The notes below the pieces were generated by a model, which was not told the DNA's origin, did no database searches, and worked only from the letters and a program-made list of their open reading frames with translations. This document shows positions 1 to 64,000 of a DNA stretch of 64,000 bases, one piece after another. The stretch is taken from NCBI GenBank assembly GCA_964345005.1, contig CAYFPQ010000002.1, forward strand, positions 48,219-112,218. The letters are read 5' to 3'. This DNA is from an uncultured Victivallales bacterium (lineage in GTDB: Bacteria; Verrucomicrobiota; Kiritimatiellia; UBA8416; JABMPJ01). The position numbers and the translations under genes are program-made. Within the stretch, counting starts at the first letter, position 1; every line of letters starts with the position of its first letter.

Positions 1-85
1 GCCGAGCAACAAGACGACCAAGAGAACAGGGGTGAGGGCTCGAGGCTTGCAGGCTCTGCAGATTCGGTTCATGATGATCGTCTCC

Positions 86-670
86 ATGAGCAAGGTGAGC
101 TGTCAGTGTAAAGTATTGCTCCTCTTGCTGGCCATCCCGCTTTTCGGCGGCTTTGTGTATGGTGCCGGCATGTGGGATGATGACTACGACCGTGAGGATT
201 ACGAGGAGCCGGCGGGAGCTAGTTTCGCGTTTCTTCTAAATCCTGCCGATGACATCTGGGGTATCGGGATCGGCTCCGGCACCTGGCTGGTCGATACACC
301 GATTTTCGGTGACTACTTTGTGCGACTTTTCTACAACGGTTTGGAGGAGACCACGTATAGCGGAATAGGCATGACCTTGCGCATCATGCCGCACTGGCGC
401 GTGGCGCCGTTCGTCGGGGCGGGCGGGAGCTACAATTATGCGCTCAACCGTGCAGAGGCAGACAGTGAGGACGGATCCCTGACTGTGCATGGTGACGACT
501 ACTCTGAGGCGGGGCAGTCCTATTGGGGCGGCCACGCCGAAGCCGGTCTGCGTATCCGGTTTGATTCGCGCCTGCAGCTGCTGGAGTTGATGGGACGATA
601 CACGTGGAGTTCGAACGAGGGCGATACGGATTACTGGCTGGTGGGGATCAGTACAGGTGTTGGGATATAG
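86..670 (+). CDS. outer-membrane beta-barrel protein (OmpA-like/PagL-like fold) with signal peptide
   Basis: ORF 32..670; internal Met at 86 directly precedes a hydrophobic signal peptide (KVLLLLLAIPLFGGFVYG); alternating beta-strand pattern rich in Gly and aromatics typical of small OM barrels; start 32 vs 86 unresolved. Confidence 0.5.
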   Translation: MSKVSCQCKVLLLLLAIPLFGGFVYGAGMWDDDYDREDYEEPAGASFAFLLNPADDIWGIGIGSGTWLVDTPIFGDYFVRLFYNGLEETTYSGIGMTLRIMPHWRVAPFVGAGGSYNYALNRAEADSEDGSLTVHGDDYSEAGQSYWGGHAEAGLRIRFDSRLQLLELMGRYTWSSNEGDTDYWLVGISTGVGI

Positions 671-721
671 TAAGAGCGCTCCGGTCGGGGCAATAGGAAA
701 CAGTGGATAAGGAGGTGTTGG

Positions 722-1408
722 ATGAGACGAGTGTTTTGTATAGTGGTGGCGCTGTTTGTGCTGGTTGTGGGGGTTGAGGCGGCCAGTGGAGACGCCGGGG
801 TGTCTTTGAAGGTGGGGACTCCAGGTATCGGTCTGGATGTCACGTTTGGTCTCGGCGAGAAGGTCAACGCGCGGCTTTCGGGAAACTACTTCAGCTACAC
901 GTACGACGACTTCGAGTTCGACGGAGACGATGAGGCGGAAATCGACGAAGTCGTCGATACGCTCGAAGCCACACTGGATCTCATGTCTGTTGGCGCCCTT
1001 CTTGACTGGCACCCGTGGGGCGGTGCCTTCCGTCTCTCACTCGGTGCCTTCTACAACGGTAACGAGGGAAGCCTGGAGGCAACGGCGGGCGACACCATCG
1101 AGATCGATGGCGAAGAGTACGAGGTAGAAAGACTGGATGGCTCGGTCGAGTTCGACGCGTTTGCTCCTTACGTGGGCATTGGGTGGGGCAATGCCGCCCA
1201 AACAAATTCGCGCTGGCACTTTGCCTGCGATCTGGGCGTGCTTCTGCAGGGCAGCGCAGACATCTCGGTCAAGGCCACGGCCACGGATCCGTTCCTGCAG
1301 GCAGCGCTGAACGCGGGGCTGGAGAACGAGGTGCAGGAATTGGAGGACGATGTCGAGTCCTACACGCTCTTCCCTGTCCTTACGCTCGGTCTAGGCTATA
1401 CGTTCTAG
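722..1408 (+). CDS. outer-membrane beta-barrel protein, acidic, signal peptide
   Basis: N-terminal signal peptide MRRVFCIVVALFVLVVGVEAASG; ends ...LTLGLGYTF (C-terminal Phe, OMP signature); paralogous in style to 86..670. Confidence 0.5.
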   Translation: MRRVFCIVVALFVLVVGVEAASGDAGVSLKVGTPGIGLDVTFGLGEKVNARLSGNYFSYTYDDFEFDGDDEAEIDEVVDTLEATLDLMSVGALLDWHPWGGAFRLSLGAFYNGNEGSLEATAGDTIEIDGEEYEVERLDGSVEFDAFAPYVGIGWGNAAQTNSRWHFACDLGVLLQGSADISVKATATDPFLQAALNAGLENEVQELEDDVESYTLFPVLTLGLGYTF

Positions 1409-2497
1409 CTATTGAACTATCAGGCTGAACGAGAGCTTCGAGGACCGGTCGCCCATGGTTTTCTTGTACATGCCCACAAAATAGCCCTGCCATGGGCAGT
1501 ATCCGGAGTAAATATAGGGCTGCAGTGGGGCGTTGTCTTCGTCGCCCGTAACAAAGCGAAGCTTACGGCTTCCGTAAACAGGCGCCGCGATCCGGACGAT
1601 CCCGGAACGATGGCCCATGCCGCGGATCGAATCGGCATACGCAAACTCTTTCCGCGAACCGGACACCGGTTCTGCCACGACGCGCCAACCCTTCAGGATC
1701 TCGGCACGCTCAGCCAGCGAAACCTCGTCGGTGAACGCGTGCGATGCCGGCACATTGGCACCGAGTCGAAAGTAGGTTTTGTCCCTGATATCCGCGGGAT
1801 CGGTGCAGTATCCCCAGGACTTGACCCCTTTCTCGCTGAATTCGAACGTTACGTTGAATGACACGAGGTCCTTGAGCAGTCCACAGAGCGTTACCTGTTT
1901 AGGCTGCACCGAAGGTTCCGGAACAAATGATAGTTTCGCGATCGGGCGTCCGGTGTGTATCGGCGGGTTAATAGTGGTATCATAATAGTAACAGCGCAGG
2001 CCATAGCTTAGCGGCTTTCCAACACGTTTGCCTTTGTCCTTGGGGTAGATAAGCACATTGCCGCGTTTGTCTATCACGGCATCGAAGTTCTTTGCAACGT
2101 AGGCGGCATGGTAATTGTGCCATTTTCCACCAGAGAAGACGGGAAGGTCGTTCTCGGCCTCGGGCTTCTTCACGGTTACGGGCCCGGATGCTACCGCTGC
2201 CTTATCCTTAACCCAGGCGCGATCTTTCGGGACAAGTCGGTGCAAGGGAATCACGAGGTCTTTACCATCGCTCCCTCGAAGCACCACTTTTCCGAACTTG
2301 CTTTCCACGTACTCCGCTTCGATTACGGCCCCGCTCACGCTTGTCCAGGTGCGCATGTTGGGGTTCTTCTCCTTGGCTTCTGCGGCCTTAGCCGGTTTCT
2401 CGGCTGCTGCCGCAGCTGCGGGCTCGGCCCCGATGCTGTTCGAACACACGAGCGGCATCAATATGCAAACGATCCATAAACGCAGAATCTGTCTCAT
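1409..2497 (-). CDS. secreted hypothetical protein with SHD1 (SLA1 homology) domain
   Basis: signal peptide MRQILRLWIVCILMPLVCS; motif WTSVSGAVIEAEYVESKFGKVVLRGSDGKDLVIPLHRLVPKDRAW matches the SHD1 domain pattern common in PVC bacteria. Confidence 0.55.
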   Translation of the reverse strand: MRQILRLWIVCILMPLVCSNSIGAEPAAAAAAEKPAKAAEAKEKNPNMRTWTSVSGAVIEAEYVESKFGKVVLRGSDGKDLVIPLHRLVPKDRAWVKDKAAVASGPVTVKKPEAENDLPVFSGGKWHNYHAAYVAKNFDAVIDKRGNVLIYPKDKGKRVGKPLSYGLRCYYYDTTINPPIHTGRPIAKLSFVPEPSVQPKQVTLCGLLKDLVSFNVTFEFSEKGVKSWGYCTDPADIRDKTYFRLGANVPASHAFTDEVSLAERAEILKGWRVVAEPVSGSRKEFAYADSIRGMGHRSGIVRIAAPVYGSRKLRFVTGDEDNAPLQPYIYSGYCPWQGYFVGMYKKTMGDRSSKLSFSLIVQ

Positions 2498-2511
2498 AGC
2501 TACTCCTTATC

Positions 2512-3966
2512 TTAGACGACGTATGTTGAGGCGGAAGTTGTGCCGCCGCGGCCGGTCCAGTTCGTGTGGAAAAACTCACCGCGTGGCTTGTCCAGACGCT
2601 CGTAGGTGTGAGCGCCGAAGTAGTCGCGCTGAGCCTGCAGCAGATTCGCCGGCAGACGTTCGCAGCGATACGAGTCGTAGTAATTCAGCGCCGAGCTCAT
2701 TGCCGGAATCGGAATGCCGAGTTTGACAGCAGTCTGAATCACCTTGCGCCACGGGCGCTGTGCCTGGCGTACCACGCGCTTGAAGTAAGGCGCGAGCAAC
2801 AGGTTAGGCAGTTTGCGCCGGCGCCCAAAGGCCAGCTTGATTTCGTCAAGGAACTGGGCCCGGATGATGCAGCCACCACGCCACATCAGCGCGATCTCAC
2901 CGTAGTTGAGCTTCCAGCCGTGTTCCTCTGATGCCGCGCGCAGGAGTTGATATCCCTGGGCGTAGGAGCAGATCTTTGATGCGTAAACGGCATCATGGAG
3001 CTGCTGGAGGAACTTCTCGCGGTCGCCGCGGAACGAAACACGCGGTCCGCGCAACTTCGTAGAGGCCGCCACGCGCTCATCCTTGATGGCCGACAGGCAG
3101 CGCGCAAACACAGCCTCGGCGATCTGCGGGATGCCGACTCCAAGGTCCAGCCCGGCTTGCGACGTCCACTTGCCGGTGCCCTTCTGGCCAGCCGTGTCGA
3201 GAATGACGTCGACCATCGGGGTACCGTCGTCATCCTTCTTGGCCAGGATATCGCGGGTGATCTCGATCAGGTAGGAATCCAGCACGCCGTCGTTCCACTC
3301 GGCGAACACTTTCTGACATTCGTCGGCGCTCATACCGAGCCCCTGACTCATGATATGGTAGGCCTCACAGATGAGCTGCATGTCACCGTACTCGATGCCG
3401 TTGTGGACCATCTTCACAAAATGACCGGCACCGTCCTTGCCTACCCATTCGCAGCAGGGCGATCCGTCCGGGGCCTTGGCCGAGATAGCCTGGAAGATCT
3501 CCTTCACTTCAGGCCAGGCCTTGGGGCTGCCGCCGGGCATGATGGAGGGCCCAAGGAGCGCGCCCTCTTCACCACCGGAAACTCCGGTACCGATGTAGAG
3601 GATGCCCTTCTTCTTCAGTTCTTCGTAACGGCGGATGGTGTCCGGGTAGTGACTGTTACCGCCATCGATGATGATGTCGCCCTGTTCCACGTAGGGCAGA
3701 AGCTGCTCGATGAACGCATCCACAGGGGCACCGGCCTTGACCAGCAACATGATCTTGCGTGGGCGCTCGAGGCTGTTCACCAGCTCTTCCATACTGTGGC
3801 AGCCGATGAAGTTCTTGCCGGCGCCACGACCGTTAACGAAATCGTCCACCTTGCTCACCGTGCGATTGTAGCACGCCACTGTGAAGCCCTTGCTCTCCAT
3901 GTTCAGAATGAGGTTTTCCCCCATCACTGCCAGCCCAACCAATCCGATGTCTGCCTTGTCTTTCAT
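2512..3966 (-). CDS. gnd: 6-phosphogluconate dehydrogenase (decarboxylating)
   Basis: N-terminal Rossmann GLVGLAVMGENLILNMESKGF, conserved GxSGGEEGA and C-terminal 6PGD domain over the full 484 aa. Confidence 0.93.
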   Translation of the reverse strand: MKDKADIGLVGLAVMGENLILNMESKGFTVACYNRTVSKVDDFVNGRGAGKNFIGCHSMEELVNSLERPRKIMLLVKAGAPVDAFIEQLLPYVEQGDIIIDGGNSHYPDTIRRYEELKKKGILYIGTGVSGGEEGALLGPSIMPGGSPKAWPEVKEIFQAISAKAPDGSPCCEWVGKDGAGHFVKMVHNGIEYGDMQLICEAYHIMSQGLGMSADECQKVFAEWNDGVLDSYLIEITRDILAKKDDDGTPMVDVILDTAGQKGTGKWTSQAGLDLGVGIPQIAEAVFARCLSAIKDERVAASTKLRGPRVSFRGDREKFLQQLHDAVYASKICSYAQGYQLLRAASEEHGWKLNYGEIALMWRGGCIIRAQFLDEIKLAFGRRRKLPNLLLAPYFKRVVRQAQRPWRKVIQTAVKLGIPIPAMSSALNYYDSYRCERLPANLLQAQRDYFGAHTYERLDKPRGEFFHTNWTGRGGTTSASTYVV

Positions 3967-3998
3967 ATCTCTCCTCTTTCTTATACTGTATGTATGCT

Positions 3999-4856
3999 TT
4001 AAACGCCACTATATGCTGCAAATCCGCCATCAACCGGGATCACTGTTCCGGTCACGAATCCCGCTCCCTGATCCGAGACCAGCCACAGAAGGGTTCCCAC
4101 GAGTTCCTCGGGAGTGCCGTAGCGGCCGAGGGGAGTCTGCCCGATGATCTGGCCGCCCCGTGCCGTTGGCGATCCATCTTCGTTCGTCAAGAGGGCGCGG
4201 TTCTGATCGGTCAGGAAGAATCCCGGTGCGATCGCGTTGACGCGAATTCCAACTTTCGACATGTGCACGGCGAGCCACTGCGTGAAGTTGCTGACTGCCG
4301 CCTTCGCGCCGCTGTAGGCCGGGATCTTGGTCAGGGGCGTGAATGCGTTCATCGACGAGGTATTGATGATAACTCCCCCACCCCGCTCGGCCATGCCGCG
4401 TGCGAATACCTGCGACGGAAGGAGTGTCCCGAGAAAGTTCAGATTGAATACGAATTCGATGCCGCCCGCATCCAGATCAAAGAACGTGGTGGCGTCGGAA
4501 TCGGCCTGCGCGAGCACTTCCCTGGTCAGGAACTCCATTGACGTCGTTCCCTTGGGATGGTTGCCCCCTGCCCCGTTGATCAGAATGTCGACCGGTCCCA
4601 GTTCGGCTTCGATCTTTCCGCGGGCTGCCTCCAGGCTGGCCGACTCGAGTACATTGCAGTCGACCCCGATTGCCGTGCCGCCGGCTCCGTTGATTTCGGT
4701 TGCCACGGCCTCCGCTGCTTCGAGGCGAAGGTCCGCCACAGCCACCTTGGCACCGCATTCGGCCAATGCCTTGGCCATGGTGCTGCAGAGAACACCCCCA
4801 CCCCCGGTCACGACCGCAGTCTTACCTTCCAGGTCAATATTGAACGGTACAGTCAT
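3999..4856 (-). CDS. SDR-family oxidoreductase (sugar/sugar-acid dehydrogenase-like)
   Basis: TGGGGVLG cofactor motif after MTVPFNIDLEGKTAVV, NGAGG motif and YSGAK catalytic Tyr-Lys; start moved to Met 4856 (ORF 4907) to avoid overlap with the upstream gene. Confidence 0.8.
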   Translation of the reverse strand: MTVPFNIDLEGKTAVVTGGGGVLCSTMAKALAECGAKVAVADLRLEAAEAVATEINGAGGTAIGVDCNVLESASLEAARGKIEAELGPVDILINGAGGNHPKGTTSMEFLTREVLAQADSDATTFFDLDAGGIEFVFNLNFLGTLLPSQVFARGMAERGGGVIINTSSMNAFTPLTKIPAYSGAKAAVSNFTQWLAVHMSKVGIRVNAIAPGFFLTDQNRALLTNEDGSPTARGGQIIGQTPLGRYGTPEELVGTLLWLVSDQGAGFVTGTVIPVDGGFAAYSGV

Positions 4857-4873
4857 TCGCTTTTCTCCCTTTT

Positions 4874-6181
4874 CTAAGCTTCCTCGAACCGGTTTCGCCA
4901 CGACCACAGGCCGATTGCGGGGTTCGAAATATAGAAAATCTCCTCGCCGTCATCCATGACATTGATACCGTCCTTCAGGTTCGCAGGATCGTAGCGTTCG
5001 AGCATGGCGTCGAGCGGTGCATAGTTGAAATTGACACTGCGGATCTCGTCTTCGCTTAGGTGACCGGGGCAGTACGTGATGGTGAAGCGCCCCTCTGAAG
5101 ACCCGTGAATGAGATGTGCGGCAGCGCTCAGGTTGTTACCCAGTTCAGGATGCTCCTTTAGAGCGGCCAGCACGGCTGGGGTTCCAATGTACCCATAGGC
5201 GCGAATCAGGCGGTCAATCTCCGCGTCCTCGCCAAACTCGCATACACCAGGCGCCAGCACAATCAACTCGCCATCGTCGGCAATGGCCATGCGCGTGCGA
5301 TAAACGCTCTTGTTGCCAAGCCAGGTGCTCTTGAATTCAGCGGGATCGAGATAGACCACCACTTTCTTGAGTGGCTCCTCTACCATTTCGAAATTCACCT
5401 TGAGCGAGAGCTCGGCGGCACGGTCGAAGCACTCGCGGCCGTCCCCGATGTAGAGCCCGCGGAGCTGGAGCTCCCCGGCATCGTCTCGCCCGATAACCGT
5501 CTGCACGTAAACAATGGGCAGGTCGGATGCAAAATGCTCACAGGCGTAGTCCAGTACCCGCCGCACGGGCGTATCGGCCCGCCCCATCATCCGTTCCATG
5601 CCGTAGGCCGCACCCAGGAAGTGGCTCTTGTTGATCCCTTCGGGTCCGCCCGTGCCGACGAAGACGTTCTTGCTGTGATTTGCCATGCCGATCACTTCAT
5701 GCGGCACCACTTGGCCGATGGAAATGATAAGGTCATGACCGCCATCGACCAGCAGATGGTCGACCTGTGCAGGCCAAGCATAGTCTACAGCGCCTTCCGA
5801 CACTTCGCGAAGAAACTCGGCCGGCACTTCACCCAGCGTGACAACACCACTGCGCCAGTCGTGCTCGCGGAACCGGTCGTGCGGAACGCCAGGAAACATC
5901 TCGTCAAGTTGCCCGGCCGTCATGGGCGTATGGGTTCCCAGGGCCGGGAGCACATCGACAAGGCGATCGCCGTAGTAATCGAAGGCAAACCGTGTGAACA
6001 TGCCGGCTTGAGAGTGAAAACGGGTGAAATCAGGCGGAATTGCCAAGACGCGATCACGACGTCCGAGCTGCTCGAGTACGCCCACGAGCGCCGCACGTGC
6101 TTCTTCCGGTGCGATTACATCTGCTTCTGATCCACGTTCGAAATAGAGCATAGCGCTTTTTCCTGTCGCGAAAGAACGCAA
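4874..6181 (-). CDS. LarA-like (lactate racemase family / DUF2088) alpha-hydroxyacid racemase/epimerase homolog
   Basis: 435 aa, size and layout of LarA; segment VVPHEVIGMANHSKNVFVGTGGPEGINKSHF resembles the LarA His/Lys pincer-cofactor region; call is from memory of the family. Confidence 0.45.
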   Translation of the reverse strand: MRSFATGKSAMLYFERGSEADVIAPEEARAALVGVLEQLGRRDRVLAIPPDFTRFHSQAGMFTRFAFDYYGDRLVDVLPALGTHTPMTAGQLDEMFPGVPHDRFREHDWRSGVVTLGEVPAEFLREVSEGAVDYAWPAQVDHLLVDGGHDLIISIGQVVPHEVIGMANHSKNVFVGTGGPEGINKSHFLGAAYGMERMMGRADTPVRRVLDYACEHFASDLPIVYVQTVIGRDDAGELQLRGLYIGDGRECFDRAAELSLKVNFEMVEEPLKKVVVYLDPAEFKSTWLGNKSVYRTRMAIADDGELIVLAPGVCEFGEDAEIDRLIRAYGYIGTPAVLAALKEHPELGNNLSAAAHLIHGSSEGRFTITYCPGHLSEDEIRSVNFNYAPLDAMLERYDPANLKDGINVMDDGEEIFYISNPAIGLWSWRNRFEEA

Positions 6182-6260
6182 TAAAACACAAAAACGAACA
6201 AGATGTCACGAAAAATCTACGCGTTATTATGTGGAAAGCCGCATGTTCAGCGTTGCTAAC

Positions 6261-6340
6261 GGCCCGCTCGGATAGCGGGCCCTTTACCATGGATCGCGCA
6301 ATACCGTGGGTTGGGTAGGGCCCGTTCTCCGAACGGGCCG
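6261..6340. repeat. REP-like palindromic element, two inverted units (copy A)
   Basis: unit1 ggcccgctcggatagcgggccctttacca (6261-6289) and inverted unit2 tgggtagggcccgttctccgaacgggccg (6312-6340); each unit is itself a hairpin; same family at 17521, 32415 and 62102. Confidence 0.65.
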
Positions 6341-6464
6341 CAGCACAGGCGCGCCCGCTGAGCGAACCTGCCAAAATGACACAGTGAATCGGCTTGCGGC
6401 GGCGCGTGGTCCGTGGTAGGGTTGTGTCATATTGTCGCATTAGAAAGGCAAAGGATTTAGAAAA

Positions 6465-7691
6465 ATGCCAATGAAATCTGGATTTGTTGAACGATTGATC
6501 GAGCGACTGGATCGTTTGGACCCGGAGAGTTTGCAGTCTCATTTTCTTCGCTTGGCGCAGGATCGAGGGCTCCTGGAAATGGTATTCCAATCAATCCAGG
6601 AGGGTGTCGTGGTGGTGGACAGCAGCGGGAACTTGGACTACGCGAATCGTGCGGCGGAACAGTTTCTGGGATTTGCGCTGGAATCTGAGCAGGGAAAACC
6701 GGTTTCGCGCTACTTGGGTGAGATCGACTGGGAGCGCATCTTGAGCTTGGACACGCAGGAGTGGTCAAGACTCGTCACGCGCGAGATCGAGATCACGTAT
6801 CCGGTGCAGCGTTTCTTAACATTCTACGTCGTGCCGATGCACCAGGATTCACTTGAGAGTACCGGTGCATTGGTGATTCTCCGGGACGTTACGCATGAGC
6901 GTGAGGAGGAAGCGACAACGCTGGAATCCGAGCGCATCAATGCCGTGAAGCTGCTGGCCGCTGGTGTCGCGCACGAGATTGGCAATCCGCTCAACGCACT
7001 GAACATCCACCTTCAACTGTTGGACCGCGAGATAGGGAAGATGCGGAAGGATGCGGATGGGGGAGCGTCGGCTGACTCCGAGGACTTGGGCTACCTGCAT
7101 GAGTTGACGGAGGTGGCACGTACGGAGGTGGGGCGGCTCGATCAGGTGATCACGCAATTCCTACAGGCCATCCGGCCAACCAGGCCGGATTTGGCTTCCG
7201 CACAGATCGAGATCCTGTTGGAGGATACGCTGACGTTGCTCAAGCAGGAGGTGCAGAACCGCAGCATCAGTATCGAGATTGATCGGCCCGACAAGTTGCC
7301 GCGGATCAGGGTCGATAGCGGCCAGATCAAACAGGTCTTCTTCAACGTCATCCGTAACGCGTTCCAAGCCATGCCGGATGGTGGGCAGCTCAAGATCGTA
7401 CTTTTCACAACGGACGAGTATCTCGGCATATCGTTCCGGGATTCGGGCGTGGGAATTCCGCCCGAGGAGTTCAGCCGCATCTTCGAACCCTATCACACGA
7501 CCAAGGCCAGCGGTTCGGGGCTGGGGCTGATGATTGTGCAGCGTATCGTGCAGGACCATGGCGGGCAGATCGAGGTGATGAGCAAGGCGGATGCCGGAAC
7601 CGGGTTCACCGTGTTGCTGCCGCTGGTTGAACGGAGCATCCGGTTGTTGGACGCGAAGGCGAGCAGGAAGAGAGGGAAGCGCAATGAGTGA
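6465..7691 (+). CDS. sensor histidine kinase (PAS + HisKA + HATPase_c), NtrB-like
   Basis: H-box AAGVAHEIGNPLNALNIHLQLL; N/G boxes (NVIRNAFQAM, DSGVGIP, GSGLGL); PAS-like N-terminus; 8-nt overlap with the downstream sigma-54 regulator. Confidence 0.88.
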   Translation: MPMKSGFVERLIERLDRLDPESLQSHFLRLAQDRGLLEMVFQSIQEGVVVVDSSGNLDYANRAAEQFLGFALESEQGKPVSRYLGEIDWERILSLDTQEWSRLVTREIEITYPVQRFLTFYVVPMHQDSLESTGALVILRDVTHEREEEATTLESERINAVKLLAAGVAHEIGNPLNALNIHLQLLDREIGKMRKDADGGASADSEDLGYLHELTEVARTEVGRLDQVITQFLQAIRPTRPDLASAQIEILLEDTLTLLKQEVQNRSISIEIDRPDKLPRIRVDSGQIKQVFFNVIRNAFQAMPDGGQLKIVLFTTDEYLGISFRDSGVGIPPEEFSRIFEPYHTTKASGSGLGLMIVQRIVQDHGGQIEVMSKADAGTGFTVLLPLVERSIRLLDAKASRKRGKRNE

Positions 7692-9096
7692 TATGAAACC
7701 TTCCATCTTGATTGTTGATGACGAGAAGAACACGCGCGATGGCCTCGAGCGGGCGTTGCGTCGGGAGTACCGGGTTAGAACGGCCGAAAGTGGCGATAGC
7801 GCACTCGAGCTGATGGCTAAGGATCCGCCCGATATCCTGCTGACGGATCTGCGCATGCCGGGTATAGACGGGCTGACACTGGTCCAGCGCGCCCTGGCAC
7901 GGCATCCGGCCCTCGTTTGCCTGTTACTCACCGCATACGGTTCGGTTGAAACGGCCGTCGAAGCGATGAAGCGCGGCGCGCACGACTACCTGACCAAGCC
8001 GGTGAATCTTGATGAGCTGGAGCTGGTGCTCAAGCGGGCATTACGATCGCAAAGGGTGGAGTCCGAGAACGCGAATCTGCATGAGCAGCTCGACGACAAG
8101 TACGGGTTGGAGAATATCATCGGGAATTCTCCTGCCATGTCTCAGCTCTTCGATACGATTCGCCAGGCAGCGCCGACGCAGGCTACCGTCCTCGTGCAGG
8201 GCGAGAGCGGCACGGGCAAGGAGCTGGTCGCGCATGCCGTGCATCGTCTCAGCGATCGGGCGCGTGGTCCGTTCGTCGCCGTTCATTGTGCGGCACTGTC
8301 GATGAATCTGCTCGAAAGCGAACTGTTCGGGCACGAGAAAGGGGCGTTCACCGGTGCCATGTCGAGGCGCAAGGGGCGTTTTGAGTTGGCAGATGGTGGA
8401 ACACTCTTTCTCGATGAGATATCTGAGATCGATGCATCGATCCAGGTGAAGCTGCTACGCGTGTTGGAGGAGCGCAAGTTCGAGCGGGTAGGGGGCGATG
8501 AAACGGTCGAGACCGATATCCGCCTCGTCACGGCAACGAACAAAGACCTGAAGCAGTTGGTCAAGGAAGGCAAGTTCAGGGAGGATCTCTTTTTCCGGCT
8601 CGACGTGGTCAATATCACGCTGCCGCCTCTGCGGGAGAGGGTGGGGGACGTGCCCATGTTGTGCGGCCACTTCCTGGAAGCGTTCAGCGTCAGTAACAAC
8701 CGCAAGATCAACGGCATCACACCGGATGCCGTTACCATGCTCTCGAACTACAACTGGCCGGGCAACGTGCGTGAACTCCGCAACACGATCGAGAAGATGG
8801 TGGTGCTCGGTCGCGGCGAGCGGCTGACAGCTCGCGATATTCCTGCGAACATCCGCGAAGCCGTGAAGGCCGCCGGGCCGGCCGTTGTACTCGCGACCGG
8901 CGACACGATGCACGGCGGCGACTCGCTTGCTGCCACAGAGCAGCGCATGATCATGGCCACGCTCAAGAAGCTGAACGGCAATCGAACGAAGGCCGCCGAA
9001 GAACTTGGCATCAGCCGGCGTACGCTCCACCGTAAGTTGAAGCAGTACGAAGAAGCTTCAGCGGCATCTTTCGATAGCGCGGAGGCAAGTGACTAG
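7684..9096 (+). CDS. sigma-54-dependent response regulator (NtrC/AtoC family)
   Basis: receiver domain (ILIVDDE...D...TDLRMPGIDG), AAA+ sigma-54 activator core (GESGTGKE, GAFTGA, ESELFGHEKGAFTGA) and C-terminal Fis-type HTH; start at MSDMKPS (ORF 7591 has an N-terminal extension). Confidence 0.92.
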   Translation: MSDMKPSILIVDDEKNTRDGLERALRREYRVRTAESGDSALELMAKDPPDILLTDLRMPGIDGLTLVQRALARHPALVCLLLTAYGSVETAVEAMKRGAHDYLTKPVNLDELELVLKRALRSQRVESENANLHEQLDDKYGLENIIGNSPAMSQLFDTIRQAAPTQATVLVQGESGTGKELVAHAVHRLSDRARGPFVAVHCAALSMNLLESELFGHEKGAFTGAMSRRKGRFELADGGTLFLDEISEIDASIQVKLLRVLEERKFERVGGDETVETDIRLVTATNKDLKQLVKEGKFREDLFFRLDVVNITLPPLRERVGDVPMLCGHFLEAFSVSNNRKINGITPDAVTMLSNYNWPGNVRELRNTIEKMVVLGRGERLTARDIPANIREAVKAAGPAVVLATGDTMHGGDSLAATEQRMIMATLKKLNGNRTKAAEELGISRRTLHRKLKQYEEASAASFDSAEASD

Positions 9097-9243
9097 TGTC
9101 GTGTCACGCTTGAAAAGATACGTAAACGCATTTCCTTGTCATCCCGAAGCTTGTCGAGGGATCTCTTGTAAACCAGTAACGTCTGAGATTCCTCGACTTC
9201 GCTCGGAATGACAGATTACCTAACGTTACTGGGTTGACACGAC
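9097..9243. ncRNA. candidate structured RNA / palindromic element (nested stems with pseudoknot complementarity)
   Basis: P1 tgtcgtgtc(9097-9105)/gacacgaca(9235-9243); P2 28-nt arms 9137-9164/9186-9213 with internal loop; 10-nt ccagtaacgt (9173-9182) in the P2 loop is exactly complementary to acgttactgg (9223-9232); strand and transcription unknown. Confidence 0.3.
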
Positions 9244-9280
9244 AGTAGCCGCGAAGTCACAGGGAACGCAGAAAGATGCA

Positions 9281-9320
9281 AAGAAGAAGGCGCAGGGCTG
9301 AAGCCCCGCGCCTTCTTCTT
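9281..9320. terminator. bidirectional intrinsic terminator hairpin
   Basis: aagaagaaggcgc-agggctgaagcccc-gcgccttcttctt: perfect 13-bp outer stem plus inner GGGCT/AGCCC, flanked by T-rich tracts on both strands, between convergent genes. Confidence 0.75.
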
Positions 9321-9339
9321 TCTGATCTTGTCCGAAGGC

Positions 9340-9966
9340 CTACGCGGCCAGCGACTTGGCCAGGTCGGCTGCCGAAGCGGCATCCGGCGCGTAGCCATCG
9401 GCACCGATCTCGTCGCAGAACGCCTGCGTTACCGGGGCGCCACCGATCATGACTTTGGTTTCTACGTCTGAGGCCTTCACCGCATCCACGACCGCTTTCA
9501 TGTTGGTCATGGTTGTCGTCAGCAGAGCGGATACACCGATCACGGACGCGTTGTTCTCCTGGGCGGCGTCGACGAACTTTTGCGGTTCGCAGTCGATACC
9601 CACGTCGACAACCTTGAACCCGGCGCCTTCGAGCATCATGCAGACAAGATTCTTGCCGATGTCGTGCAGGTCGCCCTTAACGGTGCCAACCACGGCCACA
9701 CCGACCGGCTCCACGCCGCTCTCTGCGAGCTTCGGCTGGAGGATCTCCATGCCGGACTTCATCGCACGGGCAGCGATCAGTACTTCGGGAACGTAGACCT
9801 CGTTCTTCTTGAAGCGCTCACCGATCACGCTCATGCCGGCCAGCAAACCGTCATTCAGCACTTCAGCCGGAGCGGTGCCGCCGTCCAGCGCCTGCACAAC
9901 CAACTCCTTCACATCGTTAGCCTTACCCTTCATCAGGTTTTCGGCAATGTCCTGCAATACACTCAT
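9340..9966 (-). CDS. cobalamin-binding corrinoid protein (B12-binding_2 helical cap + B12-binding Rossmann domain)
   Basis: DxHxxG motif (GDLHDIGKNLV), ...GVSAL...GG B12-binding signature; 208 aa, typical of methyltransferase-cognate corrinoid proteins. Confidence 0.8.
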   Translation of the reverse strand: MSVLQDIAENLMKGKANDVKELVVQALDGGTAPAEVLNDGLLAGMSVIGERFKKNEVYVPEVLIAARAMKSGMEILQPKLAESGVEPVGVAVVGTVKGDLHDIGKNLVCMMLEGAGFKVVDVGIDCEPQKFVDAAQENNASVIGVSALLTTTMTNMKAVVDAVKASDVETKVMIGGAPVTQAFCDEIGADGYAPDAASAADLAKSLAA

Positions 9967-10155
9967 GGTACTCCTTTATGTTGATTGGAAATCCCCGCGA
10001 TACCGAATCGCTTTCCCCCTTTAGAAAGGCCCCATACTAGGAGTATGCACGATCAGTTCCTAGTGGCTTTTTTGCGATAAATATAACGATATTGTTGAAA
10101 CCGAGGGAAAAGGTGTCTAAATTTCCATATTTCTGCATGAGAGAGGGCTTCCGAT

Positions 10156-11358
10156 ATGGCGATTTTGTCGAAACGTCTCTTAGAGTCAGTTGGTCGGGAT
10201 TATCGGGCACAGCATGGGCTGGATGTCAGGGCCATGGATATTGCCGGCAAAGTCAGCGGCAACGGCAACGACCCTCTGGGGCAACTCGACAATGCGCCAC
10301 GCCGCCGCAACTACGCCCTACAGCAGAGCATCAACCAGGGCGTGCCCCACATTTATGAATTTGCACCAGGCATTCTCTCGTGGGTGGTGGCACTCGAGGA
10401 CCGGCGCCGAATCTATGGCGGTCTGATTGGCGGAGAGGTTCTTACCCTCGCGGAGGGACAATCGGCTAAACCGACACGGCGATACCTCACGCAGCACGGG
10501 CTGACGGCAGCGGCGGCGGACGAGCTGATGGAGGTGCTTCCTGTGTGGGATGCGTCACAGGCTGACTCGGCGGCAGATGACCTGAAGGAGATGTTCTACC
10601 AGAGAAGCGGATGGCGCTCGGAATTGTTGGATGAGAACCGTCTGCGACGCGGACAGATGGAGCAGCTTAACCGGGCGATCGAAGACCAGCGCCGCGAGGG
10701 GCAACCAGCGCTGTATGCGTTCGAGAAGGAGCGCATGCTGTTGGCAACCATCCGGACGGGCGATCGCCCCGGGGCACGCAGCCTCCTCAACGAGATGCTG
10801 GCGATCATCTACATGTCATCGCCCAAACTGGTGGTGCTTCGTGCACGTGCAGTCGAGCTGCTGAGCTGTCTCACCCGGGCGGCGATCGAGGATAACCCGT
10901 TACTCGAGCCGATGATTGAAAGAAACCACGGGTGGACCGAGAAGCTGGTCGCGGCGCGGAGTTTCGAGGCGTTGTCGCAGCGGCTCATGACGGCGCTGGA
11001 TGACTTCATCGATGCGATCTACCTGCAGGGCGTCAACCGGTCGAATGTCAAGGTGTCGCAGGCCATTGACTACATCGGGCGGCACTACACCAGGCCGATT
11101 TCGCTACGTGATGTGGCTGAGGAGGTGGGGCTTAGTTCGTGTCGGCTGGCTCACCTGGTGAAGACGTATACGGGGCGGACAGTCATGCAGCTCATTTACC
11201 AGATGCGGGTGACGCATGCGCAGAAGCTGCTGGTCAGCACATCCCAGAGCTGTACGGATATCGCGTACGCAGTGGGTTTCAACGACCAGAGCTACTTCAT
11301 CAAGCACTTCAAGCGCCTAACCGGCACAACCCCCATGCGTTTCCGTCGTGCCGGGTAG
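10156..11358 (+). CDS. AraC-family transcriptional regulator with about 290-aa non-cupin N-terminal domain (paralog 1)
   Basis: C-terminal AraC HTH (ISLRDVAEEVGLSSCRLAHLVK...YFIKHFKRLTGTTPMRFRR); N-terminal domain homologous to that of 15102..16319. Confidence 0.85.
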   Translation: MAILSKRLLESVGRDYRAQHGLDVRAMDIAGKVSGNGNDPLGQLDNAPRRRNYALQQSINQGVPHIYEFAPGILSWVVALEDRRRIYGGLIGGEVLTLAEGQSAKPTRRYLTQHGLTAAAADELMEVLPVWDASQADSAADDLKEMFYQRSGWRSELLDENRLRRGQMEQLNRAIEDQRREGQPALYAFEKERMLLATIRTGDRPGARSLLNEMLAIIYMSSPKLVVLRARAVELLSCLTRAAIEDNPLLEPMIERNHGWTEKLVAARSFEALSQRLMTALDDFIDAIYLQGVNRSNVKVSQAIDYIGRHYTRPISLRDVAEEVGLSSCRLAHLVKTYTGRTVMQLIYQMRVTHAQKLLVSTSQSCTDIAYAVGFNDQSYFIKHFKRLTGTTPMRFRRAG

Positions 11359-11439
11359 GGGGTGGATACTACTGCCCTGGATGGAGACTGTGAGCGTGGA
11401 GGGACTTCCGACCTCTGACTTTCGACTCCCGGCCTCCGG

Positions 11440-12267
11440 CTAGTTAGCCATCGCCAGCGTCCGGGCGGTGGAGTCGTTCATCGCGATGACGATCTCGCCG
11501 GCACCCATGCGGCCGAAGTGCGGTGTCTGCCAGCCCGAGGTCTCGCGGCGAACGCGGTTGCGAACATAGGCCGCCAGCTTCAGAGCCGAAACACCGCCGT
11601 CCCTCCCCCCGGAGCGGTGGAAGTAGTTGAGGATGTAGCGAGTGAACAGACCATGACCATCGGCTTCGAACGCGCGATCCAACGCACCGCCGGCGGTCAG
11701 CATCTGTATACTCCGGGAGGAGGTCCAGTCGGTAGAATCAGTAGCAACAGAAATTCCGAAACCCGAGTAGCAGGAATCCATGATGAAGAAGCTGTGACGG
11801 TTGGGCATGGTTTCAACAGCCTCGCGCAGCGCCTGCATCGATAGGCCGTCATCGGCCTCGTGCCCCGCGCGAGTTTCGACCGGAAGCAGGTAACCCATCT
11901 GGTTGCCGCTGGAATCGGCACCGGTCCAGCCGTGGCCCGCGTAGAAGAAGACGAACAGGTCGTTGTCGCCGATCTCATCGCCGACTTCCTTGAGAGCGCC
12001 CATGATATCCTCGCGGCCGGCCTCTTCGTCGGTGAGGAGTATAACCTTGTCGAACCCGTAGCTGTGGAAAACCTGCGACATCTCAACAGCGTCGTTGACC
12101 GAGCAGGAGAGAGGGGCGTAGGAGGGATAGTCGTTGATGCCGACGCAAACGGCGATCCGGCGACTGTAGGCCTCGCTCGCAGCCTGACCCATCACGGTGG
12201 CGGCCAGAATGAATGTTGCGGTGGCTGCCAGCGTCCGCCCGATCTTGCTGTTGTATTTGAGTGTCAT
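11440..12267 (-). CDS. secreted caspase-domain (peptidase C14) protein
   Basis: catalytic dyad context FYAGHGW (His) and IMDSCYSG (Cys); signal peptide; start moved to MTLKYN (12267), 8 nt after GGGAG; ORF extends to 12282. Confidence 0.8.
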   Translation of the reverse strand: MTLKYNSKIGRTLAATATFILAATVMGQAASEAYSRRIAVCVGINDYPSYAPLSCSVNDAVEMSQVFHSYGFDKVILLTDEEAGREDIMGALKEVGDEIGDNDLFVFFYAGHGWTGADSSGNQMGYLLPVETRAGHEADDGLSMQALREAVETMPNRHSFFIMDSCYSGFGISVATDSTDWTSSRSIQMLTAGGALDRAFEADGHGLFTRYILNYFHRSGGRDGGVSALKLAAYVRNRVRRETSGWQTPHFGRMGAGEIVIAMNDSTARTLAMAN

Positions 12268-12303
12268 CCTTTTTACTCCCACTGTCGCTCGTGCGGCTGT
12301 ATA

Positions 12304-12321
12304 TCGCAGTGGGCGTGCCAG
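12304..12321 (-). promoter_or_regulatory. predicted sigma-54 (-24/-12) promoter for the caspase gene
   Basis: minus-strand CTGGCACGCCCACTGCGA: GG and GC spaced exactly as in consensus TGGCAC-N5-TTGC (one mismatch in -12 box), about 35 nt upstream of start 12267 and directly downstream of a sigma-54 activator gene. Confidence 0.5.
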
Positions 12322-12430
12322 GATGACTTAGAGTTCTATAACCCGTTCCTTATAAAGTAATTATAAAAAAAGACGCCACGGAGAACCGAGGCGCCAGGCA
12401 TGTGAAAAACCGGTACAATGTCAAAAAATG

Positions 12431-13864
12431 TTACACAGCGCTTTCCTCCTCCGCGCGTATGTTCTTAAGGTGTCTGTTCAGGGTCTGACGGGTGATCCCA
12501 AGCAGCTGGGAAGCCATGGTTTGGTTGCCGTCGGTACGGCGCAGGGCCTCCTCGATCAGGAGTCGTTCGGCCTGCCGGATCGAGGGCAGGGGCTGTTCGG
12601 GACTGAGAAAATCGGGTGCCGGTGCGGGGGTGCTGGGGACTTCGGGCAGAGAGCCCTGTTCGCGTTTGATGGCCTCGCGGAACGTGTTCATAGAGAGTAC
12701 GCCGCCCTTGTGAATGCTGACGGCATCGTAGCACATCGCTTCCAGCTCTCGGATATTGCCTGGGAAGGAGTAGGTGGAAAGCAATGTTACGAGTTCAGGA
12801 GGCGGCGTGGGCTTCTTCTTGCTCATCTCGGACGCCGACCGGGCAAGAAAATGATCCAGTAGCAGAGAAAGATCGCCGAGGCGCTCACGAAGCGGAGGCA
12901 CGTTGACGTGGTGAGAGCGCAGGCGGAAGTAAAGGTCCTCGCGGAAGTCGCCGGATCGTTGCAGGCTCTGCAGGTCCCGGTTGGTGGCCACTACGATCCG
13001 CGCGTTGGTCCGCTTCGGGCTGTCAGACCCCAGCGCGAGATACTCTCGCTCCTGCACGAGGCGCAGCAGCTTAACCTGGGACATACTGTTCAAGTCGCCG
13101 ATCTCATCCAGAAAAAGCGTTCCGCCTTCGGCGCGTTCGATCAGGCCTTTGCGTACATCGACGGCGCCCGTGAAGGCGCCTTTGACGTGGCCGAAGAGGG
13201 TATCGGAGAACACGTTGTCATCCAGCCCGGCGATGTTGACCGGAATAAACTCACCCTCGCGTCCACTGGCCTCGTGAATGGCTTTGGCAATAAGTTCTTT
13301 TCCAACGCCTGTTTCACCGGTTACCAGGATGGGTTGAGGCGTACCGGCGATGGCTTCGATGTACTGGAAGAGCGCGCGCATGTTGGCGTCGCTCGTGATG
13401 AGGTTACCGAACGCGTCCGGCTGCATCAGCTCCGTGGATAGCAGCTGGCGGGTGAGGAGGGCATTTTCGCGCCGCATATCGCGTACATCGAGTGCGCGTC
13501 GAAGCCCTGTAAGGAGATGCTCTTCCTTCACGGGCTTTACCATGTAGTCGAACGCCCCGGCCCGCATGCACTTGACCGCGGTATCGACTTCGTCAACTCC
13601 GGTCACAACAATAACGGGCAAGTCCGGGCTGCGCTGTACGATCATGGGTAGCACGTCGCGACCGGAGAGTCGCGGCATGTTCAGGTCGAGCAGCACAGCA
13701 TCGAACTCGTGCTCCTTCATGATGGCTTCGACATCTGCCCCGTCTACGCATGTGATGACATTGGTGATGCCATCGGCGCGGAGCGTGTAGACATAATTAC
13801 GCAGCAGATCCGCGTCATCGTCGACCAGTAGAACGGGATGTACCGGAAAAGCGGGTTTGTTCAT
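12431..13864 (-). CDS. sigma-54-dependent response regulator (NtrC family)
   Basis: receiver domain (VLLVDDD...DLNMPRLSG), GETGVGKE Walker A, GAFTGA motif, C-terminal HTH (QTMASQLLGITRQTLNRHLK). Confidence 0.92.
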   Translation of the reverse strand: MNKPAFPVHPVLLVDDDADLLRNYVYTLRADGITNVITCVDGADVEAIMKEHEFDAVLLDLNMPRLSGRDVLPMIVQRSPDLPVIVVTGVDEVDTAVKCMRAGAFDYMVKPVKEEHLLTGLRRALDVRDMRRENALLTRQLLSTELMQPDAFGNLITSDANMRALFQYIEAIAGTPQPILVTGETGVGKELIAKAIHEASGREGEFIPVNIAGLDDNVFSDTLFGHVKGAFTGAVDVRKGLIERAEGGTLFLDEIGDLNSMSQVKLLRLVQEREYLALGSDSPKRTNARIVVATNRDLQSLQRSGDFREDLYFRLRSHHVNVPPLRERLGDLSLLLDHFLARSASEMSKKKPTPPPELVTLLSTYSFPGNIRELEAMCYDAVSIHKGGVLSMNTFREAIKREQGSLPEVPSTPAPAPDFLSPEQPLPSIRQAERLLIEEALRRTDGNQTMASQLLGITRQTLNRHLKNIRAEEESAV

Positions 13865-15060
13865 GCTGCTGTCTCCTCGCTATCTCTGGGTGCCGGGAGG
13901 GTCAGTGTAACCAGTGTGCCATGGCCGCCGGTCGAGCTGAATACGAGCGCACCACCGTGATTCTCGGCAATCTGCCGCGAAATCGACAGCCCGAGCCCGG
14001 TACCACCCGTATCGTGCTTAGTTGTGAAGAAGGGATCGGTAACCTGCGGCAGCGACTCCGGCGGAATACCCTCGCCCTCGTCCTGCACCGTAATGTACAC
14101 CTCGTGTGCAGCCGGGCTATAGGCCGTTGACAACGTAATTCCGCAGTCCCGATTCGGAAGGGCCTGGCAGGCATTGCTGAGCAAGTTGATAACCACCTGC
14201 TCGATACGACGGGCCGTACCCCTGACAGAGGGCAGATCATCGGCGCATTTCAGCTTGAAGTTGTGCGTGGCCTTACGAATGGTTACACCCATCAAGTTGG
14301 CGGCGCTCTGCACGATAGCGTTGACGTCAAACAGGTCCAGCACGACCCCATCATCCCTGCGGGCATAGCACTTCAGGTCGGTAACCAGTCGATTGATCCG
14401 CTCCGCCGCACGGTAGCAGGATGCCACCATCTCCGGAATGTCTTCACGGATCTCGCTGTAGCTGCCGATACTCAAGTCGAAATCGCCTTCCTTCTCCTTG
14501 CGTTCGTCGAGGATGGGTCTCAGGTCTTCGACGATGCGCTGTAGTGTCTTCAGGCTGAGCAACATCACGTTGTTCGGATTGCTGACCTCGTGCGCCACAC
14601 CGGAAACCAGTGTGCCAAGCGCGGCGAGCTTCTGCGCCTGTACGAGCTGGGCTTCAGCACGCTTCTGCTCGGTAATGTCCTGCCGAGTGACGATGGCCCC
14701 TTGCGTGAACGGGGCGATCGTGAACGAAAAGATATGTCCCCCGGAGCGGACATCGGAGACCTCGCGCACAATGTTCAGATCGAGCGCCTTCTTCAGCTCG
14801 CCCTTCATGATCAGGTCACAATCCGAATCGCCGGAAAAAAGTGACTTGCCCAAGTCGGGGAGAGGATCATGGGCGTGGCGGCGGGCCAGGTTGCTCTTCA
14901 CGACCCTGCCCTCGCGATCGACAATTGTGATGGCGGACGGGTTGTGCTGGAAGAGCGCAAAATTGAACTCCTCCTTTTCGTGGCACTCACGCAGGACCCT
15001 GCCTAGATCAAGCGTCTCCGCGGTAGTGGCGTTATCGTTCTTTTCCGTCATGACCAACAC
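13861..15060 (-). CDS. sensor histidine kinase with PAS domain
   Basis: H-box VSGVAHEVSNPNNVM, HATPase_c N/G boxes (INLLSNACQAL, DEGEGIP, GTGLGLSI); 4-nt overlap with the RR gene. Confidence 0.88.
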   Translation of the reverse strand: MLVMTEKNDNATTAETLDLGRVLRECHEKEEFNFALFQHNPSAITIVDREGRVVKSNLARRHAHDPLPDLGKSLFSGDSDCDLIMKGELKKALDLNIVREVSDVRSGGHIFSFTIAPFTQGAIVTRQDITEQKRAEAQLVQAQKLAALGTLVSGVAHEVSNPNNVMLLSLKTLQRIVEDLRPILDERKEKEGDFDLSIGSYSEIREDIPEMVASCYRAAERINRLVTDLKCYARRDDGVVLDLFDVNAIVQSAANLMGVTIRKATHNFKLKCADDLPSVRGTARRIEQVVINLLSNACQALPNRDCGITLSTAYSPAAHEVYITVQDEGEGIPPESLPQVTDPFFTTKHDTGGTGLGLSISRQIAENHGGALVFSSTGGHGTLVTLTLPAPRDSEETAA

Positions 15061-15101
15061 TCCGTGTTCGGGATTGAAACATACTACCGAGTCGATTGGA
15101 T

Positions 15102-16319
15102 CTATGCAATCCCTCGTCGTTCACGCCGGTATTTTGCCGGCGTGGTTCCGGTCATCTCTCTGAACTGGCGCGTGAAGAAGCTTTGGTCGGAGAACCCGAC
15201 CTCGTATGCGATCTCGGCACAGGTCAGCGAGGACTCCTCAAGGAGATGGCGTGCCCTTTCGGTGCGGAGCCGTTTGACGTGCTGCAGAATGGTTCGGCCG
15301 GTGACGTCCTTGACCATGTGCGCGATGCGGAACGTGCTGAGACCTACGTGCTCGGCCACATCATCAAGGCGCAGCTCTTCGGTGTAGTGTTCGGCAATAT
15401 AGTCGAGCGCCTTGCGAACCTTCTTGTTGGTACGTCCATAGCCCTGCTCGAAGATGCTGTCCATGAAATCGTCCAGTGCCTGTCGCACGACTTTGCAGAG
15501 CGCTTCGAATCCCTCCGTGTTGAATACTTGCTCCATCCACTTCTGCTGCCGCTCGAGCAGGGGCTCGAGCAGGGGGCTGTCTTCAACCGCTGCACGTACC
15601 AGATAGCCCATCATCTCGATAATGCGCGCACGGATTACTGCCTCGCGCGGGGAATAGAGATAGATGGCGGCGAGCATGGTGTTCAACATGCTGCGGGCGC
15701 CCGCCCGGTTGCCGACACGAATCAGCGAGAGCAGGATGCGCTCCTCTTCCAAGGGGTACGCACGGTCCGGCTGGCGCTTGCGCTCGTGGATTACCTCCGC
15801 AATCTGTCGCTGCTGCAGGGCGTCGGTGCGGTTGCGTGTCAGAAGGGCGGGGTCCCAGCCGCTGAGCTGATAGAAGGATTCGTACAGGCTGGCGGCGGCC
15901 TCATGCACACGCGGCTGTGGCCAGAAAGGAATCTTGCCGACATAGGCCGCGGCCGACTTTCGGCCGACTCCGGCCGACACGATGAAATTAACCAACTCGG
16001 TTGTGTCGGTGACATCGCCCTCGATGCGCACCTCGCCGCCGGTAAGCCCGCCCTCGACGGACTCCTCGTCCACCAGTGGTATAACCCAGGTCATCAACCC
16101 CGGCGCCATAAAGAGCGAGTAAGGTTCGCCCCAACGCACCGCTTCCTGGAGCGCGTGAGCGCGGGCGCGGCAGAAGATGGCGTTGTTGTGAAGGGCGGAG
16201 CTGTGTTCGCGGTCGGTAATGGAACCGTTCCCGGCGATCGGCAGGCAGGTCAGGCCATACTCATTTCGGTACGCCCGTCGCAGCTGCGTCATCATGTTGG
16301 CGGAGAGCCGTGAAGCCAT
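15102..16319 (-). CDS. AraC-family transcriptional regulator with non-cupin N-terminal domain (paralog 2)
   Basis: C-terminal AraC HTH (LRLDDVAEHVGLSTFRIAHMVK...FFTRQFREMTGTTPAKYRR); N-terminus homologous to 10156..11358; 42 nt upstream of the HK gene on the same strand. Confidence 0.85.
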   Translation of the reverse strand: MASRLSANMMTQLRRAYRNEYGLTCLPIAGNGSITDREHSSALHNNAIFCRARAHALQEAVRWGEPYSLFMAPGLMTWVIPLVDEESVEGGLTGGEVRIEGDVTDTTELVNFIVSAGVGRKSAAAYVGKIPFWPQPRVHEAAASLYESFYQLSGWDPALLTRNRTDALQQRQIAEVIHERKRQPDRAYPLEEERILLSLIRVGNRAGARSMLNTMLAAIYLYSPREAVIRARIIEMMGYLVRAAVEDSPLLEPLLERQQKWMEQVFNTEGFEALCKVVRQALDDFMDSIFEQGYGRTNKKVRKALDYIAEHYTEELRLDDVAEHVGLSTFRIAHMVKDVTGRTILQHVKRLRTERARHLLEESSLTCAEIAYEVGFSDQSFFTRQFREMTGTTPAKYRRERRGIA

Positions 16320-16428
16320 AGCAAGAAAATCCTATTTCCTGTTCAGGCGCACCGTAGCACGTGGACAGACACAAGTACATACTCCAAAATACTCGCGCCA
16401 CTGCGCCCGACCCGCTAAGGTTCCGCCC

Positions 16429-17505
16429 ATGACCATTGCCGATGTCAGAGGCATGCGACGCGCCCTCCTGCGTTGGTTCGATCGAAACCGGCGTCGCATG
16501 CCGTGGCGCGATGATCCGCAGCCGTACAAGGTGTGGATCAGCGAGGTCATGCTGCAGCAGACCCAAGTGACCACCGTGATGCCCTATTTCGAGCGGTTCA
16601 TCAGGCGGTTCCCGACAGTCTCCGACCTTGCCGCCGCCGACCTGCAGGAGGTCCTCGAGGTGTGGCAAGGCCTCGGTTACTACTCCCGTGCGCGCAACCT
16701 CCACAAGGCGGCTCGCGTTGTGATGGACGTGCATGACGGCAACCTGCCACGGCTGGCACGCGAATGGCAGGCCCTGCCTGGCATTGGGCCCTACGCGGCT
16801 GGCGCCATTGCAAGTATCGCGTTCAACGAAGCCGTACCAGCGGTGGACGGCAACGTAGTGCGAGTGTTCACCCGCCTGCTTGGCATCCGCAAGGATAGTA
16901 CAAAGTCCGCTGTCCGGCGCGCCCTGACGGAGCAGGTCGCTCGGATGATGGCACCGCGACGTGCCGGTGACTTCAACCAGGCGGTTATGGAGTTGGGTGC
17001 ACTCGTCTGTAAGCCGCGCAGCCCGGATTGCTCGAGCTGCCCCCTTCAGCGCTGGTGCATAGCGTATGCGAAAGGGCTGACTGCCCGCATACCCTATCGC
17101 CCACGGCGCAAGCCTGTCCCGCACATTGACGTAGCCGCCTGCGTGATTCGGCGTGGCGATCGCGTACTGATTGCGCGTCGGTGCGCGGACCAGATGTTGG
17201 GTGGGCTGTGGGAGTTTCCGGGCGGGAAGCAGGAGACGGGCGAGACAATCGAGGAGACCGCGGTTCGTGAAATCGCCGAGGAGCTCGGCATTGAAATCCG
17301 TGTGGTACAGAAGCTTGGCGCCATCCAACACGCGTTCAGCCATTTCAAGATGACGCTGCATGTCTTCGAATGTCGACCGACACGTGGGCGTGCCCGTGCG
17401 GTTACAGTGGATGCTGTCAAGTGGGTTTCCATCGCCGACCTTGGCGGCTACCCGTTCCCGGCCGCGGACCGGAAAGTGGTTGCGTGGCTGGCCAAGTCAT
17501 CATGA
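16429..17505 (+). CDS. mutY: A/G-specific adenine DNA glycosylase MutY (HhH-GPD + FeS + NUDIX-like C-terminal domain)
   Basis: MLQQTQV...VMPYFERF, HhH-GPD, Cys cluster CKPRSPDCSSCPLQRWC, C-terminal MutT-like domain; start at MTIADV (ORF 16219 has an N-terminal extension overlapping the divergent gene). Confidence 0.9.
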   Translation: MTIADVRGMRRALLRWFDRNRRRMPWRDDPQPYKVWISEVMLQQTQVTTVMPYFERFIRRFPTVSDLAAADLQEVLEVWQGLGYYSRARNLHKAARVVMDVHDGNLPRLAREWQALPGIGPYAAGAIASIAFNEAVPAVDGNVVRVFTRLLGIRKDSTKSAVRRALTEQVARMMAPRRAGDFNQAVMELGALVCKPRSPDCSSCPLQRWCIAYAKGLTARIPYRPRRKPVPHIDVAACVIRRGDRVLIARRCADQMLGGLWEFPGGKQETGETIEETAVREIAEELGIEIRVVQKLGAIQHAFSHFKMTLHVFECRPTRGRARAVTVDAVKWVSIADLGGYPFPAADRKVVAWLAKSS

Positions 17506-17520
17506 TCAAACGTGGCTTGC

Positions 17521-17604
17521 GGCTCGCTCGGAGAGCTCGCCCTACCTCAGCTTGGGCAAGGTCCATCGTGGGTGAGGTAGGGCGAGCTGTCCCCAGCGAG
17601 CCGG
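17521..17604. repeat. REP-like palindromic element (copy B), probably also a terminator after mutY
   Basis: ggctcgctcggagagctcgccctacctca ... tgaggtagggcgagctgtccccagcgagccgg: 29-nt inverted arms around a 23-nt loop; units match the 6261/32415/62102 family. Confidence 0.65.
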
Positions 17605-17683
17605 ATTTGATCACGGTATTTGGGTTCAGGCTTGAGTTGCGGATGATGTGGTGATAGAGACGCCTCTTCACGGAGAGGATTCT

Positions 17684-18733
17684 GCTATGAGCGATACTTT
17701 GAGAGTTGGTGTGATCGGGCTGGGGATGGGACGTCATCACGTGACGGGTTTCAATGCGCACCCACAGGCCGCGGTCGTAGCGATCAGTGATACGCAGGAA
17801 GACCGGTTGGCGGAGATCGGCGATCCCAACAACGTCCCGGGGCGCTATACGGATGCGGCCGAGATGATCGCGAAGGAGAACCTGGACATCGTCTCCATCG
17901 CCACACCCAACAAGTTCCATCATCCTTACACCATGATGGCATTCGACGCGGGAGCCAACGTGTTCTGCGAGAAGCCGATGGCCATGAACGCGGCAGAGGC
18001 CCGCGAGATGCTTGAGAAGGGGCGTACCGTAGGCAAACGCCTCATGATCAACTTCTCCTATCGGTTCAGCCCACAGTCGTGGGCGCTCAAGAAGGAGGTC
18101 GACCGGGGGACACTGGGCGAGGTCTATTATGCGCGCACACAGTGGCTGCGCCGGCGCGGCATGCCGGGTTTCGGTGGATGGTTCGGTACCAAGGCGCTCT
18201 CCGGCGGCGGCCCCTTGATTGACTTGGGCGTACACCGCCTCGACCTCGCACTCTGGTTGATGGGGTATCCACAACCGGTATGGGTGTTGGCAAGCACCTA
18301 CAACCACATCGCTTCCAAGTTGGCGCAACAGCAGGACAAAGTGTTTGATGTTGAAGACATGGCCGTTGCGCTGATCACGTTCGAAAACGGCACCACGCTG
18401 GAGGTCGAAGCGAGTTGGGCTGCCAACATTGCCGACGAGGAACTCATGCAGACGCGTCTGCTGGGGACGAAGGCAGGGCTTCTGCAGCGCAACATCAATG
18501 GGACGTACGAGTTCGAGGCCAAGATCTACTATGAGCGCGATGGGTCGCAGTACGACACGGAACTACGTCCCCCGGTTCCCGACGCGACCAGCTCAATGGC
18601 TCACTTCGTCGACTCCCTGGTGGCTGATCGGCCGCACATCGCTACAGGTGAAGAGGGGTTGATCGTCATGGAGCTTCTCGACGCCATCTACGAAAGTGCT
18701 GAAAGCGGCAAGCCGGTCAAGATCACAGCGTGA
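17684..18733 (+). CDS. Gfo/Idh/MocA-family NAD(P)-dependent oxidoreductase
   Basis: N-terminal Rossmann LRVGVIGLGMGRHHV, EKPMA motif, C-terminal GFO_IDH_MocA_C region. Confidence 0.85.
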   Translation, partial: AMSDTLRVGVIGLGMGRHHVTGFNAHPQAAVVAISDTQEDRLAEIGDPNNVPGRYTDAAEMIAKENLDIVSIATPNKFHHPYTMMAFDAGANVFCEKPMAMNAAEAREMLEKGRTVGKRLMINFSYRFSPQSWALKKEVDRGTLGEVYYARTQWLRRRGMPGFGGWFGTKALSGGGPLIDLGVHRLDLALWLMGYPQPVWVLASTYNHIASKLAQQQDKVFDVEDMAVALITFENGTTLEVEASWAANIADEELMQTRLLGTKAGLLQRNINGTYEFEAKIYYERDGSQYDTELRPPVPDATSSMAHFVDSLVADRPHIATGEEGLIVMELLDAIYESAESGKPVKITA

Positions 18734-19112
18734 ACGCGTTCGGGAGCAGATCGCCAAGCGTCGTGGTCTCGTAACCATCCGTGTAGCCTGCCCCGGCAAT
18801 GTAGACGGGCAATTCCGGTGTGCAGAATTCTGCCAGCACCTGTCGGCAGGCACCGCAGGGAAACGGGGCGGGGCCGTCATCGGCGACGATGGCGATAGCC
18901 TCGAACTTTACCTGACCTGCTGCTACAGCGGCACCGACGGCAACGCGCTCGGCACAGATGGTAAGTCCGTAGGACGCATTCTCGACATTGCACCCCGTGA
19001 ACACCGTGCCATCCTTGGTTAGCAGAGCGGCGCCCACTTCGTACTTCGAGTAGGGAGCATGCGCATTGTGGCGTGCGGCTGCGGCTGTGGCCAACAAATC
19101 GGCTGGTTTCAT
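18723..19112 (-). CDS. cdd: cytidine deaminase
   Basis: CAER zinc-binding motif (TICAERVAV) and PCGACRQ motif; 129 aa. Confidence 0.9.
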   Translation of the reverse strand: MKPADLLATAAAARHNAHAPYSKYEVGAALLTKDGTVFTGCNVENASYGLTICAERVAVGAAVAAGQVKFEAIAIVADDGPAPFPCGACRQVLAEFCTPELPVYIAGAGYTDGYETTTLGDLLPNAFTL

Positions 19113-20413
19113 GTGATCACCTTTCCAATGAGATCGGGCGGAACGACGGAATATGAGCTGATCCAGAACGCCTGTTCGACGAAAGGTTTGGCCTCTTCGA
19201 TAGCCTCGTAGCTGTTGGCGTGAATGGTGGCCATGCGTTGACCCTCCGACACAGTTTCCCCGATCTTGACGATATCACTGATGCCGACAGCATGATCTAC
19301 AGCATCCTCAACGCGTCGGCGTCCCGCGCCAAGTGCGACGCACGCGCGACCGATGGCGTCTGCGTCGGCACCGGCTACGACACCCTCGGCAGGAGCAGGG
19401 CAGGGCACCTGGTGTGCTGCCGCGGGTAGACGTGAGGGGTCGTCAATCACGGTTGTGTCGCCGTTTTGCAGCGCAACCATCTCCTTGAATTTCTCAAGCG
19501 CGCGTCCGTCGGCCAACACCTCGCCGAGTCGACGGCGGGCGGCGTTCAAGTCGCGTTCCACACCGGTGAGCTGCAGCATGTGGGCGGAGAGCTCGATCGT
19601 GATCTCGACCAGGTCCGGCGGTCCTTCGCCGCGAAGGGTCTCAACGGTCTCGCGGATTTCGAGTGCATTTCCCGCGGTGCGCCCCAGCGGTTGATTCATG
19701 TCTGTCACGATAGCCGCCATGCCTTTACCGGCTTCTTTCCCTATGCTGACCATGGTTTCGGCGAGCTCGGTGGCGAGCTCCGGTGTTTTCATGAACGCCC
19801 CCGATCCCCACTTCACGTCGAGGACGAGTGCGTCCATGCCTTCGGCCAGCTTCTTGGACATGATGCTGGCCGCGATAAGCGGGATGGATGGGACCGTACC
19901 GGTAACGTCGCGCAGCGCATAGAGTTTCTTATCGGCCGGGGCGAGCGAATCGGTCTGTCCGATGATCGAACAGCCGCACTGGTTCAACACGTCCAGGAAG
20001 GCCTCGATCTCCAAATCGGTTCGATAGCCCGGGATTGACTCCAGTTTGTCGAGGGTACCGCCCGTGATTCCGAGGCCGCGGCCCGATAACATGGGAACTG
20101 CTACACCGCAGCAGGCCACGAGCGGGGCGAGGATGAGAGACACCTTGTCGCCAATGCCGCCAGTCGAATGCTTGTCAGCCTTCGGCAGAGCGATACCGCT
20201 CGTGTCAACCAGGTCACCTGACCGCATCATGGCATCCGTCAGCACGGACACCTCGTGGGCGCTCATGCCTTGGAAGTAGATGGCCATGGCCAGGGCGGCC
20301 ATCTGGTAGTCAGGGATATCGCCCTTCGTGTAGCCTTCGATGAACGCACGGATGTCGGCATCTTCCAACGCCTTCCCATCGCGCTTCTGCTCAATAATCC
20401 ATTGCGGAACCAT
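19109..20413 (-). CDS. deoA: thymidine/pyrimidine-nucleoside phosphorylase
   Basis: glycosyl transferase family 3 helical and catalytic domains (KHSTGGIGDKVSL, GRGLGITGGTLDKLESIPG), PYNP C-terminal domain; start at MVPQWI (ORF extension to 20596 overlaps the upstream gene); 4-nt overlap with cdd. Confidence 0.88.
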   Translation of the reverse strand: MVPQWIIEQKRDGKALEDADIRAFIEGYTKGDIPDYQMAALAMAIYFQGMSAHEVSVLTDAMMRSGDLVDTSGIALPKADKHSTGGIGDKVSLILAPLVACCGVAVPMLSGRGLGITGGTLDKLESIPGYRTDLEIEAFLDVLNQCGCSIIGQTDSLAPADKKLYALRDVTGTVPSIPLIAASIMSKKLAEGMDALVLDVKWGSGAFMKTPELATELAETMVSIGKEAGKGMAAIVTDMNQPLGRTAGNALEIRETVETLRGEGPPDLVEITIELSAHMLQLTGVERDLNAARRRLGEVLADGRALEKFKEMVALQNGDTTVIDDPSRLPAAAHQVPCPAPAEGVVAGADADAIGRACVALGAGRRRVEDAVDHAVGISDIVKIGETVSEGQRMATIHANSYEAIEEAKPFVEQAFWISSYSVVPPDLIGKVIT

Positions 20414-20414
20414 A

Positions 20415-21593
20415 TCACTCAAACCATGAGAGAGAGGGACGTTCAAAGAACTCATCCAGCGGGATACCCCCCGACCCGATGACCAGGCATTCCGCCGCAG
20501 GGTACTCGCGGCGGAACGCATCGAGGCCGGAGAGCTTTCCTGGCTGCCCTGACTTAACCTCCATGCCCCATGTTTTCGCGCCGTGCTGAACCACATAATC
20601 CACTTCGCTGCCCGCTTTCCGCCAGTAGGTTAGCTTGTAGGCGGGGCGCGGCAGTCCATTAAGAAGCATCACGCCGACCGCGTTCTCCACGAGACGCCCC
20701 CACCAGGAAGCGTCATCTCGGGCCTCATGGAATCGCTTAGCAGAAGGTGCGCAGATGAGTCCATTGTTCCAGAATACAAGCTTGGGACTACTTCCGCGCT
20801 TACGCTGATGTCCCATGGAGAAAAGCTCTAGCCCAGATAGCAGAAAAGCCTTCTCGAGCAGATGAACGTATCCGGCAAGCGTGGTTGTGTTTCCGGCGTC
20901 GTGCAACTGTCCCAACATTTTGTTGTAGGACAAGATCTGTGCGGGGAAACTGGTGGCGAGACCGAACAGATTGCGAAGCAGCGCAGGTTTGGCGATGGTC
21001 TCCATTTGCAATACATCTTTCGCAATAACAGTTTCGATCAGGGAATCCGAAACATAACGCGACCACTTGGATTCATCCTGCGCAAGAGGTGCGGCACCGG
21101 GGTATCCGCCGAAGTAGATCCATTGATCCAAGTCCCAGGCAAAAGCTTCCCGGCACTCTGGCCAAGACCAATGCGTACAGCGATGTAGAAAGAAACGCCC
21201 TGCCAAGCTTTCAGAGGCCCCACGCTGTAAGAGCAGTGCGGAAGAGCCCAGCAGGATGGGGCGAACGGAGCCGCCGGATCTACACTCCTCGTCCCACAAG
21301 CGTTTAACGGTCTCACTCCACCCATGCACTTTCTGAACTTCATCGAGAACAAGTAGCACCTTTGAGCCATCTAGTCCGCGTGCTCGGTTCCAGTGGGTTT
21401 CAATCCACTCAGGCCCAGGTGGCGGTGCAAGGTCTGCCGCCTCGAAGACACTCGGCCATCCCAGTTTCTCAACCACCTGTTCTGCTGCTGTGGTTTTGCC
21501 TACCTGCCTTGGTCCAGCTACGATCTGGATGAGCGCTCGTTCATTTTCCAGTAGATCGATCAGCTCCGAGACCAATTTCCGCTCAATTCTCAT
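20415..21593 (-). CDS. AAA+ ATPase, DUF4143-family (archaeal-ATPase-like)
   Basis: Walker A GPRQVGKTT near N-terminus, Walker B LVLDEVQ, C-terminal DUF4143-like region; first gene of the lower-GC segment. Confidence 0.75.
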   Translation of the reverse strand: MRIERKLVSELIDLLENERALIQIVAGPRQVGKTTAAEQVVEKLGWPSVFEAADLAPPPGPEWIETHWNRARGLDGSKVLLVLDEVQKVHGWSETVKRLWDEECRSGGSVRPILLGSSALLLQRGASESLAGRFFLHRCTHWSWPECREAFAWDLDQWIYFGGYPGAAPLAQDESKWSRYVSDSLIETVIAKDVLQMETIAKPALLRNLFGLATSFPAQILSYNKMLGQLHDAGNTTTLAGYVHLLEKAFLLSGLELFSMGHQRKRGSSPKLVFWNNGLICAPSAKRFHEARDDASWWGRLVENAVGVMLLNGLPRPAYKLTYWRKAGSEVDYVVQHGAKTWGMEVKSGQPGKLSGLDAFRREYPAAECLVIGSGGIPLDEFFERPSLSWFE

Positions 21594-21657
21594 GACCGGT
21601 GACTCTAACCTGAATACACTTCGATGTCAATATTGCTCAATGATTGAGAAATATTAC

Positions 21658-22311
21658 TCAATGACTAAGCAACAGCTTCCTTCCTGCACGTCGTCGGCCA
21701 TGTTCGTCAAAGTGCCGCGACAGGTGGAATTCCGTGATTCCGATGTTGGCAAACAGAGAGATCATAAGAACTCCGACCGATGAAGCCAGCGAGAGAGATG
21801 CTCTCATTGTGATGCAGCTTATGGCCTGATAGATGATCGTGATCAGGGCGGCAGCAATCATGGCATTTGCGCTGAACCGTTGGGCTTCGTCCCATACTTC
21901 CTGACTCTGCATGGAGATGTGCGTTCGGTGTCCGTATGACCCATTGATCTCGGCCGGTAGGTGCGTGCGCACATACAGACCGAACCCGAGCAAAAGCGGT
22001 CCCATGAACAAATGAAACAGTAGCAGTCCTTTGGGGTCTTTCTTCGGCGAGGTCGCGCTACGTTCCCCCCAACGCCATTTCGGCTTTTCCCCCTTCCACC
22101 AGCATATCGCAATGAGAGCCATCGAGAGAATGCCGGTGTAGATCAGGTACGCGGCCATCTGCTGGTCCGGTTTGAATACGAAGATGCCGCCTGTCACGAG
22201 AACCATGTAGCCGACAAATATCGCCCAGCCCTGCCAACAGACCGGGAGATCCCAGCCATACCCGAATCGTTTCGCTGGAAACCAATACTTGGAATCGCCC
22301 TTTCTACTCAT
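21658..22311 (-). CDS. integral membrane protein (SdpI/DUF1648-like C-terminal architecture)
   Basis: KYWFPAKRFGYGWDLPVCWQGW followed by several TM helices; start trimmed from ORF start 22368 to MSRKGD to limit overlap with the upstream gene. Confidence 0.5.
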   Translation of the reverse strand: MSRKGDSKYWFPAKRFGYGWDLPVCWQGWAIFVGYMVLVTGGIFVFKPDQQMAAYLIYTGILSMALIAICWWKGEKPKWRWGERSATSPKKDPKGLLLFHLFMGPLLLGFGLYVRTHLPAEINGSYGHRTHISMQSQEVWDEAQRFSANAMIAAALITIIYQAISCITMRASLSLASSVGVLMISLFANIGITEFHLSRHFDEHGRRRAGRKLLLSH

Positions 22312-22834
22312 GACCGCCTCCATGCTCCATGACCCCCAGCCCGACGAGGATCTGCCTTGCTTGTCCAACTTCGTTTTCGGGAACCATTACAGCCATACCC
22401 CCTGCACCCAAACTGACCCCACCGAACCGGGCAGAGCACGCCACCTCGTTGTTCACGTAGCAGTTGATATTGGCCTGCTCCAATGCATCTCGAATCATCC
22501 CGGCTTGTATAGGGCTGCCGGGCTGCCAGATTGAAACGAACGTGGACTTCACCTCCTTGTTGTCCACTTCTTCAGTTCCGACTGTAGCCGCATCAGAGTG
22601 CTTCCAAACCTTTGGTTTTCTCTCCAGAATCGTCATGAAGTCCGACATGGCCCAGAGAAGGTAAAGCAGACCGGCGGCCAGGAAGCATACGAGGCGGATC
22701 CGTGCGTCGTCGAGAATCGGAGAACCAGAATCGACCAGGAACTCACCGAGTATCCCGAGAACGACCAATGTTGCTGCTCCCGCCAACGCAAGTGCCCTGA
22801 CGAGTGGATGTCGCCGTTTCTTCCTATGTCTCAC
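22304..22834 (-). CDS. membrane protein with C-terminal DUF2007 (putative signal-transducing) domain
   Basis: three predicted TM helices, then SPIQAGMIRDALEQANINCYVNNE...GGMAVMVPENEVGQARQIL, paralogous to stand-alone DUF2007 at 24914..25180. Confidence 0.6.
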   Translation of the reverse strand: MRHRKKRRHPLVRALALAGAATLVVLGILGEFLVDSGSPILDDARIRLVCFLAAGLLYLLWAMSDFMTILERKPKVWKHSDAATVGTEEVDNKEVKSTFVSIWQPGSPIQAGMIRDALEQANINCYVNNEVACSARFGGVSLGAGGMAVMVPENEVGQARQILVGLGVMEHGGGHE

Positions 22835-23310
22835 TCGCCGTCCCTGCTCGGAGATGTTCTGCTGGTCTTGGGTTGCCTCGATATAGTGATGGTCCGATCA
22901 TCCGCGTGGTACACGAGACCGCCCAGTGCGACTGTCAGTCTCAGAACTCGCAGTACGGTCATGTCCTTACCCCTAAAGGTGATCACAGGCCAGGTCCTGG
23001 GGTTTCTCTCGACGTCGCAGGCGATCCGCGCCCGCGTGAAACCGGACGCATCGCCGCTGGCTTCGTACTGTGTGATCGCTTGGTCGAGAAACTCGGCTAC
23101 GTCGTGTATGTTGGCACCGCGGAAGTTAACCTCCGGAATGATGATTGCGTCGAGTTGCTTCTCAATGTCAGATAGTCGAGGAGAACCGAAGTTAACATTT
23201 CCCGTGACGGGATCCAGCCGCGGAATAACCGTGTGTCTGTCGGCCGTGCTACAGCTGGCAGCACAAAGGCACACAAACACGAAACTCATGACTGCCCGGA
23301 CACTGTCCAT
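22831..23310 (-). CDS. lipoprotein, hypothetical
   Basis: lipobox LCAASCS after signal peptide; 4-nt overlap with downstream gene. Confidence 0.55.
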   Translation of the reverse strand: MDSVRAVMSFVFVCLCAASCSTADRHTVIPRLDPVTGNVNFGSPRLSDIEKQLDAIIIPEVNFRGANIHDVAEFLDQAITQYEASGDASGFTRARIACDVERNPRTWPVITFRGKDMTVLRVLRLTVALGGLVYHADDRTITISRQPKTSRTSPSRDGE

Positions 23311-23411
23311 GGTTTACCTCCTCTTGTTCCGGCCCGCCAAAATGACGTAGAATCCTACTGTAGCCAGAGGTGCAGTGCACTTTGCAGTTAGCCGATGACG
23401 TGGATTGTGCA

Positions 23412-23624
23412 TCATTTCCCGACTCGATTGATATAAGCGATATAGGCAAACTCGATGCCGCCGAACAGTATCCATGCGAGTATACCTGTGAGGATACCCT
23501 CCTGAGGTCCGCGTGCAATGCCGACTGTAACGCCCGCCACAATGCCGAGGGTCACGATGCAGTAAGCCAGGAACTTGGTCATGAGTGTTTTCCTTCTGCT
23601 GTTCTCAAAGACAGAAGATTGCAA
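23412..23624 (-). CDS. small hydrophobic membrane protein, hypothetical
   Basis: 70-aa ORF with two predicted TM helices; no homology recognised; could start at MTKFLAY (23582). Confidence 0.35.
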   Translation of the reverse strand: MQSSVFENSRRKTLMTKFLAYCIVTLGIVAGVTVGIARGPQEGILTGILAWILFGGIEFAYIAYINRVGK

Positions 23625-23645
23625 ATGGGCAAGGATATGGCTCGG

Positions 23646-24173
23646 CTATTCGACCATATCTTTCATTTGCAGAGTGTCTGTCTTATGGCTGAACTTCTTG
23701 TAGACGATAACGCACCATGCGGTGGTGATGGCTAGATATGCTCCTATACTGATCCAGAAATGGTCCAGCTTGGCTGCATTGCCCAAGTGCACTTGGAATG
23801 ATTGGTGAAAGATGTCGAGTAAGAGAATCATCGTGAAAGAACCCATCCAAAGGAACAGAGGGAGCATATAATTTAGGGTTTTCTGACGCCGTTCCGGTGC
23901 CAGCCAGTAGTTCTTGTTCGGAAGGTTGATTGCCGAATCGGGGATCTTTGGCATGAGAAGGCCAAGTCCAAGGAAGGCCAGTGCCATAATACCTATGGTG
24001 GCAAGGTAGACTATTAAGAACTGGATCTTGTGCCCCCATGCATCAGGTTTCCCCGTGGTGTCAAAGTGGTGGGCAACCTGTTCTGGCAGGCGGGGGTAGT
24101 ACCACAGCGCGTGAGCGATGCAGATGACACAAAGCAGCACAAATACCATGATCACGGTCGTTCGCTTGTTCAT
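23646..24173 (-). CDS. DUF1648-domain membrane protein (SdpI-related)
   Basis: YPRLPEQVAHHFDTTGKPDAWGHK matches the DUF1648 N-terminal motif; four TM helices. Confidence 0.65.
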   Translation of the reverse strand: MNKRTTVIMVFVLLCVICIAHALWYYPRLPEQVAHHFDTTGKPDAWGHKIQFLIVYLATIGIMALAFLGLGLLMPKIPDSAINLPNKNYWLAPERRQKTLNYMLPLFLWMGSFTMILLLDIFHQSFQVHLGNAAKLDHFWISIGAYLAITTAWCVIVYKKFSHKTDTLQMKDMVE

Positions 24174-24395
24174 ATGTTGCTTTCCAATTTTGATATTACA
24201 GAATCACCGACGGTAAGAGCTGTGGCGAACAGGAAGAGTGTATGTATTGCTCTCATCTCATAACTCTCCGTCCTCCAGAGGCTTGGCGATCTGGGCCGGT
24301 GTGCGTACAGTGCGGCATAATCGCGGGGCAATGCTCGTGCAGGTTTACTCATGTTTCGGTTTCTTTTGATCTGTGGGCCACGGTCTTGCGGGCAT

Positions 24396-24917
24396 TCACT
24401 GCTTCAACGGACTGCTCAGCAGGCGAATGTCATCGATCCAGATCGTACCGGTTCCTTCGATGACGACGTTGAGCTTGATGTTGTCCGGGTTCTGGCCCTC
24501 TTGAAGAAAGAACGGCGTCTCTTCCGTCGTCCACTCCACATTACCTGTCACAGGTGTTTGCATGTCGCGTGAGAAGAACTCTCCCATCCCGTCGAGACAA
24601 CACCACATCTCCAGGTAAGCCTTGCCTTGGAATTCGCTGGTCCGAAGTTTCGCGCGGTACGTCAAACGCGCGTTCTCGACGTCGACATCGCCGGTTTCGT
24701 ATAGCCGGACGGTCATAGGTTTGTCGGCAACGATCTTGAGCGAACCATTTCCGTCACTGCTGACACTTGCATCCAGCACACCCGCATCCCGGGCAATGAT
24801 GCCATCCAGATTCACAACCGGATAGGCCTTTACCGTCGTTACCGGTCCGGGCATCCTCGAACACCCGTTCAGAATGGCCGCACCCGTTACAATCGCCAGA
24901 ATCGCAAACTTCTTCAC
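24396..24917 (-). CDS. lipoprotein, hypothetical (GTG start)
   Basis: signal peptide + lipobox ILNGCS; start codon is GTG in sequence (gtgaagaagttt), overlapping the upstream stop by 4 nt. Confidence 0.55.
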   Translation of the reverse strand: MKKFAILAIVTGAAILNGCSRMPGPVTTVKAYPVVNLDGIIARDAGVLDASVSSDGNGSLKIVADKPMTVRLYETGDVDVENARLTYRAKLRTSEFQGKAYLEMWCCLDGMGEFFSRDMQTPVTGNVEWTTEETPFFLQEGQNPDNIKLNVVIEGTGTIWIDDIRLLSSPLKQ

Positions 24918-25180
24918 AAGGCCTCCTCCATGGGTTCATTTCCCAAACTATCTATCCCCAGTCCCGCAACAATATCCCGCGCTGTATCCGCCTGCTCCTC
25001 CGGCACCATTACCTGCATGGTACCGACGCCCAACCCCATGCCACCACCAAGGCGAACGGTGGCGAAGTTCTCGTTGTTGATATAGCAGTGTATCTCCGCG
25101 TTTTCCAATGCCCCCCGAATCATCCCCGCCTGGATAGAATCGCGAGGCTCGCAGATGGAAACGAATTTGCGGTCACTCAT
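24914..25180 (-). CDS. DUF2007-domain protein (stand-alone)
   Basis: DSIQAGMIRGALENAEIHCYINNE...GTMQVMVPEEQADTARDIV, same domain as C-terminus of 22304..22834; start ATG overlaps upstream stop (TGATG). Confidence 0.65.
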   Translation of the reverse strand: MSDRKFVSICEPRDSIQAGMIRGALENAEIHCYINNENFATVRLGGGMGLGVGTMQVMVPEEQADTARDIVAGLGIDSLGNEPMEEAL

Positions 25181-26211
25181 CAGGTGTCCTCTCGTTCCAG
25201 CAGCTTGGCAATTTCCGTGGGTGTTGGCAATTGACCTTTGAGATCTTTGGGCAGGCGCTTGACGATGCGGTAGGTGGCAACACCGATAGGCTTGCTTGAT
25301 TCGTACAAGGCGTATTCGACAACGGTTCGCTTCTTCTCTTTGCAGAGGATGATCCCAATGGACCGGTTCTCCCCCTTCTCGCGAACCTGACGGTCAAGAG
25401 ATGTCAGATAGAACTGCATCTTGCCGACGAACTCCGGTTCGAATTCGCCGACCTTCAATTCGACTGCAACCAGACTGCGCAGTCGCCGGTGATACAGCAA
25501 CAGGTCGATGAAGTATTCTTTCCCCTCCACCTCCAAACGGAACTGGCTTCCCACGAACGCAAACAGACCGCCCATCTCGCGCAGGAAATGCTCGATGCGG
25601 CCAACCAGCGCGCGTTCGAGTTCCCGCTCGGCATGTTCTTCTCCCAGTTCCAGAAAATCGAACGTGTACTCGTCCTTGACGGCAAGCTTGGCTTGGGCAC
25701 GGAGTTTGGGCGTAAGCGCCTTATTGAAGTTGGTTTGGCCGAGAAGGGTCTTCTCGTAACTCTGGTTTTCGATCTGGTGCATGAGCACGTTCTTGGTCCA
25801 GCCGAATTTCCGGGTCATTCGGATGTAGAACTCGCGCTCCTGCGTGTCCTTGCAGCGCTGGAGGATGATCAGGTTATGCGTCCACCCGATTTGTGCAACC
25901 AATGGTTGCACTTTTGGCAGGCCGGCATAGGCGACGTAGAATTCGCGCATATAGAAGATATTGCGCCTCGAGAAACCTGAGACGCCAGGGAACTCTATCC
26001 GTAAGTCGGCGGCCAGTTGCTCGGCCACGGCTTGACCGTGCTTTGAATCCATTTTCCGTTCAACAATGATCCGTCCGATATCCCAATAGAGCGACACCAA
26101 CTCCTTGTTGACTGCCCGAAGCGCCTTGTACTGTGCGGATCGGACGCGTTCCTTCACTTCCGCTAACAGCACAGCGTACTCGCGGGGTAATTTCTGTGAT
26201 GGTTTGCTCAT
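25180..26211 (-). CDS. DUF1016 / YhcG-family PDDEXK nuclease
   Basis: YhcG-like N-terminal helical domain and C-terminal PD-(D/E)xK-like core (EYFIDLLLYHRRLRSLVAVELKVGEF); start at MSKPSQ gives ATGA overlap with upstream gene. Confidence 0.7.
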   Translation of the reverse strand: MSKPSQKLPREYAVLLAEVKERVRSAQYKALRAVNKELVSLYWDIGRIIVERKMDSKHGQAVAEQLAADLRIEFPGVSGFSRRNIFYMREFYVAYAGLPKVQPLVAQIGWTHNLIILQRCKDTQEREFYIRMTRKFGWTKNVLMHQIENQSYEKTLLGQTNFNKALTPKLRAQAKLAVKDEYTFDFLELGEEHAERELERALVGRIEHFLREMGGLFAFVGSQFRLEVEGKEYFIDLLLYHRRLRSLVAVELKVGEFEPEFVGKMQFYLTSLDRQVREKGENRSIGIILCKEKKRTVVEYALYESSKPIGVATYRIVKRLPKDLKGQLPTPTEIAKLLEREDT

Positions 26212-26909
26212 GTTTTCATCTCTCTGCTCCTCAGAAACTTTGCCCAGAATACCCCAAGCCATAAGAGCGTAAGAGCGGGTATGCCTATCACGATCACGTA
26301 CGTCAGAGTCTTTGGGGCTGGTTTATCCGGCGTCAGGCTATCCAGGCAAATGGTATGATGAACAAGCAGCAGGATGCCGACGACGCCCACACCCAACCAT
26401 CCCGTCCACCACTGTACGAAACGCATGGTCTCCGCATTACCTTCCAGTTGGAGAGATATATCCCACATGCCGGATACGGCTGCCTGATCAATGACTTGAA
26501 AGAGCACAGCAGAAGTAAGATTGGATGCGCAGACGATATGAGCCTTGCACGGCCCTATGGTCCGTTTGCGCTTCTCCGTCAGCTCATTATTCAACACGGA
26601 AATGCTACAGAGGGAACCATCCATGGTGCAGAGCTCATCTATGTCGATAGCAACCTGCACACATTTTGATCCATGCCTATCAGGATCAGGTTCGGGGGTG
26701 CAAAGCGTGACGATGTTTCCTGTGGTCGTGTACTGAAGCTTCCCGAGCTTTGCCGTCAGCTTCACGGCGTATAGCAGAGGCATCTTGTGGCAAGCAAACG
26801 TGATGAGCGGGGCATTCGGGCTGAGGTGTGCCCTGTCGACTCTGATACGGACCCGACTCTCGTCATGCTTCTCCGGACCGGTGCCATACTTCGGTACGCC
26901 CCAATACAC
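26208..26909 (-). CDS. hypothetical protein, about 150-aa soluble N-terminal domain + 2 C-terminal TM helices
   Basis: no recognisable domain; Cys-rich N-terminal part; translationally coupled (ATGA) to the nuclease gene. Confidence 0.5.
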   Translation of the reverse strand: MYWGVPKYGTGPEKHDESRVRIRVDRAHLSPNAPLITFACHKMPLLYAVKLTAKLGKLQYTTTGNIVTLCTPEPDPDRHGSKCVQVAIDIDELCTMDGSLCSISVLNNELTEKRKRTIGPCKAHIVCASNLTSAVLFQVIDQAAVSGMWDISLQLEGNAETMRFVQWWTGWLGVGVVGILLLVHHTICLDSLTPDKPAPKTLTYVIVIGIPALTLLWLGVFWAKFLRSREMKT

Positions 26910-26918
26910 AGAGCAATA

Positions 26919-27536
26919 CTAAGCAGCATCTTGTTCACTTCTGTCTCCTGATCTTACGAAAGCTCTGTCGATTACGACTGTCCCCGCGATGAAATCGTGG
27001 ATTGCGCGCTTTCGCGCATTGAATAGAAGCACGACTACTTCGCTCCAGATCCAAACTTGGTGAAAGATGCCGACAGATCCGAACCACGCAGGGGCATGTT
27101 CGTTCACAAGTTGAGCGCGCTCAACCCATCCCAAGGTCACGTAGCGGTCCGGATCAACTTGAGTCAGCCCCCATACCTCGACAAGTAGCATGATGAAGGC
27201 AAAGACGAGATCAACAGCGGACCGTTTCCATGCTTCGGCCCAGCCAATTCGCGATCCGTCGGGTCTTGTTATGCGTATACCGACTGCGAGTTTGCCCAGC
27301 GTCCCGCCGAAACGGGCGTTGAAAAAGACGTTATACATTGCGAACAACACATAGGAGGGGATTGTCACAATGATCGCGAGTGCTCTGTCCAACCCCTCAA
27401 GCCAGATGAAGAAAGAGGTGAAAGGGAGCAGAATCAACGTATCGGCAAGACCTGCAACGAGTCGCGGCCAGAATCCGGCATACACCTTGTGACCACTCGA
27501 TTTCGCTCTGACCGGCAGAAACTCCTTGTCTCGCAT
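26919..27536 (-). CDS. RDD-family membrane protein
   Basis: TM helices and C-terminal RAIHDFIAGTVVI (RDD signature). Confidence 0.7.
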   Translation of the reverse strand: MRDKEFLPVRAKSSGHKVYAGFWPRLVAGLADTLILLPFTSFFIWLEGLDRALAIIVTIPSYVLFAMYNVFFNARFGGTLGKLAVGIRITRPDGSRIGWAEAWKRSAVDLVFAFIMLLVEVWGLTQVDPDRYVTLGWVERAQLVNEHAPAWFGSVGIFHQVWIWSEVVVLLFNARKRAIHDFIAGTVVIDRAFVRSGDRSEQDAA

Positions 27537-27545
27537 ACCTGCTTT

Positions 27546-28319
27546 CTACTTGATGTAGTAGCCCGACACGCGCCACGTGCCGTCTTTGTCCAGCATGAAG
27601 GTGACGGTTTCGGTGGCGGTCTTCTTGTTCTCGAACGAGGTGTCGAATTGGATGACGACGTAGTCGCCGTCTGGAGCGCCGGGAATCGAGGTCTTGTGTT
27701 CGCTGCTCTTGACTTTGCGGGAGACGACGCTTCCCAATGGCTTGCGTACGCCATCCAGTGCTTGCGACCACTGCGTGGCCGGAAGGGCGCTCTTGAATAG
27801 GGTGGCGGCGTTACTCCAGCTCTTGGCATATTGTCCGGAGTCGATGGTTGCCAGCCACTGTTTGGCGGCGCTGATGGCGGCATCATTTTCTTCGCCGCCG
27901 GCCTTGGCTGTCTCGAAGGCGAGCAGGTAGGGAACGGCCGAGGCGTGGTTGGTGTCTTTGAAGTTGGTGTTCTTCTGTGTATTGATCCAGAGCGCGTAGG
28001 TCTTGCCGGGTTGGAGCTTCACAGGGAGGATACAGGTTCGCTTGTCGTCCAGATAGCGGATGCCATTCTTGTCCGTGACTTCCGGGAAGGTGTCGCGTGA
28101 TTGGAAGCACCACGACCACATCCGGTCCGTCATCATGTCCTTGCTAAACGTTACGCGGATCTCGCTCAGCGACGGGTCCACGCTTGTATCACCCGCCGTT
28201 GGCACGGTCTTCACCACAACAGGCGGAAGCGTCGCTACGCTCGTTCCCCCCGCGTTCGCCGACACAATGCCCAGGAGCATCGTGACACCCATGACTGCAA
28301 CCAGAATTCTGCTCCTCAT
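27546..28319 (-). CDS. secreted protein, Ig-like N-terminal domain + DUF4019-like C-terminal domain
   Basis: signal peptide; PPVVVKTVPTAGDTSVDPSLSEIRVTFSKDM resembles SbsA-type Ig-like domain; C-terminus AAKQWLATIDSGQYAKSWSNAATLFKSALPATQWSQAL resembles DUF4019. Confidence 0.55.
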   Translation of the reverse strand: MRSRILVAVMGVTMLLGIVSANAGGTSVATLPPVVVKTVPTAGDTSVDPSLSEIRVTFSKDMMTDRMWSWCFQSRDTFPEVTDKNGIRYLDDKRTCILPVKLQPGKTYALWINTQKNTNFKDTNHASAVPYLLAFETAKAGGEENDAAISAAKQWLATIDSGQYAKSWSNAATLFKSALPATQWSQALDGVRKPLGSVVSRKVKSSEHKTSIPGAPDGDYVVIQFDTSFENKKTATETVTFMLDKDGTWRVSGYYIK

Positions 28320-28393
28320 CGCTTCCTCCCATTCAACGGCTCAAACGGCACTGGGCGGAAGAGATAGGCGATCCGGCTCTACAGGCGGTAACC

Positions 28394-29458
28394 GTGCTCT
28401 GCCGGAGAATGTGTGTCAGCCGGCCGGTCCGGCTGTTGAAATCTACGCTTGTTCAGGTTCCTTCTGTTATCGGCGTTCTGCGCCCGGTCATTTTGTTGCC
28501 TGTCGGTGCGTTCACGGGATTGTCTCCCGATCAGATCGAAGCGATCCTGGCGCATGAACTGGCGCATATCAAGCGGTACGACTATCTGGTCAATATCGTC
28601 CAATCCGTCATCGAGATTCTCTTCTTCTACCATCCGGCCGTGTGGTGGGTGTCGCACAGGATTCGCGTCGAACGCGAGAACTGCTGTGACGACATTGCGG
28701 CATCTGTTTGCGGAGACCCGGAGACCTACGTCCGGACGTTGGTCGTCCTGGAGGAGGCCCGTTGCCCTGCGCCCGTTCTGTCTGTTGCTGCGAATGGCGG
28801 AAGTCTCGTCTTGCGCGTCCAGAGATTGGTCTCAGAGGAACGCAAGGGACATGGAGGAAGCGGCTGGGAGTCGGTCGTCACCATCCTTGTTGTTATGCTT
28901 GGCGCGGTATTGTTGTCGACGTATACACGGGCAACACCCGCAGATACGCTCGGGCAGGCGTCGCGGTTTATTTATGAGGATCCATCTCAACTCGCAATCG
29001 ACAATCGTGCCTATTTCGATTTTGCAGACCGGGTCTTCTGCGATGTGCGCCTGGGAGATCGAATCGAAGACGTAATCGAAACATATGGAAAGAGCGCATT
29101 CCCGACCTATGCGAACGAGGTGGTTGCAGAACGGCCCTACACGGGTTCATATCGGGACAGGTACGATTATCGGTATCGAACGGGTGACACCGTAATCCAT
29201 ACCATTGACGGGAAAGTGGTCAACCTGTTCTCAAAGTCGACGCATATCCAAACAGATAAAGGTTTGAAGCGGGGAGATACCCGAGAACGATTAGTTGAGC
29301 TATATGGCCCTCCTGAGTCCACGTTCAATGGTGGCAGGGCTCTCAACTACTTCTTCGATGATATTCGTGCAGTCGTGTTTTTAACGTCGGCAGATACCGT
29401 GAGTCATCTAGAAGTCCTGAACGCCATAGAACCTCCAAGGACGCGTGTGGTTCCCTGA
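28394..29458 (+). CDS. BlaR1-type M56 metallopeptidase domain protein, N-terminally truncated, C-terminal domain of unknown type
   Basis: HELAHIKRYDYLVN...FFYHPAVWW is the M56 HExxH region; the usual N-terminal multi-TM region is absent because only 75 nt separate it from the upstream gene; no BlaI/MecI-type repressor nearby. Confidence 0.6.
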   Translation: MLCRRMCVSRPVRLLKSTLVQVPSVIGVLRPVILLPVGAFTGLSPDQIEAILAHELAHIKRYDYLVNIVQSVIEILFFYHPAVWWVSHRIRVERENCCDDIAASVCGDPETYVRTLVVLEEARCPAPVLSVAANGGSLVLRVQRLVSEERKGHGGSGWESVVTILVVMLGAVLLSTYTRATPADTLGQASRFIYEDPSQLAIDNRAYFDFADRVFCDVRLGDRIEDVIETYGKSAFPTYANEVVAERPYTGSYRDRYDYRYRTGDTVIHTIDGKVVNLFSKSTHIQTDKGLKRGDTRERLVELYGPPESTFNGGRALNYFFDDIRAVVFLTSADTVSHLEVLNAIEPPRTRVVP

Positions 29459-29617
29459 TCCAGTGCTCATATCCGTGTCATCTGGCCAGACGTGCAGGCG
29501 TATCGGTCTCTACTGCTCGGCCACGCACGATGCCGAGTTCGACAATCTGCGGGTCTATCGGGAGCCGTGATGGATGTGTGATGTACGAGTTCTCCCGGGG
29601 CGGGAGAGGGCGCGGGA

Positions 29618-30013
29618 TTACCAGATTGTGTTGACGTATGGATAGGCGCGGATGAGCCTGTCGGAGGTTACGAGGGCGGCGCCGTAGCGGCGGCACATGG
29701 CAACGATCATTCTGTCGGCAGGGTCTCTGTGGAAATCCCCAGGCAGCCGGGTACAGGCGATAGCGTCTTGCGCTGACAGCGCCTCCACCATTAGGTTTGG
29801 ATACGAGCTGGCCTGGCGAAACCACTCGTCAATATCCATGCACAGTTCAAGCTTGCCTATCTCGCTCTTGAGCGCTACCTCCCATACGGAGATGACCGAC
29901 ACCCGGATGCCATCCGTGTCTTGAGCCTTCTGAATGGCGCGTGCCGCAGGTTGCGAGAGCCTGTCCGGATCATGAGCCCACCAGAGCCAAGCTTGCGTAT
30001 CGAGAACCACCAT
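29618..30013 (-). CDS. PIN-domain toxin (VapC-like)
   Basis: MVVLDTQAWLWW..., PIN acidic residues (DT, E, D...SD); 131 aa; directly downstream of a Phd/YefM antitoxin gene. Confidence 0.8.
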   Translation of the reverse strand: MVVLDTQAWLWWAHDPDRLSQPAARAIQKAQDTDGIRVSVISVWEVALKSEIGKLELCMDIDEWFRQASSYPNLMVEALSAQDAIACTRLPGDFHRDPADRMIVAMCRRYGAALVTSDRLIRAYPYVNTIW

Positions 30014-30017
30014 CGTC

Positions 30018-30320
30018 TCAGCCCTTCTTCGTGTTGTTGGACGCAGAGCGCTTGCCTGTTGAGTATTGGGATTGTGTTTCGGCCACGGCTGGCAAGGCGC
30101 TCCACAGCTCGGGCATGGGCTCGTCGAAATCGTCGGCTACGGAAATCGTATGACCACGTAACGGATAGGCTGGCTTCTCGGAGGCATGTACGTCCAAAGG
30201 CACAATGGCAACCATCGGTGCTCCATATCGCGTAACGACCAATTCTTCATGGGTCTTGGCAATCTCCTCAACAAGCGCCGGGAGGTGGCTGCGCACTTCC
30301 GATATGTTCATCGTTTTCAT
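30018..30320 (-). CDS. Phd/YefM-family antitoxin
   Basis: MKTMNISEVRSHLPALVEEIAKTHEELVVTRYGAPMVAIVPL is the classic Phd/YefM N-terminus; start MKTMN (ORF extends to 30359). Confidence 0.75.
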   Translation of the reverse strand: MKTMNISEVRSHLPALVEEIAKTHEELVVTRYGAPMVAIVPLDVHASEKPAYPLRGHTISVADDFDEPMPELWSALPAVAETQSQYSTGKRSASNNTKKG

Positions 30321-30488
30321 TGTGGGTTGCCTCCAGGTTGTACAACAAATGTTGCACAACTACGCGAGGAGGTCAAGAATGCCGTTTCCCACTATTCCTT
30401 ATGTCCACTGCTGTCTGCCTACAGGTGCAGAACATCGTGAGCGGTTGGCGTTTGCAGCCACACGTGGCATGTGCTACAGGTTGCTCAA

Positions 30489-31292
30489 ATGAAGACAAGC
30501 TTGATCGTTAATGTTTACAACCGCGCGGCCTGGCTCAAGGTGTGCCTGGGGGCGGTGTTGCATCAGACGGTGCGTCCGGACGAGGTGATCGTGGCGGATG
30601 ATGGGTCTAGCGACGAGGAGGCCGGGGCGATCAAGGCGTTTCTTGAAGCCTATCCCATTCCTCACGATTACGTATGGCAGGCGGATCGCGGATTTCGCGC
30701 CGCTGCGGCGCGAAACATGGGCATCCGGCATGCAACGGGTGAGTACCTGCTCTTCCTCGACTGCGATATGGTGCTGATGCCGGATGCATGGGCCTATCAT
30801 CTCGAGCATTCCCGTCCGGGGTTGTTTCTCCTGGGACAAGCGGCGCAGCTGGACGAGCAATCGACTCGCCCGCTGTTGGAAGCACCGCTTCTTTCGACGT
30901 CGGACACTGATGCCCTGTGGCAGCAGGCGGATCGTTCCCACATCAGAGTTGCCGAGACACGGTTCAGGCGAAGTCGTTGCCTGCGCCGACTGCATCTGAC
31001 CAAGCGCCACAAACCGCAGCTTATCAGCAATCACTTCTCGATTTTCCGGTCGGACATCGAACGCGTCAACGGGTTCGACGAGACGTTCGAAGGGTGGGGG
31101 CTCGAGGACGATGACCTGGGGTTGCGTCTCTACCAGGCCGGGATGAACGTGGACTCCGTCTTCCGCCATGCCCGCGCGGTACACCTCTGGCACGACACGC
31201 ACAAACCGGATGCCGACTCATGGGTCAGCGAAAACCGGGAATACTTTGAGCGCAAGCACGTCCCGACGTTTTGCGAAAAGGGGCTTCGGTAG
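30489..31292 (+). CDS. family-2 glycosyltransferase
   Basis: SLIVNVYNRAAWLKVCLGAVLHQT...EVIVADDGSSDE and DCD motif (FLDCDMVL); start at MKTSLIV. Confidence 0.8.
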   Translation: MKTSLIVNVYNRAAWLKVCLGAVLHQTVRPDEVIVADDGSSDEEAGAIKAFLEAYPIPHDYVWQADRGFRAAAARNMGIRHATGEYLLFLDCDMVLMPDAWAYHLEHSRPGLFLLGQAAQLDEQSTRPLLEAPLLSTSDTDALWQQADRSHIRVAETRFRRSRCLRRLHLTKRHKPQLISNHFSIFRSDIERVNGFDETFEGWGLEDDDLGLRLYQAGMNVDSVFRHARAVHLWHDTHKPDADSWVSENREYFERKHVPTFCEKGLR

Positions 31293-31328
31293 AGGGAGAA
31301 TCAACATCAACAAGGAACATCCAACTGA

Positions 31329-31393
31329 CCAAGTGAGAGTGGAGTGAATGTATGGTCCGGAGGACTTTCCATTCATAGTCCTCTCACACTTGG
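31329..31393. terminator. compound hairpin between convergent glycosyltransferase genes
   Basis: ccaagtgagag ... ctctcacacttgg outer arms with inner gaggact/agtcctc pairing. Confidence 0.5.
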
Positions 31394-31414
31394 ATGTTGG
31401 GAGTTCCTTGTTGA

Positions 31415-32323
31415 TTATTGGATATTCAAGAAGACGCTTTTCCGCCACCAGCGGATGCACTTCCACTTGGCACCGTGTAGCGGCCAGGCTTGGCGGATGC
31501 GTGTCCGGGCGGCGGCGCGATCCCCGGCGGCGAGTGTGTGCTTGGCGATCTCCAGCAGATGTTTGGCCATGAAGCGCTCCACCGATTCTCGGCGTGTGTA
31601 AGGAAGGTCGTCTGCCTCGAGTGCGCCTTGCAGAGTCTTGAGCAGCGCCGTGTCTCTGCCGCTGAACGAGAGATTACGTACGGTGCGGTTTGCTGCGCCG
31701 GTATGGTAGATGGCCTCGACGCGGGGGTGGTAGGCCACGGGATAGCGGAGGGCGATGCGTGTCCACATATCCCAATCCTCTGCCAGTGCTTCGCCGACAG
31801 GAAAGAGCCCCACTTCGTCGAAGACTTTCCGTCGACAGAGCGTGTTGCTGGAGTTAACAGGAGGGTAGCGGGTCATACTGACGAAGAAATCGTCGATCAA
31901 ACCGCCCTCCGGACCGGTTGGAAGTCCCTCGTAACGCTGTGGCACAACGCGGTCATGGCCCTCAACGATATCGCACCCTGTTGCGAAGATGGCGGCCGAC
32001 GGGTAACGCTCGGTCAGTTGCGTAACGGCATCGATGAAGCCGGGCTTCCATTCGTCATCGGCATCGAGGAAGGCCACCATGTCACCTGCGGCTTCGGTAA
32101 TGCCGCGGTTGCGTGCCGCTGATGCGCCCTGGTTGGTCTGCTGGATCAGCCGGATTCGTTCATCGTCCAAGGCTGCGACCTTCTCGGCACTGGCATCTGT
32201 GCAGCCGTCATCTACAACCAGAATCTCGAGTGGCGACAACGACTGTGCGACGACGCTCCGCAGGCAGCGCTCGATCTCGTTCTCTTTGTTATAGAGAGGA
32301 ATAACGACGGATATTCTATGCAT
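31415..32323 (-). CDS. family-2 glycosyltransferase
   Basis: ISVVIPLYNKENEIERCLRSVVAQS...EILVVDDGCTD and DADDEW motif. Confidence 0.85.
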   Translation of the reverse strand: MHRISVVIPLYNKENEIERCLRSVVAQSLSPLEILVVDDGCTDASAEKVAALDDERIRLIQQTNQGASAARNRGITEAAGDMVAFLDADDEWKPGFIDAVTQLTERYPSAAIFATGCDIVEGHDRVVPQRYEGLPTGPEGGLIDDFFVSMTRYPPVNSSNTLCRRKVFDEVGLFPVGEALAEDWDMWTRIALRYPVAYHPRVEAIYHTGAANRTVRNLSFSGRDTALLKTLQGALEADDLPYTRRESVERFMAKHLLEIAKHTLAAGDRAAARTRIRQAWPLHGAKWKCIRWWRKSVFLNIQ

Positions 32324-32414
32324 AGCGGTCCGCGATTTGTTGTGGCAGTGAGCATGGCCTGTGGGCCCTGCTAAGTCAAGAAACGGGGGGAGTGTCGGGG
32401 AGTGTAGATGAAGT

Positions 32415-32503
32415 CCGGTCCGCTCGGAGATCGGACCCTACCTCGCACACGACATTGCTCCGCCCAAAAAAGGTCAGGTAGGGCCCGCTCTCCGAGCGGG
32501 CCG
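32415..32503. repeat. REP-like palindromic element (copy C), two inverted units
   Basis: ccggtccgctcggagatcggaccctacctc (32415-32444) and inverted caggtagggcccgctctccgagcgggccg (32475-32503). Confidence 0.65.
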
Positions 32504-32553
32504 CTGACCGTGCGGTTGCAGGGAATGGGATCACGGCGTATAGTGCCGGGACT

Positions 32554-32874
32554 ATGAAGCGACTCGTGATCTTCGTTGCTGTGGCTCTGATGCTTGGTTC
32601 TCAGGGGTGCAGTACGACCGGAGGGGGTCGCTCGACGCTGCAGGTGTCGCTGTTGCATGATGGCAAAGTGTCCGTCGATGGACGTGTTGCTGCGATGCAT
32701 CAGTTGCCCGGTGCGGTCAAATCGGCTGGCGCCGGTCGCGCGACATCGATCACGGTCGCCGTTACGGAAGGGACTTCACAGGCCGAAATGATGAAGATCA
32801 CAACGACATTGCGCAACGCTGGCTATGCTCGAGTTCTCTTCACACGTCCGCGTCGGACAGGCATAGATCTCTGA
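32554..32874 (+). CDS. small lipoprotein, hypothetical
   Basis: signal peptide with lipobox LGSQGCS; 106 aa. Confidence 0.5.
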   Translation: MKRLVIFVAVALMLGSQGCSTTGGGRSTLQVSLLHDGKVSVDGRVAAMHQLPGAVKSAGAGRATSITVAVTEGTSQAEMMKITTTLRNAGYARVLFTRPRRTGIDL

Positions 32875-35800
32875 CTAACCCACAAACGCGCGCGCGTTTT
32901 GGAAGAGCTTCAGCCATGGACCCGCTTCTCCCTCGAACATCCCCGCCGGGCGGTAGGGCATCTGGATTGAACGAAAGACACGCTCGGGGTGCGGCATCAT
33001 GATCGTGACCCGCCCGTCTTCGGTCGTCAGACCAGTCAGACCGCCAGGTGAACCGTTCGGGTTGAGCGGATAGATCTCGGTTGGCTCGCCGCGGCCACTC
33101 ACGTAACGCAGTGCTGCGAGACCCAACGAGGTGACGCCGGTCAACGATCCGGTATCCTCGAAGTTGGCCAGGCCCTCCCCATGCGCAACATGGATGCCCA
33201 GACGCGAGCCGGCCATTCCCTTGAGAAGGACAGACGGAGACTCCATTACCTCGACCGTGATGAAACGGGCCTCGAACTGTTCCGAGATGTTCCGTGTGAA
33301 GGCGGGCCAGTGATCGGCGCCGGGGATGATCTCCTTGAGTTGGGAGAGCATCTGACAACCATTACATACGCCTAGCGCGAAGGTGTCGGGCCGCGCGAAG
33401 AAAGCGGCAAACATGTCCTTCAACTCCTCGTTGAACAGAATCGACTTCGCCCAGCCGGAGCCGGCTCCGAGTACGTCGCCGTAGGAGAAACCACCACAAG
33501 CCACGAGTCCGGCGAAGTCCTTTAGGTCCACCAGTCCGTTGTGCAGATCGGTCATATGAACATCGACACACTCGAAACCGGCGCGGTCAAACGCACCGGC
33601 CATCTCGATGTGGCCATTGATTCCCTGCTCACGCAGGATGGCCATGTGCGGACGATTCTCGAGCACGGCCGGTGCGGCGTCGGGGTCGAACGCGAGCTCC
33701 ATTGTCATGCCGGGATCCTCCTCGTCGAGAAGGAGGTCATGCTCCTGCCGCGCACAGTCCGGATTGTCGCGATGCGCCTGCATGCGCATGGTCAATTCGG
33801 ACCAGGTACGATTCAGCGAGACGATGGGTTCGCTGAAGAGGATCTCGTGGTCTCGGGCGATTTCCAGTGTCTGGACATCTTCCTCGGTCTGCACGTGACC
33901 GATACACGTGACGATGTCTGCAAGCCCATGCTTTTCAAGAACGGCGCTAACGGTTTCGAGCTGATCGTCTGCCACCTGTAGGACAGCACCGAGTTCCTCG
34001 TTGAAGAGAACGGGCAACGGGTCCCCGGCAAGGCCGTCGAGATCGATGGTCAGCCCGCAGCGTCCGCCAAATGCCATCTCGGCCACGGAGGCAAAGAGAC
34101 CACCATCGGAGCGGTCGTGATAGGCGAGGAGCAGGCTATTCGCGATCAGTTCCTGGATCGCCGTGAAGAAGTTGACCAGTAACGCGGGACTATCGGCATC
34201 GGGGGTGGAGTCGCCAACCTGGTTATAGACCTGGGCCAGGACCGAACCACCCAGGCGGTTTTGCCCCTCACCGAGGTCTACCAGAAGCAGGGCGGAAGCC
34301 TGCGGCTTGAGATCCGGGGTCATCGTTTTGCGCGCATCGTGCACGGGTGCAAATGCGCTGACCACCAAACTCAAGGGGGCGGTCTGTCGATGGGCGGCGC
34401 CTTCGCTGTCGTCCCAGACCGTACGCATGGAGAGTGAGTCCTTGCCGACGGGAATCGACACGCCCAGCTCCGGACAAAACTCCATCCCGACGGTCTTAAC
34501 GGTATCGTAGAGCCCGGCATCCTCGCCCGGCTCGCCGCAGGCGCACATCCAGTTGGCGGAGAGACGGATCTTCTTGATCGACTCGATCGGTGCCGCCGCG
34601 ATGTTGGTGATCGCTTCGCCAATGGCCATGCGTCCGGAGGCCGGGGCCGAGATCAGCGCCAGCGGCGTACGTTCGCCCATGGCCATTGCCTCACCCGTGG
34701 TGGCGTGCAGCGAGGTCGTAGTGACGGCAACGTCCGCAATGGGCGTCTGGTAGGGACCGGTCATCTGCTCACGAGCGACCATGCCGGTAATGCTGCGATC
34801 GGTGATTGTGATCAGGAAGGTCTTGCGCGCAACGGCGGGAAACTGGAGGACACGCTTGGCGGCTTCGGCGAGGGTCATCTCCGTCAAGTCGAGCGCGGGA
34901 GGTGTCTCGGGTTGATGCGTAACATCGCGTAGCATGCGCGGGGGCTTACCGAGAATAACGTCGATGTCGATGTCGATCGGCTTGTTGTCGAAATGAGCAT
35001 CTTCCAGCACCAGGCGATGGTCGTCCCCTACAACGCCGAGTATGGCGACGGGACAGCGCTCGCGTTCACAGAGGGCGAGGAATCGGTCGACATCAGCTTC
35101 GTCCACGGCCAGCACGTAGCGCTCCTGGGCCTCGCAGCACCAGATCTCCATCGGCGACATGGAGAGGTCTTCGTTGTGGATATTGCGGAGCTGGAAATGC
35201 CCGCCTGTATCGGCAACCAGCTCAGGGCATCCGTTCGAGAGGCCACCGGCGCCGATGTCGTGGATGCTCAGGATAGGATTGTTCTCGCCCAGTGCGATGC
35301 AAGTATCGATTACGCCCTGGCAGCGGCGCTCCATCTCGGCGTTGTCACGTTGGACGGAGTCGAAATCCAGTTCCGCCGCATTACTGCCCGTCGCCATTGA
35401 GGAGGCCGCACCACCGCCAAGACCGATCCGCATGGCCGGTCCGCCGATCTGGATGATGCGGGCGTTCAGGGGGATGTGTTTCTTGTGGGCGTGCTCACGC
35501 TTGATGTTGCCCATGCCACCGGCGAGCATGATCGGTTTATGGTAGCCGCGGTAGCGGTCGAGACATTCCGTTTCGAACGTGCGGAACATGCCCAGAAGTT
35601 GAGGACGGCCGAACTCGTTACCGAAATGGGCACCCCCGATGGGGCCTTCGGTCATGATGTCGAGAGGGGTGGCTAAGCGGCCGGGAAACTCGGCAAAGTC
35701 GCGTTCCCAAGGCATGTCGAAGTCTGGCACGCGAAGATGGGAAACAAAGAAGCCCGCCAGGCCCGCCTTGGTGCGCCCGCCGATACCCGTGGCGGCCTCG

Positions 35801-36762
35801 TCGCGGATCTCGCCTCCGACACCGGTTGAGGCGCCGGGGTAGGGACAGATGGCGGTGGGGTGGTTGTGCGTCTCCACCTTGAGCAGGATATCCATCTGGC
35901 ACGGCGTGTAGCCGTACTGGTTGCCGGTGTCGGGATGGACCTCGAACCATTCGTCCTGGAATCCCTCGATCACGCCGGAGTTGTCGCTGTAGGCCACGAG
36001 TGTGCCTTCCGGATGCTTGGCGTGCGTGTTGCGGATCATGCTGAAGAGCGATTGCGGCTGTTCTTTGCCGTCGATGATCCAGTCGGCATTGAAGATCTTG
36101 TGGCGGCAGTGTTCCGAGTTGACCTGTCCGAACATGACCAACTCGACGTCGGTCGGGTTGCGCTTGATTTCGCTGTAGGCATCGCAGAGGTAATCGATCT
36201 CCTCGTCGCTCAGGGCAAGTCCCATCTCCACGTTAGCGCGGGCGAGCGCATCGCGGCCTTCGCCCATGAGGTCGATCGACTTCATAGGGGTAGGCTGCAT
36301 GTGGGCGAAGGTGTCCGACATGTCGGTGTAAATGCCTTCGGTCATGCGGTCATGCAGCAGCGGGAGTACGGCCTCGCATTGGTCGAGCGGGATGACAGCG
36401 CTCTCTTTGTCGTACAGCGTGTAGAAGATAGCACGCTCGACGCGGCGCACATCGCTCATGCCGCAGTTGTGGAAGATGTCGGAAGCTTTTGACGACCAGG
36501 GCGAGATGGTTCCCTTTCGCGGAGAGACAAAGAATCCATCGGCGGCTTCAAACGGGCCGGTCGCATCGAGCAGCCCGTAGATCCGGTCGCGCTCGACCTC
36601 ATCGGTGATGGGGGCTTCGCAGTCGAGCAGGTAGACAAAATCGGCCCGAAACGCGGTGACATGCAACTTCGGAGCAACAGCATGAATGGCCTTGAGCGTG
36701 GCCGTGACACGAAATGCCGAGAACGCGGTTTTGCCCTGTAGAATCAATGGTGCAGCCATCAT
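32875..36762 (-). CDS. purL: phosphoribosylformylglycinamidine synthase, single-chain large PurL
   Basis: 1295 aa with N-terminal PurS-like, AIRS/AIRS_C repeats and C-terminal GATase1 domain (GVCNGCQML catalytic Cys). Confidence 0.93.
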
Positions 36763-36949
36763 CTCTCCATGTTGAATCGACTAAGCGCCGAGTGTCGCAC
36801 CGCACTGGTGTAGTGTCAAGATTCGCGGGGGTGTCTTTTGTCTTCTATATTGTCAGACAATGTGTCATTATCAATGACAAATTAGATGTCATTCAATAAG
36901 ACAAAACAGTGACATATAGTACATAAAGCCTTTATTATAAAGGTGTTAT

Positions 36950-38098
36950 ATGAATACGGATCCCCACATATCTTTTATCAGACAGTGGTCCATATCATCT
37001 GACACAGAGCGTGCCATGGGCGAATGCAATGGCATGATTGAGATGTTGAAGTGGGTTCCGCTTGAGCCGGAGGTGCGTAGGAATCTGCTGCAGGTGGCGC
37101 TTATCAAGGGGGCAATGGCTACGACTGCCATAGAGGGAAACACGCTGAGCGAAGATGAGGTGCAGGGCATCTTGGAAGGCAGGCAAATAGCCGAGAGTCG
37201 CCACTACATGCAGATTGAGGTGGAGAACGTGATCCGGGCTCTCAATGAGCTTCTCGATGAGGTGGCTGTTCAGCAAAGGGCGGAACTGATCACACCTAGG
37301 CTGATACTCAGATTCCACAAGATGATAGGGCAGAACCTTGGCGAATACCTCGAAGCCATTCCCGGGCAGTTCCGTCGTAATAATGTGATCGTCGGCAGCT
37401 ACAGGGGACCTGAGTACAACGAAGTCGATGGTCTCATGCAGAGGCTGTGTGACTGGTTGCGCACAGAATTCCACTTCGGCGAGAAACAGACGCTGGCAGA
37501 AGCAGTCATTGAGGCGATCATCACGCACGTATACATCGCTTGGATACATCCATTTGGTGATGGAAATGGACGGACGGCGAGGCTGTTGGAGTTTTACCTC
37601 TTACTACGTGGAGGGATGCCGGATTTTGCCTCTCACATTCTGTCGAATTTCTACAACCAGACCAGAGCTGAGTACTACCGGCAACTGGATCAGGCTAGGA
37701 AGAACACGGACCTGACCGCATTCATCGAATACGCTGTGAGGGGACTCAAAGACGGCCTTCTTGATGTTGCCGAAACCGTGAGACAGCACTTGCTGGAGGT
37801 GTGCTGGAGAAACTACGTTTTCGAGGTATTCGATACACGTGGCGCTGGTGGGGCAGTGGATAAGCGAAGACGAACTCTCGTGCTGACAATGGATCTCATG
37901 ACAAAGTACTCATTCGGAGAGCTTGAAGATGTCAGTTCCGAGGTGGCGCGTCTTTACGCAAGAGTATCGGAACGCACCATATACAGAGATGTGGATGCGC
38001 TCCAAGAGCTGGAGCTCATTGTCCGTGATGAGGACGGGATACACATCAACACTGGTGTGCTCTACCATCATATGCCCAGATGGCGTGTTGGCTCATAG
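36950..38098 (+). CDS. Fic-family protein (probable AMPylase), class II with N-terminal inhibitory motif and C-terminal winged-helix
   Basis: Fic motif HPFGDGNGRTARLL; (S/T)xxxE(G/N) inhibitory motif TTAIEGN in the N-terminal helix; C-terminal SERTIYRDVDALQELELI wHTH-like; GC about 50%, lower than surroundings. Confidence 0.85.
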   Translation: MNTDPHISFIRQWSISSDTERAMGECNGMIEMLKWVPLEPEVRRNLLQVALIKGAMATTAIEGNTLSEDEVQGILEGRQIAESRHYMQIEVENVIRALNELLDEVAVQQRAELITPRLILRFHKMIGQNLGEYLEAIPGQFRRNNVIVGSYRGPEYNEVDGLMQRLCDWLRTEFHFGEKQTLAEAVIEAIITHVYIAWIHPFGDGNGRTARLLEFYLLLRGGMPDFASHILSNFYNQTRAEYYRQLDQARKNTDLTAFIEYAVRGLKDGLLDVAETVRQHLLEVCWRNYVFEVFDTRGAGGAVDKRRRTLVLTMDLMTKYSFGELEDVSSEVARLYARVSERTIYRDVDALQELELIVRDEDGIHINTGVLYHHMPRWRVGS

Positions 38099-38129
38099 AT
38101 TGGAATGCCCCCACAGGAAACGCGACGTA

Positions 38130-38813
38130 ATGCGTGCCCACTACTTACAGCACGTTGCATTCGAAGGGCTGGGGTGCATGGAGGAATGGCTCCGTGCGGC
38201 GGAGTATGATGTGACTTGCACGCGGCTGTCTGCCGGAGAGACATTACCGGAGCCCGATGCGTTGGATCTGCTGATCATCATGGGCGGCCCGATGAGCGTC
38301 AACGATGATGCGGAGTGGCCTTGGTTGGCCGATGAGAAGGCGTTCGTCAGGAGGGCGATCGAAGACGGAACGCCGGTGCTGGGTGTCTGTCTTGGAGCGC
38401 AGCTCATAGCCAATGTGCTGGGGGCGCGGGTCTATCCGAATGGTGCGAAGGAGATCGGTTGGTTTCCCGTACAGGCGGTCTCGACGGATGACAGCGCGTT
38501 TCGGTTCCCGCCTTCGATCGAGGTCTTTCACTGGCACGGCGAGACATTCGATCTTCCGGAAGGTGCTGTGCGGCTGGCGGGGAGTGTGGCGTGCAGGAAC
38601 CAGGCGTTCCAGGTTGGGCGGTCGGTGATCGGGCTGCAATTCCACCTTGAAACCACGCCGGAGTCAGCCAAAGCGCTGGCTGCCAACTGCCGGGACGAGC
38701 TTGTGCCTGGTCCCTATATTCAGAGTGAAGAGCAGATCCTCTCCGCACCGTCCGAGAGTTACGAGTCGGTCAACGGTCTGATGGCCGCTTTGTTGTCCTA
38801 CCTGACTACCTGA
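38130..38813 (+). CDS. class I glutamine amidotransferase-like protein
   Basis: LGVCLGAQL (catalytic Cys) and ...HWHGE... His region; start MRAHYLQ (ORF extension to 37923 overlaps fic). Confidence 0.75.
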   Translation: MRAHYLQHVAFEGLGCMEEWLRAAEYDVTCTRLSAGETLPEPDALDLLIIMGGPMSVNDDAEWPWLADEKAFVRRAIEDGTPVLGVCLGAQLIANVLGARVYPNGAKEIGWFPVQAVSTDDSAFRFPPSIEVFHWHGETFDLPEGAVRLAGSVACRNQAFQVGRSVIGLQFHLETTPESAKALAANCRDELVPGPYIQSEEQILSAPSESYESVNGLMAALLSYLTT

Positions 38814-38931
38814 TGGATCTGTTCTTTCCATTTGCAGGGGGATCGCGCACACGGTAGGGTCCATGCATGGCTCGTTGGTCGCGGATCGTTCCTTATCTTC
38901 CTCTCGTCATCGTCCTCGCGGGAGAGGGACG

Positions 38932-40017
38932 ATGAAGCTCGGTGTATCTCTCCTCAACTATCGCCCTGGCCAAGTGGGTGGCATCGAGACATACATCAGG
39001 AAACTCATCGAGACGTTCTCATCCCCGGACCAAGTCCACGAGAGTTACTTCATCGCCGGGTCGGACGTGGCACGACAGCTCCCAAAGGAGGCGCGTTGCC
39101 AGGACGTCGGCCTTTCCGGCATGGGCTTGATCGGCTGGCGATGCGCTGAGGCTTTCACGCCGGTCAGGGCGCGTAAGATCGCTCGCGCGATCGATGCGGC
39201 AGAGTACGATGCGGTTCTGTTTCCCCAGCAGTCGATCTTCCCGATCGAGGTTCAGACACCAGCCATCTTAACAGTGGTGGACGTACAGCACCTGCATCGT
39301 CCAGAACACTATGGCCTCTTCGACGCCCATTTTCGTCGCGCCGTCTATCCGCCGAGCCTGGAGAAGAGCTGCCGGATCATAGCTATCTCGGAGGCAACGA
39401 AGCGGGACCTGGTCGAGATGTGCGGCGTTGATGCCGGGAAGGTTGAAGTCATCCATATGGGCTTCGATGAAGGACCGGTCTTGGACGGTACATCCGCGCG
39501 CGTGGTGGTAGAACCTTATCTGTATTATCCAGCCGCTACTTTCCCACACAAGGGGCATGCAAACCTGTTGAGGTGTTTCGCCAGGCTGAAGCATGAGGAG
39601 CCGGGCCCTCTCAAGCTCGTCTTCTCCGGGATGCAGACGCCGTTGTGGAAGCAGCTCCGGAGACAAATCCGTGATTCAGGACTTGAGGGCGAAATTCTTC
39701 ACGTGGGATTCGTACCGTACGAGCAGGTTGCGTCGCTGTATCGGCACGCTGAAGCGGTCGTCTTTCCGTCGGAGTTCGAAGGCTTCGGTATGCCCGTTCT
39801 CGAGGCGACCCGTTATAAGAAGGCAGTCTACTGTTCCGATCTTCCGGTCTTTGAGGAGTTGGGCGTGCCGGATGGCAACCGGTTGAGCTTCCACGATGAG
39901 AACGCGCTGTTGGGGCTTCCAAGCGACCTCTCGCCCACAACGCTGCTCAAGGCGCCCATTAGCTGGGCCGAGTGCATGGAAAATACTCTCCAAGTCATGG
40001 CAGAGGCAGTAAGGTGA
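38932..40017 (+). CDS. family-1 (GT4) glycosyltransferase
   Basis: C-terminal VVFPSEFEGFGMPVLEA motif; start MKLGVS (ORF extends to 38863). Confidence 0.8.
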   Translation: MKLGVSLLNYRPGQVGGIETYIRKLIETFSSPDQVHESYFIAGSDVARQLPKEARCQDVGLSGMGLIGWRCAEAFTPVRARKIARAIDAAEYDAVLFPQQSIFPIEVQTPAILTVVDVQHLHRPEHYGLFDAHFRRAVYPPSLEKSCRIIAISEATKRDLVEMCGVDAGKVEVIHMGFDEGPVLDGTSARVVVEPYLYYPAATFPHKGHANLLRCFARLKHEEPGPLKLVFSGMQTPLWKQLRRQIRDSGLEGEILHVGFVPYEQVASLYRHAEAVVFPSEFEGFGMPVLEATRYKKAVYCSDLPVFEELGVPDGNRLSFHDENALLGLPSDLSPTTLLKAPISWAECMENTLQVMAEAVR

Positions 40018-40877
40018 TGGGCGAAATGGAAGCCGTCGAAACACACAACGCGGTCGATCGCAAGTCCATGCACTGCCCGGTCTGTGGCACTGGCTCTCTC
40101 AAGCTTGCGTTCTCGCACGTTGTGCTCGGACAGCACAATGCCGACTACTGTGAGTGTACGAAGTGCGGATCACTAGTTGTACCAGAGGTCGATTGGTTGG
40201 CCGATGCCTACGACGGAGCTCGGGCAGATCCTGACACCGGCGCGGCCCAGCGCAGCATCATCTGCAGTCTCTTCATTCGCTCCATGCGCAGTGTGGGGTT
40301 GCTGCCGCGCGGGGGGCGTGTATTGGATTTCGGAGCGGGAAACGGACTGTTGGTGCGTCTCCTCCGTGACCAGGGGTTCGATGCGTGGGGCGTCGACAAG
40401 CACGCCTCCATGGCCGTCGCGAAAGACTGGCGACTTGATGCCATCGATCGCGAGGATGGATCGGCAGATATGGTCGTCGCTATCGAGGTCTTCGAGCATC
40501 TGCCTGATCCCTATGAAGTCCTGCAGGACGTGGCGTCGGTTCTTTCGGACCGGGGCACGATCCTGTTGCGGACCACGCTGTATGACGGCTCGCAACACGA
40601 CAGGGACTGGTACTACCTCGAGCTGTCCGCAGGACAGCACATCACTTTTTTCTCCCACGAGGGACTCCGGAAGCTGGCGGAGCGATGCGGGCTGCAGGCA
40701 ACATTTCTACCGTTCGGGTTTCACCTGTTGACGCTGTCTTCGAACAGACCGGTAGGGCACTTGCGGCGGGCGTGTCTGTTCCTGCTCAGTGGCCTGTTCT
40801 TCGCCATCGCACGCATCATCGGTCTCTGTGACTGTTCGCGCAGCAGTATCGATAAGACAGCGGTTACTCAATCCTGA
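40017..40877 (+). CDS. class I SAM-dependent methyltransferase with N-terminal zinc ribbon
   Basis: CPVCGTGSLK...CTKCGSL zinc-ribbon; VLDFGAGNGLLV SAM motif; 1-nt start/stop overlaps on both sides. Confidence 0.75.
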   Translation: MGEMEAVETHNAVDRKSMHCPVCGTGSLKLAFSHVVLGQHNADYCECTKCGSLVVPEVDWLADAYDGARADPDTGAAQRSIICSLFIRSMRSVGLLPRGGRVLDFGAGNGLLVRLLRDQGFDAWGVDKHASMAVAKDWRLDAIDREDGSADMVVAIEVFEHLPDPYEVLQDVASVLSDRGTILLRTTLYDGSQHDRDWYYLELSAGQHITFFSHEGLRKLAERCGLQATFLPFGFHLLTLSSNRPVGHLRRACLFLLSGLFFAIARIIGLCDCSRSSIDKTAVTQS

Positions 40878-42355
40878 TGCACACACGGCACCACAGGCAC
40901 CTGGCCCGCGGCACCTTGGCAGGGCTTGTGGGCACGGTGGGCATGGGAATCGTTTGTTTCTTCTTGCGCCGACACTGGGCCCTGACACTGGAGCAGGCGG
41001 ATTTCGGCTGGTTCTACGCCAACTACACCCTCTTCTTCATCGCGGCGTTCATCATTGATTTGGGTGGTGCCAATTACTCCACTATTGCAATCGCCAAGCA
41101 CGACGATAGCGGCGACCGCGAAACCGCCAGCCACATCTTTTTCTCGATATCGCTCTACAAGATGCTGTCGGGATTGGCGGGAACCGTTGTTGTCTGGTGT
41201 CTGGCGCCATGGTTGGCCGCACAGTTTCAACACAAGGAAGCCGTGGACGCCATCCGGCTGATGGCGTTCTTCTTCCCGCTGTTCTGTCTGGAGGGCCACC
41301 TCTTTGCGGTGCTCTGTTCGTTCAAGGCATTCATGGTCGGCTATGGTGTGTTGCTGCTGAAATTCACTCTCATCCTATTGGGTGCGATGCAACTGCCTTC
41401 ACTTGTTCACGTGCCGCCGCTTCTCTTTATTGGCGGCAGTGCTCTAACCTGCGTTTTGGCGATCAGCTACCTGGTGGGTTCGGGTAAAGTGCAGGTGCGA
41501 GCGAGTCACTGCTCACTGCATGGCATAGGCAAGTACCTCGTGAAAGGCATCTGGCTCGCCGTCTTCAATGTCTCGGCGCAGAGTGTTCTCTATGTCGACC
41601 AGTTAGTTGCAGTCGTGCTGCTGGGTGCAGCCGTCGTCGGGATCTACCAGGTGGCTGTGCCCATCATGCAGATCCTCTATTCCCTGCTTATCATCGTGCC
41701 CACTGTGGGTACGCCTGTCCTTGCTGCTATGTGGGAACGGGACAATGCCGAACCAGCGGTGGCGGAGCTATGCTCGACGTTTCTGATTGCGATGGTGGGA
41801 CTACTGTGGTGCGCGCTGTTGGTGGCGGTGCCTTTCGGGAACCTGGTCATCGTATTACTGTTCTCTGCCCAGTTTGTGGAGGCCGGCGTCCTGCTCCCGC
41901 CCTTGTGCGCCGGGATCATCCTCTACATCGTCACGTTCTATTTCTTCTCCGCCTGGAACGCCCGGGGGAAGAACCATGCCACGTCACTCATCATGCTCCT
42001 CGGCCCGATCCTGAACATCGTGCTCGGTGTGACACTGATTCCACGACTTGGATTGCGCGGCGCGGCATTGGGCGTCTTCTTCGCTCACGCGGCGACGTGT
42101 GTTGGGGCCTGTGCGCTGCTCAAGGCGAAGATGCCGTCGTTCAGACTGTCGGCAGGACGCCTGGCTTATCTGTCGATCTGTGGCATCGTGTTACTCGCGC
42201 CGGTGCGGCATGCCGGTCCGGTCGAGTCACTGGTGTCCCGTCAAGCGGCGTTGGCGGTGGGTGCGCTCTTGATCTACGTGGTGCTGGCGGCACCCGCTAT
42301 TCTTCCGCGTCTTCTGGCGGCGGGACAAGCCTCTCCACATCGTCCTTCAGCGTAG
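40877..42355 (+). CDS. polysaccharide/oligosaccharide flippase (Wzx/MOP-like) membrane protein
   Basis: about 12 predicted TM helices over 492 aa, lies in the GT/methyltransferase cluster. Confidence 0.65.
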   Translation: MHTRHHRHLARGTLAGLVGTVGMGIVCFFLRRHWALTLEQADFGWFYANYTLFFIAAFIIDLGGANYSTIAIAKHDDSGDRETASHIFFSISLYKMLSGLAGTVVVWCLAPWLAAQFQHKEAVDAIRLMAFFFPLFCLEGHLFAVLCSFKAFMVGYGVLLLKFTLILLGAMQLPSLVHVPPLLFIGGSALTCVLAISYLVGSGKVQVRASHCSLHGIGKYLVKGIWLAVFNVSAQSVLYVDQLVAVVLLGAAVVGIYQVAVPIMQILYSLLIIVPTVGTPVLAAMWERDNAEPAVAELCSTFLIAMVGLLWCALLVAVPFGNLVIVLLFSAQFVEAGVLLPPLCAGIILYIVTFYFFSAWNARGKNHATSLIMLLGPILNIVLGVTLIPRLGLRGAALGVFFAHAATCVGACALLKAKMPSFRLSAGRLAYLSICGIVLLAPVRHAGPVESLVSRQAALAVGALLIYVVLAAPAILPRLLAAGQASPHRPSA

Positions 42356-44894
42356 AGAGCAATGCAACGGCGGTGTTACCATAGACCTCGGCCGGCTTGT
42401 GCCAGCCGTTGAGAGCGCAGAAGATTGCGGCGTTCACGTTCTGATCGGCCAGTTCGCGTAACTTGACGCCCTTGTGAAGAGCGTCTTCTCTCACATAATT
42501 CTTGATCAATTCTGCCATCTGGCGTGGCGACAGCTCGCGCCAGGGGATTCGCCCCGTCTTGATCCGAATGCCAACGCGGTTGGCCGACAGGATATCGAGG
42601 GGGCTCGCGCCATCCACGTAACCCCAGGACAGCGGCTTCTTCGACAGGCGCTTGATGAAATACTGCTTCATGCTTTCCAGTCGCTCGTAGCGCTCGATGG
42701 CATTGGCAATGGCGGCCCGGCCTTCTTTTGTATCGAAATCCCTGGCGGCCAGCTTGAGCGTACGCGCGGCATCGGCATAGCGATACACCGAGACGTCTGT
42801 GCCTACGCCTGCCTCGGCGATCTTCACTCGTTCGATCTCGGCATCGATCACAGCCTGGGCTTCCGCCGCCTCTCTCTGCCTCTCTTCCTCTGCGGCCTTC
42901 CGCTTTGCCTCTTCCTCTTCCTTGAGCCGTTCCTGCTGACGCTTCTTCTCCTCCTGCTTCCGTATCTCGGCTGTCTCCGCGGTGGCTTCCTTGGCTTTGG
43001 CGAGAGCCTTGCGAGCCTTCCCGATCAGATTCGGGATCTGTCCGTGGAGTTCCTCAATCTCGGCGACCAGCTCAGTGGAAGCCGCCGCTTCTTCGGTTTC
43101 CTGCAGCGTGTCGTTGAGTGACTCGGTCTTCTTCACCAACCGGCCTGCTTCCGCCCGGGCGCCCATGATGGTTTCGCAGGCTTCCACCACGCGGCGGCCG
43201 ACACTCATGATCAAACTATCGCTGACCTCGGGCTCTGCGTCGACAGGTTGAGGCTCAGGCTCGGGTTCCGGTTCCGGTTCGGGTTCCGGCTCCGGTGCGA
43301 CGGCTTCTTCGGTGACATTCGACGATCCTGCCTCGGCCACGTCGTTTGTTCCCGTCGCCACCGGCTCGGGTTCGGGTTCCGGCTCGGGTGCCGGTTCTGG
43401 CGGGGGTTGGGGCGCGGGGAGACCCACATCTTCAACCGCCTGCACGTTATCGGCGGCTGTACTGTAAAAAACCATCGCCGCTTCTTCGATTCTCGCGAAC
43501 GAGTCCATCGCCGCCGCGGCTTCAGCACGCAGTGCTGCGCCCTGGTCGTGCAGGGCCTTGAGCTTTTTCTGTTGCTTGAGGACGAGCGCCTGTTGCTCCT
43601 TCTCCTTCATCAACTGGATGCCCCAGTAGACTCCGCCTCCGATCAAGGCGAGAACCAGTAGGATGATAAGAATGGCGAACGGAGCCTTGCTGCGCTTCTT
43701 TGGAGCTTCCTCTTCCGTCGTGCTCTGTTCGGCGTCCGGGCTGGGAGATGGAATCGACGTTGTGGTGCTTACGTGCGTAGAGCTCACGTGACTGGTTCCG
43801 CGCGAGACCGTTATCTTGCTCGAAGAGGGTTGGCCGCCGCTCTTGACAGGTCGACCGCCTTTCTTCTTGAGGATCATGACTTTCTTGCCGCGTACCGCCT
43901 GGCTCTGGTCTTCATCCGGCCCGAGCCGATCCAGCGTCTTCTTGAGATCGCCGATCAACGACTTGTAGGTGGGATAACGCCGCCCGGGCTCCTCTTCCAG
44001 CATACGAGCCACGATGTGGTCGATTTCTTCATCTACGCCCTCACGTACCGAGCTGACCGTCGGAGCGGGCTTTTCCAGACGAGCCTTGACCACCTCGACG
44101 GGTGTGTCGCCCTCAAATGGCGGGCGTTTCGTCAGGGCATGAAACATCGTAGCGCCCAGGCTGTAGATATCGGCGCGAGCATCCGTGCGATGACGACGTA
44201 CCTTCTCGGGTGCGATGTAATAGGGCGTTCCCCAGATTCCCTCTTGTGCCTGTTGGTCCACGAAGGTGGCCAAGCCGAAGTCCACGAGCTTGCTGTGGCC
44301 CTTGTCGTCCAGCAGGATGTTCTCGGGCTTGATGTCACCGTGGATCAGCCCGATGTCGTCGGCGGCTGCCAGACCGCTGGCGACCTCCATGACAACCCGA
44401 AGCACAAGCGATTCGCTCAGCGAATCCTCTTCCTCAATCATCTTGTCCAGGTGCCGCCCCTTGATCAGCTCCATGACGATGTAGGGCTGGCCCTTCTCCT
44501 GGCCGAACGAGTAGATCTGTGCGATATTCGGATGATTGAGCTTGGCCACGGCCTGGGCTTCGCGCCTGAATGTTTCGCCGAACGATTCATCGTCGCCCAG
44601 CGACTTCAGCATGACCTTGATTGCGACGAAGCGGCCAAGCGTTTCGTCACGCGCATAGAAGACTCCCCCCATGCCACCCATGCCGAGCAGCCGCAGAAGA
44701 CGAAAATGCCCAAGCTGCGCCGGCGCCTGCCCATGATGGCCGCAATGTGGGCACTCGACATCCGCGAACGCCTCTGCCCCCGACACATCAATCTCAGCGT
44801 CGCACTTCTCGCAACGCATTGCGTCAACCGGGTCGGTCGCAATGTTTACGGCACCGTCTTCTTCCGGTGACAGATTGTCTTGCTCTTCGCTCAT
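42297..44894 (-). CDS. Ser/Thr protein kinase with N-terminal zinc ribbon, TM helix, PE-repeat low-complexity region, coiled-coil and C-terminal domain
   Basis: Hanks kinase motifs (GMGGMGGVF, VAIK, HGDIKPENILL, DFGLA, GTPYYIAPE); CEKCDAEIDV...CPHCGH zinc ribbon; TM FAILIILLVLALIGGGVYW; PEPEPEPEPEP tracts. Confidence 0.9.
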   Translation of the reverse strand: MSEEQDNLSPEEDGAVNIATDPVDAMRCEKCDAEIDVSGAEAFADVECPHCGHHGQAPAQLGHFRLLRLLGMGGMGGVFYARDETLGRFVAIKVMLKSLGDDESFGETFRREAQAVAKLNHPNIAQIYSFGQEKGQPYIVMELIKGRHLDKMIEEEDSLSESLVLRVVMEVASGLAAADDIGLIHGDIKPENILLDDKGHSKLVDFGLATFVDQQAQEGIWGTPYYIAPEKVRRHRTDARADIYSLGATMFHALTKRPPFEGDTPVEVVKARLEKPAPTVSSVREGVDEEIDHIVARMLEEEPGRRYPTYKSLIGDLKKTLDRLGPDEDQSQAVRGKKVMILKKKGGRPVKSGGQPSSSKITVSRGTSHVSSTHVSTTTSIPSPSPDAEQSTTEEEAPKKRSKAPFAILIILLVLALIGGGVYWGIQLMKEKEQQALVLKQQKKLKALHDQGAALRAEAAAAMDSFARIEEAAMVFYSTAADNVQAVEDVGLPAPQPPPEPAPEPEPEPEPVATGTNDVAEAGSSNVTEEAVAPEPEPEPEPEPEPEPQPVDAEPEVSDSLIMSVGRRVVEACETIMGARAEAGRLVKKTESLNDTLQETEEAAASTELVAEIEELHGQIPNLIGKARKALAKAKEATAETAEIRKQEEKKRQQERLKEEEEAKRKAAEEERQREAAEAQAVIDAEIERVKIAEAGVGTDVSVYRYADAARTLKLAARDFDTKEGRAAIANAIERYERLESMKQYFIKRLSKKPLSWGYVDGASPLDILSANRVGIRIKTGRIPWRELSPRQMAELIKNYVREDALHKGVKLRELADQNVNAAIFCALNGWHKPAEVYGNTAVALLSTLKDDVERLVPPPEDAEE

Positions 44895-45015
44895 CAGACC
44901 ATTCTACCAGCTATTCTGTCCGCAGTGAACGAGGAGATCGCAGCCGTGGAAAGGGTTGCCACAGACCTCCATCGCGGGGTAAGTTCTCTTGCTCTTGCGA
45001 AACAGCCAGTGAATC

Positions 45016-45061
45016 GCAGAATACGCATAGTCCGATCTTGATGTCCATGCGATTCTGTTTT
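45016..45061 (+). promoter_or_regulatory. hairpin + T-tract in lgt leader (possible attenuator/terminator-like structure)
   Basis: gcagaatacgcat (45016-28) pairs with atgcgattctg (45047-57) with one bulge, followed by tttt. Confidence 0.25.
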
Positions 45062-45069
45062 GCGAAGCG

Positions 45070-45903
45070 TTGCTGGAGGATTCGAGTCCGATGCAGACAG
45101 AACTATTCTCGATTGGCCCATTAACCGTGCACTGGTATGGGGTGATGATGGCCCTGGGCTTCCTGGCAGGGCTCCTCAATTGGACGGTATTGGGGCGTCC
45201 AATCGGTCGCGATTTCAGGTTCTGTTCGGACCTCCTGTTCTGGATCATGATCGCGGGCATTCTTGGGGCTCGCCTGGCCTATGTATTGTCCGATCTTCCC
45301 TATTTCCTGGCCAACCCGGCGCGGATTGTCCGGGTCGATGAAGGTGGACTTGTCTATTTTGGGGGGTTCCTGGGCGCGTGGCTGGCGCTCTATCTCTTCT
45401 CGCGCGCGCAGAAGATACCTTTCTTCGAGCTGGCCGACCTTGTGGTTACTTCGCTCCCGCTGGCTCATGCATACGGCCGCGCGGGTTGCTTCATCAACGG
45501 TTGTTGTCACGGTACTGTGGGAACTGGCCCCCTGAGTGTGGCCTATCCGCTTACGAGCCAGGCGGCACACGAACAGCTATCGTCGGGACTCATCGGTCGC
45601 TACGCGACGCAGAGCATGCCGGTGCATCCTGTACAGCTCTACGAATCGGCGTTTAACCTGCTCCTGTTCGGCTTGCTCCTGTTCGTATGGAAGACCCGCC
45701 GTCGGTCCGGGAGCGTTGGCGTGGTCTATCTGCTGGTCTACCCCGTAGGCCGCTTCGCCATCGAGTTCCTGCGTGGTGACCATCGGATTCGCTGGGCGGG
45801 AATGTCCATTGCACAGTGGGTCAGCATCGGACTCTTCATCACCGGATGGATACTGTGGTACGGATTGCGTCGCAGCGCGAAGCGGCAACAGGAGGCCGTA
45901 TGA
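45070..45903 (+). CDS. lgt: prolipoprotein diacylglyceryl transferase
   Basis: FSIGPLTVHWYGVMMALGF N-terminus, GARLAYV, Lgt signature GAYGRAGCFINGCCHG; start 45070 vs 45091 unresolved. Confidence 0.9.
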   Translation: MLEDSSPMQTELFSIGPLTVHWYGVMMALGFLAGLLNWTVLGRPIGRDFRFCSDLLFWIMIAGILGARLAYVLSDLPYFLANPARIVRVDEGGLVYFGGFLGAWLALYLFSRAQKIPFFELADLVVTSLPLAHAYGRAGCFINGCCHGTVGTGPLSVAYPLTSQAAHEQLSSGLIGRYATQSMPVHPVQLYESAFNLLLFGLLLFVWKTRRRSGSVGVVYLLVYPVGRFAIEFLRGDHRIRWAGMSIAQWVSIGLFITGWILWYGLRRSAKRQQEAV

Positions 45904-46859
45904 GCGATAACGGCCAGCCTGTTGACGAAGTGCGGGAATTGACGGTCGGTCCCGCCGAGGGCGGCCAGCGAATCGACACCTGGTTGCACGGTCAGTTGCC
46001 CGACTACTCGCGTTCACGTCTGCAGGGCCTCATCAGGAAGGGACATGTGCTGGTAGACGGTAAAGGCGTACGCCCACACTCGCCCACGCGCCCGGGCACG
46101 GTCGTCACTATCACATGTCCTCCCGTCGAGGCCGTGGCGTTGAGGGCCGAAGACATCCCCTTGAATATCGTCTACGAGGACAACGACCTTGTGGCGGTCA
46201 ACAAGCCAGCCGGTCTTGTCGTGCATCCGGCCGTAGGCAACTGGTCTGGTACACTCGTCAATGCGCTGCTCAACCACTGTGAGGACCTGGAAGGTGTCGG
46301 TGGCGAGCTCCGACCCGGTATCGTGCACCGCCTTGACAAGGACACGAGCGGCATCATGGTTGTTGCCAAGAACGATGTGGCCATGCAGAGCCTGGTCGGC
46401 CAGTTCAAGGCAGGCGGGGTGGGGAAGGTGTATGCCGCCCTTGTGCGCGGCGTCCCATCGGCGCCGAGCCGGCGGATCGAAACGCTGGTGGGAAGGAGTC
46501 GACACGATCGCAAGAAGATGTCGGCCCAACCGCCACGTGGACGCCAGGCCATCACCCACTACGAAGTCGTCGACACCTTCGGCGATCTCGCCGCGCATGT
46601 CGCTGTGCGGATCGAGACGGGGAGGACACACCAGATCCGCGTTCACATGGCGCACGTGGGTCATCCCGTGCTCGGCGATCCTCTCTATGGCCGAAACAAA
46701 CCCATCGGGGACCTCGGTACGCCTGGGCGCCAGCTCCTTCACGCGCATCGCTTGTCTATTGAGCACCCCGTGTCTGGCGAACAGCTTGTGTTCGAAGCCC
46801 CGTTGCCCCAGGATATCGTCGAATGGATTGAAAAACTGAGGAAGCTGGCCACCACATGA
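45900..46859 (+). CDS. RluA-family 23S rRNA pseudouridine synthase (RluD-like) with S4 domain
   Basis: S4 domain (RIDTWL...SRSRLQGLIRKGHVLVDGK), catalytic HRLDKDTSGIMVVAK; ATGA overlap with lgt; ORF 45816 extension rejected. Confidence 0.88.
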   Translation: MSDNGQPVDEVRELTVGPAEGGQRIDTWLHGQLPDYSRSRLQGLIRKGHVLVDGKGVRPHSPTRPGTVVTITCPPVEAVALRAEDIPLNIVYEDNDLVAVNKPAGLVVHPAVGNWSGTLVNALLNHCEDLEGVGGELRPGIVHRLDKDTSGIMVVAKNDVAMQSLVGQFKAGGVGKVYAALVRGVPSAPSRRIETLVGRSRHDRKKMSAQPPRGRQAITHYEVVDTFGDLAAHVAVRIETGRTHQIRVHMAHVGHPVLGDPLYGRNKPIGDLGTPGRQLLHAHRLSIEHPVSGEQLVFEAPLPQDIVEWIEKLRKLATT

Positions 46860-47626
46860 CATCTACCCCCGACCCGTTCTCCAAACTCGTGTCCGACCTC
46901 GAAGACTACGTTGCGTTCGAATCCGAAGAGGGACGTACCGCGGTGGAGATCGACGGAGCCGTAATCGCCGAGCTCGGCGTACCTCCCGGAGTATCCGGGG
47001 CGACAAGCACAGGCGAGGTCGAAACTACCGCGGGCGAGGATGCGGCATCGACAGAAGGGACGGACGGGTCCGATCTCGGAAGCGTGGCCGCACGTATTGC
47101 GGGCTGTACGCAATGCGGTCTTCACACCACGCGCACCAACACGGTGCCCGGCGAAGGCAATCCGCAGCCCGAGATCATGTTTGTCGGCGAAGCGCCCGGG
47201 GCCGACGAGGACGCACAGGGACGTCCTTTTGTCGGACGAGCCGGCAAGCTACTCACGAAAATGATCGAGGCCATGGGGTTCCAGCGCGAAGAGGTCTTCA
47301 TCGCGAACATCTGCAAGTGCCGTCCGCCCGACAACCGAAAGCCGGAGCCGGACGAGATGGAGGCCTGTATCCCTTACCTCAAGGCTCAGATCGCACTGCT
47401 CAAACCGCGCGTCATCGTCTGTCTCGGCGGCACGGCAACAGAAGGATTACTCGGTCTCAAAGGCATCACACGTATCCGCGGCAGTTGGCACACCTTCGAA
47501 GGGATCGACATCATGCCGACCTTCCACCCCTCCTACCTTCTCCGCAAGCCCGGCGCCAAACACGAAGCCTGGGCCGACCTCCAAGCCGTCCTCAAGCACA
47601 TCGGCCGCCCGGTTCCGAAGCACTGA
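46856..47626 (+). CDS. uracil-DNA glycosylase, family 4
   Basis: GCTQCGL...[21 protein letters not shown]...FVGRAGKLL motifs; ATGA overlap with upstream gene. Confidence 0.88.
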
Positions 47627-47785
47627 GGTGGTGTCGCGGCCGTATGTGCTTCTATGCCTCCTTTGCGGTGTCTACGGCTGTGGTATGCACTTTCAGTTCT
47701 GTACTACGAAATGCCAGGAATCAGACAGCATTTCACTTGACTTACATACAGGAGTGATTCAGATTGTAGTAAGGGAGTATGAATA

Positions 47786-48019
47786 ATGATCGCTCGTACA
47801 ATATCATTCTCGAGCAGAGGACAGGTGGTAATTCCTCGTCCGCTCAGACGGGAGTTGGGTATCGAGGAGGGAACCCGTGCCCTTGTGGAATCCCGCAACG
47901 GAGCTATCGTGTTGACGCCGGTTACCCGCGAATACGTGAAGTCCCAGTATGGCAGATATCGGGGAAAGGACTTGCTCGGCGCGCTCGCCAGGGAGAAGGA
48001 AAGCGAGAAGAACGCATGA
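47786..48019 (+). CDS. AbrB/MazE/SpoVT-type antitoxin
   Basis: SSRGQVVIPRPLRRELGIEEGT swapped-hairpin motif; 77 aa; stop overlaps next start (ATGA). Confidence 0.75.
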   Translation: MIARTISFSSRGQVVIPRPLRRELGIEEGTRALVESRNGAIVLTPVTREYVKSQYGRYRGKDLLGALAREKESEKNA

Positions 48020-48504
48020 CAACACCATCTCGTCGCAGAGCCACGAAAGCCCCAAGGAAGCGCAAGTCAAAGGCTCTGGTGTTCGACTCATGGGCAGTGC
48101 TCGCTTACTTGCAGGGCGAGGGAGCCGCAGAGCACTTGGCCGATATTCTCGCCAAGGCCATCGCGGCAGAAGCCCCTATCTACATGAGCGTTATGAATGT
48201 AGGCGAGGTCTGGTACATCCTCGCACGAGAGGTGTCTGCGAGTGAAGCCGACAAGAGCATAGCAACGCTCCGAAGCTGGGGGGTTGAGTTTGTTGCCGCC
48301 GACTGGCCTCATGCGAAAGAAGCGGCTCTTCTGAAATCCCGACACAAGATGTCTTATGCCGATGCGTTTGCCGCTGCGCTGGCCAAGGCTCGAAAGGCAG
48401 AACTGGTGACCGGCGATCCTGAGTTTGAACAGATCGGAGACTACGCGAGTATTCGCTGGCTCCGAAACGGTAGGACCGGAGATCGGAGGACAGAGGTCGG
48501 ATAA
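48016..48504 (+). CDS. PIN-domain toxin (VapC-like)
   Basis: ALVFDSWAVLAYLQGE..., acidic PIN residues, C-terminal TGDPEF; translationally coupled to the AbrB antitoxin. Confidence 0.75.
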   Translation: MTTPSRRRATKAPRKRKSKALVFDSWAVLAYLQGEGAAEHLADILAKAIAAEAPIYMSVMNVGEVWYILAREVSASEADKSIATLRSWGVEFVAADWPHAKEAALLKSRHKMSYADAFAAALAKARKAELVTGDPEFEQIGDYASIRWLRNGRTGDRRTEVG

Positions 48505-48510
48505 CCGCCT

Positions 48511-49242
48511 CTACCTCGTCGTCACATGCACGTCGTCATCGGTGTCGTGCTGTCTGTCTGGGCCTGGCGATGTGATTCGTGGTTGGCTATCGGCCAGCTG
48601 ATAGCGGAATGCTGTGCCCCAGGGGTCGATCAGGGCTTCGAGTTGAAGGTAAGGGCCGTTCCATGTTTCGGTGCCGGGGTTGTCGATCAGGGCGCCGAGG
48701 GTCTGTTCTTCTGTTGGTGGCGCACCGCAGTCTCTTGAATAGGAGACCAGCGCCTTCTCGATCTTCCGGATATTCTGAGCCGCCGCGGCTTTGCGGGCGA
48801 TGGCACGGCATCTGTTGAGCAACTCCAACGGTGAAGAGGTATCCCAATCCTCGCAGAACTGAACAACCCAATCTCCGCCATCATGCTGTTGCACGTAGTA
48901 CCAGGGGGTCGGTTTCTGCGCCGTGGGACTGCCTGTGAACGCAAGGGCATCGCCATTCCCGGGAATGATGTGCTCGACCCTGGCCAGGCCCTGTTCTATC
49001 CGCCCCAGATCGACCATGCCTTCCTCCAGTGAAAACGCCACAAGCGGAGATACCCGTCGGAGCATTTTCGTGTCACGGTTCTGCACGGCGCCATTGAAAC
49101 GATCTACCACGCTACAGATTTCCGTGTAATCGCTTGGAGTCAGCTGTGGCGTCGTCGGTTGTGGTCCGGGCGGTTTCTCGGCGCACGACCCTCCGATCAG
49201 AACTGCGGTGAGCACAGCCGACCACTTGTGCCGCCGTTTCAT
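48511..49242 (-). CDS. lipoprotein with C-terminal GspG-like (type II secretion pseudopilin globular) domain, lacking prepilin leader
   Basis: AAAQNIRKIEKALVSYSRDCGAPPTEEQTLGALIDNPGTETWNGPYLQ...DPWGTAFRYQ parallels GspG (..YPTTEQGLQAL..W.GPYL..DPWGN.YQY); N-terminus is Sec/lipobox (LIGGSCAEK), not GFTLxE; start MKRRHKW. Confidence 0.55.
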   Translation of the reverse strand: MKRRHKWSAVLTAVLIGGSCAEKPPGPQPTTPQLTPSDYTEICSVVDRFNGAVQNRDTKMLRRVSPLVAFSLEEGMVDLGRIEQGLARVEHIIPGNGDALAFTGSPTAQKPTPWYYVQQHDGGDWVVQFCEDWDTSSPLELLNRCRAIARKAAAAQNIRKIEKALVSYSRDCGAPPTEEQTLGALIDNPGTETWNGPYLQLEALIDPWGTAFRYQLADSQPRITSPGPDRQHDTDDDVHVTTR

Positions 49243-49401
49243 GGTGTCTGGTTCCTCCGCTGTTGGGTGTGCGTGCGGCTGCGCCGCCCAATCCATCGGT
49301 CACAGAACCGCACCGTCAGGTCATAGATGACCTCCGACACTTGAAAGCTCTTCAACCTCCGGTATCCGCCATGCTTGGGAATCAATGGTTGGGTCATCGC
49401 G

Positions 49402-49446
49402 CGTCCACCCCGTCCAGCCCGTCCACCTTGTCCACCTTGTCCACTG
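49402..49446. repeat. 5 x 9-bp direct tandem repeat (YGTCCASYY) in htrA upstream region
   Basis: cgtccaccc cgtccagcc cgtccacct tgtccacct tgtccactg, about 90 nt upstream of htrA start. Confidence 0.7.
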
Positions 49447-49534
49447 ACTATAGCCATTGAGAGGCGCTTGTCCAGCGCCGGACAGTTTGGCAATATCTCC
49501 CTTGGTTACGCGGAGAAAACACAGAGGACCCGAA

Positions 49535-50980
49535 ATGAAGAAACTCATAGTATTGATAGGCGCGTTAGCGCTGGGCGTGCTGCCAGCCGTGGCTGAAAAG
49601 CAGAGCAATGATGGTGACCTGGCGTTGCTGAAACAGACTGGCCGGGCGTTTACCCGGGCCGCCAAACAGGCCGTACCCGGTGTGGTTTTTATCGCCGTCG
49701 AACAGACCATAGAGACACGCCAGGCGGGGCACTACTACAACGACCCCTTCGGATTCTTCGGTATTCCCCGACCGCGACGTCCTCGGCAGCAAATCCTCCG
49801 TGGACAGGGGTCCGGCTTCATCATCACGAAAGACGGGTACATTCTGACGAACAACCATGTCGTAGGGGATGCCGATAAGATCACCGTGAAGCTCCACGAC
49901 GGACGCGAGTTCGAGGCTGAGCGCATCGGGGCGGATCCGCGTTCGGAGGTCGCTGTCATCAAGATCGACGTGGAGGACGAGTTGCCGGTGCTGGAAGCCG
50001 GAGACTCCGGCGCGCTTGAGGTGGGCGAGTGGGTTATTGCCATCGGCAACCCTTTCGGCGAGCACCTGACGGAAACCGTGACGGTGGGTGTCGTCAGCGC
50101 AAAGGGCAGGCAGCTAGGGCTGACCGCCGAGCGTGACGAGTATGGGCGGGTTGTCCATGGGTATGAAGATTTCATTCAGACGGATGCGAATATCAACCCC
50201 GGCAACTCGGGTGGGCCGCTACTCAACATTGACGGCAGAGTGATAGGCATCAATACGGCGATCGCGAGTCCCAGCGGGGGCTCTGTTGGAATTGGATTCG
50301 CCATACCGATCGATCTTGCGATTGTGGTGAAGGATCAGCTGATCGCTCATGGGAAGGTGACGCGCGGGTTCCTTGGTATTCAACTCAACCCGCAGGAAGT
50401 CAGCAAGGAGATGGCGGAATCGTTCGGTCTCGACAGTGCCGGCGGGGTGCTGTTGGCGGAGATCGTGGAGGATGGTCCTGCAGACGAGGCGGGTCTGGAA
50501 GCGGGCGACATCGTCCTGGAAATGGATGGCGACCCAGTGGATGAGAACCGCACCTTCAGAAACAAGATCGCGCTGACCGAGCCCGGATCGGAGGTCGAAC
50601 TGAAGGTCTTCCGTGATGGCAAGACCAGGACCTTCAGCGTAACGATTGGCGTCTTGCCGGGCGACGAACCAGCCCAACAACAAGCCGTCGAAGTAGCGGA
50701 GAAGCTGGGGTTGTCCGTGCGTGAACTGACGCCGGAACTGGCGGAGAAATTCGGCCATGAGATGCACGAAGGCGTTCTGGTGTCTGAAGTAGAGCCTTAC
50801 AGCGCTGCCGCGCAGGCCGAGATTCAGCCGGGACATCTTATTCTCAGCGTTTACCGCAGGCCGGTGACATCGATCGAGGAGTTCAGTGAGGCGCTGGCTC
50901 AAGCCGCCGACCGCGGCCGCGTGCTGCTGCGCGTCAAGAGTCACCGCTACTCCTGGTATGCGCTACTGCGATTTGAGTAG
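49535..50980 (+). CDS. htrA: HtrA/DegP (Do) family serine endoprotease with two PDZ domains
   Basis: signal peptide; trypsin-like catalytic triad context (TNNHVV, D, GNSGGPL); two PDZ repeats; start MKKLIVL. Confidence 0.9.
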   Translation: MKKLIVLIGALALGVLPAVAEKQSNDGDLALLKQTGRAFTRAAKQAVPGVVFIAVEQTIETRQAGHYYNDPFGFFGIPRPRRPRQQILRGQGSGFIITKDGYILTNNHVVGDADKITVKLHDGREFEAERIGADPRSEVAVIKIDVEDELPVLEAGDSGALEVGEWVIAIGNPFGEHLTETVTVGVVSAKGRQLGLTAERDEYGRVVHGYEDFIQTDANINPGNSGGPLLNIDGRVIGINTAIASPSGGSVGIGFAIPIDLAIVVKDQLIAHGKVTRGFLGIQLNPQEVSKEMAESFGLDSAGGVLLAEIVEDGPADEAGLEAGDIVLEMDGDPVDENRTFRNKIALTEPGSEVELKVFRDGKTRTFSVTIGVLPGDEPAQQQAVEVAEKLGLSVRELTPELAEKFGHEMHEGVLVSEVEPYSAAAQAEIQPGHLILSVYRRPVTSIEEFSEALAQAADRGRVLLRVKSHRYSWYALLRFE

Positions 50981-51005
50981 AGGGTCGGACGAAAGAATGG
51001 ACTAT

Positions 51006-51041
51006 CGATTTCGATAGCGATTTCGATAGCGATTTCGATAG
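51006..51041. repeat. 3 x 12-bp tandem repeat (cgatttcgatag) abutting uvrC start codon
   Basis: ctatcgatt tcgatagcgattt cgatagcgattt cgatag; contains overlapping inverted repeats CTATCGA/TCGATAG; ends 3 nt before ATG 51045. Confidence 0.7.
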
Positions 51042-51044
51042 AAG

Positions 51045-52538
51045 ATGAACATTCCCGAACGTGTCAGGACCAAGCTGCAGGAATTGCCTGACAAGCCTGG
51101 ATGCTACCTGATGCGCGACAAGCGCGGGCGCATCGTTTATGTAGGAAAGGCGCGTTCGCTACGCAAGCGGGTGCAGTCCTACTTTCGCGACAGCTCACTG
51201 CGGCGCGGTTCGCCCAAATTACGCGGGCTTGTACGGAGCATTGCGGATATCGACCTGGTTGTCGTACGTACGGAGGCTGAGGCCACGCTGACCGAGAGCC
51301 GGCTCATCAAGGAGTACCGCCCGCGCTACAATGTCAGCTTTCGTGACGACAAGCGCTTCCTTCTGCTGCGTGCCGAACTGGGGCAGCCGTTTCCGCGCCT
51401 GCGGCTCTGTCGCGTGAAACGCGACGAAGGGTCCGAGTATTTCGGGCCGTTTCCGTCATCCGCCGCCACGCGCGCGACGCTCGACTTCATCGAGAAGCGT
51501 TTTGGCCTGCGGAAGTGCGGACCGCGCATTCCGGATGCCGAGACACACAGGCACTGCATCAACGACATCGTTCGCTTTTGTTCCGCGCCGTGCATCGGAA
51601 AGATCTCGCCGGAGGACTACCGGGAGCGGGTGCTGGAGGCCTGTGCCTTCCTGCGCGGCGAACGGCCCAAGGTGCTGCAGGAGTTGCGGGAGAATATGCA
51701 GGCGGCCTCGGAGGCGCTCGATTTCGAACGCGCCGCCGCGCTGCGCGACACGCTGCAGGCGCTTAACCAGGTAGTGCGCCGCCGCGCCCGGATCGCCTCA
51801 ACGCCGGAACTGAAGCAACAGGCCGCCGAACAGGGCGTAAAAGATCTCAAACGACTGCTTAAGCTGCCGGCTGTGCCCCACGTGATCGAGGCCTACGACA
51901 TCTCGAACATCTCGGGCACCTACGCCGTTGCCAGCATGGTATGCGCGGTGGATGGGGTGCCGCACAAGAACCTTTATCGGAGATTTCGCATCAAGAGTGT
52001 TGCCGGCAGTGATGATCCGGCGATGATGGCCGAGGTGATCCGGCGTCGTTACGGGGATCTGCGCGACAGCGGGGCCCCGATGCCCGGCCTGGTCCTGGTT
52101 GACGGTGGCCCAACGCAGCTCGGGGCAGCGCGCGCCGAACTGGCACAACTCGGTCTGGTGAATGTGCCAACCGCCGGGCTGGCCAAGCGGTTCGAATTGG
52201 TCTATATTCATCCCGCCGAGCCGCCGTTGGAGCTGGAACGCAATTCACCGGCGCTGCAGGTATTGCAGCGACTTCGCGACGAGGCACACCGGTTTGCGCT
52301 CGATTACCATCAGCGTTTGCGCCGCCGCCGAATTCGTGAGTCGGTGCTGGACGATATTCCGGGCATTGGCCCGTGTCGAAAGAAGAAGCTGTTGAAGCAT
52401 ATGGGCTCGCTCAGACGTATCGAGAAGGCGAGTGAAGAAGACATCGCCAAGGTCCCGGGCATCGGCCGGGAGACGGCACGGTTGATCAAGGCGGCGCTGC
52501 GTGACGCCGCAGGTGATAGTAAAAAGTATGGAATGTGA
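51045..52538 (+). CDS. uvrC: excinuclease ABC subunit C (compact UvrC)
   Basis: GIY-YIG (GCYLMRDKRGRIVYVGKA...), UvrB-interaction region, RNase H-like endonuclease domain and C-terminal HhH (IPGIGPCRKKKLL...VPGIGRETA). Confidence 0.88.
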   Translation: MNIPERVRTKLQELPDKPGCYLMRDKRGRIVYVGKARSLRKRVQSYFRDSSLRRGSPKLRGLVRSIADIDLVVVRTEAEATLTESRLIKEYRPRYNVSFRDDKRFLLLRAELGQPFPRLRLCRVKRDEGSEYFGPFPSSAATRATLDFIEKRFGLRKCGPRIPDAETHRHCINDIVRFCSAPCIGKISPEDYRERVLEACAFLRGERPKVLQELRENMQAASEALDFERAAALRDTLQALNQVVRRRARIASTPELKQQAAEQGVKDLKRLLKLPAVPHVIEAYDISNISGTYAVASMVCAVDGVPHKNLYRRFRIKSVAGSDDPAMMAEVIRRRYGDLRDSGAPMPGLVLVDGGPTQLGAARAELAQLGLVNVPTAGLAKRFELVYIHPAEPPLELERNSPALQVLQRLRDEAHRFALDYHQRLRRRRIRESVLDDIPGIGPCRKKKLLKHMGSLRRIEKASEEDIAKVPGIGRETARLIKAALRDAAGDSKKYGM

Positions 52539-53590
52539 TGCGAGAGTCAGCCTACAGCCTACAGTCTGAACCCCTACAGCCTCAGCGGTCCGGCGGGCCG
52601 CTGCAGATCCTGGTAGTGAAGCTCAGTTCGCTGGGCGATCTTTTTCACGCACTTCCCGCGATTCGCAATCTGAAGGTGGCATACGGCGCAGAGATCGACT
52701 GGGTGACGCAGCGAGAGTACGCCGACTTGGTCGGCTGTTTCGATGACGTGCGCCGGGTGATCCCGTTTGACCGGCGCGGGCGATCACGTAGACCGTTGGC
52801 GTTCCTGAAAGAGCTCCGAGCAGAGCGCTATGACATGGTGCTCGACATGCAGGGGCTGTTGAAGAGCGGCATCATCACGCGTCTTGCCCGGGCGGGTCGC
52901 CGGATCGGCCCTTCTTTCCAGCGGGAATGCGCTTGGCTTTTCTACCATGCCGTTGCGGGAAAGCGCGACAAAGAGCGGCATGCGGTGGAGGAGAACTTCG
53001 ATGTGGTTCGGTTTCTCGGTCTCACTTCCATTCCGCCGGAGTTCCCTGTGACGTTTCCGGCTGCCGAGTTGGAAGGCAGCGGGCCGCGTGTTGCCGTGAT
53101 TCCGTCTTCACGCTGGGTCACGAAGGATTGGACGCCCGCCGGTTTTGCCGCCGCGGCCCGCCATTTGCGTGAGGAGCGCGGCGCAAGGATTTACCTCATG
53201 GGTGGGCCGGCGGATGCACAGCGATGCGCCGACGTGGACCGGATGATGGGCGACGGCGCGGTCAACCTTGCCGGCAAAACGTCACTGGTCGAGATGGGGA
53301 GTTACCTGGCGTCGATGGATCTCTTGATCGCGAATGACTCGGGACCTGTGCACATGGCGGCCGCTGTGGGGACGCCCTCGCTTGTGCTCTTTGGCCCCAC
53401 CTGTCCAGAGCGGACCGGGCCCTATGGCGAAGCCCATCGCATCGTGCAATCCGGGTCGCTCGAATGCCGCCCGTGTTTCATGCGCGACTGCCCGCCCGGG
53501 CATCATCGCTGCATGGCCGACATCTCGTCCGAACAGGTGGCCACGGTCGCGCTGGAGATGTTGAGGAATGGGGTGGACCGCTCGGTGTAA
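52535..53590 (+). CDS. family-9 glycosyltransferase (ADP-heptose:LPS heptosyltransferase-like)
   Basis: ILVVKLSSLGDLFHALPAI N-terminus, ...LLIANDSGPVHMAAAVGTPSLVLFGPT C-terminal GT9 signature; ATGA overlap with uvrC. Confidence 0.85.
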   Translation: MMRESAYSLQSEPLQPQRSGGPLQILVVKLSSLGDLFHALPAIRNLKVAYGAEIDWVTQREYADLVGCFDDVRRVIPFDRRGRSRRPLAFLKELRAERYDMVLDMQGLLKSGIITRLARAGRRIGPSFQRECAWLFYHAVAGKRDKERHAVEENFDVVRFLGLTSIPPEFPVTFPAAELEGSGPRVAVIPSSRWVTKDWTPAGFAAAARHLREERGARIYLMGGPADAQRCADVDRMMGDGAVNLAGKTSLVEMGSYLASMDLLIANDSGPVHMAAAVGTPSLVLFGPTCPERTGPYGEAHRIVQSGSLECRPCFMRDCPPGHHRCMADISSEQVATVALEMLRNGVDRSV

Positions 53591-53671
53591 GTCTGGTGTT
53601 TCAATCCGCGCCCCCGTGAAGGGCGCGAATTCCATATTGACTAAGTCATGACTAGATCCTATAGTGGAAGC

Positions 53672-53917
53672 ATGAAAACGGCAACGACTCATTACGCGAA
53701 GACGCATCTGTCTCGGCTGCTTAAAGAGGTGCAGCACGGCGAGACGGTGGTGATTCTGCATGGAACCGTTCCCGTGGGGAAGCTTACGGCAGTCGAGACG
53801 GCCGAGGTGCGCCCGGAACGACCCAAGACGGGTATAAAGACGTCCCGACCGGTACATTGCAGCGATGACGCGTTCACTCCGCTCTCGGACGAACAGCTCA
53901 AGGCGTGGGGCTTGTGA
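53672..53917 (+). CDS. Phd/YefM-type antitoxin
   Basis: MKTATTHYAKTHLSRLLKEVQHGETVVILHGTVPVGKL; start at MKTAT (ORF extends to 53648). Confidence 0.7.
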   Translation: MKTATTHYAKTHLSRLLKEVQHGETVVILHGTVPVGKLTAVETAEVRPERPKTGIKTSRPVHCSDDAFTPLSDEQLKAWGL

Positions 53918-54300
53918 CCTATATTCTCGATACGTGTACATTGATCTGGCTCTGTTCGAAACCGTCTGCCTTATCGCGGTCTGCACGGAAGGTGATTGAC
54001 GACTCCGCGTCCGAACTGGCCCTGAGCGATGTGTCGGTGATGGAGATCACGATGAAGTGGGCGGCCGGCAAGATCAGATTACCTGCGTCGCCCCGTACAT
54101 GGATTGAATCCCAAGCCAGGACCTGGCGGCTTGAGCAGTTTCAGATTGCGCGTGAGGATATCTACCGGTCCGCTGAGCTGCCCGCTCATCACCGCGATCC
54201 TTTCGATCGTCTGCTGGTTGGCGTTACGCTCAACCGCAACGCGACGCTCATTACGCCGGATACGGCGATTCGGGAGTATCCAGTCAGCACATGTTGGTAA
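53905..54300 (+). CDS. PIN-domain toxin (VapC-like)
   Basis: TYILDTCTLIWL..., ...ITPDTAIREY C-terminus; overlaps antitoxin stop (ATG 53905 or GTG 53914). Confidence 0.75.
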   Translation: MGLVTYILDTCTLIWLCSKPSALSRSARKVIDDSASELALSDVSVMEITMKWAAGKIRLPASPRTWIESQARTWRLEQFQIAREDIYRSAELPAHHRDPFDRLLVGVTLNRNATLITPDTAIREYPVSTCW

Positions 54301-54330
54301 CCGCGCTCTCGCACGAGCCGATACACAGTA

Positions 54331-55668
54331 TCAGGTGGTACTCTTCCCCACAAACGACTCCAATGCCGCCGGGAAGGGGCAGGTGCGGCAGTCTGCCCCG
54401 TAAACGAGGCAGAAGTCGTGAAACACCTGCAGTAATCCCTGGCGGCGCAGGCCGGTGCGGTGCAGTGCGGGGTTGTGGTCGCGTCCCAGGAGCGCGTGTG
54501 CGGTTTGGCGCGTGAGCGCATTGCTGGATTCTGTAGGGAGGTGCGGCAGGAGCGACCGGATGTCGTGTCCCGTTGCGGCGAGGAACGGGACGAGGATGTT
54601 GATAATGATAGCATTCAGGCGGCTGACGCCAATGAGTGCAATCGTGGCCTCCACCGGCGGCCTGCCCCAACTCAACCGATGATCCCAGAAGGCGGGTGCA
54701 GGGGTATCTGTGATGAGTCCTGCCGCGGCAGCGAACCAGCGCTCCGGGACGCAGGTATCGAGGCTGGTCAGCGCCTCATAAAACGAACGTTTGCCCGCGA
54801 AGATGCCGGCTGCCGCGGCGAGGCGACGTGCCGGGTGGTTCTGCGGGCGCAGGCTGGCAAGTGTCCATGCGTCGGATGGGAGCACGTGTGCCGACCACGC
54901 ATCCTGCATACGCCACCACCGGTTCCACAGCGTGCGGACAAAATGCGTGGCTTCCTCGTCCCAGTGTGGTTGCGGCGACGACGGGAGAAGGCTGGCCACA
55001 CCCATGAGCAGGGCGTAAGCATGGCGTGGCTTGCCTGCGCAATTCTCGATCAGCGCTTCGTGTGTGACGGCTCGTGCGAGCGCGCGGAAGGTGCTCCGGT
55101 TGTGCTTATAGCCGAGTGCGGTCATGACTTCTTCATACAGGACTTGCTCTGGTCCGAACGTGCGAATGTTCTCGCTCATGCGCAGCGCCTTGACACGAAG
55201 GCGCTCTTCCCCCGCAGCATCCAACACGGCTTTGTCCGGCAGCCCCGCGGATCGCCGTCCGGGAAACCAGGTGATGTGTGCGATCACGTTGCGATAGGCG
55301 GGGTTATCCGCATGGCCGTGGTGGTCCCAATCCTGCGGGTGGATGTGTATCTCGATATCCCCCTGCACGCGGCGCTGATCGGGTGCCAGGATCATCACGG
55401 CATCCCGAAAGTCGGGTCCGGCCTCCAGGTTCCAGCGTCCCGGGGAGACCACGAGTGCGGCCTCGCCCGTGCCGGTCTTGAGCACTTCCGGGCGGTAGCG
55501 CTTGTCCGCCCATACGCACTGGAGATGACGCTCGCTGTAGGCGAAGAAGCGGCCCGATTCCGGCGCCTCGCGCACCCCCGCCACCGGCGGCGCCAGCATG
55601 TCCGTATACCGCGCCGCACCCGCGAACTGAGCCCCAAACCTGCTATCCATATTCCTGTTCCTGGCCAT
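54331..55668 (-). CDS. DUF2851-family protein
   Basis: FAYSERHLQCVWAD...VVSPGRWNLEAGPDF...GDIEIHIHPQDWDHHGH...YRNVIAHITW matches DUF2851 conserved blocks; start placed at MARNRNM (55668) because ORF extension to 55902 would cover a strongly palindromic element and overlap the divergent ABC gene; start uncertain. Confidence 0.6.
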   Translation of the reverse strand: MARNRNMDSRFGAQFAGAARYTDMLAPPVAGVREAPESGRFFAYSERHLQCVWADKRYRPEVLKTGTGEAALVVSPGRWNLEAGPDFRDAVMILAPDQRRVQGDIEIHIHPQDWDHHGHADNPAYRNVIAHITWFPGRRSAGLPDKAVLDAAGEERLRVKALRMSENIRTFGPEQVLYEEVMTALGYKHNRSTFRALARAVTHEALIENCAGKPRHAYALLMGVASLLPSSPQPHWDEEATHFVRTLWNRWWRMQDAWSAHVLPSDAWTLASLRPQNHPARRLAAAAGIFAGKRSFYEALTSLDTCVPERWFAAAAGLITDTPAPAFWDHRLSWGRPPVEATIALIGVSRLNAIIINILVPFLAATGHDIRSLLPHLPTESSNALTRQTAHALLGRDHNPALHRTGLRRQGLLQVFHDFCLVYGADCRTCPFPAALESFVGKSTT

Positions 55669-55719
55669 ACCTTCTGAGATCCCCAGACAATCCACCACAA
55701 ACAAAATGCTCAAAGCGAA

Positions 55720-55796
55720 GGCAGGGGGGAAGGTCGCGCAGGCCTTAGCGGTTCGGTATTCCGAACCGGTCGAGCCAAGCGGCCTTCCCCTCTGCC
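55720..55796. promoter_or_regulatory. nested palindrome in divergent promoter region
   Basis: outer arms ggcaggggggaagg (55720-33)/ccttcccctctgcc (55783-96) around perfect hairpin cggttcgg-tatt-ccgaaccg (55749-68). Confidence 0.4.
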
Positions 55797-55873
55797 GAAG
55801 CGACCCTTGACGGGCTGCCGCAGGCATCAGCATAATACCGGTTTGCGACGGAGAGTCAACTTTGAGCGGCTGC

Positions 55874-56860
55874 ATGATCGTAGATGTCCAGAATCTGACC
55901 AAGCGTTACCCCGGCAAGACAGCCGTGGACGACATCAGTTTCGACGTACAGCCACGTGAAATTGTTGGCTTTCTCGGCCCGAACGGTGCGGGAAAAACGA
56001 CGACGATGCAGATCCTCGCCGGGTACCTGCCTGCCACCGGCGGGCGTGTTGAGGTGGCCGGGCACGATGTCTTTAAGCATTCGATCGAAGTGCGCCGTCG
56101 GATTGGCTACCTGCCCGAAAACGTTCCGCTCTACACCGACATGCGCGTCACGGAGTTCCTGAAGTTCCGCGGTCGGCTGAAGGGCTTGAACGGCGCGCGG
56201 CTGCGCGCGCGGCTAGATTCCGTGCTGACATCCTGTGGGCTGACCGACGTGCGCCGGCAGATCATCGGGAGCCTGTCGCGGGGTTTCCGGCAGCGTGTGG
56301 GACTGGCCGACAGCCTGTTGGCCGAGCCCGAGCTCCTGATACTCGACGAGCCGACCGTCGGGCTCGATCCCAACCAGATTCGTCAGATTCGCAACCTGAT
56401 CCGGAACCTTGGAGAGCGGCACACGGTGTTGCTGGCCAGCCACATTCTCCACGAAGTCGAAATGGTCTGTAACCGTGTTCTGATTATCAATCAGGGGCGC
56501 ATCGTGGCATCCGACACGCCCGGCAAGCTCGTCGGGCTGCTGCGCGGCAATCGCCGCGTCTCGGCATCGATACGCGGCGGTACGTCGCATAATGTGCAAC
56601 GTCTCCTCGCGGCGATCCCCGCGGTCGTAAACGCAAGCTGCGAGCCACACGGCGAGTGGCTGCAGTGCTTCTGTGAAAGCAAGAAGGATGACGATATAGC
56701 CGAGGAGGTCTTTCGTGTGGTGGCGGCCAACGGCTGGCGCCTGCGCGAGCTGCACGAGGAGCGTCGAAATCTCGAGGACGTGTTTGCGGAGGTGACGAGC
56801 GACGAGAACGGCAACGGTATACTTCTGGGACATGGAGCCAACGGGGGGATGCGGCCATGA
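55874..56860 (+). CDS. ABC transporter ATP-binding protein (GldA-like, ABC-2 type)
   Basis: Walker A GPNGAGKTT, signature LSRGFRQRV, Walker B LILDEPT; start MIVDVQN. Confidence 0.9.
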   Translation: MIVDVQNLTKRYPGKTAVDDISFDVQPREIVGFLGPNGAGKTTTMQILAGYLPATGGRVEVAGHDVFKHSIEVRRRIGYLPENVPLYTDMRVTEFLKFRGRLKGLNGARLRARLDSVLTSCGLTDVRRQIIGSLSRGFRQRVGLADSLLAEPELLILDEPTVGLDPNQIRQIRNLIRNLGERHTVLLASHILHEVEMVCNRVLIINQGRIVASDTPGKLVGLLRGNRRVSASIRGGTSHNVQRLLAAIPAVVNASCEPHGEWLQCFCESKKDDDIAEEVFRVVAANGWRLRELHEERRNLEDVFAEVTSDENGNGILLGHGANGGMRP

Positions 56861-57591
56861 GGAACTTCCTGACCATCTGGTTTCGCGAGCTGTCGGCCTG
56901 CTTTCTGTCACCGGTAGCTTACGTGCTGATGGTGGTATTCCTTGCGGTGGCATCGGGCACGTTCCTGCTTGAGGTCACGCAGGCGCCAGTGCTGGAGCAG
57001 CCTGTAACGGTGGCATTGTTCGAGGCGATCGTTGTGTGGCTCACGATCCTCGTAACGGTGGTCAGCATGCGTCTTTTCGCTGAGGAGAAACGTTCGGGGA
57101 CGCTCGAGACACTTATGACGGTGCCGGTGACCGAGGGACAGATCGTTCTCGGCAAATACGCCGGAGCCCTGTCGTTCCTGGTCTTGGTTACTTTCCCGAT
57201 CGCTATCACGCTCGCCCTGTTGGTGGCAGTAAGTCCGTCCGTGCAGTTCAGCGACCTGGACCTTGGCGCGCTCTTGACCGGTGGCGCGATCCTGGTTCTC
57301 GTATCGTCGCTGCTCGTATCGGTGGGCCTGCTGGTTTCGCTCCTGACCCGTAACCAGATCATTGCGGCGATCTGCTGCTTCTGTGCGGTATGGGGCGTGT
57401 TGCTTTTCGGGTGGATCGTCACGTTGATCTCGGGCGGTGCGGTCCAGGTGGCAATGATCACAGTCACGGATCACATCCGTGACTTCTCGCGCGGTATGGT
57501 CGACACACGCCCGCTGGTGTTGTACGTCACCGGCACGGCATGGTTCCTCTTTGCGTCCGTGCGTGTACTTGAGTCGAGGCGGTGGAGATAG
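56857..57591 (+). CDS. ABC-2 family transporter permease (GldF-like)
   Basis: six TM helices, 244 aa, ATGA-coupled to the ATPase gene. Confidence 0.8.
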   Translation: MRNFLTIWFRELSACFLSPVAYVLMVVFLAVASGTFLLEVTQAPVLEQPVTVALFEAIVVWLTILVTVVSMRLFAEEKRSGTLETLMTVPVTEGQIVLGKYAGALSFLVLVTFPIAITLALLVAVSPSVQFSDLDLGALLTGGAILVLVSSLLVSVGLLVSLLTRNQIIAAICCFCAVWGVLLFGWIVTLISGGAVQVAMITVTDHIRDFSRGMVDTRPLVLYVTGTAWFLFASVRVLESRRWR

Positions 57592-57596
57592 CGGCT

Positions 57597-59096
57597 ATGG
57601 CTAACGGACAGGAAGCAAGCCGAAGCATCTGGAGGCATCGCGGGCGCCGGTTCGCGACCGGTCTCAACGTGCTGATTTCCCTGGTACTGGCGCTTGCCGC
57701 GACCGTGATCATCAATGTTATGGCCATGCGCTACTATGTGCGGTGGGACTTGAGCCGCCACCACTACTACCGATTGTCCGAGAAATCCGCGCAATTCCTG
57801 GCTTCGCTGGAGGGAACGGTGCGGAGTATCGTCTTCTTCCAACAGGGCCACCGGCACTACGAGGATGTTAAAGCGCTTCTGAAGGAGTTCGAGTACACGG
57901 CCTCAAAGAACCCCGCGCTGGAGCTGGAGATCGAGTTCGTCGATCCGGATCGCGATCTCGCGCGCGTTCGTGCGCTGGCCTCGGACTACGACGTGGACGA
58001 CCCCAACGTCGTAGTGTTCGACTGTGCCGGGCGGCGACGCTACGTGGAAGTGGATGACATTGCCACGTACGAAACGCGTGTCGAAGAGGGGCGGATCATC
58101 AAGGACCTGGTCAGCTTCCACGGCGAACAGGCGTTTGCTTCGGCCATCCATGCTGTGGTGCAGCCGGAGAAGCCGGTGATCTACTTCCTGGGCGGACATG
58201 GAGAGCGTGACGTCACCGACTACCATCCCGCAACCGGATACTCCATGCTGGCGCGGGCGCTCCGGCGTGACAACCTCGAGGTGCGCGCCCTCATGCCGGC
58301 CGCAGCTGGCGGTATTCCGGCCGATTGTGGAGTGCTCGTTGTGGCAGGACCCTCTAAGCGACTGTCGCGTGAAGAAGTCGAGTTGATCGAAGACTACCTC
58401 AACCGGAACGGGCGTGCGTTGTTCCTGCTGGATCCCTACGTTGAGACCGGGCTCGACACACTGCTCGAGAAGTGGGGCATCCGTGTGGCGCGCCAGGTCG
58501 TGGTTGGCATGACACTCACCGGCCGGGAGCTGGTGGTCTCGCACTATGGCGAGCATCCGATCACGCGTAACCTGCGGAATGTTCAGACGATGTTCTATCT
58601 CCCTCGCATGCTGCAACCGGTGGCGGGGTCCAGCGGCGGCAGCGACCAGGTCGATCGGCCGTCGGTAACCATACTGGCCAGCAACAGCGACAAGGGGTGG
58701 GCTGAAGCTGATCCGGACATGCGCCCGCCACGCTTTGATCCCGCGGCGGACCAGCGCGGACCCGTTCCGCTGGCGCTCGCATCGGAGCGTGGCAACGTGG
58801 CCGGGCTCGACATGGAGATCAAGCCCACTCGCCTCGTTGCGATCGGCGATTCGTACTTCGTCTCCAACGCCTCGTTGAAGACCGGCGTGGGTGGCAATGT
58901 GGACTTCTTCATGAGCGCGGTCAACTGGTTGCTCGAGCGCGAAGCGCTCATGGCTATTTCGCCACGCGATCCGTTCCGTGTGGAGCTGTCCCTTGACCGT
59001 AAGCGTGTGCGCTTGCTCTTCGTGCTTGCGGTGTTCGCGGTGCCCGGTGTGGTCGTACTGACCGGTGGGTTGATCTGGTGGAAGCGGCGTCGATGA
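57597..59096 (+). CDS. GldG-like ABC-transport auxiliary protein (ABC_transp_aux family)
   Basis: N-terminal TM anchor, large periplasmic domain, C-terminal TM; position after ABC-2 permease; start MANGQEA. Confidence 0.75.
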   Translation: MANGQEASRSIWRHRGRRFATGLNVLISLVLALAATVIINVMAMRYYVRWDLSRHHYYRLSEKSAQFLASLEGTVRSIVFFQQGHRHYEDVKALLKEFEYTASKNPALELEIEFVDPDRDLARVRALASDYDVDDPNVVVFDCAGRRRYVEVDDIATYETRVEEGRIIKDLVSFHGEQAFASAIHAVVQPEKPVIYFLGGHGERDVTDYHPATGYSMLARALRRDNLEVRALMPAAAGGIPADCGVLVVAGPSKRLSREEVELIEDYLNRNGRALFLLDPYVETGLDTLLEKWGIRVARQVVVGMTLTGRELVVSHYGEHPITRNLRNVQTMFYLPRMLQPVAGSSGGSDQVDRPSVTILASNSDKGWAEADPDMRPPRFDPAADQRGPVPLALASERGNVAGLDMEIKPTRLVAIGDSYFVSNASLKTGVGGNVDFFMSAVNWLLEREALMAISPRDPFRVELSLDRKRVRLLFVLAVFAVPGVVVLTGGLIWWKRRR

Positions 59097-61000
59097 GCTA
59101 TCGAACCACATTGGTGCTACTTGTGATCGTTGGCCTGCTGTGTGCGGCCCTGTGGCTGATGCAGCAGAGCATGGAGTCAACCGATCGTCGTCTCGCCCTG
59201 GCGGGGCGGGTGCTGGACGTTGACCTGTTGCACGCCGACTCCCTCGTGGTTCAACAGCAGGGCGAAGAGATTGAAATCGAGCGGCGAGGGGGCGAGTGGT
59301 GGATCGTGCGGCCGATCGAAGCACGCGCCGATGAAGCCAAGGTTGGTCGTCTTCTGAGCACTTCTGAAGCCCTTACGTGTATCGAAACCATCACCCGCGA
59401 GCAACGTGAGCATCGTGCGCTCAGTTTGGGGGATTATGGTCTAGACCTTCCCCGGATCTCGGTGACTTATAGTACCCCACTTGGCACGTGCCGGCTGTTG
59501 ATCGGCCATGACGCGAGCCTGGGCGAGCGGACATACGTGCGGATAGACGGCGAATCAGAGGTGATGCTTGCTGAAGGCGATCTTCGCGCCGCGTTGCCTG
59601 AATCGCTCGAATCACTGCGTGACCGTGTGCTTCTGCACGGACAACCGGCCCGGGTGACGCGCGTGGAACTCGAACGGCCCGATGGTGGGTTTGTACAGCT
59701 TCTTGTCGGGCCGGAGGGGTGGCACCTGCAACAGCCGGTGCGTGAACCGGCTGACGCCATCGTGGTAGACGCGCTGCTGGATGCATTGTTCGCCGCACGA
59801 ATCGAACAGTTTGTGTGGGACCCGCCAGTGGGAGTAGCGCCCGTGGCGGCTGACGCGTCGCCAGTGGTGGATGCACCCACGGCGCCGGTCGAATCCTATG
59901 GCCTGGCGGCTGACACGGCGCCCGCACGATTGCGCGTCTGGTTTGCGGGTGACGATTTGGGGCGCGAGTTGACCTTTGGAAAGCCGGTAGAGGCCGAAGG
60001 CAATTTCGTATACGCCATGTTCACCGAGAGCGGGTCAGTCTTCACGCTGGATGCCGGCCTTCTTGAGCAATGCCATTTGCCGGTTGACGATCTGCGCAGC
60101 CGTACGCTGGTGCGGCTTGACCCGGGACGCGTTCGCTTCCTGGCCGTGCAACAGGGCGACAGAAAGCTAACACTTGGTCATACCCCGGATGCGGGCTGGT
60201 CGATCCTCGAGCCGATTCAGTGGTCGGCTGACCGCGAAATCGTGGCGGATGTGCTGCGTACGCTCACAGGAGCCAGGATCCAGTCATTCGTCGATACACC
60301 GGCCACGAATCCACCCGCGTCTACAGACGATACGGCTTTGCGCCTGACACTGGACACCGTTTACCCGCCACAGGCGGCCAACGCCGACGAGCCGGGGGCC
60401 AAGATGGACCACACTGCAGGGCGTTGCGAACTGGTAGCTGTCGAGAATGGCGCAGACGACCAGATGCTCGTGCAAGTTGCAGGCCGCCCCGGCCGGTTCC
60501 GCGTGGCGCGCGATGCCCTTGTGCTTCTGCCTGAGGCCGCGGCGCTGCCATTTGCCTTCTTCGACCGGACGGTTCTGGCTGTGCCGCCGGACAGCGTGCA
60601 GCGCGTCGTTATGAAGCGCGCAGATGTCGAGCAGATCCTTGAGCGCGGTGCGGACGGGACGTGGGCGGCGCCCGGGGGAGTGGAAGGACGGCCAGATGCG
60701 CAGGTGCTGTCGGACATACTCTTCCGTGTGTCAAATCTTCGGGCGGTACGCGTGGCGGATCAGCATCCCAAGGATCTGGCAGTGTATGGCCTCGACGAGA
60801 CTGAGACGTCACTCACAGTCGGTCTCACAGACAGCGATGCGATTCAGAAGACCATCTTGATCGGCTCGCCCTCGGGAGGCGGAGGGCGATACGCGATGAT
60901 CCAGGGCCAGGAAGTCGTATTTGTTCTGAGTGAGACCGTGGCGAACGGTCTGCTGCGCGATCTCGTGGCCGTGTCGGAAGAAGCCAAAGATGAGCCGTAA
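59093..61000 (+). CDS. DUF4340-domain protein
   Basis: N-terminal TM, 640-aa periplasmic protein in the position DUF4340 proteins occupy after gldG-like genes; ATGA overlap. Confidence 0.6.
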   Translation: MSYRTTLVLLVIVGLLCAALWLMQQSMESTDRRLALAGRVLDVDLLHADSLVVQQQGEEIEIERRGGEWWIVRPIEARADEAKVGRLLSTSEALTCIETITREQREHRALSLGDYGLDLPRISVTYSTPLGTCRLLIGHDASLGERTYVRIDGESEVMLAEGDLRAALPESLESLRDRVLLHGQPARVTRVELERPDGGFVQLLVGPEGWHLQQPVREPADAIVVDALLDALFAARIEQFVWDPPVGVAPVAADASPVVDAPTAPVESYGLAADTAPARLRVWFAGDDLGRELTFGKPVEAEGNFVYAMFTESGSVFTLDAGLLEQCHLPVDDLRSRTLVRLDPGRVRFLAVQQGDRKLTLGHTPDAGWSILEPIQWSADREIVADVLRTLTGARIQSFVDTPATNPPASTDDTALRLTLDTVYPPQAANADEPGAKMDHTAGRCELVAVENGADDQMLVQVAGRPGRFRVARDALVLLPEAAALPFAFFDRTVLAVPPDSVQRVVMKRADVEQILERGADGTWAAPGGVEGRPDAQVLSDILFRVSNLRAVRVADQHPKDLAVYGLDETETSLTVGLTDSDAIQKTILIGSPSGGGGRYAMIQGQEVVFVLSETVANGLLRDLVAVSEEAKDEP

Positions 61001-62096
61001 GCGCCCTTTCTCGGTGCAACACCTCCTGCGGTATGCCGTGCAAGGTACCGCACTGGGCCTGGTAGTCACCGCGCTCATCATGCTGTTCACATCTGACCGC
61101 GAGACGTTCGCACAGCTTCGCGACTTTCCGCTCTACTTCCTCCCGCTCATGCTGGCCATGGTCTGTGTGGCGTGGATCTGTGCAGGAACGCGTCTTTGGC
61201 TGATCTCGCGGTCCATGGGTTACGGGTTCCGCTACCGCGACATGCTGACCATGGGGCTGGCTTCCGAGTTCGGCGTCTCGGCTTCGCCGGCGGGAGTGGG
61301 CGGTGCGGCGGTGCGCATGGGGTATCTTCATCGCGCGGGCGTGCCGATGCATTCGGCGCTTACGATCTTCGCGGCCGACTCGGTGCTCGACACAATCTTC
61401 TTCTTTCTACTGAGCCCCATCACGATTGTGATCATGGCGCGTGACCCGACCTGGTGGGGCATTGCACGAGGTGGGCTGAAGCTGGGGCCGGAAACACTGG
61501 TGGCGTTGGCCGGAATGGTCCTGGCGATCCTGCTGATCGTCAGGTTCTGGTCGGTCATCATGCGTTCGATCAACCGCTTGGTTGTACGCGTCCCCGGCAG
61601 CGCACGTTTCCGTCTGCCTGCAAGGTGGCGTCACCTTCAGCACATGGTGAAGCGAACCGTACACCGGGCTTGGACAGGCACCCATTTCCTTGTTCGGTCT
61701 CGGCGATGGGTATTGCTGGCCAGCCTGGCATTGTCCGGTACGCAGTGGGTCTGCCGTTACGGCATTCTGCCACTCATTCTGTTGGCGTTCCACGCAGCCC
61801 GCAATCCCGTACCGCTTCTGCTGCTTCAGGGATTCTTCTTCGCCGTAGCCCTGGTGCTTGTCCTGCCCGGTGGCGGCGGTGGTATCGAGCTGCTGACTAC
61901 AGCGATTCTGCGCTACTTCGTTCCCATGAATCTTGTGGGGGCGGTGGTACTCCTCTGGCGGCTGTTCACATACCACCTCTACCTCTTGGTGGGGGGTATT
62001 GTGTTTGCGCGGACCTGTCACCGCCGTATGCCGCTGACAATCCTCGAGAACCATCACGGCGACCTGATGGCGCACATGGACCGGGTGCATGGCTAG
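60990..62096 (+). CDS. flippase-like membrane protein (lysylphosphatidylglycerol-synthase TM region / UPF0104 family)
   Basis: 8 predicted TM helices; LRYAVQGTALGLVV..., ...GGGGIELL motif typical of LPG_synthase_TM; start MSRKRPF. Confidence 0.6.
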   Translation: MSRKRPFSVQHLLRYAVQGTALGLVVTALIMLFTSDRETFAQLRDFPLYFLPLMLAMVCVAWICAGTRLWLISRSMGYGFRYRDMLTMGLASEFGVSASPAGVGGAAVRMGYLHRAGVPMHSALTIFAADSVLDTIFFFLLSPITIVIMARDPTWWGIARGGLKLGPETLVALAGMVLAILLIVRFWSVIMRSINRLVVRVPGSARFRLPARWRHLQHMVKRTVHRAWTGTHFLVRSRRWVLLASLALSGTQWVCRYGILPLILLAFHAARNPVPLLLLQGFFFAVALVLVLPGGGGGIELLTTAILRYFVPMNLVGAVVLLWRLFTYHLYLLVGGIVFARTCHRRMPLTILENHHGDLMAHMDRVHG

Positions 62097-62101
62097 TAGT
62101 G

Positions 62102-62131
62102 CCCGGCCCGCCCGGAGGTCGGGCCCTACCC
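62102..62131. repeat. REP-like unit (copy D, single unit)
   Basis: cccggcccgcccggaggtcgggccctaccc matches the GGCCCGCTCGGAGAnCGGGCCCTACC unit. Confidence 0.55.
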
Positions 62132-62179
62132 AGCGCTTGAATGCGCCAGACGGCCGCGAATCGACGCGAGGTACAGACT

Positions 62180-62599
62180 TCAGTACGCCTGCTGTACGAA
62201 ATGCTTGAGGATGTAGTCCATGGACTCTTCGAGGCTGGGCAGGATCTTGGTGCAGAACTTCACCATCCAGGGATTGCACTCCTTGAACTCGAAGGGGCTG
62301 AATCCGACGACGAATTTCTGCAGGTCATGTGAGGCGTAGAAGACCTCCATGGAGGTGCCGATCGACGGCTTGTTGTAGTTGACCAGCACGATGTCGGCAT
62401 CGCGCACATCCTGCAGGTCAAACTCGACAATCTCGTTGGCGCTGTCGACTTCGCGATCCTTGAAATTGCGGCGCATGGGGTCGAGCATGACGAAACGGCG
62501 GCCAAGTACTTCATGGGCGAGCCGACGCCATTCGCGGGCCGTACCTTCGTGTTCATCCATAATGGGGCCGCACAGGTAGATTCTTGGCATATTTGCATT
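62180..62599 (-). CDS. nucleoside 2-deoxyribosyltransferase-like protein
   Basis: PRIYLCGPI N-terminus and SIGTSMEVFYA motif of the NDT-like family; start MNANMPR leaves a 14-nt gap to upstream gene. Confidence 0.6.
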   Translation of the reverse strand, partial: NANMPRIYLCGPIMDEHEGTAREWRRLAHEVLGRRFVMLDPMRRNFKDREVDSANEIVEFDLQDVRDADIVLVNYNKPSIGTSMEVFYASHDLQKFVVGFSPFEFKECNPWMVKFCTKILPSLEESMDYILKHFVQQAY

Positions 62600-62613
62600 C
62601 ATGGCCGCTCTTC

Positions 62614-63717
62614 TCACTCCTCCAAGGCCCCGCACAGCGACAGCAGGAAATCCCGATTGTCTGCGGAGGCATAACGCATCGTGCCTCCCATTCTGCTAAA
62701 GGTCTTGCAGTATCGCAAATAATAGGCCGGGTTGTCCATCGGCGGCTCGCCCTCGGTTCCCCAGTCCCATGTTGCTGCTGCCAGATCCACGACGCCGATG
62801 AAATGATCGTCGATATGCTCACCCACCTGGTGTTCCACGTTCTGAGCCATGGAAAGGGCCTTCTCGAAGATCATGGGTGACATCACGGCGGAACCGACAG
62901 AAAGATAGACGCCGCCCCCAATTCGCGTGATGGAATCGGCGAAGCGGAGGTAGTCGCGCTGGGCCGTTCGGCCGATTGCCGGGCCGTGGTTCATGGGGTG
63001 GTTATAGATGATGTCGTGGCCGAACATCGGGTGGCCCGTAAACGGGATGCCCAGTCGGAACGCAGCGGCTTGAGCGCTGAACTGCTTGAACGGGTGAGGA
63101 ATCTCGAGGCGCCCGGGAGCGAGATCGAAGTCCCGCACGGCGGCCAACAAGTCCGCCGCAGCCGCAGCGCGCTCCGGATCTTCCTTCGCGGCTGCTGCCG
63201 CCACACACAGATCGTCAGCAGCGGGAATGTCGAGTCCGCCAGTCTCGATCATGGCGCCGACGGACTCACCGTAACCGCGTCCCTCCCACGCTCCGATCCG
63301 CAAAGCAAGGTTGATGTAGCGCCCCGTCTCTTCCCAGATGCCGAACTGACCGGCCGCGACATTGGCGCGCACATCCTCACTGGTCTCGCCTTGGAAGGCG
63401 AACTCCCAGTCATGAATAATGCCGGCTCCGTTTGTGGCCAGATGGGTAACCCAGCCCTGTTCCATCAGACTAACGAGAACGGAACCAAGGCCGTTCTTGA
63501 TCGTGTGAGCCCCAAACGCCAGGATCACCGACCGATTGCCATCGCGAGCGGCGCGAATCCGGTCAGCAGTTTCGCGGACGACGTCAGCAGCCTCTTGGGA
63601 AAGCGCGCGCGGGCTTGCACCGACAGGAACGAGATCGCTTTCGATGCTCAGCTTGTTCTTTCGCTCCGAGAGGGCAAGCACATGGAGACGATGGCGGTCG
63701 AATTCAGAATACGGCAT
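62614..63717 (-). CDS. deoxyhypusine synthase-like family protein
   Basis: ILAFGAHTIKNGLGSVLVSLMEQGWVTHLATNGAGIIHD parallels DHS (FLGYTSNLISSGIRE..VDVLVTTAGGVEED) and ITRIGGGVYLS parallels DHS GGGxxKH region. Confidence 0.5.
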   Translation of the reverse strand: MPYSEFDRHRLHVLALSERKNKLSIESDLVPVGASPRALSQEAADVVRETADRIRAARDGNRSVILAFGAHTIKNGLGSVLVSLMEQGWVTHLATNGAGIIHDWEFAFQGETSEDVRANVAAGQFGIWEETGRYINLALRIGAWEGRGYGESVGAMIETGGLDIPAADDLCVAAAAAKEDPERAAAAADLLAAVRDFDLAPGRLEIPHPFKQFSAQAAAFRLGIPFTGHPMFGHDIIYNHPMNHGPAIGRTAQRDYLRFADSITRIGGGVYLSVGSAVMSPMIFEKALSMAQNVEHQVGEHIDDHFIGVVDLAAATWDWGTEGEPPMDNPAYYLRYCKTFSRMGGTMRYASADNRDFLLSLCGALEE

Positions 63718-63795
63718 GGGTATCGGACGTCCCTTCGTTTTGGATCATGATGGGACGTCCGAAACAGGAATACAAGCGCGATCAGAAAGAGGGCT

Positions 63796-64000
63796 TATCC
63801 CTTGACCGTGCCGTCTACGCCGACGATGACTTCTTCGAAGGCAAGATCGGTACGGCCGCTCTCCGCCACGGCTTGCTCCACAATCTGAGTCAGGCCGCCA
63901 CAGCAGGGCACTTCCATACGCAGGACGATAACTTTGGGGATGGTCTTGTCCTGGAGAACAGCCGCCAGCTTGCCGACATAGGGTTCCGTCCTATCCAGTT
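63796..64000 (-). CDS. partial CDS (C-terminal part only; N-terminus beyond window), unknown function, Cys-rich (MEVPCCGG)
   Basis: reverse-strand frame reads ...LDRTEPYVGKLAAVLQDKTIPKVIVLRMEVPCCGGLTQIVEQAVAESGRTDLAFEEVIVGVDGTVKG-stop, ending at 63796; not in ORF track because truncated. Confidence 0.4.

Follow-up and report, generated by a model that had tools for sequence, protein, structure and literature searches.

GTAG-tagged palindromes in intergenic DNA of an uncultured Kiritimatiellia-like bacterium: a probable REP family of the PVC group

Why does a short G+C-rich palindrome recur between functionally unrelated genes of an uncultured Kiritimatiellia-like bacterium, and is it the kind of element that a transposase handles? 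REPs are palindromes preceded by GTAG, which often occur as a pair of REP and inverted REP, together with a single-copy domesticated HUH transposase (PMC8266576; PMC3479197). A sequence-only reading of 64 kb of this bacterium's DNA (the window, by which we mean the whole stretch that was analysed) had proposed REP/BIME-like elements that might be RAYT substrates, and this reading is supported by the palindrome, the GTAG tag, the extragenic position, the inverted dimers, the compensatory changes in the stems, and by RAYT genes bracketed by such REPs in related PVC genomes. The units very likely form a GTAG-tagged REP family of PVC-group bacteria, present in the window as three tail-to-tail BIME-like dimers and a singleton, and would be non-autonomous elements handled by a RAYT.

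Palindromic units at four intergenic loci

The 26-nt consensus GGCCCGCTCGGAGAGCGGGCCCTACC gave five matches in the window with up to three mismatches, versus 0.00 expected from 100 dinucleotide shuffles of the window, while a fuzzy search allowing indels added units 1a and 2b and nothing further in the 64 kb. The resulting seven units lie at four intergenic loci (Table 1), and independent repeat finding grouped the same sites (families D3, D14, I2, I9, I10, I13 and I18). Each unit measures 26-28 nt and consists of a G+C-rich 9-bp stem with a 3-nt loop (GGCCCGCTC, GGA, GAGCGGGCC) followed by CTACC, and thus reads on the opposite strand as GGTAG followed by the hairpin. The hairpin is still intact in six of the seven units, and six of the seven carry the GGTAG tag, with the remaining tag being degenerate. 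Seven units in this layout, as inverted pairs at three loci and a single unit at 62102, each a small hairpin followed by CTACC, had been described from the sequence beforehand, and all of this can indeed be read there, with 0 expected by chance and the tail of unit 1a as the one departure.

Table 1. Position, strand and context of the REP units, dimers and spacer extensions in the window
Feature	Position	Strand	Sequence, structure or context
Locus 1	6261-6339		LarA-like gene (4874-6181, -) / PAS histidine kinase gene (6465-7691, +); divergent
REP unit 1a	6261..6288	-	GGCCCGCTCGGATAGCGGGCC-CTTTACC on + strand; tag on minus strand, degenerate (GGTAAAG)
REP unit 1b	6314..6339	+	GGTAGGGCCCGTTCTCCGAACGGGCC; perfect 9-bp stem including compensatory T-A pair
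Dimer 1 (units 1a + 1b)	6261-6339		Tail-to-tail, spacer 25 nt
Spacer extension, dimer 1	6303..6320	+	
Locus 2	17521-17602		After mutY (stop 17505), before Gfo/Idh/MocA oxidoreductase gene (ATG 17687); same direction
REP unit 2a	17521..17546	-	GGCTCGCTCGGAGAGCTCGCCCTACC on + strand; 'GCGAGC' variant, stem with tandem G.A/A.G on tag strand
REP unit 2b	17576..17602	+	GGTAGGGCGAGCTGTCCCCAGCGAGCC; loop variant
Dimer 2 (units 2a + 2b)	17521-17602		Tail-to-tail, spacer 29 nt
Spacer extension, dimer 2	17565..17582	+	ATCGTGGGTGAGGTAGGG
Locus 3	32417-32502		GT2 glycosyltransferase gene (31415-32323, -) / small lipoprotein gene (32554, +); divergent
REP unit 3a	32417..32442	-	GGTCCGCTCGGAGATCGGACCCTACC on + strand; compensatory T-A at stem position 3; C.T at stem position 7 (A.G on tag strand)
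REP unit 3b	32477..32502	+	GGTAGGGCCCGCTCTCCGAGCGGGCC; matches consensus exactly
Dimer 3 (units 3a + 3b)	32417-32502		Tail-to-tail, spacer 34 nt
Spacer extension, dimer 3	32436..32453	-	
Locus 4	62105-62130		After LPG_synthase_TM gene (stop 62096), facing nucleoside deoxyribosyltransferase-like gene (62180-62635, -); convergent
REP unit 4 (single)	62105..62130	-	GGCCCGCCCGGAGGTCGGGCCCTACC on + strand

All four loci are located between Pfam-supported genes, and thus share the extragenic position of REPs. The placement of the units in the divergent region before the histidine kinase gene, after mutY and downstream of the LPG-synthase-like gene had been read correctly from the sequence, whereas for locus 3, described as a convergent or upstream gap before the lipoprotein gene, only the upstream part holds, as the GT2 and lipoprotein genes point away from each other. 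A search of the whole window with Rfam 15 at the gathering threshold gave no match, and a known RNA family was therefore rejected as the identity of the units; ARAGORN found no tRNA in the window.

The tags point inwards in all three window dimers, and these thus have the make-up of a BIME, i.e. a REP and an inverted REP separated by a short linker. The same tail-tail orientation was seen in 10 dimers from Kiritimatiellia and Victivallales MAGs among the matches listed, versus 45 head-head dimers with spacers of 20-24 nt, mainly from Opitutaceae, also among the matches listed. With their tags inside and variable spacers, the window dimers were not assigned to the REPIN class; the window elements fit the BIME or tail-tail dimer type, and not the REPIN definition. 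The two units of a dimer are usually of the same variant, which suggests that the dimer is inherited as a unit. In addition, one unit per dimer is extended on the spacer side by (A/G)YCGTGKGYKR, immediately ahead of its GGTAG tag (three matches, 0.06 expected), and this shared one-sided extension indicates that the dimers are oriented composite elements, with dimer 3 inverted relative to dimers 1 and 2, as its extension is on the minus strand.

Stem conservation and the folding strand

The stem of the REP unit is under selection and is kept by compensatory substitutions. In 164 units among the matches listed, the GGTAG tag is at least 97% conserved (T, A and G each kept in 160-163 units) and the TCC/GGA loop is nearly invariant. 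Covariation was counted in 136 strict-pattern units among the matches listed, with a pattern that leaves complementarity free at several positions: stem pair 3/19 is C-G in 110 units, T-A in 24 and mismatched in two, while stem pair 8/14 is C-G in 66, T-A in 69 and mismatched in one. Across 47 distinct sequences, pairing holds in 87% of cells, and seven of the nine pairs have double-sided changes, a result reached by none of 500 shuffles, and pairing collapses when the register is slid.

When folded as single-stranded DNA, each dimer is predicted to form one long hairpin (-28 to -39 kcal/mol, z -3.9 to -8.3), in line with the larger structure that had been expected from the paired units, while the folding of the single unit 4 is unremarkable compared with shuffles of its G+C-rich context. 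The differences between the two units of dimers 1 and 3 are compensated within each unit and leave mismatches in the long hairpin, which argues for selection at least on the hairpin of the unit.

The departures from Watson-Crick pairing are themselves restricted. Stem positions 4-5 are either CC/GG or a recurrent 'GCGAGC' allele, and at stem position 7 the CTACC strand very often has C.T or T.C, with a purine at position 7 of that strand in two of the 164 units among the matches listed. Almost all non-Watson-Crick cells are of the C.T/T.C type when read on the CTACC strand, equal to G.A/A.G on the GGTAG strand. In DNA, G.A mismatches rank among the most stable and C.T mismatches among the least. 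As the mismatches are of the stable type on the GGTAG strand and of the unstable type on the opposite strand, the GGTAG strand is probably the one that folds. This agrees with the strand specificity of the E. coli TnpA-REP, which acts on the single-stranded REP and not on the inverted REP, and which needs both GTAG and the conserved stem mismatches (PMC8266576). The strand-specific G.A mismatches offer a concrete hypothesis for how a RAYT could tell a REP from an inverted REP.

Distribution in PVC genomes and the link to RAYT transposases

The pattern GGYYCGYYCGGAGRNCKSRCCCTACC was scanned over 185,579 species-representative genomes, with chance matches estimated at well under one, and the same 26-mer family was found in at least 112 stretches, which come from at least 53 species-level assemblies. 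Together with other intergenic sites in the closest relatives, this disposes of the possibility, raised beforehand, that the motif exists nowhere but at the four loci of the window. Among the matches listed, the assemblies are nearly all from PVC bacteria, with at least 28 of Opitutales type, at least eight each from Kiritimatiellia and unspecified Verrucomicrobia, at least four from Chthoniobacterales, at least two from Lentisphaerae/Victivallales, at least one from Akkermansia and at least two with other labels. Identical 26-mers occur in distant genomes, and unit 4 of the window belongs to the family's most frequent sequence type in other genomes. Dimer 2 is 85% identical, spacer included, to a stretch of a Kiritimatiellae MAG (L065, 4560-4645), and the oxidoreductase encoded next to it in the window has 78-89% identity to proteins of MAGs labelled Kiritimatiellia, Verrucomicrobia or Lentisphaerae. 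Whether such a distribution is called cross-phylum depends on the taxonomy, as Kiritimatiellota is a phylum of the PVC group at NCBI, while GTDB treats the Verrucomicrobiota, Kiritimatiellota and Lentisphaerota lineages as classes of one phylum.

Two further arrangements were noted in this survey. The same REP unit directly follows the same conserved coding sequence (..DCIKDKSGRHLHK..) in two Verrucomicrobia MAGs (L011, 5472-5497; L026, 6366-6391), where it might represent either an orthologous REP placed at the end of the gene or one that is read in frame, and L094 contains at 2100-2620 a 191-nt tandem repeat with one REP unit per copy.

Y1 HUH proteins were found in four of the loci examined by motif search, tblastn and family models. 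In Opitutaceae MAGs, the proteins at L068 (11-493, minus strand, in a Didemnitutus MAG) and L070 (3178-3564, plus strand, in an Oleiharenicola MAG, with a frameshift) reached 93.9 and 81.7 bits, respectively, on the NCBIfam model NF047646 'REP-associated tyrosine transposase' (cutoff 80), and both genes are directly bracketed by the REP family of the window, with GGTAG-hairpin upstream and hairpin-CTACC downstream. They also have the same upstream gene, indicating that the RAYT is syntenic in the two genomes and vertically inherited. The L068 protein matched the structure of the E. coli TnpA-REP (4ER8) with an E-value of 1.2e-10, and its HUH and Y..NP motifs line up with those of that structure. 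All seven metagenomic homologues (L113-L119, 48-51% identity) are likewise bracketed by REPs with GGTAGGG and a 9-bp stem, with the stems varying by genome and some of the REPs in BIME-like alternating arrays. At E <= 1e-15, the RAYT protein family comprises at least 1057 homologues; many are named RayT by JGI, and some are labelled Opitutus, Opitutae or Nibricoccus. The RAYT at L047 has a different GTAG REP, GTAG-CTCAAGCT-TCC-AGCTTGAG, in a tandem array of 74-nt repeats (5000-5475) directly 3' of the gene, which fits one RAYT per REP family. The REPs that bracket the RAYT genes are head-head, with tags outward, and this contrast with the tail-tail dimers of the window counts against the RAYT link.

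At L113 and L117 the alternating REP arrays are present on both sides of the RAYT gene. A further Y1 protein, at L001, was excluded as the cognate RAYT, since it scored below the RAYT cutoff and is bracketed by long terminal inverted repeats rather than by REPs; this 319-aa Y1_Tnp, in the region 3500-4800, has terminal inverted repeats (TTAATTAACAATTTACGGCCTGACCCCGTTC) of the 'TIRYT' type and is located approximately 700 nt from a REP dimer.

The absence of a RAYT gene from the window, as stated in the sequence-only reading, was confirmed by regular expressions, by tblastn with 124 RAYT queries and by a profile HMM on the six-frame translation. Neither did tblastn with the 124 queries or the profile HMM find a RAYT in approximately 80 kb of syntenic DNA of four relatives, and no Kiritimatiellia-labelled RAYT was recognised among the 120 homologues listed. 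We infer that the units are non-autonomous elements, whose GGTAG strand would fold when it is single-stranded, for instance on the lagging-strand template. The tag and hairpin would then be recognised by a RAYT with its gene at another place in the genome, possibly with the G.A mismatches as a specificity feature, and this enzyme would cleave and rejoin the DNA such that copies spread, are maintained or are deleted in intergenic DNA, with the surviving insertions avoiding core promoters and coding sequence. More speculatively, transcribed hairpins may secondarily buffer mRNA 3' ends, for instance after the stops of the LPG-synthase-like gene and mutY.

It is tempting, although so far a tentative and rather doubtful proposition, to see here one REP type (GGTAGGG, 9-bp stem, TCC loop) and one RAYT lineage shared across Verrucomicrobiota, Kiritimatiellota and Lentisphaerota, with strand-specific G.A mismatches and a lineage-dependent switch between head-head and tail-tail dimers. 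Should this reflect ancient vertical co-inheritance and not transfer, it would be an unusually deep and wide single REP-RAYT system, with the G.A positions as a testable recognition code.

Turnover, other explanations and known systems

Turnover was assessed at the syntenic loci of four relatives (L121, L123, L124 and L126, oxidoreductase identity 82-89%). Dimer 3 is absent from the orthologous gap in all four, although the surrounding gap is conserved, as is the lipoprotein promoter (TTGCnn-17-TATAGT), with the dimer ending 13 nt upstream of its -35. In the closest relative, the dimer 3 site is taken by a different palindromic insertion. Dimer 2 is also absent from all four, with mutY overlapping the next gene in one and an unrelated palindrome of approximately 40 nt in the other three. 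Conversely, L121 and L126 have a REP unit between the histidine kinase and PocR/AraC genes, where the gap in the window is 41 nt, and L126 has additional units where the window has none. L126 has a counterpart of dimer 1 in the equivalent place before the PAS kinase gene, as a different variant with a 13-nt spacer, which speaks for long persistence rather than activity and counts against mobility; the pairwise identity of 72-89% among the window copies likewise indicates that they are not recent. The overall pattern fits elements that would be gained and lost in intergenic DNA and would sometimes persist, with mobility judged from presence and absence only.

The comparison of these gaps gave several observations of its own. 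The TTGCnn-17 nt-TATAGT promoter (32515-32556 in the window) lies just 9 nt before the lipoprotein ATG in five of five genomes (window, L121, L123, L124 and L126), which suggests that the lipoprotein mRNA is leaderless or near-leaderless. The palindrome in the mutY-oxidoreductase gap of L121 (~9640-9850), L123 (~9785-9830) and L124 (~9835-9880) is perfect over approximately 40 nt, with the core CCACGATCGTGG and AT-rich arms. Its half-site has ATCGTGGGT in common with the REP-dimer spacers; a link between these spacers and the CCACGATCGTGG palindrome was rejected, as the palindrome is absent from the window at chance level and the similarity covers only 9-10 nt. The contig of L124 (1-21044; ENA NODE_626_length_95660) is self-mirrored around the palindrome at ~9860, with genes repeated in reverse order on the two sides, most likely because the assembly erroneously folded back at a perfect palindrome.

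Elsewhere in the window, an AT-rich inverted repeat at 36836-36906 (34-nt arms, 74% complementary, 3-nt gap), rich in TGTCA/TGACA, is located in the divergent gap between purL (32875-36762, minus strand) and a gene starting at 36950 (plus strand), and a similar ATGACACA...TGTGTCAT pair at ~6376-6432, upstream of the PAS histidine kinase gene, is conserved in L126; this inverted repeat may be an operator. Hexamer-periodic repeats (GGTTCC/GGCTCG) at 43234-43418 within an 865-aa ORF (42297-44894, minus strand) would encode a Pro/Glu-rich low-complexity linker. Finally, a block of lower GC (~20600-31300, approximately 11 kb, 0.545 vs ~0.59-0.61) between the thymidine-phosphorylase-like and GT2 genes contains paralogous segments (22445-22540 and 25070-25165; 24307-24356 and 26166-26215), and looks like a variable glycosyltransferase island, as L121 and L126 have only a single 267-aa GT2 gene at its site.

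Returning to the REP units, three other explanations were weighed against that of elements handled by a RAYT. They might be relics, i.e. REPs in decay since the lineage lost its RAYT and now neutral or only structurally tolerated, as the failure to find a RAYT in the window or its syntenic relatives, the divergence of the copies, the one degenerate tag (CTTTACC) and the low density in relatives (0-4 units per 20 kb, with seven units at four loci in the 64 kb of the window) would lead one to expect. We consider this possible but unlikely, since the hairpins are intact in all but one unit and compensatory pairs are found inside individual units, while the lack of a RAYT concerns only the small part of the genome that was examined. 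REP families are also said, by Bertels and colleagues, to be usually lost quickly without a RAYT, which counts against relics.

An explanation in which the hairpins are primarily RNA elements, acting as factor-independent terminators or stabilisers of mRNA 3' ends with an incidental link to the transposase, draws on the start of unit 4, which lies in a convergent gap 8 nt past a stop codon, and on that of dimer 2, 15 nt past the stop of mutY. It also draws on a gene-arrangement survey of the elements in other genomes, with 35 in tandem, 34 in convergent and four in divergent gaps according to crude and unreliable ORF calls, and on the same tandem/convergent bias reported for REPs in general (Di Nocera 2013, PMC3733652). 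The 37 'intragenic' elements of the survey are untrustworthy, because the crude ORF classification misassigned the window's own loci, and on inspection the flanks in other genomes are mostly non-coding and heterogeneous. Against an RNA role, two of the four window loci (1 and 3) are in divergent promoter gaps, upstream of both genes, Rfam gave no match, and the conserved GGTAG tag and strand-specific G.A mismatches are not explained by a simple RNA clamp. The terminator role that had been suggested for the units likewise found no footing, at least for intrinsic (Rho-independent) terminators, which are rejected because no unit is followed by a T tract (the tails consist of CTACC and flanks) and the terminator scan gave 0 sites at all four loci. 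A primary RNA role is therefore improbable, and would in any case not exclude a REP/RAYT origin. Least of all do we expect the units to be palindromic operators for a double-stranded-DNA-binding regulator conserved in PVC bacteria, which two loci in divergent promoter regions and the conservation across many genomes might suggest, but which is highly improbable as the changes preserve pairing rather than sequence, the adjoining genes are functionally unrelated, the sites are missing from orthologous promoters of close relatives with a conserved core promoter, and units also occur in tandem arrays and around transposase genes.

A GTAG-tagged REP family thus stands as the preferred explanation. 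GTAG-tagged REPs are already known in Verrucomicrobia, namely in Opitutus terrae (PMC3733652), and it is the host, a little-studied uncultured bacterium, rather than the class that is unfamiliar. The novelty is modest and lies in how widely one sequence type is spread over PVC lineages and in the strand-specific G.A mismatches, while the general picture of REP biology is unchanged. What is added is a well-defined REP family, together with its cognate RAYT clade, for Kiritimatiellia and further PVC bacteria, nearly all of whose genomes are MAGs and whose repeats are poorly annotated. The hairpins mark intergenic insertion hotspots and could serve as lineage markers. Palindromes of this kind can also make an assembly fold back artefactually, as happened in the contig of one relative.

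Among known systems, the REPINs of Pseudomonas fluorescens, attributed to Bertels and Rainey in 2011, are reportedly head-to-head, with tags outside and a fixed spacing. The PVC elements resemble these in that two inverted REPs form one long hairpin and in the single-copy RAYT, which has REPs on both sides and keeps its synteny from one genus to another (L068 and L070), and differ in the tail-to-tail arrangement and variable spacers of the window dimers, with the head-to-head form with 20-24 nt spacers being found in Opitutaceae. With the E. coli REP/BIME and TnpA-REP (RAYT group 2) they have in common the GTAG 5' of an imperfect palindrome and conserved non-Watson-Crick stem positions (Messing 2012, PMC3479197; Corneloup 2021, PMC8266576), as well as the REP and inverted REP with a linker and a related RAYT, the HUH and catalytic Tyr motifs of which align with 4ER8. 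Unlike in E. coli, the PVC REP stem is shorter (9 bp with a 3-nt loop) and often perfect, nearer to the 'group 3' short-REP type, with an unrelated sequence and known from sequence alone.

A further known system is the GTAG superfamily of Di Nocera 2013 (PMC3733652), in which 24 GTAG families are distinguished and GTAG REPs are reported in the PVC superphylum. There, Opitutus terrae is called 'highly enriched' in GTAG REPs, with families GTAG-17 to GTAG-20 forming head-head and tail-tail dimers (tags outside and inside, respectively, in the terms of that article) and heterodimers, and with many REPs being intragenic. No string matching the unit sequence was found in its supplements. Compared by description only, the window elements differ from GTAG-17 to GTAG-20 in their host, an uncultured Kiritimatiellia-like MAG, and in their tail-to-tail dimers with 25-34 nt spacers. 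With the GTAG superfamily as a whole (PMC3733652), they share a stem-loop (with stems of 6-9 bp being typical), an unpaired GTAG at one end, a mostly intergenic location, inverted dimers with 20-100 bp spacers, heterodimers of stem and loop variants, and the association with RAYTs.

Follow-up and report, generated by a model that had tools for sequence, protein, structure and literature searches.

In the window, as we call the whole 64-kb stretch of DNA analysed here, three pairs of complementary segments are nested in the gap between two convergent genes, and the question is what this structure represents. An earlier note had headlined it as an H-type pseudoknot in an enclosing helix and had listed three options for its nature: an RNA, a MITE-like DNA palindrome or a protein-binding site.

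The structure follows the gene of a sigma-54-dependent response regulator (RR), whose stop codon reads TAG (9094-9096), and faces a gene for a corrinoid protein (Table 1). Homologues of the latter are annotated as "corrinoid protein" and come from Lentisphaerota and Kiritimatiellia MAGs. The strong bidirectional terminator that had been placed at 9281..9320 was borne out with slightly wider bounds: it is a GC-rich hairpin between an A-run and a T-run, as expected of an intrinsic terminator, and begins 31 nt beyond the end of the outer stem (9248). It is kept, with compensatory changes in the stem, 3' of the corrinoid gene in four related loci (L095, L298, L299 and L096), and is a conserved 3'-end feature of that gene, separate from the repeat described below. 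The element would fall in the 3' untranslated region of the RR gene and, given its location after the stop codon but ahead of the terminator, is probably co-transcribed with it.

Table 1. Coordinates of the element, its parts and the neighbouring features in the window
Feature	Position	Strand	Details
Sigma-54-dependent response regulator (RR) gene	7591..9096	+	Pfam Response_reg, Sigma54_activat, HTH_8
Outer stem, 5' arm	9093..9106		CTAGTGTCGTGTCA; 13/14 pairs with 9235-9248
Ssn-related hairpin unit	9137..9165	+	Pattern match, TGTCAT-CCC-GA-AGCTTGT-CGA-GGG-ATCTC; internal CCC/GGG complementarity
Spacer (loop) between the two inverted units	9166..9184		19 nt; contains 10-mer CCAGTAACGT (9173-9182)
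Ssn-related hairpin unit	9185..9213	-	Pattern match, TGTCAT-TCC-GA-GCGAAGT-CGA-GGA-ATCTC
10-mer	9223..9232		ACGTTACTGG; perfect complement of 9173-9182
Outer stem, 3' arm	9235..9248		TGACACGACAGTAG; 13/14 pairs with 9093-9106
Bidirectional-type intrinsic terminator	9280..9321	no strand	20-nt arms, 95% complementary
Corrinoid (B12-binding) protein gene	9340..9966	-	Pfam B12-binding, B12-binding_2; convergent with the RR gene

The pairings are confirmed as real and non-random, and it is the meaning of the parts that changes. The core of the outer stem pairs at 10 of 10 positions (TGTCGTGTCA, 9097-9106, with TGACACGACA, 9235-9244), and the full stem reaches far enough on its 5' side to overlap the RR stop codon. 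The pairing of the earlier note stands here, with its 3' arm 'gacacgaca' moved from 9235-9243 to 9236-9244. In the inner stem (arms 9137-9164 and 9186-9213), a recount gave 21 Watson-Crick pairs and one G-T pair, in agreement with the 22 of 28 reported before. The perfect 10-nt complementarity between the loop and the 3' flank was likewise found as described; it lengthens to 12/13 over 9170-9182 and 9223-9235, its duplex energy is -14.1 kcal/mol, and the minus-strand unit lies between the two segments. Another way to view this 10-13-nt inverted repeat around one unit is as a 16-nt palindrome, CCAGTAACGTTACTGG, interrupted at the ACGT in its middle. For the fold of 9093-9248, z was -5.85 as plus-strand RNA (-59.5 kcal/mol) and -3.68 as minus-strand DNA, and in either case none of 200 shuffles was as good.

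The dispersed hairpin unit

The inner stem is made of a ~28-nt unit, TGTCAT-YCC-GA-(apex)-GA-GGR-ATCTC, present twice in inverted orientation, and the long stem is a by-product of this arrangement. A search for the unit as GTCATYCCGA(N4-8)CGAGGRATCT gave 90 matching stretches in IMG/VR, and at least 120 in the GTDB species genomes. Among the matches listed, almost all bacterial phyla are represented, and the unit is also carried by MAGs of Patescibacteria (CPR) and DPANN. An inverted partner lies no more than 160 nt away for ~44% of units. In 228 singlets the flanks are conserved (position -1 is T in 75%, position +1 in 95%), and CGAAG, CGGAG, CGCAG and CGTAG dominate among the apices. A full-text literature search for the unit sequence returned no match.

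Each unit (TGTCAT-NNN-GA-apex-GA-N'N'N'-ATCTC) would fold alone as single-stranded DNA, into a 5-bp stem with a tandem G.A step and, in the family consensus, the apex GCGNAGC, which is known as a DNA mini-hairpin of exceptional stability (PMC13037366). The hairpin of the single unit bears signs of selection, which the arm-to-arm helix does not. Unit position 6 covaries with position -5 (T/A 152, C/G 98, C/A 2 and T/G 0 in 252 units), and among loci retrieved by way of the protein, 159 of 168 variable pairs (three per unit) obey Watson-Crick pairing and at least eight triplet types occur. Across 121 F..R pairs, intra-unit pairing reaches 98.1% against 75.1% for arm-to-arm pairing at the same positions; in two strain variants of the window locus (L001 and L002), the plus-strand unit differs in its apical segment alone. 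Pairing that is conserved within the unit and not between units agrees with a repeat that is recognised as a hairpin of single-stranded DNA. G-T combinations are nearly absent at the covarying pairs (0/252 and 3/168), so that DNA fits these data better than RNA.

Outside the arms, the element is not a repeat. When its 161 nt were compared by BLAST with all fetched loci, matches were confined to the two ~28-nt arms, and the loop, spacers, 10-mers and outer stem recurred in none of these loci; the search for related copies that had been proposed was positive for the arms only. The alternative of many identical dispersed copies, that is, a simple MITE, falls with this result, the whole 150 nt being unrepeated. 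As a pair, the two 10-mers gave a single chance match in IMG/VR, inside a coding repeat. Among 82 comparable doublets, the window alone has a loop-to-flank match of at least 10 nt (~0.2 expected from shuffles); outer stems of at least 9 bp occur in 10 (12%, against 0.4 expected), with unrelated sequences, and the loops of the other doublets measure 4-70 nt, their sequences being unrelated too. The 10-nt complementarity and the outer stem are local additions specific to this locus, outside the features of the family, and a hairpin-doublet model accounts neither for the perfect complementarity nor for the 13/14 outer stem.

GIY-YIG genes and the Ssn system

Clustering of the ORFs within 400 nt of 252 units revealed GIY-YIG as the sole family bracketed by units. 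In a Kiritimatiellae MAG (L115), the order is GTCATTCCGAGCGAAGTCGAGGAATCTC, directly followed by the ATG of a 131-aa GIY-YIG ORF (PF01541, E = 4e-11), and then GAGATCCCTCGACAAGCTCGGGATGAC. The left arm of this locus is identical over 28 nt to the minus-strand unit of the window, and the right arm is one indel apart from the plus-strand unit. A second locus, L170, has the same cassette architecture. Across 80 metagenomic loci of GIY-YIG homologues, a forward unit lies upstream in 22-27 and an inverted unit at the 3' end in 23-32; at least one unit is present in 33-42 and units on both sides in 12-17, an enrichment of ~28-fold over the background density of 0.115 units per kb. A full cassette consists of two inverted units around a single-domain GIY-YIG gene, probably of the Ssn family, that encodes ~95-130 aa. 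The minus-strand unit of the window is the counterpart of its 5'-side repeat, the plus-strand unit that of its 3'-side, inverted repeat, and the 19-nt loop occupies the site where full cassettes have the ~300-nt ssn gene.

The architecture NTS-ssnA-NTS, and the occurrence of Ssn-related motifs (SRMs) in many phyla, were described by Chenal et al. 2025 in Nat Commun (PMC11893778). The link to the present unit is provided by locus L398, in which CGTCATTCCCGCGAAGGCGGGAATCCAG, a canonical Neisseria-type NTS, is followed by a gene and an inverted copy; the encoded protein is 52% identical to that of L170 (E = 5e-28) and 43% identical to that of L115 (E = 9e-23). The catalytic residues Y6, Y17 and E64 of SsnA correspond in sequence to Y6, Y16 and E63 of the L170 protein. 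The unit-associated nucleases had no match in NCBIfam, and the closest solved structure is UPF0213 BH0048 (E = 0.004).

The two window units have the sequence TGTC-AT(Y)CC...GG(R)AT-C-TC and the semi-palindromic form of an SRM, which is oriented by conserved non-palindromic flanks, GTC on the 5' side of the palindrome and C directly 3' of it. The published search string, HGTCWYN(0-2)YYVSBRHN(0-5)WNVSBRGN(0-2)RNCYNB, is a heuristic drawn from 29 genomes (PMC11893778); it matched neither strand of the window and none of the 252 units of the subtype, a mismatch due to the G.A step in the stem, and it did match the canonical NTS used as a control. Since the arms are the repeat that brackets probable Ssn-family genes elsewhere, they mark a new copy of a known repeat rather than a new structured RNA. 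We consider it likely, with good though not full confidence, that the element is an NTS-like SRM in the form of an inverted doublet without a gene, a repeat at the level of DNA and not of RNA. Among the three options of the earlier note, the DNA palindrome and the protein-binding site come closest, in the form of two inverted hairpin units of the kind that Ssn GIY-YIG nucleases recognise as single-stranded DNA; the RNA is not supported.

SsnA binds and cuts single-stranded DNA only, and not double-stranded DNA, RNA or the reverse strand; the cut lies a few nt upstream of the hairpin, and the biochemistry is known for four Neisseria and Wolbachia homologues only (PMC11893778). By analogy with the SsnA/NTS pairs, a cognate Ssn nuclease from the same genome or community would bind either strand of the window doublet when single-stranded, a state that would arise in replication, transformation or repair. 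The cut would fall a few nt 5' of GTCAT, at ~9128-9136 on the plus strand and ~9215-9223 on the minus strand. The window has this one doublet only and no detectable GIY-YIG gene or remnant in its 64 kb, the loop and its surroundings included. The copy would be a recent arrival in the lineage and a passive one, lodged after the RR stop codon and before the corrinoid gene's terminator.

The doublet could instead be a decayed SRM-ssn-SRM cassette from which the gene was deleted in situ, rather than a gene-free miniature that spread as such. In favour of this, the window arms share the asymmetric variant pair of L115, in which one arm has TCC and GCGAAGT and the other CCC and GCTTGT. These variants account for about 3% and 2% of units, and their combination in both loci indicates common descent. 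On the other side, the loop shows no GIY-YIG coding trace in or around it and no clear similarity to the ends of the L115 gene, and gene-less units outnumber cassettes by ~80:1 in the genome samples. Loop lengths moreover cluster at 15-50 nt with no spread towards gene size, which suggests that doublets propagate, or are created, as doublets. We regard decay in situ as rather unlikely.

Another candidate is a transposase-driven repeat: a REP/REPIN moved by the HUH Y1 transposase of a RAYT, or a classical MITE whose parent is an IS with a DDE transposase. The repeat shares its form with REPINs (PMC3116915), namely short intergenic hairpin units present as singlets and inverted doublets. The recurrent neighbour of the units, however, is a GIY-YIG nuclease and not a Y1 or DDE transposase, and no transposase family appears among the ORFs within 400 nt of the 252 units. 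The unit starts with TGTCAT and lacks a GTAG or CGTC tag, 228 singlets gave no signal of a target-site duplication at any fixed offset, and the full 150 nt are repeated nowhere in the sample. The sole Y1_Tnp gene, near the corrinoid operon of a relative (L300), has no units around it. A transposase-mobilised origin is thus barely credible.

Related loci and transcript-level readings

In locus L095 of a close relative, a true ortholog, the RR (87% identity), an AraC regulator (83%) and the corrinoid protein (90%) are encoded in the same gene order and no unit is present, although the spacer itself is unalignable. Absence of the complementary segments from homologous loci had been named beforehand as an outcome that would speak against the element, and this is what L095 shows. 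In L298, a short contig that lacks the RR gene, homology to the window stops at 9249, 1 nt outside the 3' arm of the outer stem; this is the edge of the nested structure, beyond which the sequences diverge. The remaining relatives have other genes downstream.

These loci bear on the proposal of a structured RNA that folds as an H-type pseudoknot in an enclosing helix, whether as part of the RR mRNA 3' UTR or as a separate sRNA with its end at the terminator. The strong predicted plus-strand fold, the probable co-transcription with the RR gene and the rarity by chance of the perfect 10-nt complementarity (1/82 doublets) all speak for it. Nevertheless, the arms alone recur elsewhere, the orthologous locus lacks the element, and base pairs are conserved within units and not between arms, with the scarcity of G-T pairs pointing in the same direction; these observations do not support the pseudoknot headline. 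Rfam returned no match on the element at gathering or permissive thresholds, even at E up to 10, and gave weak matches on the terminator only. The 10-mer complementarity is shared by near-identical strains only (L001 and L002); their 10-mers are identical, with no variation informative on the helix, and conserved or covarying helices are not seen. Nor does the geometry favour it. In A-form, the rise is ~2.8 A per bp, and a nucleotide spans at most ~6-7 A, so that the 9-nt linker 9214-9222 would be too short to span a 28-bp helix and the pseudoknot could form only with partial melting of the inner stem. A nested alternative that includes the 10-mer helix reaches -50.2 kcal/mol against -59.5 for the MFE structure (9 kcal/mol worse). 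SsnA, for its part, does not bind RNA (PMC11893778). We infer that a dedicated RNA function is very improbable; if transcribed in the RR 3' UTR, the doublet may have some RNA-level side effect.

A related possibility is that the host has exapted the element as an additional transcription barrier or mRNA stabiliser for the RR gene, or as a dsDNA site for a host protein. REP-type hairpins of other bacteria stabilise upstream mRNA, and the outer stem starts within the RR stop codon. Set against this are the strong, conserved terminator that already lies 31 nt past 9248, an ortholog that manages without the element, and the lack of a T-run after the element's stems. Such a host role appears highly unlikely, and a gene-less SRM doublet remains our preferred reading of the locus.

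Comparison with known systems

Read as an SRM doublet, the pseudoknot-like fold is a selfish or domesticated DNA hairpin repeat, for which annotation as a non-coding RNA is unwarranted. The Ssn/SRM system is extended to the PVC group, by a subtype that the published string misses entirely (0/252) and by doublets that are often nested in larger, unrelated palindromes. The mismatch of the subtype to that string and its very wide distribution are the sole points of novelty, and modest ones. The catalogue of Ssn specificities, of use for ssDNA tools, and the question of repeat mobility may both profit from them.

A bolder, twofold conjecture is that the GA-type unit (CCGAG-apex-CGAGG with a GCGNAGC apex) represents a distinct SRM subfamily, far commoner than the published string can reveal and with its own Ssn specificity, and that the nested architecture (the outer stems of 12% of doublets and, in the window, the interrupted 16-nt palindrome) results from SRM insertion into the centres of pre-existing palindromes. 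If true, the sequence would bear the first footprint of SRM mobility, so far a hypothesis only. Single units showed no enrichment of short inverted repeats in their flanks, and we hold this conjunction to be distinctly improbable.

At the level of the single hairpin, the family-consensus apex GAGCGAAGCGA contains GCGAAGC, with GCGGAGC, GCGCAGC and GCGTAGC as variants, and thereby resembles the GCGNAGC mini-hairpin (PMC13037366). That mini-hairpin is a physical motif rather than a genetic element, and the window units carry degenerate apices, GCGAAGT and AGCTTGT. The subterminal hairpins of IS200/IS605 elements are likewise imperfect, recognised in single-stranded form and associated with cleavage at a set distance on their 5' side; unlike them, the present repeat has no TnpA or TnpB gene, and transposition is undemonstrated for Ssn elements. 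The REPIN-RAYT system (Bertels & Rainey 2011, PMC3116915) offers a parallel in architecture, in that two inverted hairpin units combine into a longer one, the units also stand on either side of a single small nuclease or transposase gene, and gene-less copies are far commoner than the gene. It differs in its HUH Y1 transposase, where a GIY-YIG protein is found here, and in being mostly lineage-specific, whereas the present unit is near-identical across phyla.

Another comparison is with the dRS3 repeats and Neisseria intergenic mosaic elements (NIMEs), in which paired inverted repeats of the ATTCC(C)...GGGAAT type surround short variable intergenic segments. NIMEs are Neisseria-specific arrays, and the window differs from them in having a single doublet, in an unrelated phylum and with another stem interior. 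The dRS3 repeat is the palindromic core of the NTS (PMC11893778), and it is to the NTS/SRM system that the window copy is most fully comparable. Both consist of oriented hairpin repeats in the same frame, (C/T)GTCAT-TCC...GGA-ATC-Y; both lie scattered, chiefly in intergenic DNA, as singlets or inverted pairs; and both bracket single-domain GIY-YIG genes in inverted orientation. The proteins of ~95-130 aa encoded between the present units are 43-52% identical to the one bracketed by the canonical NTS in L398. The window copy differs in having no gene between its units, in the stem interior of its subtype, CCGAG...CGAGG with a tandem G.A step as opposed to CCCGCG...GCGGG in the NTS, and in its host, which belongs to the PVC group (Kiritimatiellia/Lentisphaerota-like) and not to Neisseria.

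The element as a pair of inverted hairpin repeats at a variable locus

The element consists of two Ssn-related hairpin repeats in inverted orientation, with no gene between them. It is a new member of a kind that was described in 2025, and the window copy is a passenger in the 3' UTR of a response-regulator (RR) gene (Pfam Response_reg, Sigma54_activat and HTH_8; TAG stop at 9094-9096). The structure described in the earlier note was confirmed: the inner stem, the complementary 10-mers and the downstream terminator are all as reported, and the outer stem exists, although the coordinates of its 3' arm were one base off. The 10-mer pairing widens to 12 of 13 positions over 9170-9182 / 9223-9235. 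For 9093-9248, the plus strand folds as RNA at -59.5 kcal/mol (z = -5.85 against shuffles), and the minus strand as DNA with z = -3.68 against shuffles. Upstream, a histidine-kinase ORF (6465-7691) overlaps the longest RR ORF (7591-9096) by about 100 nt; because the receiver domain starts at residue 39, the true RR start probably lies downstream of 7591.

Coordinates of the element and of related features (window positions unless a fetched locus, L, is named)
Feature	Position	Remark
Outer stem	9097-9106 / 9235-9244	10/10 pairs (sequence read, pair count)
Outer stem, extended	9093-9106 / 9235-9248	13/14 pairs; overlaps RR stop codon
Inner arms	9137-9164 / 9186-9213	22/28 paired (21 Watson-Crick + 1 G-T)
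10-mers	CCAGTAACGT 9173-9182; ACGTTACTGG 9223-9232	perfect mutual complements
Terminator	9280-9321	confirmed real
Terminator counterparts	L095 2175-2212; L298 957-990; L299 664-698	
AGGGCCCGCTCNCCGAGCGGGCCG copies	6260-6283 (-); 6317-6340 (+); 17520-17543 (-), partner 17573-17592; 32416-32439 (-); 32480-32503 (+); 62104-62127 (-)	
Doublets inside a second palindrome	L029 2755-2944; L039 715-870; L147 6493-6680, 6707-6893; L072 12418-12491	

A near-identical strain carries the element on two ENA metagenome contigs, the sole difference being the apical segment of one unit. The true orthologous locus of a close relative (L095) has the same gene order and orientation, with the RR 87%, the AraC-type regulator 83% and the corrinoid protein 90% identical; its RR/corrinoid spacer, about 135 nt of unrelated sequence, contains no unit. 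The element was gained or lost between these close relatives. In another locus, L298, whose corrinoid protein is 91% identical, the similarity covers the terminator and the adjoining DNA up to ...CTTCGCGG; it ends at window position 9249, one nucleotide beyond the outer-stem edge at 9248. The remaining relatives have no units, and their downstream genes are different. The terminator hairpin is retained in all relatives compared, with compensatory stem changes (GCGCGGGGC/GCCCTGCGC versus GCACAAGGC/GCCTTGTGC); it provides a clear case of intrinsic-terminator covariation and, being kept in relatives, is part of the corrinoid gene and not of the element. A Y1_Tnp gene (PF01797, IS200/RAYT-like; L300, 4933-5814, minus strand) adjoins a relative's corrinoid/methyltransferase operon, with no units of the Ssn-related motif (SRM) type around it.

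A hairpin repeat family of another, unrelated kind, AGGGCCCGCTCNCCGAGCGGGCCG, is also present in the window, and each of its units forms a hairpin with a 9-bp stem. Six copies occur within 3 mismatches against 0 expected, forming REPIN-like inverted doublets about 60 nt apart at two loci, and this family is denser in the window than the Ssn-type unit.

Hairpin units and their internal pairing

Both inner arms match GTCATYCCGA(N4-8)CGAGGRATCT, one on each strand, with no further match in the 64-kb window. The motif is present in 90 IMG/VR stretches and, among GTDB species genomes, in at least 120; the source organisms among the matches listed include Acidobacteriota, Chloroflexota, Bacteroidota, Planctomycetota, Verrucomicrobiota, Kiritimatiellia, Firmicutes, Proteobacteria, Gemmatimonadota and Nitrospirota, together with a Patescibacteria (CPR; Komeilibacteria) MAG and a Nanoarchaeota MAG. 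An inverted partner lies within 160 nt of about 44% of units, and the remainder are singlets.

Position 6 and position -5 of the unit covary near-perfectly (T/A 152, C/G 98, C/A 2, T/G 0). At loci fetched via the associated protein, where the sampling carries no bias towards the repeat, Watson-Crick pairing holds at the three variable stem positions in 159 of 168 cases, and eight or more triplet types occur, among them CCC/GGG, CCT/AGG, TCT/AGA, TCC/GGA, GCT/AGC, GTC/GAC, TTC/GAA and GCC/GGC. Across 121 inverted pairs, the variable positions pair within the unit in 98.1% of cases versus 75.1% from arm to arm, and just 47 pairs carry identical triplets in both units. Each unit is its own hairpin with compensatory changes; as the pairing constraint is intra-unit, the long inner helix arises as a by-product of the inverted arrangement of the two units. 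The window units obey this rule, one being CCC/GGG and the other TCC/GGA, a difference that accounts for the C.A and G.T irregularities of the inner stem.

The unit consensus, AT-YCC-GA-GCGAAGC-GA-GGR-AT, consists of a 5-bp stem, a symmetric tandem G.A step and the apex GCGNAGC, which is a DNA mini-hairpin motif (PMC13037366). At the protein-fetched loci the predominant apices are CGAAG, CGGAG, CGCAG and CGTAG. G-T combinations are near-absent at the covarying pairs (0/252 and 3/168), which makes a DNA constraint a better fit than an RNA one. Some units (L025, L082, L092, L012) are preceded by two to three tandem partial copies of their own 5' half (GTCATTCCGAG plus about 10 nt), which suggests slippage, or repeated cleavage and repair 5' of the hairpin.

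The 10-mers and the outer stem

The earlier note had described the 10-mers as giving an H-type pseudoknot topology and left open whether the element is an RNA; an RNA-pseudoknot reading is not supported. When the 161-nt element was searched by BLAST against all fetched loci, the two arms matched and nothing else. The 10-mer helix has a duplex energy of -14.1 kcal/mol, and a nested fold that includes it lies 9 kcal/mol above the MFE. Judging from helix geometry, a pseudoknot over the full inner stem would be impossible unless the stem's lower half melted, because the 9-nt linker 9214-9222 must span 28 bp. Among 82 short-loop doublets, the window alone has loop-to-flank complementarity of at least 10 nt and two further doublets reach 9 nt; the shuffled expectation for 9 nt and above is about 0.5. 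The 10-mer pair is real, statistically unusual and copy-specific, but comparison lends it no support as an RNA helix. Read on the minus strand, the pair flanks one unit (AACCCAGTAACGT-10 nt-unit-AG-ACGTTACTGGTTT); speculatively, it might represent a 16-nt palindrome, CCAGTAACGTTACTGG, interrupted at its central ACGT.

Outer stems recur among doublets: flank-to-flank complementarity of at least 9 nt occurs in 10 of the 82, against 0.4 expected. Their sequences are unrelated, and spacers of 10-25 nt separate them from the units. Such stems may have arisen by insertion into palindromes that already existed or by duplication of the flanks in inverted orientation. Singlets display neither an excess of flanking inverted repeats nor a target-site duplication. 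On several Acidobacteria-like contigs, an SRM doublet lies inside a second conserved palindrome, approximately CACAGACTTnACAGGCTGCGGAAAAA ... TTTTTCCGCAGCCTGTnAAGTCTGTG, and these loci look like a composite or nested repeat family.

Association with GIY-YIG genes and relation to the Ssn system

Clustering of ORFs within 400 nt of units returned chiefly shared phage proteins and one small GIY-YIG family. In a Kiritimatiellae MAG (L115), the layout is GTCATTCCGAGCGAAGTCGAGGAATCTC-ATG...(131-aa ORF)...GAGATCCCTCGACAAGCTCGGGATGAC, and the minus strand of the window element reads GTCATTCCGAGCGAAGTCGAGGAATCTC-(19 nt)-GAGATCCCTCGACAAGCTTCGGGATGAC; the left arms are identical and the right arms differ by one base. 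Overall, about 3% and 2% of units belong to these two arm variants, so that a shared asymmetric combination of them indicates common descent. A Terriglobia locus (L170) has the same unit-gene-inverted-unit layout, and both proteins match PF01541 GIY-YIG. A metagenome scan queried with the two proteins yielded 80 homologue loci. A forward unit lies at most 130 nt upstream of the gene in 27 of them, an inverted unit at or after its 3' end in 32, units on both sides in 17 and at least one unit in 42 (22, 23, 12 and 33, respectively, when a perfect internal triplet complement is demanded). With a background of 0.115 units per kb in the rest of these loci, enrichment at the genes is about 28-fold.

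No ssn gene was found within the 64-kb window. Gene-less doublets might be decayed cassettes or might spread on their own; the 80-to-1 excess of gene-less units over cassettes and the narrow range of loop lengths favour independent spread.

Chenal et al. (Nat Commun 2025; PMC11893778) described the Neisseria repeat NTS, CGTCATTCCCGCGMAVGCGGGAATCYRG, with dRS3 inside it, generalised it to SRMs in many phyla and reported that the repeat brackets ssnA (NTS-ssnA-NTS). The product, SsnA, is a 94-aa protein with a single GIY-YIG domain (CDD cd10448) that binds the hairpin as single-stranded DNA only; dsDNA, RNA and the reverse strand are not bound. The cut falls a few nucleotides upstream of the hairpin, and the three bases 5' of the palindrome are important for cleavage and the C directly 3' for binding (PMC11893778). 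Applying these properties of related pairs to the window copy, either strand, once single-stranded, would be a predicted Ssn substrate, the putative cut sites lying around 9128-9136 (plus strand) and 9215-9223 (minus strand).

The window unit and NTS/SRM have the frame TGTC-ATTCC...GGAAT-C in common. Canonical NTS-type units were fetched from IMG/VR to connect the subtypes, and the protein of one canonical cassette (L398) is 52% identical to that of L170 (E = 5e-28) and 43% to that of L115 (E = 9e-23); the units are thus associated with homologues of the NTS-flanked gene. The catalytic Y6, Y17 and E64 of SsnA correspond to Y6, Y16 and E63 of the L170 protein. On the strength of frame, homology and catalytic residues, we conclude from sequence comparison that the window arms represent SRM-type repeats of an Ssn system. 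More than 120 IMG/VR stretches contain canonical units (GTCATTCCCGCGNNNGCGGGAATC), for example L320, L315 (4724-5057) and L317, and in some they form dense same-strand arrays; L320 has a count of 13 matches, and the 8 listed positions lie between 89 and 1186.

The published degenerate SRM search string (PMC11893778) matches nothing in the window and 0 of 252 units of the CCGAG..CGAGG subtype, owing to the G.A step. At the 80 protein-fetched loci it matches 11, and the generalised GTCAT-NNN-GA..GA-N'N'N'-AYC matches 33-42. We regard the string as a heuristic and treat the window element as a sub-type within the known SRM kind. Somewhat new relative to that system are a sub-type of unit that escapes the published string, the spread of this sub-type over many phyla, a constraint acting within units and not between them, and the unexplained nesting in larger palindromes.

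Follow-up and report, generated by a model that had tools for sequence, protein, structure and literature searches.

A sensor kinase and a sigma-54 activator adjoin the gene of a small, predicted exported caspase-like protease in an uncultured Kiritimatiellia bacterium

Gene organization of the locus

The window, i.e., the whole stretch of 64,000 nucleotides that was analyzed, carries four minus-strand genes, found by ORF and Pfam analysis in the arrangement of the original prediction: a PocR-AraC regulator (AraC1, 15102-16319; Pfam HTH_18, HTH_AraC and PocR), a soluble sensor histidine kinase (HK, 13861-15051), an NtrC-family enhancer-binding response regulator (RR1, 12431-13864) and a predicted exported C14 peptidase of 275 aa (11440-12267). 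The peptidase gene is monocistronic; the gene downstream of it is convergent. The stop codon of HK overlaps the start of RR1 by 4 nt, as had been noted. The gap between AraC1 and HK, previously given as 42 nt, is 41 nt, or 50 nt when it is counted from the ATG of HK. HK orthologs have 396 aa, thus the ATG at 15051 is a likelier start of HK than the alternative GTG at 15060.

From the end of RR1 to the peptidase gene, the minus strand carries (i) a predicted UAS made of two dyads (12401-12434); (ii) an intrinsic terminator of the HK-RR1 operon (12365-12395); (iii) an AT-rich tract, TTTTTTTATAATTACTTTATAA (12345-12371), midway between UAS and promoter; (iv) a predicted sigma-54 (-24/-12) promoter, TGGCACgcccaCTGCg (12305-12320). 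The GC content of this intergenic DNA is 42-47%, while the flanks have about 60%. The window also contains a gene for a corrinoid (B12-binding) protein on the minus strand (9340-9966; Pfam B12-binding_2 and B12-binding), a divergent gene for a PocR-AraC paralog on the plus strand (AraC2, 10156-11358) and a second pair of histidine kinase and enhancer-binding protein (EBP), HK2 and RR2 (RR2, 7684-9096).

Sensor kinase and activator

In HK, a divergent, PAS-like N-terminus precedes an H-box (AHEVSNP) and a HATPase_c domain (E=5e-27), while its HisKA match is weak (24.6 bits for a Pfam cut-off of 26.9). No hydrophobic segment is visible in its sequence. The H-box and HATPase_c bear out the kinase part of the «PAS histidine kinase» that had been proposed. 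The PAS part is weakly supported for this protein, whose N-terminus matches PAS_4 below threshold (E=0.007-0.009, 17 bits for a cut-off of 23), although the match covers profile positions 2-110 of 110. PAS_4 is also matched, at E<=0.1, by the N-termini of all orthologous HK (7/7) and by the HK2 paralog. The best NCBIfam match of HK is AtoS, with 194 bits for a cut-off of 646; ZraS is matched too.

RR1 is made of a receiver domain (Response_reg, E=9e-27), an AAA+ sigma-54 interaction domain (Sigma54_activat, E=5e-56, and AAA_lid_14) and a Fis-type HTH (HTH_8). The motifs GETGVGKE, GAFTGA and LFLDEIG are readable in its translation. This is the domain content of an NtrC-family response regulator of the EBP type, and the earlier description as an NtrC-type sigma-54 activator is borne out. 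RR1 orthologs are 62-66% identical, and RR2 paralogs 36-39%; the HTH GNQTMAxxLLGITRQTLNRHLK is kept among the orthologs. Equivalence with AtoC (359 bits, cut-off 714) or NtrC (325, cut-off 559), the best NCBIfam matches of RR1, or with ZraR (270, cut-off 760) is rejected, all scores being far under the curated cut-offs: RR1 belongs to the wider NtrC family, as an unnamed member.

Predicted sigma-54 promoter

The promoter motif TGGCACgcccaCTGC lies at 12320-12306 on the minus strand (extended form CTGGCACGCCCACTGCGA, 12321-12304), 110 nt past the RR1 stop, with the exact GG-N10-GC spacing that had been announced. The C of the -12 element (12306) is 38 nt upstream of the peptidase ATG (12267), which places the predicted transcription start near 12294. 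The site was scored with an approximate sigma-54 PWM, modelled on the published consensus. It reaches 13.2-14.6 bits, ranks second in the 128 kb scanned and is the best intergenic site; the higher-scoring site sits inside the MutY coding region. Taken alone the motif has no significance, since 67 matches with at most two mismatches were counted for 71 expected.

Its significance comes from conservation in the orthologs. The site is invariant within the window clade, and a sense-strand sigma-54 site precedes the peptidase gene in each of the 14 intact orthologous loci of the non-redundant set (44-100% aa identity). These loci represent at least eight lineages with unalignable upstream DNA, some of them with wholly different neighbours. 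The site is found 145-213 nt before the catalytic domain, and the expected background is 0.049 sites per 400 nt. The antisense strand of the upstream regions of the peptidase family gives zero matches, and only 5 of 143 distant homologs have a sigma-54 site. A search of the minus strand between 11000 and 17000 gave no sigma-70-like -35/-10 pair. The rpoN gene was not seen among the checked ORFs of the window; its presence is implied solely by the two GAFTGA-bearing activators.

UAS, terminator and AT-rich tract

The predicted UAS consists of two adjacent, imperfect dyads of the GTAAC-N5/6-GTTAC type, GTAACAttttttGACA (12434-12419) and GTACCggtttttCACA (12416-12401), the first of which overlaps the TAA stop codon of RR1 (12433-12431). 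Its GTAAC precedes the TGG of the -24 element by 114 nt, i.e., in the range of about 80-150 bp expected for EBP dyads. A scan of both strands of the 64 kb with a PWM built without the window clade ranks the UAS first (26.7 bits, the next unrelated site having 10.0). Each of the seven loci used for the PWM was scanned with a PWM built without that locus, and the UAS is the top match on one of the two strands in all of them (with a 1-nt offset in L170). The distance is 114 nt in L008, L091, L171 and L172, 113 nt in L170 and 111 nt in L173. The last locus, found from the RR side and left out of the PWM, scores 39.4 bits. L008 carries a perfect UAS and L006 a weaker one.

The terminator, between UAS and promoter, is a hairpin (GGCGCCuCGG-uucu-CCGuGGCGUC) followed by U7, with a fold energy of -16.8 kcal/mol (z=-3.8; none of 200 shuffles is as stable). 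The hairpin is kept in seven clade members, with three pairs changed on both sides. The AT fraction reaches 0.75-0.79 at positions -55 to -40 from TGG, against about 0.4 in the flanking columns (mean of 8 lineages). The IHF consensus is matched there with one mismatch in the window and with three mismatches in the other lineages, thus an assignment to IHF is weak; the tract is perhaps intrinsically bent DNA, or else a site of the IHF type. The intervening DNA had been described as AT-rich, as for enhancer or IHF sites. It is AT-rich indeed, but part of it is the terminator, and the predicted activator sites are located upstream, over the RR1 stop.

Peptidase

The start codon at 12267 is preceded by GGGAG (12280-12276), and the protein matches Peptidase_C14 (PF00656; E=2e-17) with 64.1 bits for a gathering threshold of 21.4. 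The YAGHG and DSCYSG motifs of the expected dyad are present, and 17 orthologs all keep His112 and Cys166. Asp59 (xNDA) and Asp164 (DxC) are invariant as well and align with the xND and DxC Asp residues of metacaspases. These acidic S1-pocket residues suggest that the enzyme probably cleaves after Arg or Lys.

In profile searches against PDB, metacaspase-4, MALT1 and Mca1 are found at 5e-10 to 2e-9 and caspase-1 at 0.8. Among solved structures, metacaspases, the paracaspase MALT1 and GSU0716 come closest (E about 1e-9 to 1e-10), and Foldseek ranks them alike; identity to any solved structure is only 14-22% and the AlphaFold2 (AF2) model is of moderate quality (pLDDT 65.7). By these comparisons, the peptidase would be a metacaspase/orthocaspase-like (C14B-type) single-domain enzyme and not a true caspase. 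The NCBIfam model NF047832 (caspase, EACC1-associated type) gives 68.8 bits, below its cut-off of 140. The family has a conserved C-terminal tail (...AMA[N/R]) and, at 44% identity or more, is confined to Kiritimatiellia-type MAGs.

The signal peptide that had been proposed was judged by heuristic features alone. Residues 1 to about 29/31 (12267 to about 12175) are signal-peptide-like, with 3 K/R, the h-region ATATFILAATVM and two candidate sites, GQA↓AS and AAS↓EA. A hydrophobic h-region with small-x-small sites occurs in 16 of 17 aligned orthologs, and 15 have K/R before it. It is possible that this N-terminus is a signal anchor instead of a cleaved signal peptide.

Linkage and co-loss in relatives

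RR1 orthologs adjoin the peptidase gene in three gene orders, with different outer flanks. These orders include HK-RR followed by the peptidase gene in the same direction, with AraC1 upstream of HK in the window clade alone, and HK-RR convergent to the peptidase gene (L170 and L173). Where HK-RR and the peptidase gene converge, it is the latter that keeps the UAS and the promoter. In one lineage (L176/L177), HK is frameshifted and a deletion has fused RR1 (1-143) in frame to the peptidase (178-275); AraC1, AraC2 and the B12 gene are intact there, as are RR2 and HK2 in L176.

The adjacency of RR1 and peptidase is not universal. In L006 and L008 the promoter is present with no RR1 within 8 kb of the peptidase gene, and in L174 and L175 RR1-like genes (62-63% identity) have neither peptidase nor UAS within 8 kb. 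As all loci belong to one class, a gene order shared by descent could explain some of the linkage. The probable assignment of the UAS to RR1 is based on linkage.

Proposed mechanism and alternatives

The conservation of promoter and UAS, the adjacency of RR and the joint decay make a chain from HK to RR1, to the sigma-54 promoter and to an exported C14 peptidase well supported computationally. A dedicated switch of the NtrB/NtrC type for one gene is thus proposed, with a probability of about 0.75. The soluble, PAS-like HK would sense an intracellular cue and phosphorylate the receiver domain of RR1. Activated RR1 would then assemble on the two dyads (12434-12401), which precede the -24 element by about 114 nt, and a DNA loop, aided by the conserved AT-rich tract, would bring it to the promoter. 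There its AAA+ domain, through the GAFTGA loop and with ATP, would open the closed complex of the sigma-54 holoenzyme at TGGCAC-N5-CTGC (12320-12306), so that expression in vivo is predicted to depend on sigma-54. Transcription from about 12294 would give a monocistronic mRNA with a leader of about 27 nt, and the terminator between UAS and promoter would insulate the peptidase gene from HK-RR read-through. The product would be a cysteine peptidase of caspase fold whose putative Sec-type signal peptide suggests that it acts outside the cytoplasm.

That the promoter and UAS are real while their activator is another EBP encoded elsewhere (e.g., RR2), RR1 being a frequent neighbour, is unlikely. 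Such an activator would agree with the second HK-EBP pair of the window, with the RR1-like genes devoid of peptidase in L174 and L175 and with L008, and likewise L006 with its weaker UAS, where the peptidase gene keeps its promoter and UAS without a nearby RR1. On the other hand, RR1 accompanies the peptidase through three rearranged orders with different outer flanks, L004, L171 and L172 have no RR2 close to the peptidase gene, and HK, RR1 and peptidase have decayed jointly in L176, where RR2 and HK2 are intact. Moreover, the recognition helix of RR1 is conserved as widely in the phylogeny as the UAS.

Control by AraC1 or AraC2, possibly with the corrinoid protein, through the GTAAC/GTTAC units, either at a sigma-70 promoter or by modulating the sigma-54 one, is quite improbable. 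In L170 and L173, AraC2 is directly upstream of the peptidase gene and has the same orientation, and in the window clade it adjoins that gene. The UAS units, spaced by 18 bp, also allow a reading as a direct repeat, which is the form that AraC-family sites usually take. Nevertheless, sigma-54 needs an AAA+ activator, which counts against an AraC-family regulator, and a near-consensus sigma-54 element is conserved in every intact orthologous locus while the search for a sigma-70-like promoter (minus strand, 11000-17000) gave none. UAS and promoter also occur without an AraC gene in L171 (on a 10.6-kb contig) and in L008 (within 8 kb), and both AraC genes are intact where the peptidase is deleted. 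Hardly credible is a -24/-12 match due to chance, with the peptidase gene expressed by HK-RR read-through or by a promoter that escaped recognition. Shuffled sequence gives consensus-like matches just as often (see the counts above) and the MutY coding region holds a better site, but chance would give about 0.05 sites per lineage, and the site is found in 14/14 loci over unalignable upstream DNA, with none antisense. Read-through would be blocked by the conserved terminator, and is impossible in L170 and L173, where the peptidase gene is convergent to RR, and in L006 and L008, where it is unlinked.

The HK-RR1 switch, which the original prediction had put forward, has strong comparative support, i.e., the promoter in every intact orthologous locus, the UAS at a nearly fixed distance, RR1 in three gene orders and the co-decay in one lineage.

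Comparison with known systems

The proposed circuit resembles NtrB/NtrC at glnAp2 by its soluble HK with a putative PAS-like N-terminus, its REC-AAA+(GAFTGA)-Fis-HTH regulator and its two adjacent dyads, which lie about 100-140 bp before a TGGCAC-N5-TTGC promoter and would act by DNA looping. It differs by its half-sites (GTAAC/GTTAC, the site centres being about 18 bp apart, instead of TGCACC/GGTGCA) and by its putative target, the gene of one predicted exported peptidase instead of nitrogen assimilation. The best NCBIfam matches of HK and RR1 are AtoS/AtoC and ZraS/ZraR (HydH/HydG) of Enterobacteria. In a like manner, ZraSR acts through a sigma-54 promoter on one neighbouring gene, that of the periplasmic protein ZraP. 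Unlike these systems, whose targets are a chaperone or a catabolic operon, the present one has an HK without transmembrane or periplasmic sensor and a cysteine peptidase as its putative target.

The peptidase shares the caspase-hemoglobinase fold and the His-Cys dyad of orthocaspases and metacaspase-like C14 proteins (Microcystis MaOC1; Geobacter GSU0716, PDB 3BIJ), and the Asp residues at the acidic S1-pocket positions of metacaspases. It differs from known orthocaspases by its conserved tail and its low identity to solved structures. Single-domain proteins that begin with a TM helix or a signal peptide form a recognised type in prokaryotes (PMC3501461), and the single domain and signal-like N-terminus (heuristic) of the window peptidase correspond to it. 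In the literature searched, sigma-54 is nowhere tied to a caspase homolog, and no orthocaspase has a described sigma-54/EBP regulator, thus the target appears to be new. The mechanism would be the canonical one of NtrC; the novelty would lie in the unusual target, a predicted exported peptidase.

Neighbouring AraC and corrinoid genes

AraC1 (HTH_18, 2e-23; PocR, 1e-7) is 42% identical to AraC2 (HTH_18, 1e-23; PocR, 6e-4, under the cut-off). A PocR equivalog is rejected for the PocR-AraC regulator (82 for an NCBIfam cut-off of 500). AraC1 had been included in a self-contained module, which the relatives contradict: it occurs in the window clade only, is missing upstream of HK in L170, L171, L172 and L173, lies at about 50 to about 420 nt from HK among relatives and is intact in L176 despite the decay of HK, RR and peptidase. 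Since it is clade-specific and survives this decay, its link is unsupported, and the comparison points to a clade-specific neighbour and not a conserved part of the module.

A functional tie of the B12 and AraC2 genes to the module is unproven. Both genes are next to the peptidase gene in the window clade and in L170 and L173; in L172 the B12 gene alone is. The B12 protein scores under the cut-off of the NCBIfam model for MtgC-like corrinoid proteins. It is 80-81% identical where the peptidase is just 44-50% identical.

Gene layout and domain content

Four genes lie in series on the minus strand (11440-16319): AraC1, a PocR-AraC regulator (15102-16319), the sensor kinase HK (13861-15051/15060, 396-399 aa), the NtrC-family sigma-54 activator RR1 (12431-13864) and a peptidase of 275 aa (11440-12267). 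HK has a HATPase_c match (5e-27), a weak HisKA match and a readable H-box (AHEVSNP), and no hydrophobic segment is visible in its sequence. RR1 matches Response_reg (9e-27), Sigma54_activat (5e-56), AAA_lid_14 and HTH_8, GETGVGKE and GAFTGA being readable in its translation. The peptidase matches Peptidase_C14 (2e-17). All the elements listed in the original prediction (ORFs, gene overlap, promoter motif, ribosome binding site and start, catalytic dyad motifs) were found in the window. As regards linkage, the HK/RR1 overlap is indeed 4 nt, while the AraC1-HK gap, given as 42 nt, measures 41 nt (50 nt counted from the ATG that orthologs use). The RR1-peptidase spacer is 163 nt long and has a GC content of 42-47% vs. 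~60% around it.

The homologs, by name, come from Kiritimatiellia/Kiritimatiellae MAGs. The matches to the NCBIfam equivalogs AtoC/S, NtrC, ZraR/S, PocR, MtgC and EACC1-type caspase are all below the respective cut-offs, and far below them for AtoC/AtoS, NtrC and ZraR/ZraS, the named models that RR1 and HK match best. PADLOC returned generic «caspase» and RtcR/PspF-like AAA+ matches only, with no defence-system assignment.

A second, paralogous PAS-kinase/sigma-54 activator pair spans 6465-9096. HK2 (6465-7691) has a clear PAS_4 match; RR2, which shares 38% identity with RR1, probably starts at 7684 and ends at 9096. Both genes are kept in the comparison loci L002, L011, L012, L014, L170 and L174. 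A sigma-54-like site of 12.6 bits, antisense between HK2 and RR2 (7581-7596, minus strand), is probably due to chance.

Predicted sigma-54 promoter of the peptidase gene

The RR1-peptidase spacer carries on the minus strand the -24/-12 element TGGCACgcccaCTGCg (12320-12305), then GGGAG (12280-12276) and the peptidase ATG (12267). With the C of the -12 box at 12306, transcription is expected to start at ~12294, i.e., with a leader of ~27 nt. Matches to TGGCAC-N5-TTGC with at most 2 mismatches are not enriched in the window (67 vs. 71 in shuffles); the motif alone thus proves nothing and comparative tests were used. With an approximate sigma-54 weight matrix, based on the published consensus, the proposed promoter ranks second among all sites in the 128 kb scanned and first among those outside coding sequence. 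The top match of the window, TGGCACGCGAATGGCA (13.9 bits, 16754-16769, plus strand), is located inside a MutY-like coding region (16219-17505) and is most likely a chance occurrence, hence the score alone is not evidence. A consensus scan of the minus strand (11000-17000) found no sigma-70-like promoter.

The comparison set consisted of the peptidase orthologs (alignment A2) and their loci. In the closest clade (81-89% amino acid identity) the whole spacer can be aligned and the -24/-12 element is invariant. For orthologs at 44-62% identity the upstream DNA is unalignable and the neighbours are unrelated, and the element is still found at the same place. It reads TGGCATcgtgcCTGC in L006, TGGTACgaggcTTGC in L008, TGGCACatgcgTTGC in L091, TGGCATatccgTTGC in L170, TGGCACatcccCTGC in L171, TGGTACggttgGTGC in L172 and TGGCACcgagaTTGC in L173. 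A uniform scan was then applied to the 400 nt before the catalytic domain in the non-redundant intact loci of the family; this fixed length avoids the choice of the «first ATG» as start, which masked the promoter in L004 and L006. A sense-strand site of at least 11.1 bits is present in 14/14 loci (at least 13.4 bits in 13 of them) and an antisense site of at least 11.1 bits in 0/14, for a pooled background in family loci of 0.049 sites per 400 nt. Among distant C14 homologs from other phyla, only 5/143 have a comparable site. On these comparisons it is very probable that the sigma-54 promoter before the peptidase gene is real. It must be added that in L170 (9970-10003) and L091 (375-410) the annotated ATG is only ~16 nt past the -12 element; the mRNA would thus be nearly leaderless, unless a downstream GTG/ATG is the true start.

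Predicted upstream activator sequence, AT-rich tract and terminator

Ungapped anchoring of the upstream regions on TGG revealed a second conserved block upstream of the promoter, made of two adjacent dyads, i.e., a predicted upstream activator sequence (UAS). In the window it reads GTAACAttttttGACA-tt-GTACCggtttttCACA (12434-12401, minus strand), the first dyad overlapping the RR1 stop codon (TAA, 12433-12431); it reads GTAACaaattGTTAC-cct-GTAACatcatGTTAC in L008 and GTAACagtttttTAC-accGTAACgtattGTTAC in L173. The distance from GTAAC to TGG is 114 nt in the window, L008, L091, L171 and L172, 113 nt in L170 and 111 nt in L173; L006 has a weaker copy ~102 nt upstream. NtrC-type activators classically bind to paired palindromic sites located 100-140 bp upstream of a sigma-54 promoter.

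The UAS matrix was built without the tested locus (without either of them for the window and L004) and both strands were scanned. In each locus scanned the UAS, in one of its two strand registers, is the top match; for L172 it is the reverse-strand register that scores highest, and the L170 match is shifted by 1 nt. The window UAS reaches 26.7 bits, the best unrelated site of the 64 kb having 10.0, and that of L173, a locus found independently from the RR side and outside the matrix, reaches 39.4 bits.

The original prediction took the stretch before the promoter as AT-rich, as expected for enhancer/IHF-type sites. The AT-richness is confirmed: an AT-rich tract lies midway between UAS and promoter in all lineages (AT 0.75-0.79 at -55..-40). 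The IHF consensus WATCAANNNNTTR has 1 mismatch in the window and 3 in the other lineages, so that the tract is considered here as a possible bend and no IHF site is claimed. Moreover, in the window's clade much of this stretch belongs to the intrinsic terminator that ends the HK-RR1 operon (12395-12365, minus strand; hairpin of -16.8 kcal/mol, z=-3.8, followed by U7). This terminator was overlooked by the consensus scan, owing to a stem mismatch, and was recovered by folding and covariation; seven relatives have retained the hairpin, with compensatory changes. 3' of the peptidase gene no structure resembling a terminator turned up. As the next gene downstream is convergent, the peptidase gene is monocistronic.

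RR1 as the probable cognate activator

Linkage favours RR1, which is kept beside the peptidase in three gene orders: (i) AraC1-HK-RR1 followed by the peptidase gene, in the window's clade; (ii) HK-RR1 followed by the peptidase gene, without AraC1 (L171, and L172 where the kinase is of the hybrid type); (iii) HK-RR1 convergent with the peptidase gene, itself preceded by the PocR-AraC paralog AraC2 (L170, L173). Where the two genes converge, UAS and promoter accompany the peptidase gene and not the 3' end of RR1. The activators adjacent to the peptidase are 62-66% identical to RR1, only 36-39% to its paralog RR2, and have in common the HTH sequence GNQTMAxxLLGITRQTLNRHLK. Genes outside the cluster differ in each lineage, thus the RR1-peptidase adjacency survived rearrangement. 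A variant lineage (L176/L177; four contigs from at least 2 different samples) has lost the three genes: HK is broken into three frames and has further diverged, and a ~1.7-kb deletion fuses in frame RR1 residues 1-143 to peptidase residues 178-275 (protein P0023; L176 4946-6723 and the same region of L177; «ST» microhomology shared at the junction). This deletion takes out the AAA+ domain, the HTH domain, the promoter and the two catalytic residues, while AraC1, AraC2, the corrinoid protein and RR2/HK2 are intact. This joint loss of HK, RR1 and peptidase argues for RR1 as the cognate activator.

Linkage is nevertheless frequent rather than obligatory. No RR1 is found within 8 kb in L006 (MAG GCA_046766155.1) and L008 (MAG GCA_046766175.1), though the promoter is present in both and a perfect UAS in L008, and the RR1-like genes of L174 and L175 (62-63% identity) have no peptidase and no UAS within 8 kb, i.e., 2 of the 3 long contigs examined from the RR1 side lack both. 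In L174 a gene weakly matching Y1 (IS200/IS605-type) transposases (9784-10803) takes the usual place of the peptidase, just downstream of RR1. AraC1 had also been proposed as a member of the module. Sigma-54 promoters require an AAA+ activator, so that an AraC protein cannot replace RR1 and could at most modulate the peptidase promoter. AraC1 is found in the window's clade only and lies between ~50 and ~420 nt away from HK among relatives. It also outlives the decayed module in L176, and is thus not counted as a conserved part of it. Weighing these points, we give a probability of about 0.75 to RR1 being the cognate activator of the peptidase promoter. The core of the original prediction (HK, RR1, sigma-54 promoter, exported C14 peptidase) is supported, at the level of sequence, by conserved promoter, UAS, linkage and co-loss.

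The peptidase

Neither His112 (AGHG) nor Cys166 (DSCYSG) varies among 17 orthologs, and the same holds for Asp59 (xNDA) and Asp164 (DxC), which we take, from an alignment to AtMC4, to correspond to residues lining the acidic S1 pocket of metacaspases. The enzyme is probably Arg/Lys-specific. For the family profile, E-values are 5e-10 to 5e-9 with metacaspase-4, MALT1 paracaspase, yeast Mca1 and Geobacter GSU0716, compared with 0.8 for caspase-1. Foldseek, run with an AF2 model of moderate confidence (pLDDT 65.7, good in the core only), gives the same ranking. The two rankings indicate an orthocaspase/metacaspase-like enzyme; the caspase homolog announced from its C14 dyad motifs is thus retained with a corrected subclass.

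A hydrophobic N-terminal segment followed by small-x-small motifs is present in 16/17 aligned orthologs, with K/R before the segment in 15 (heuristic features). In the remaining ortholog, P0018, such a segment is left out by the annotated start. These segments make export likely, in agreement with the predicted signal peptide, whose h-region and small-x-small motifs were found; a signal anchor is compatible as well. A single-domain architecture with N-terminal TM segment or signal peptide is already known among prokaryotic caspase homologs (PMC3501461).

All 17 orthologs have a tail ...(A/V)(L/V)AMA(N/R), at or a few residues from the C-terminus, after a variable low-confidence linker (window 11440-11460, alignment A2). 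The AF2 model is uninformative on this tail, for which a role as degron, autoinhibitor or sorting signal is conceivable.

AraC proteins and corrinoid neighbour

AraC2, to which AraC1 is 42% identical, and a divergently transcribed corrinoid (B12-binding) protein adjoin the peptidase in the window's clade (9340-11358), L170 (5649-9844) and L173 (10710-12773); in L172 the corrinoid protein is present alone. The corrinoid protein is far better conserved than the neighbouring peptidase (80% vs. 44-50%, range up to 92%), which may reflect function or inherited synteny. In L170 the pair adjoins genes with Pterin_bind and S-methyl_trans domains, an arrangement that resembles a split methionine-synthase-like methyltransferase system.

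Relation to known systems and significance

To our knowledge, bacterial caspase homologs are widespread, almost none of them having a known trigger, substrate or physiological role. Kiritimatiellia have few cultured representatives, and we know of no characterised sigma-54 regulon in this group. The predicted mechanism is of the same type as that of the standard NtrB/NtrC circuit; the nearest analogy in logic is ZraSR-ZraP, where a two-component system with a sigma-54 activator controls one adjacent gene for an envelope protein. In the literature searched, nothing links sigma-54/RpoN or enhancer-binding proteins to orthocaspases, metacaspases or caspases, and nothing concerns sigma-54 in Kiritimatiellae. 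A survey of sigma-54 regulons across phyla, published in 2025, makes no mention of caspases or peptidases. The circuit being classical and its regulatory logic that of textbooks, the value lies in the new and unusual target and in the poorly studied clade, and not in a new mechanism.

A small, probably exported family, catalytically intact judging from its residues, gains a predicted dedicated switch (kinase, activator, enhancer sites and promoter), which offers an experimental handle for turning the peptidase gene on and finding the inducing signal. Moreover, the predicted site defines an activator-site motif, GTAAC-N5-GTTAC, for a Kiritimatiellia enhancer-binding protein.

A wider reading, which we hold to be rather improbable, is that a conserved cassette of five genes (corrinoid protein, PocR-AraC, caspase, enhancer-binding protein, HK) has the exported orthocaspase as its effector, triggered by a signal. 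The cassette persists through Kiritimatiellia rearrangements, the peptidase gene having even flipped orientation within it, and the ...AMA[N/R] tail might be a built-in degron or autoinhibitor. The protease would then act, under tight gating, as an executioner in the envelope or outside the cell, and a metabolic or cobalamin-related cue from inside the cell would be coupled to its induction. It might serve regulated self-lysis, cell-surface remodelling or attack on neighbours; among bacterial caspase homologs, it would be the first to have a defined on-switch.

Other sigma-54-like sites in related genomes

In L006, where groES and groEL follow dnaK (5600-7540), a sigma-54-like site, TGGCACGTAACGTGCA (7602-7617, minus strand; 16.2 bits), precedes dnaK by ~62 nt. 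This site is nearly palindromic (GCACGT-T-ACGTGC), thus a sigma-54 promoter and a heat-shock operator are both possible. In L008, sites of 16.1-16.2 bits (11829-11893 and 15557-15572) lie near genes with Robl_LC7/MglB-like and PatA_N/MshEN response-regulator domains, which suggests a sizeable sigma-54 regulon in these Kiritimatiellia.
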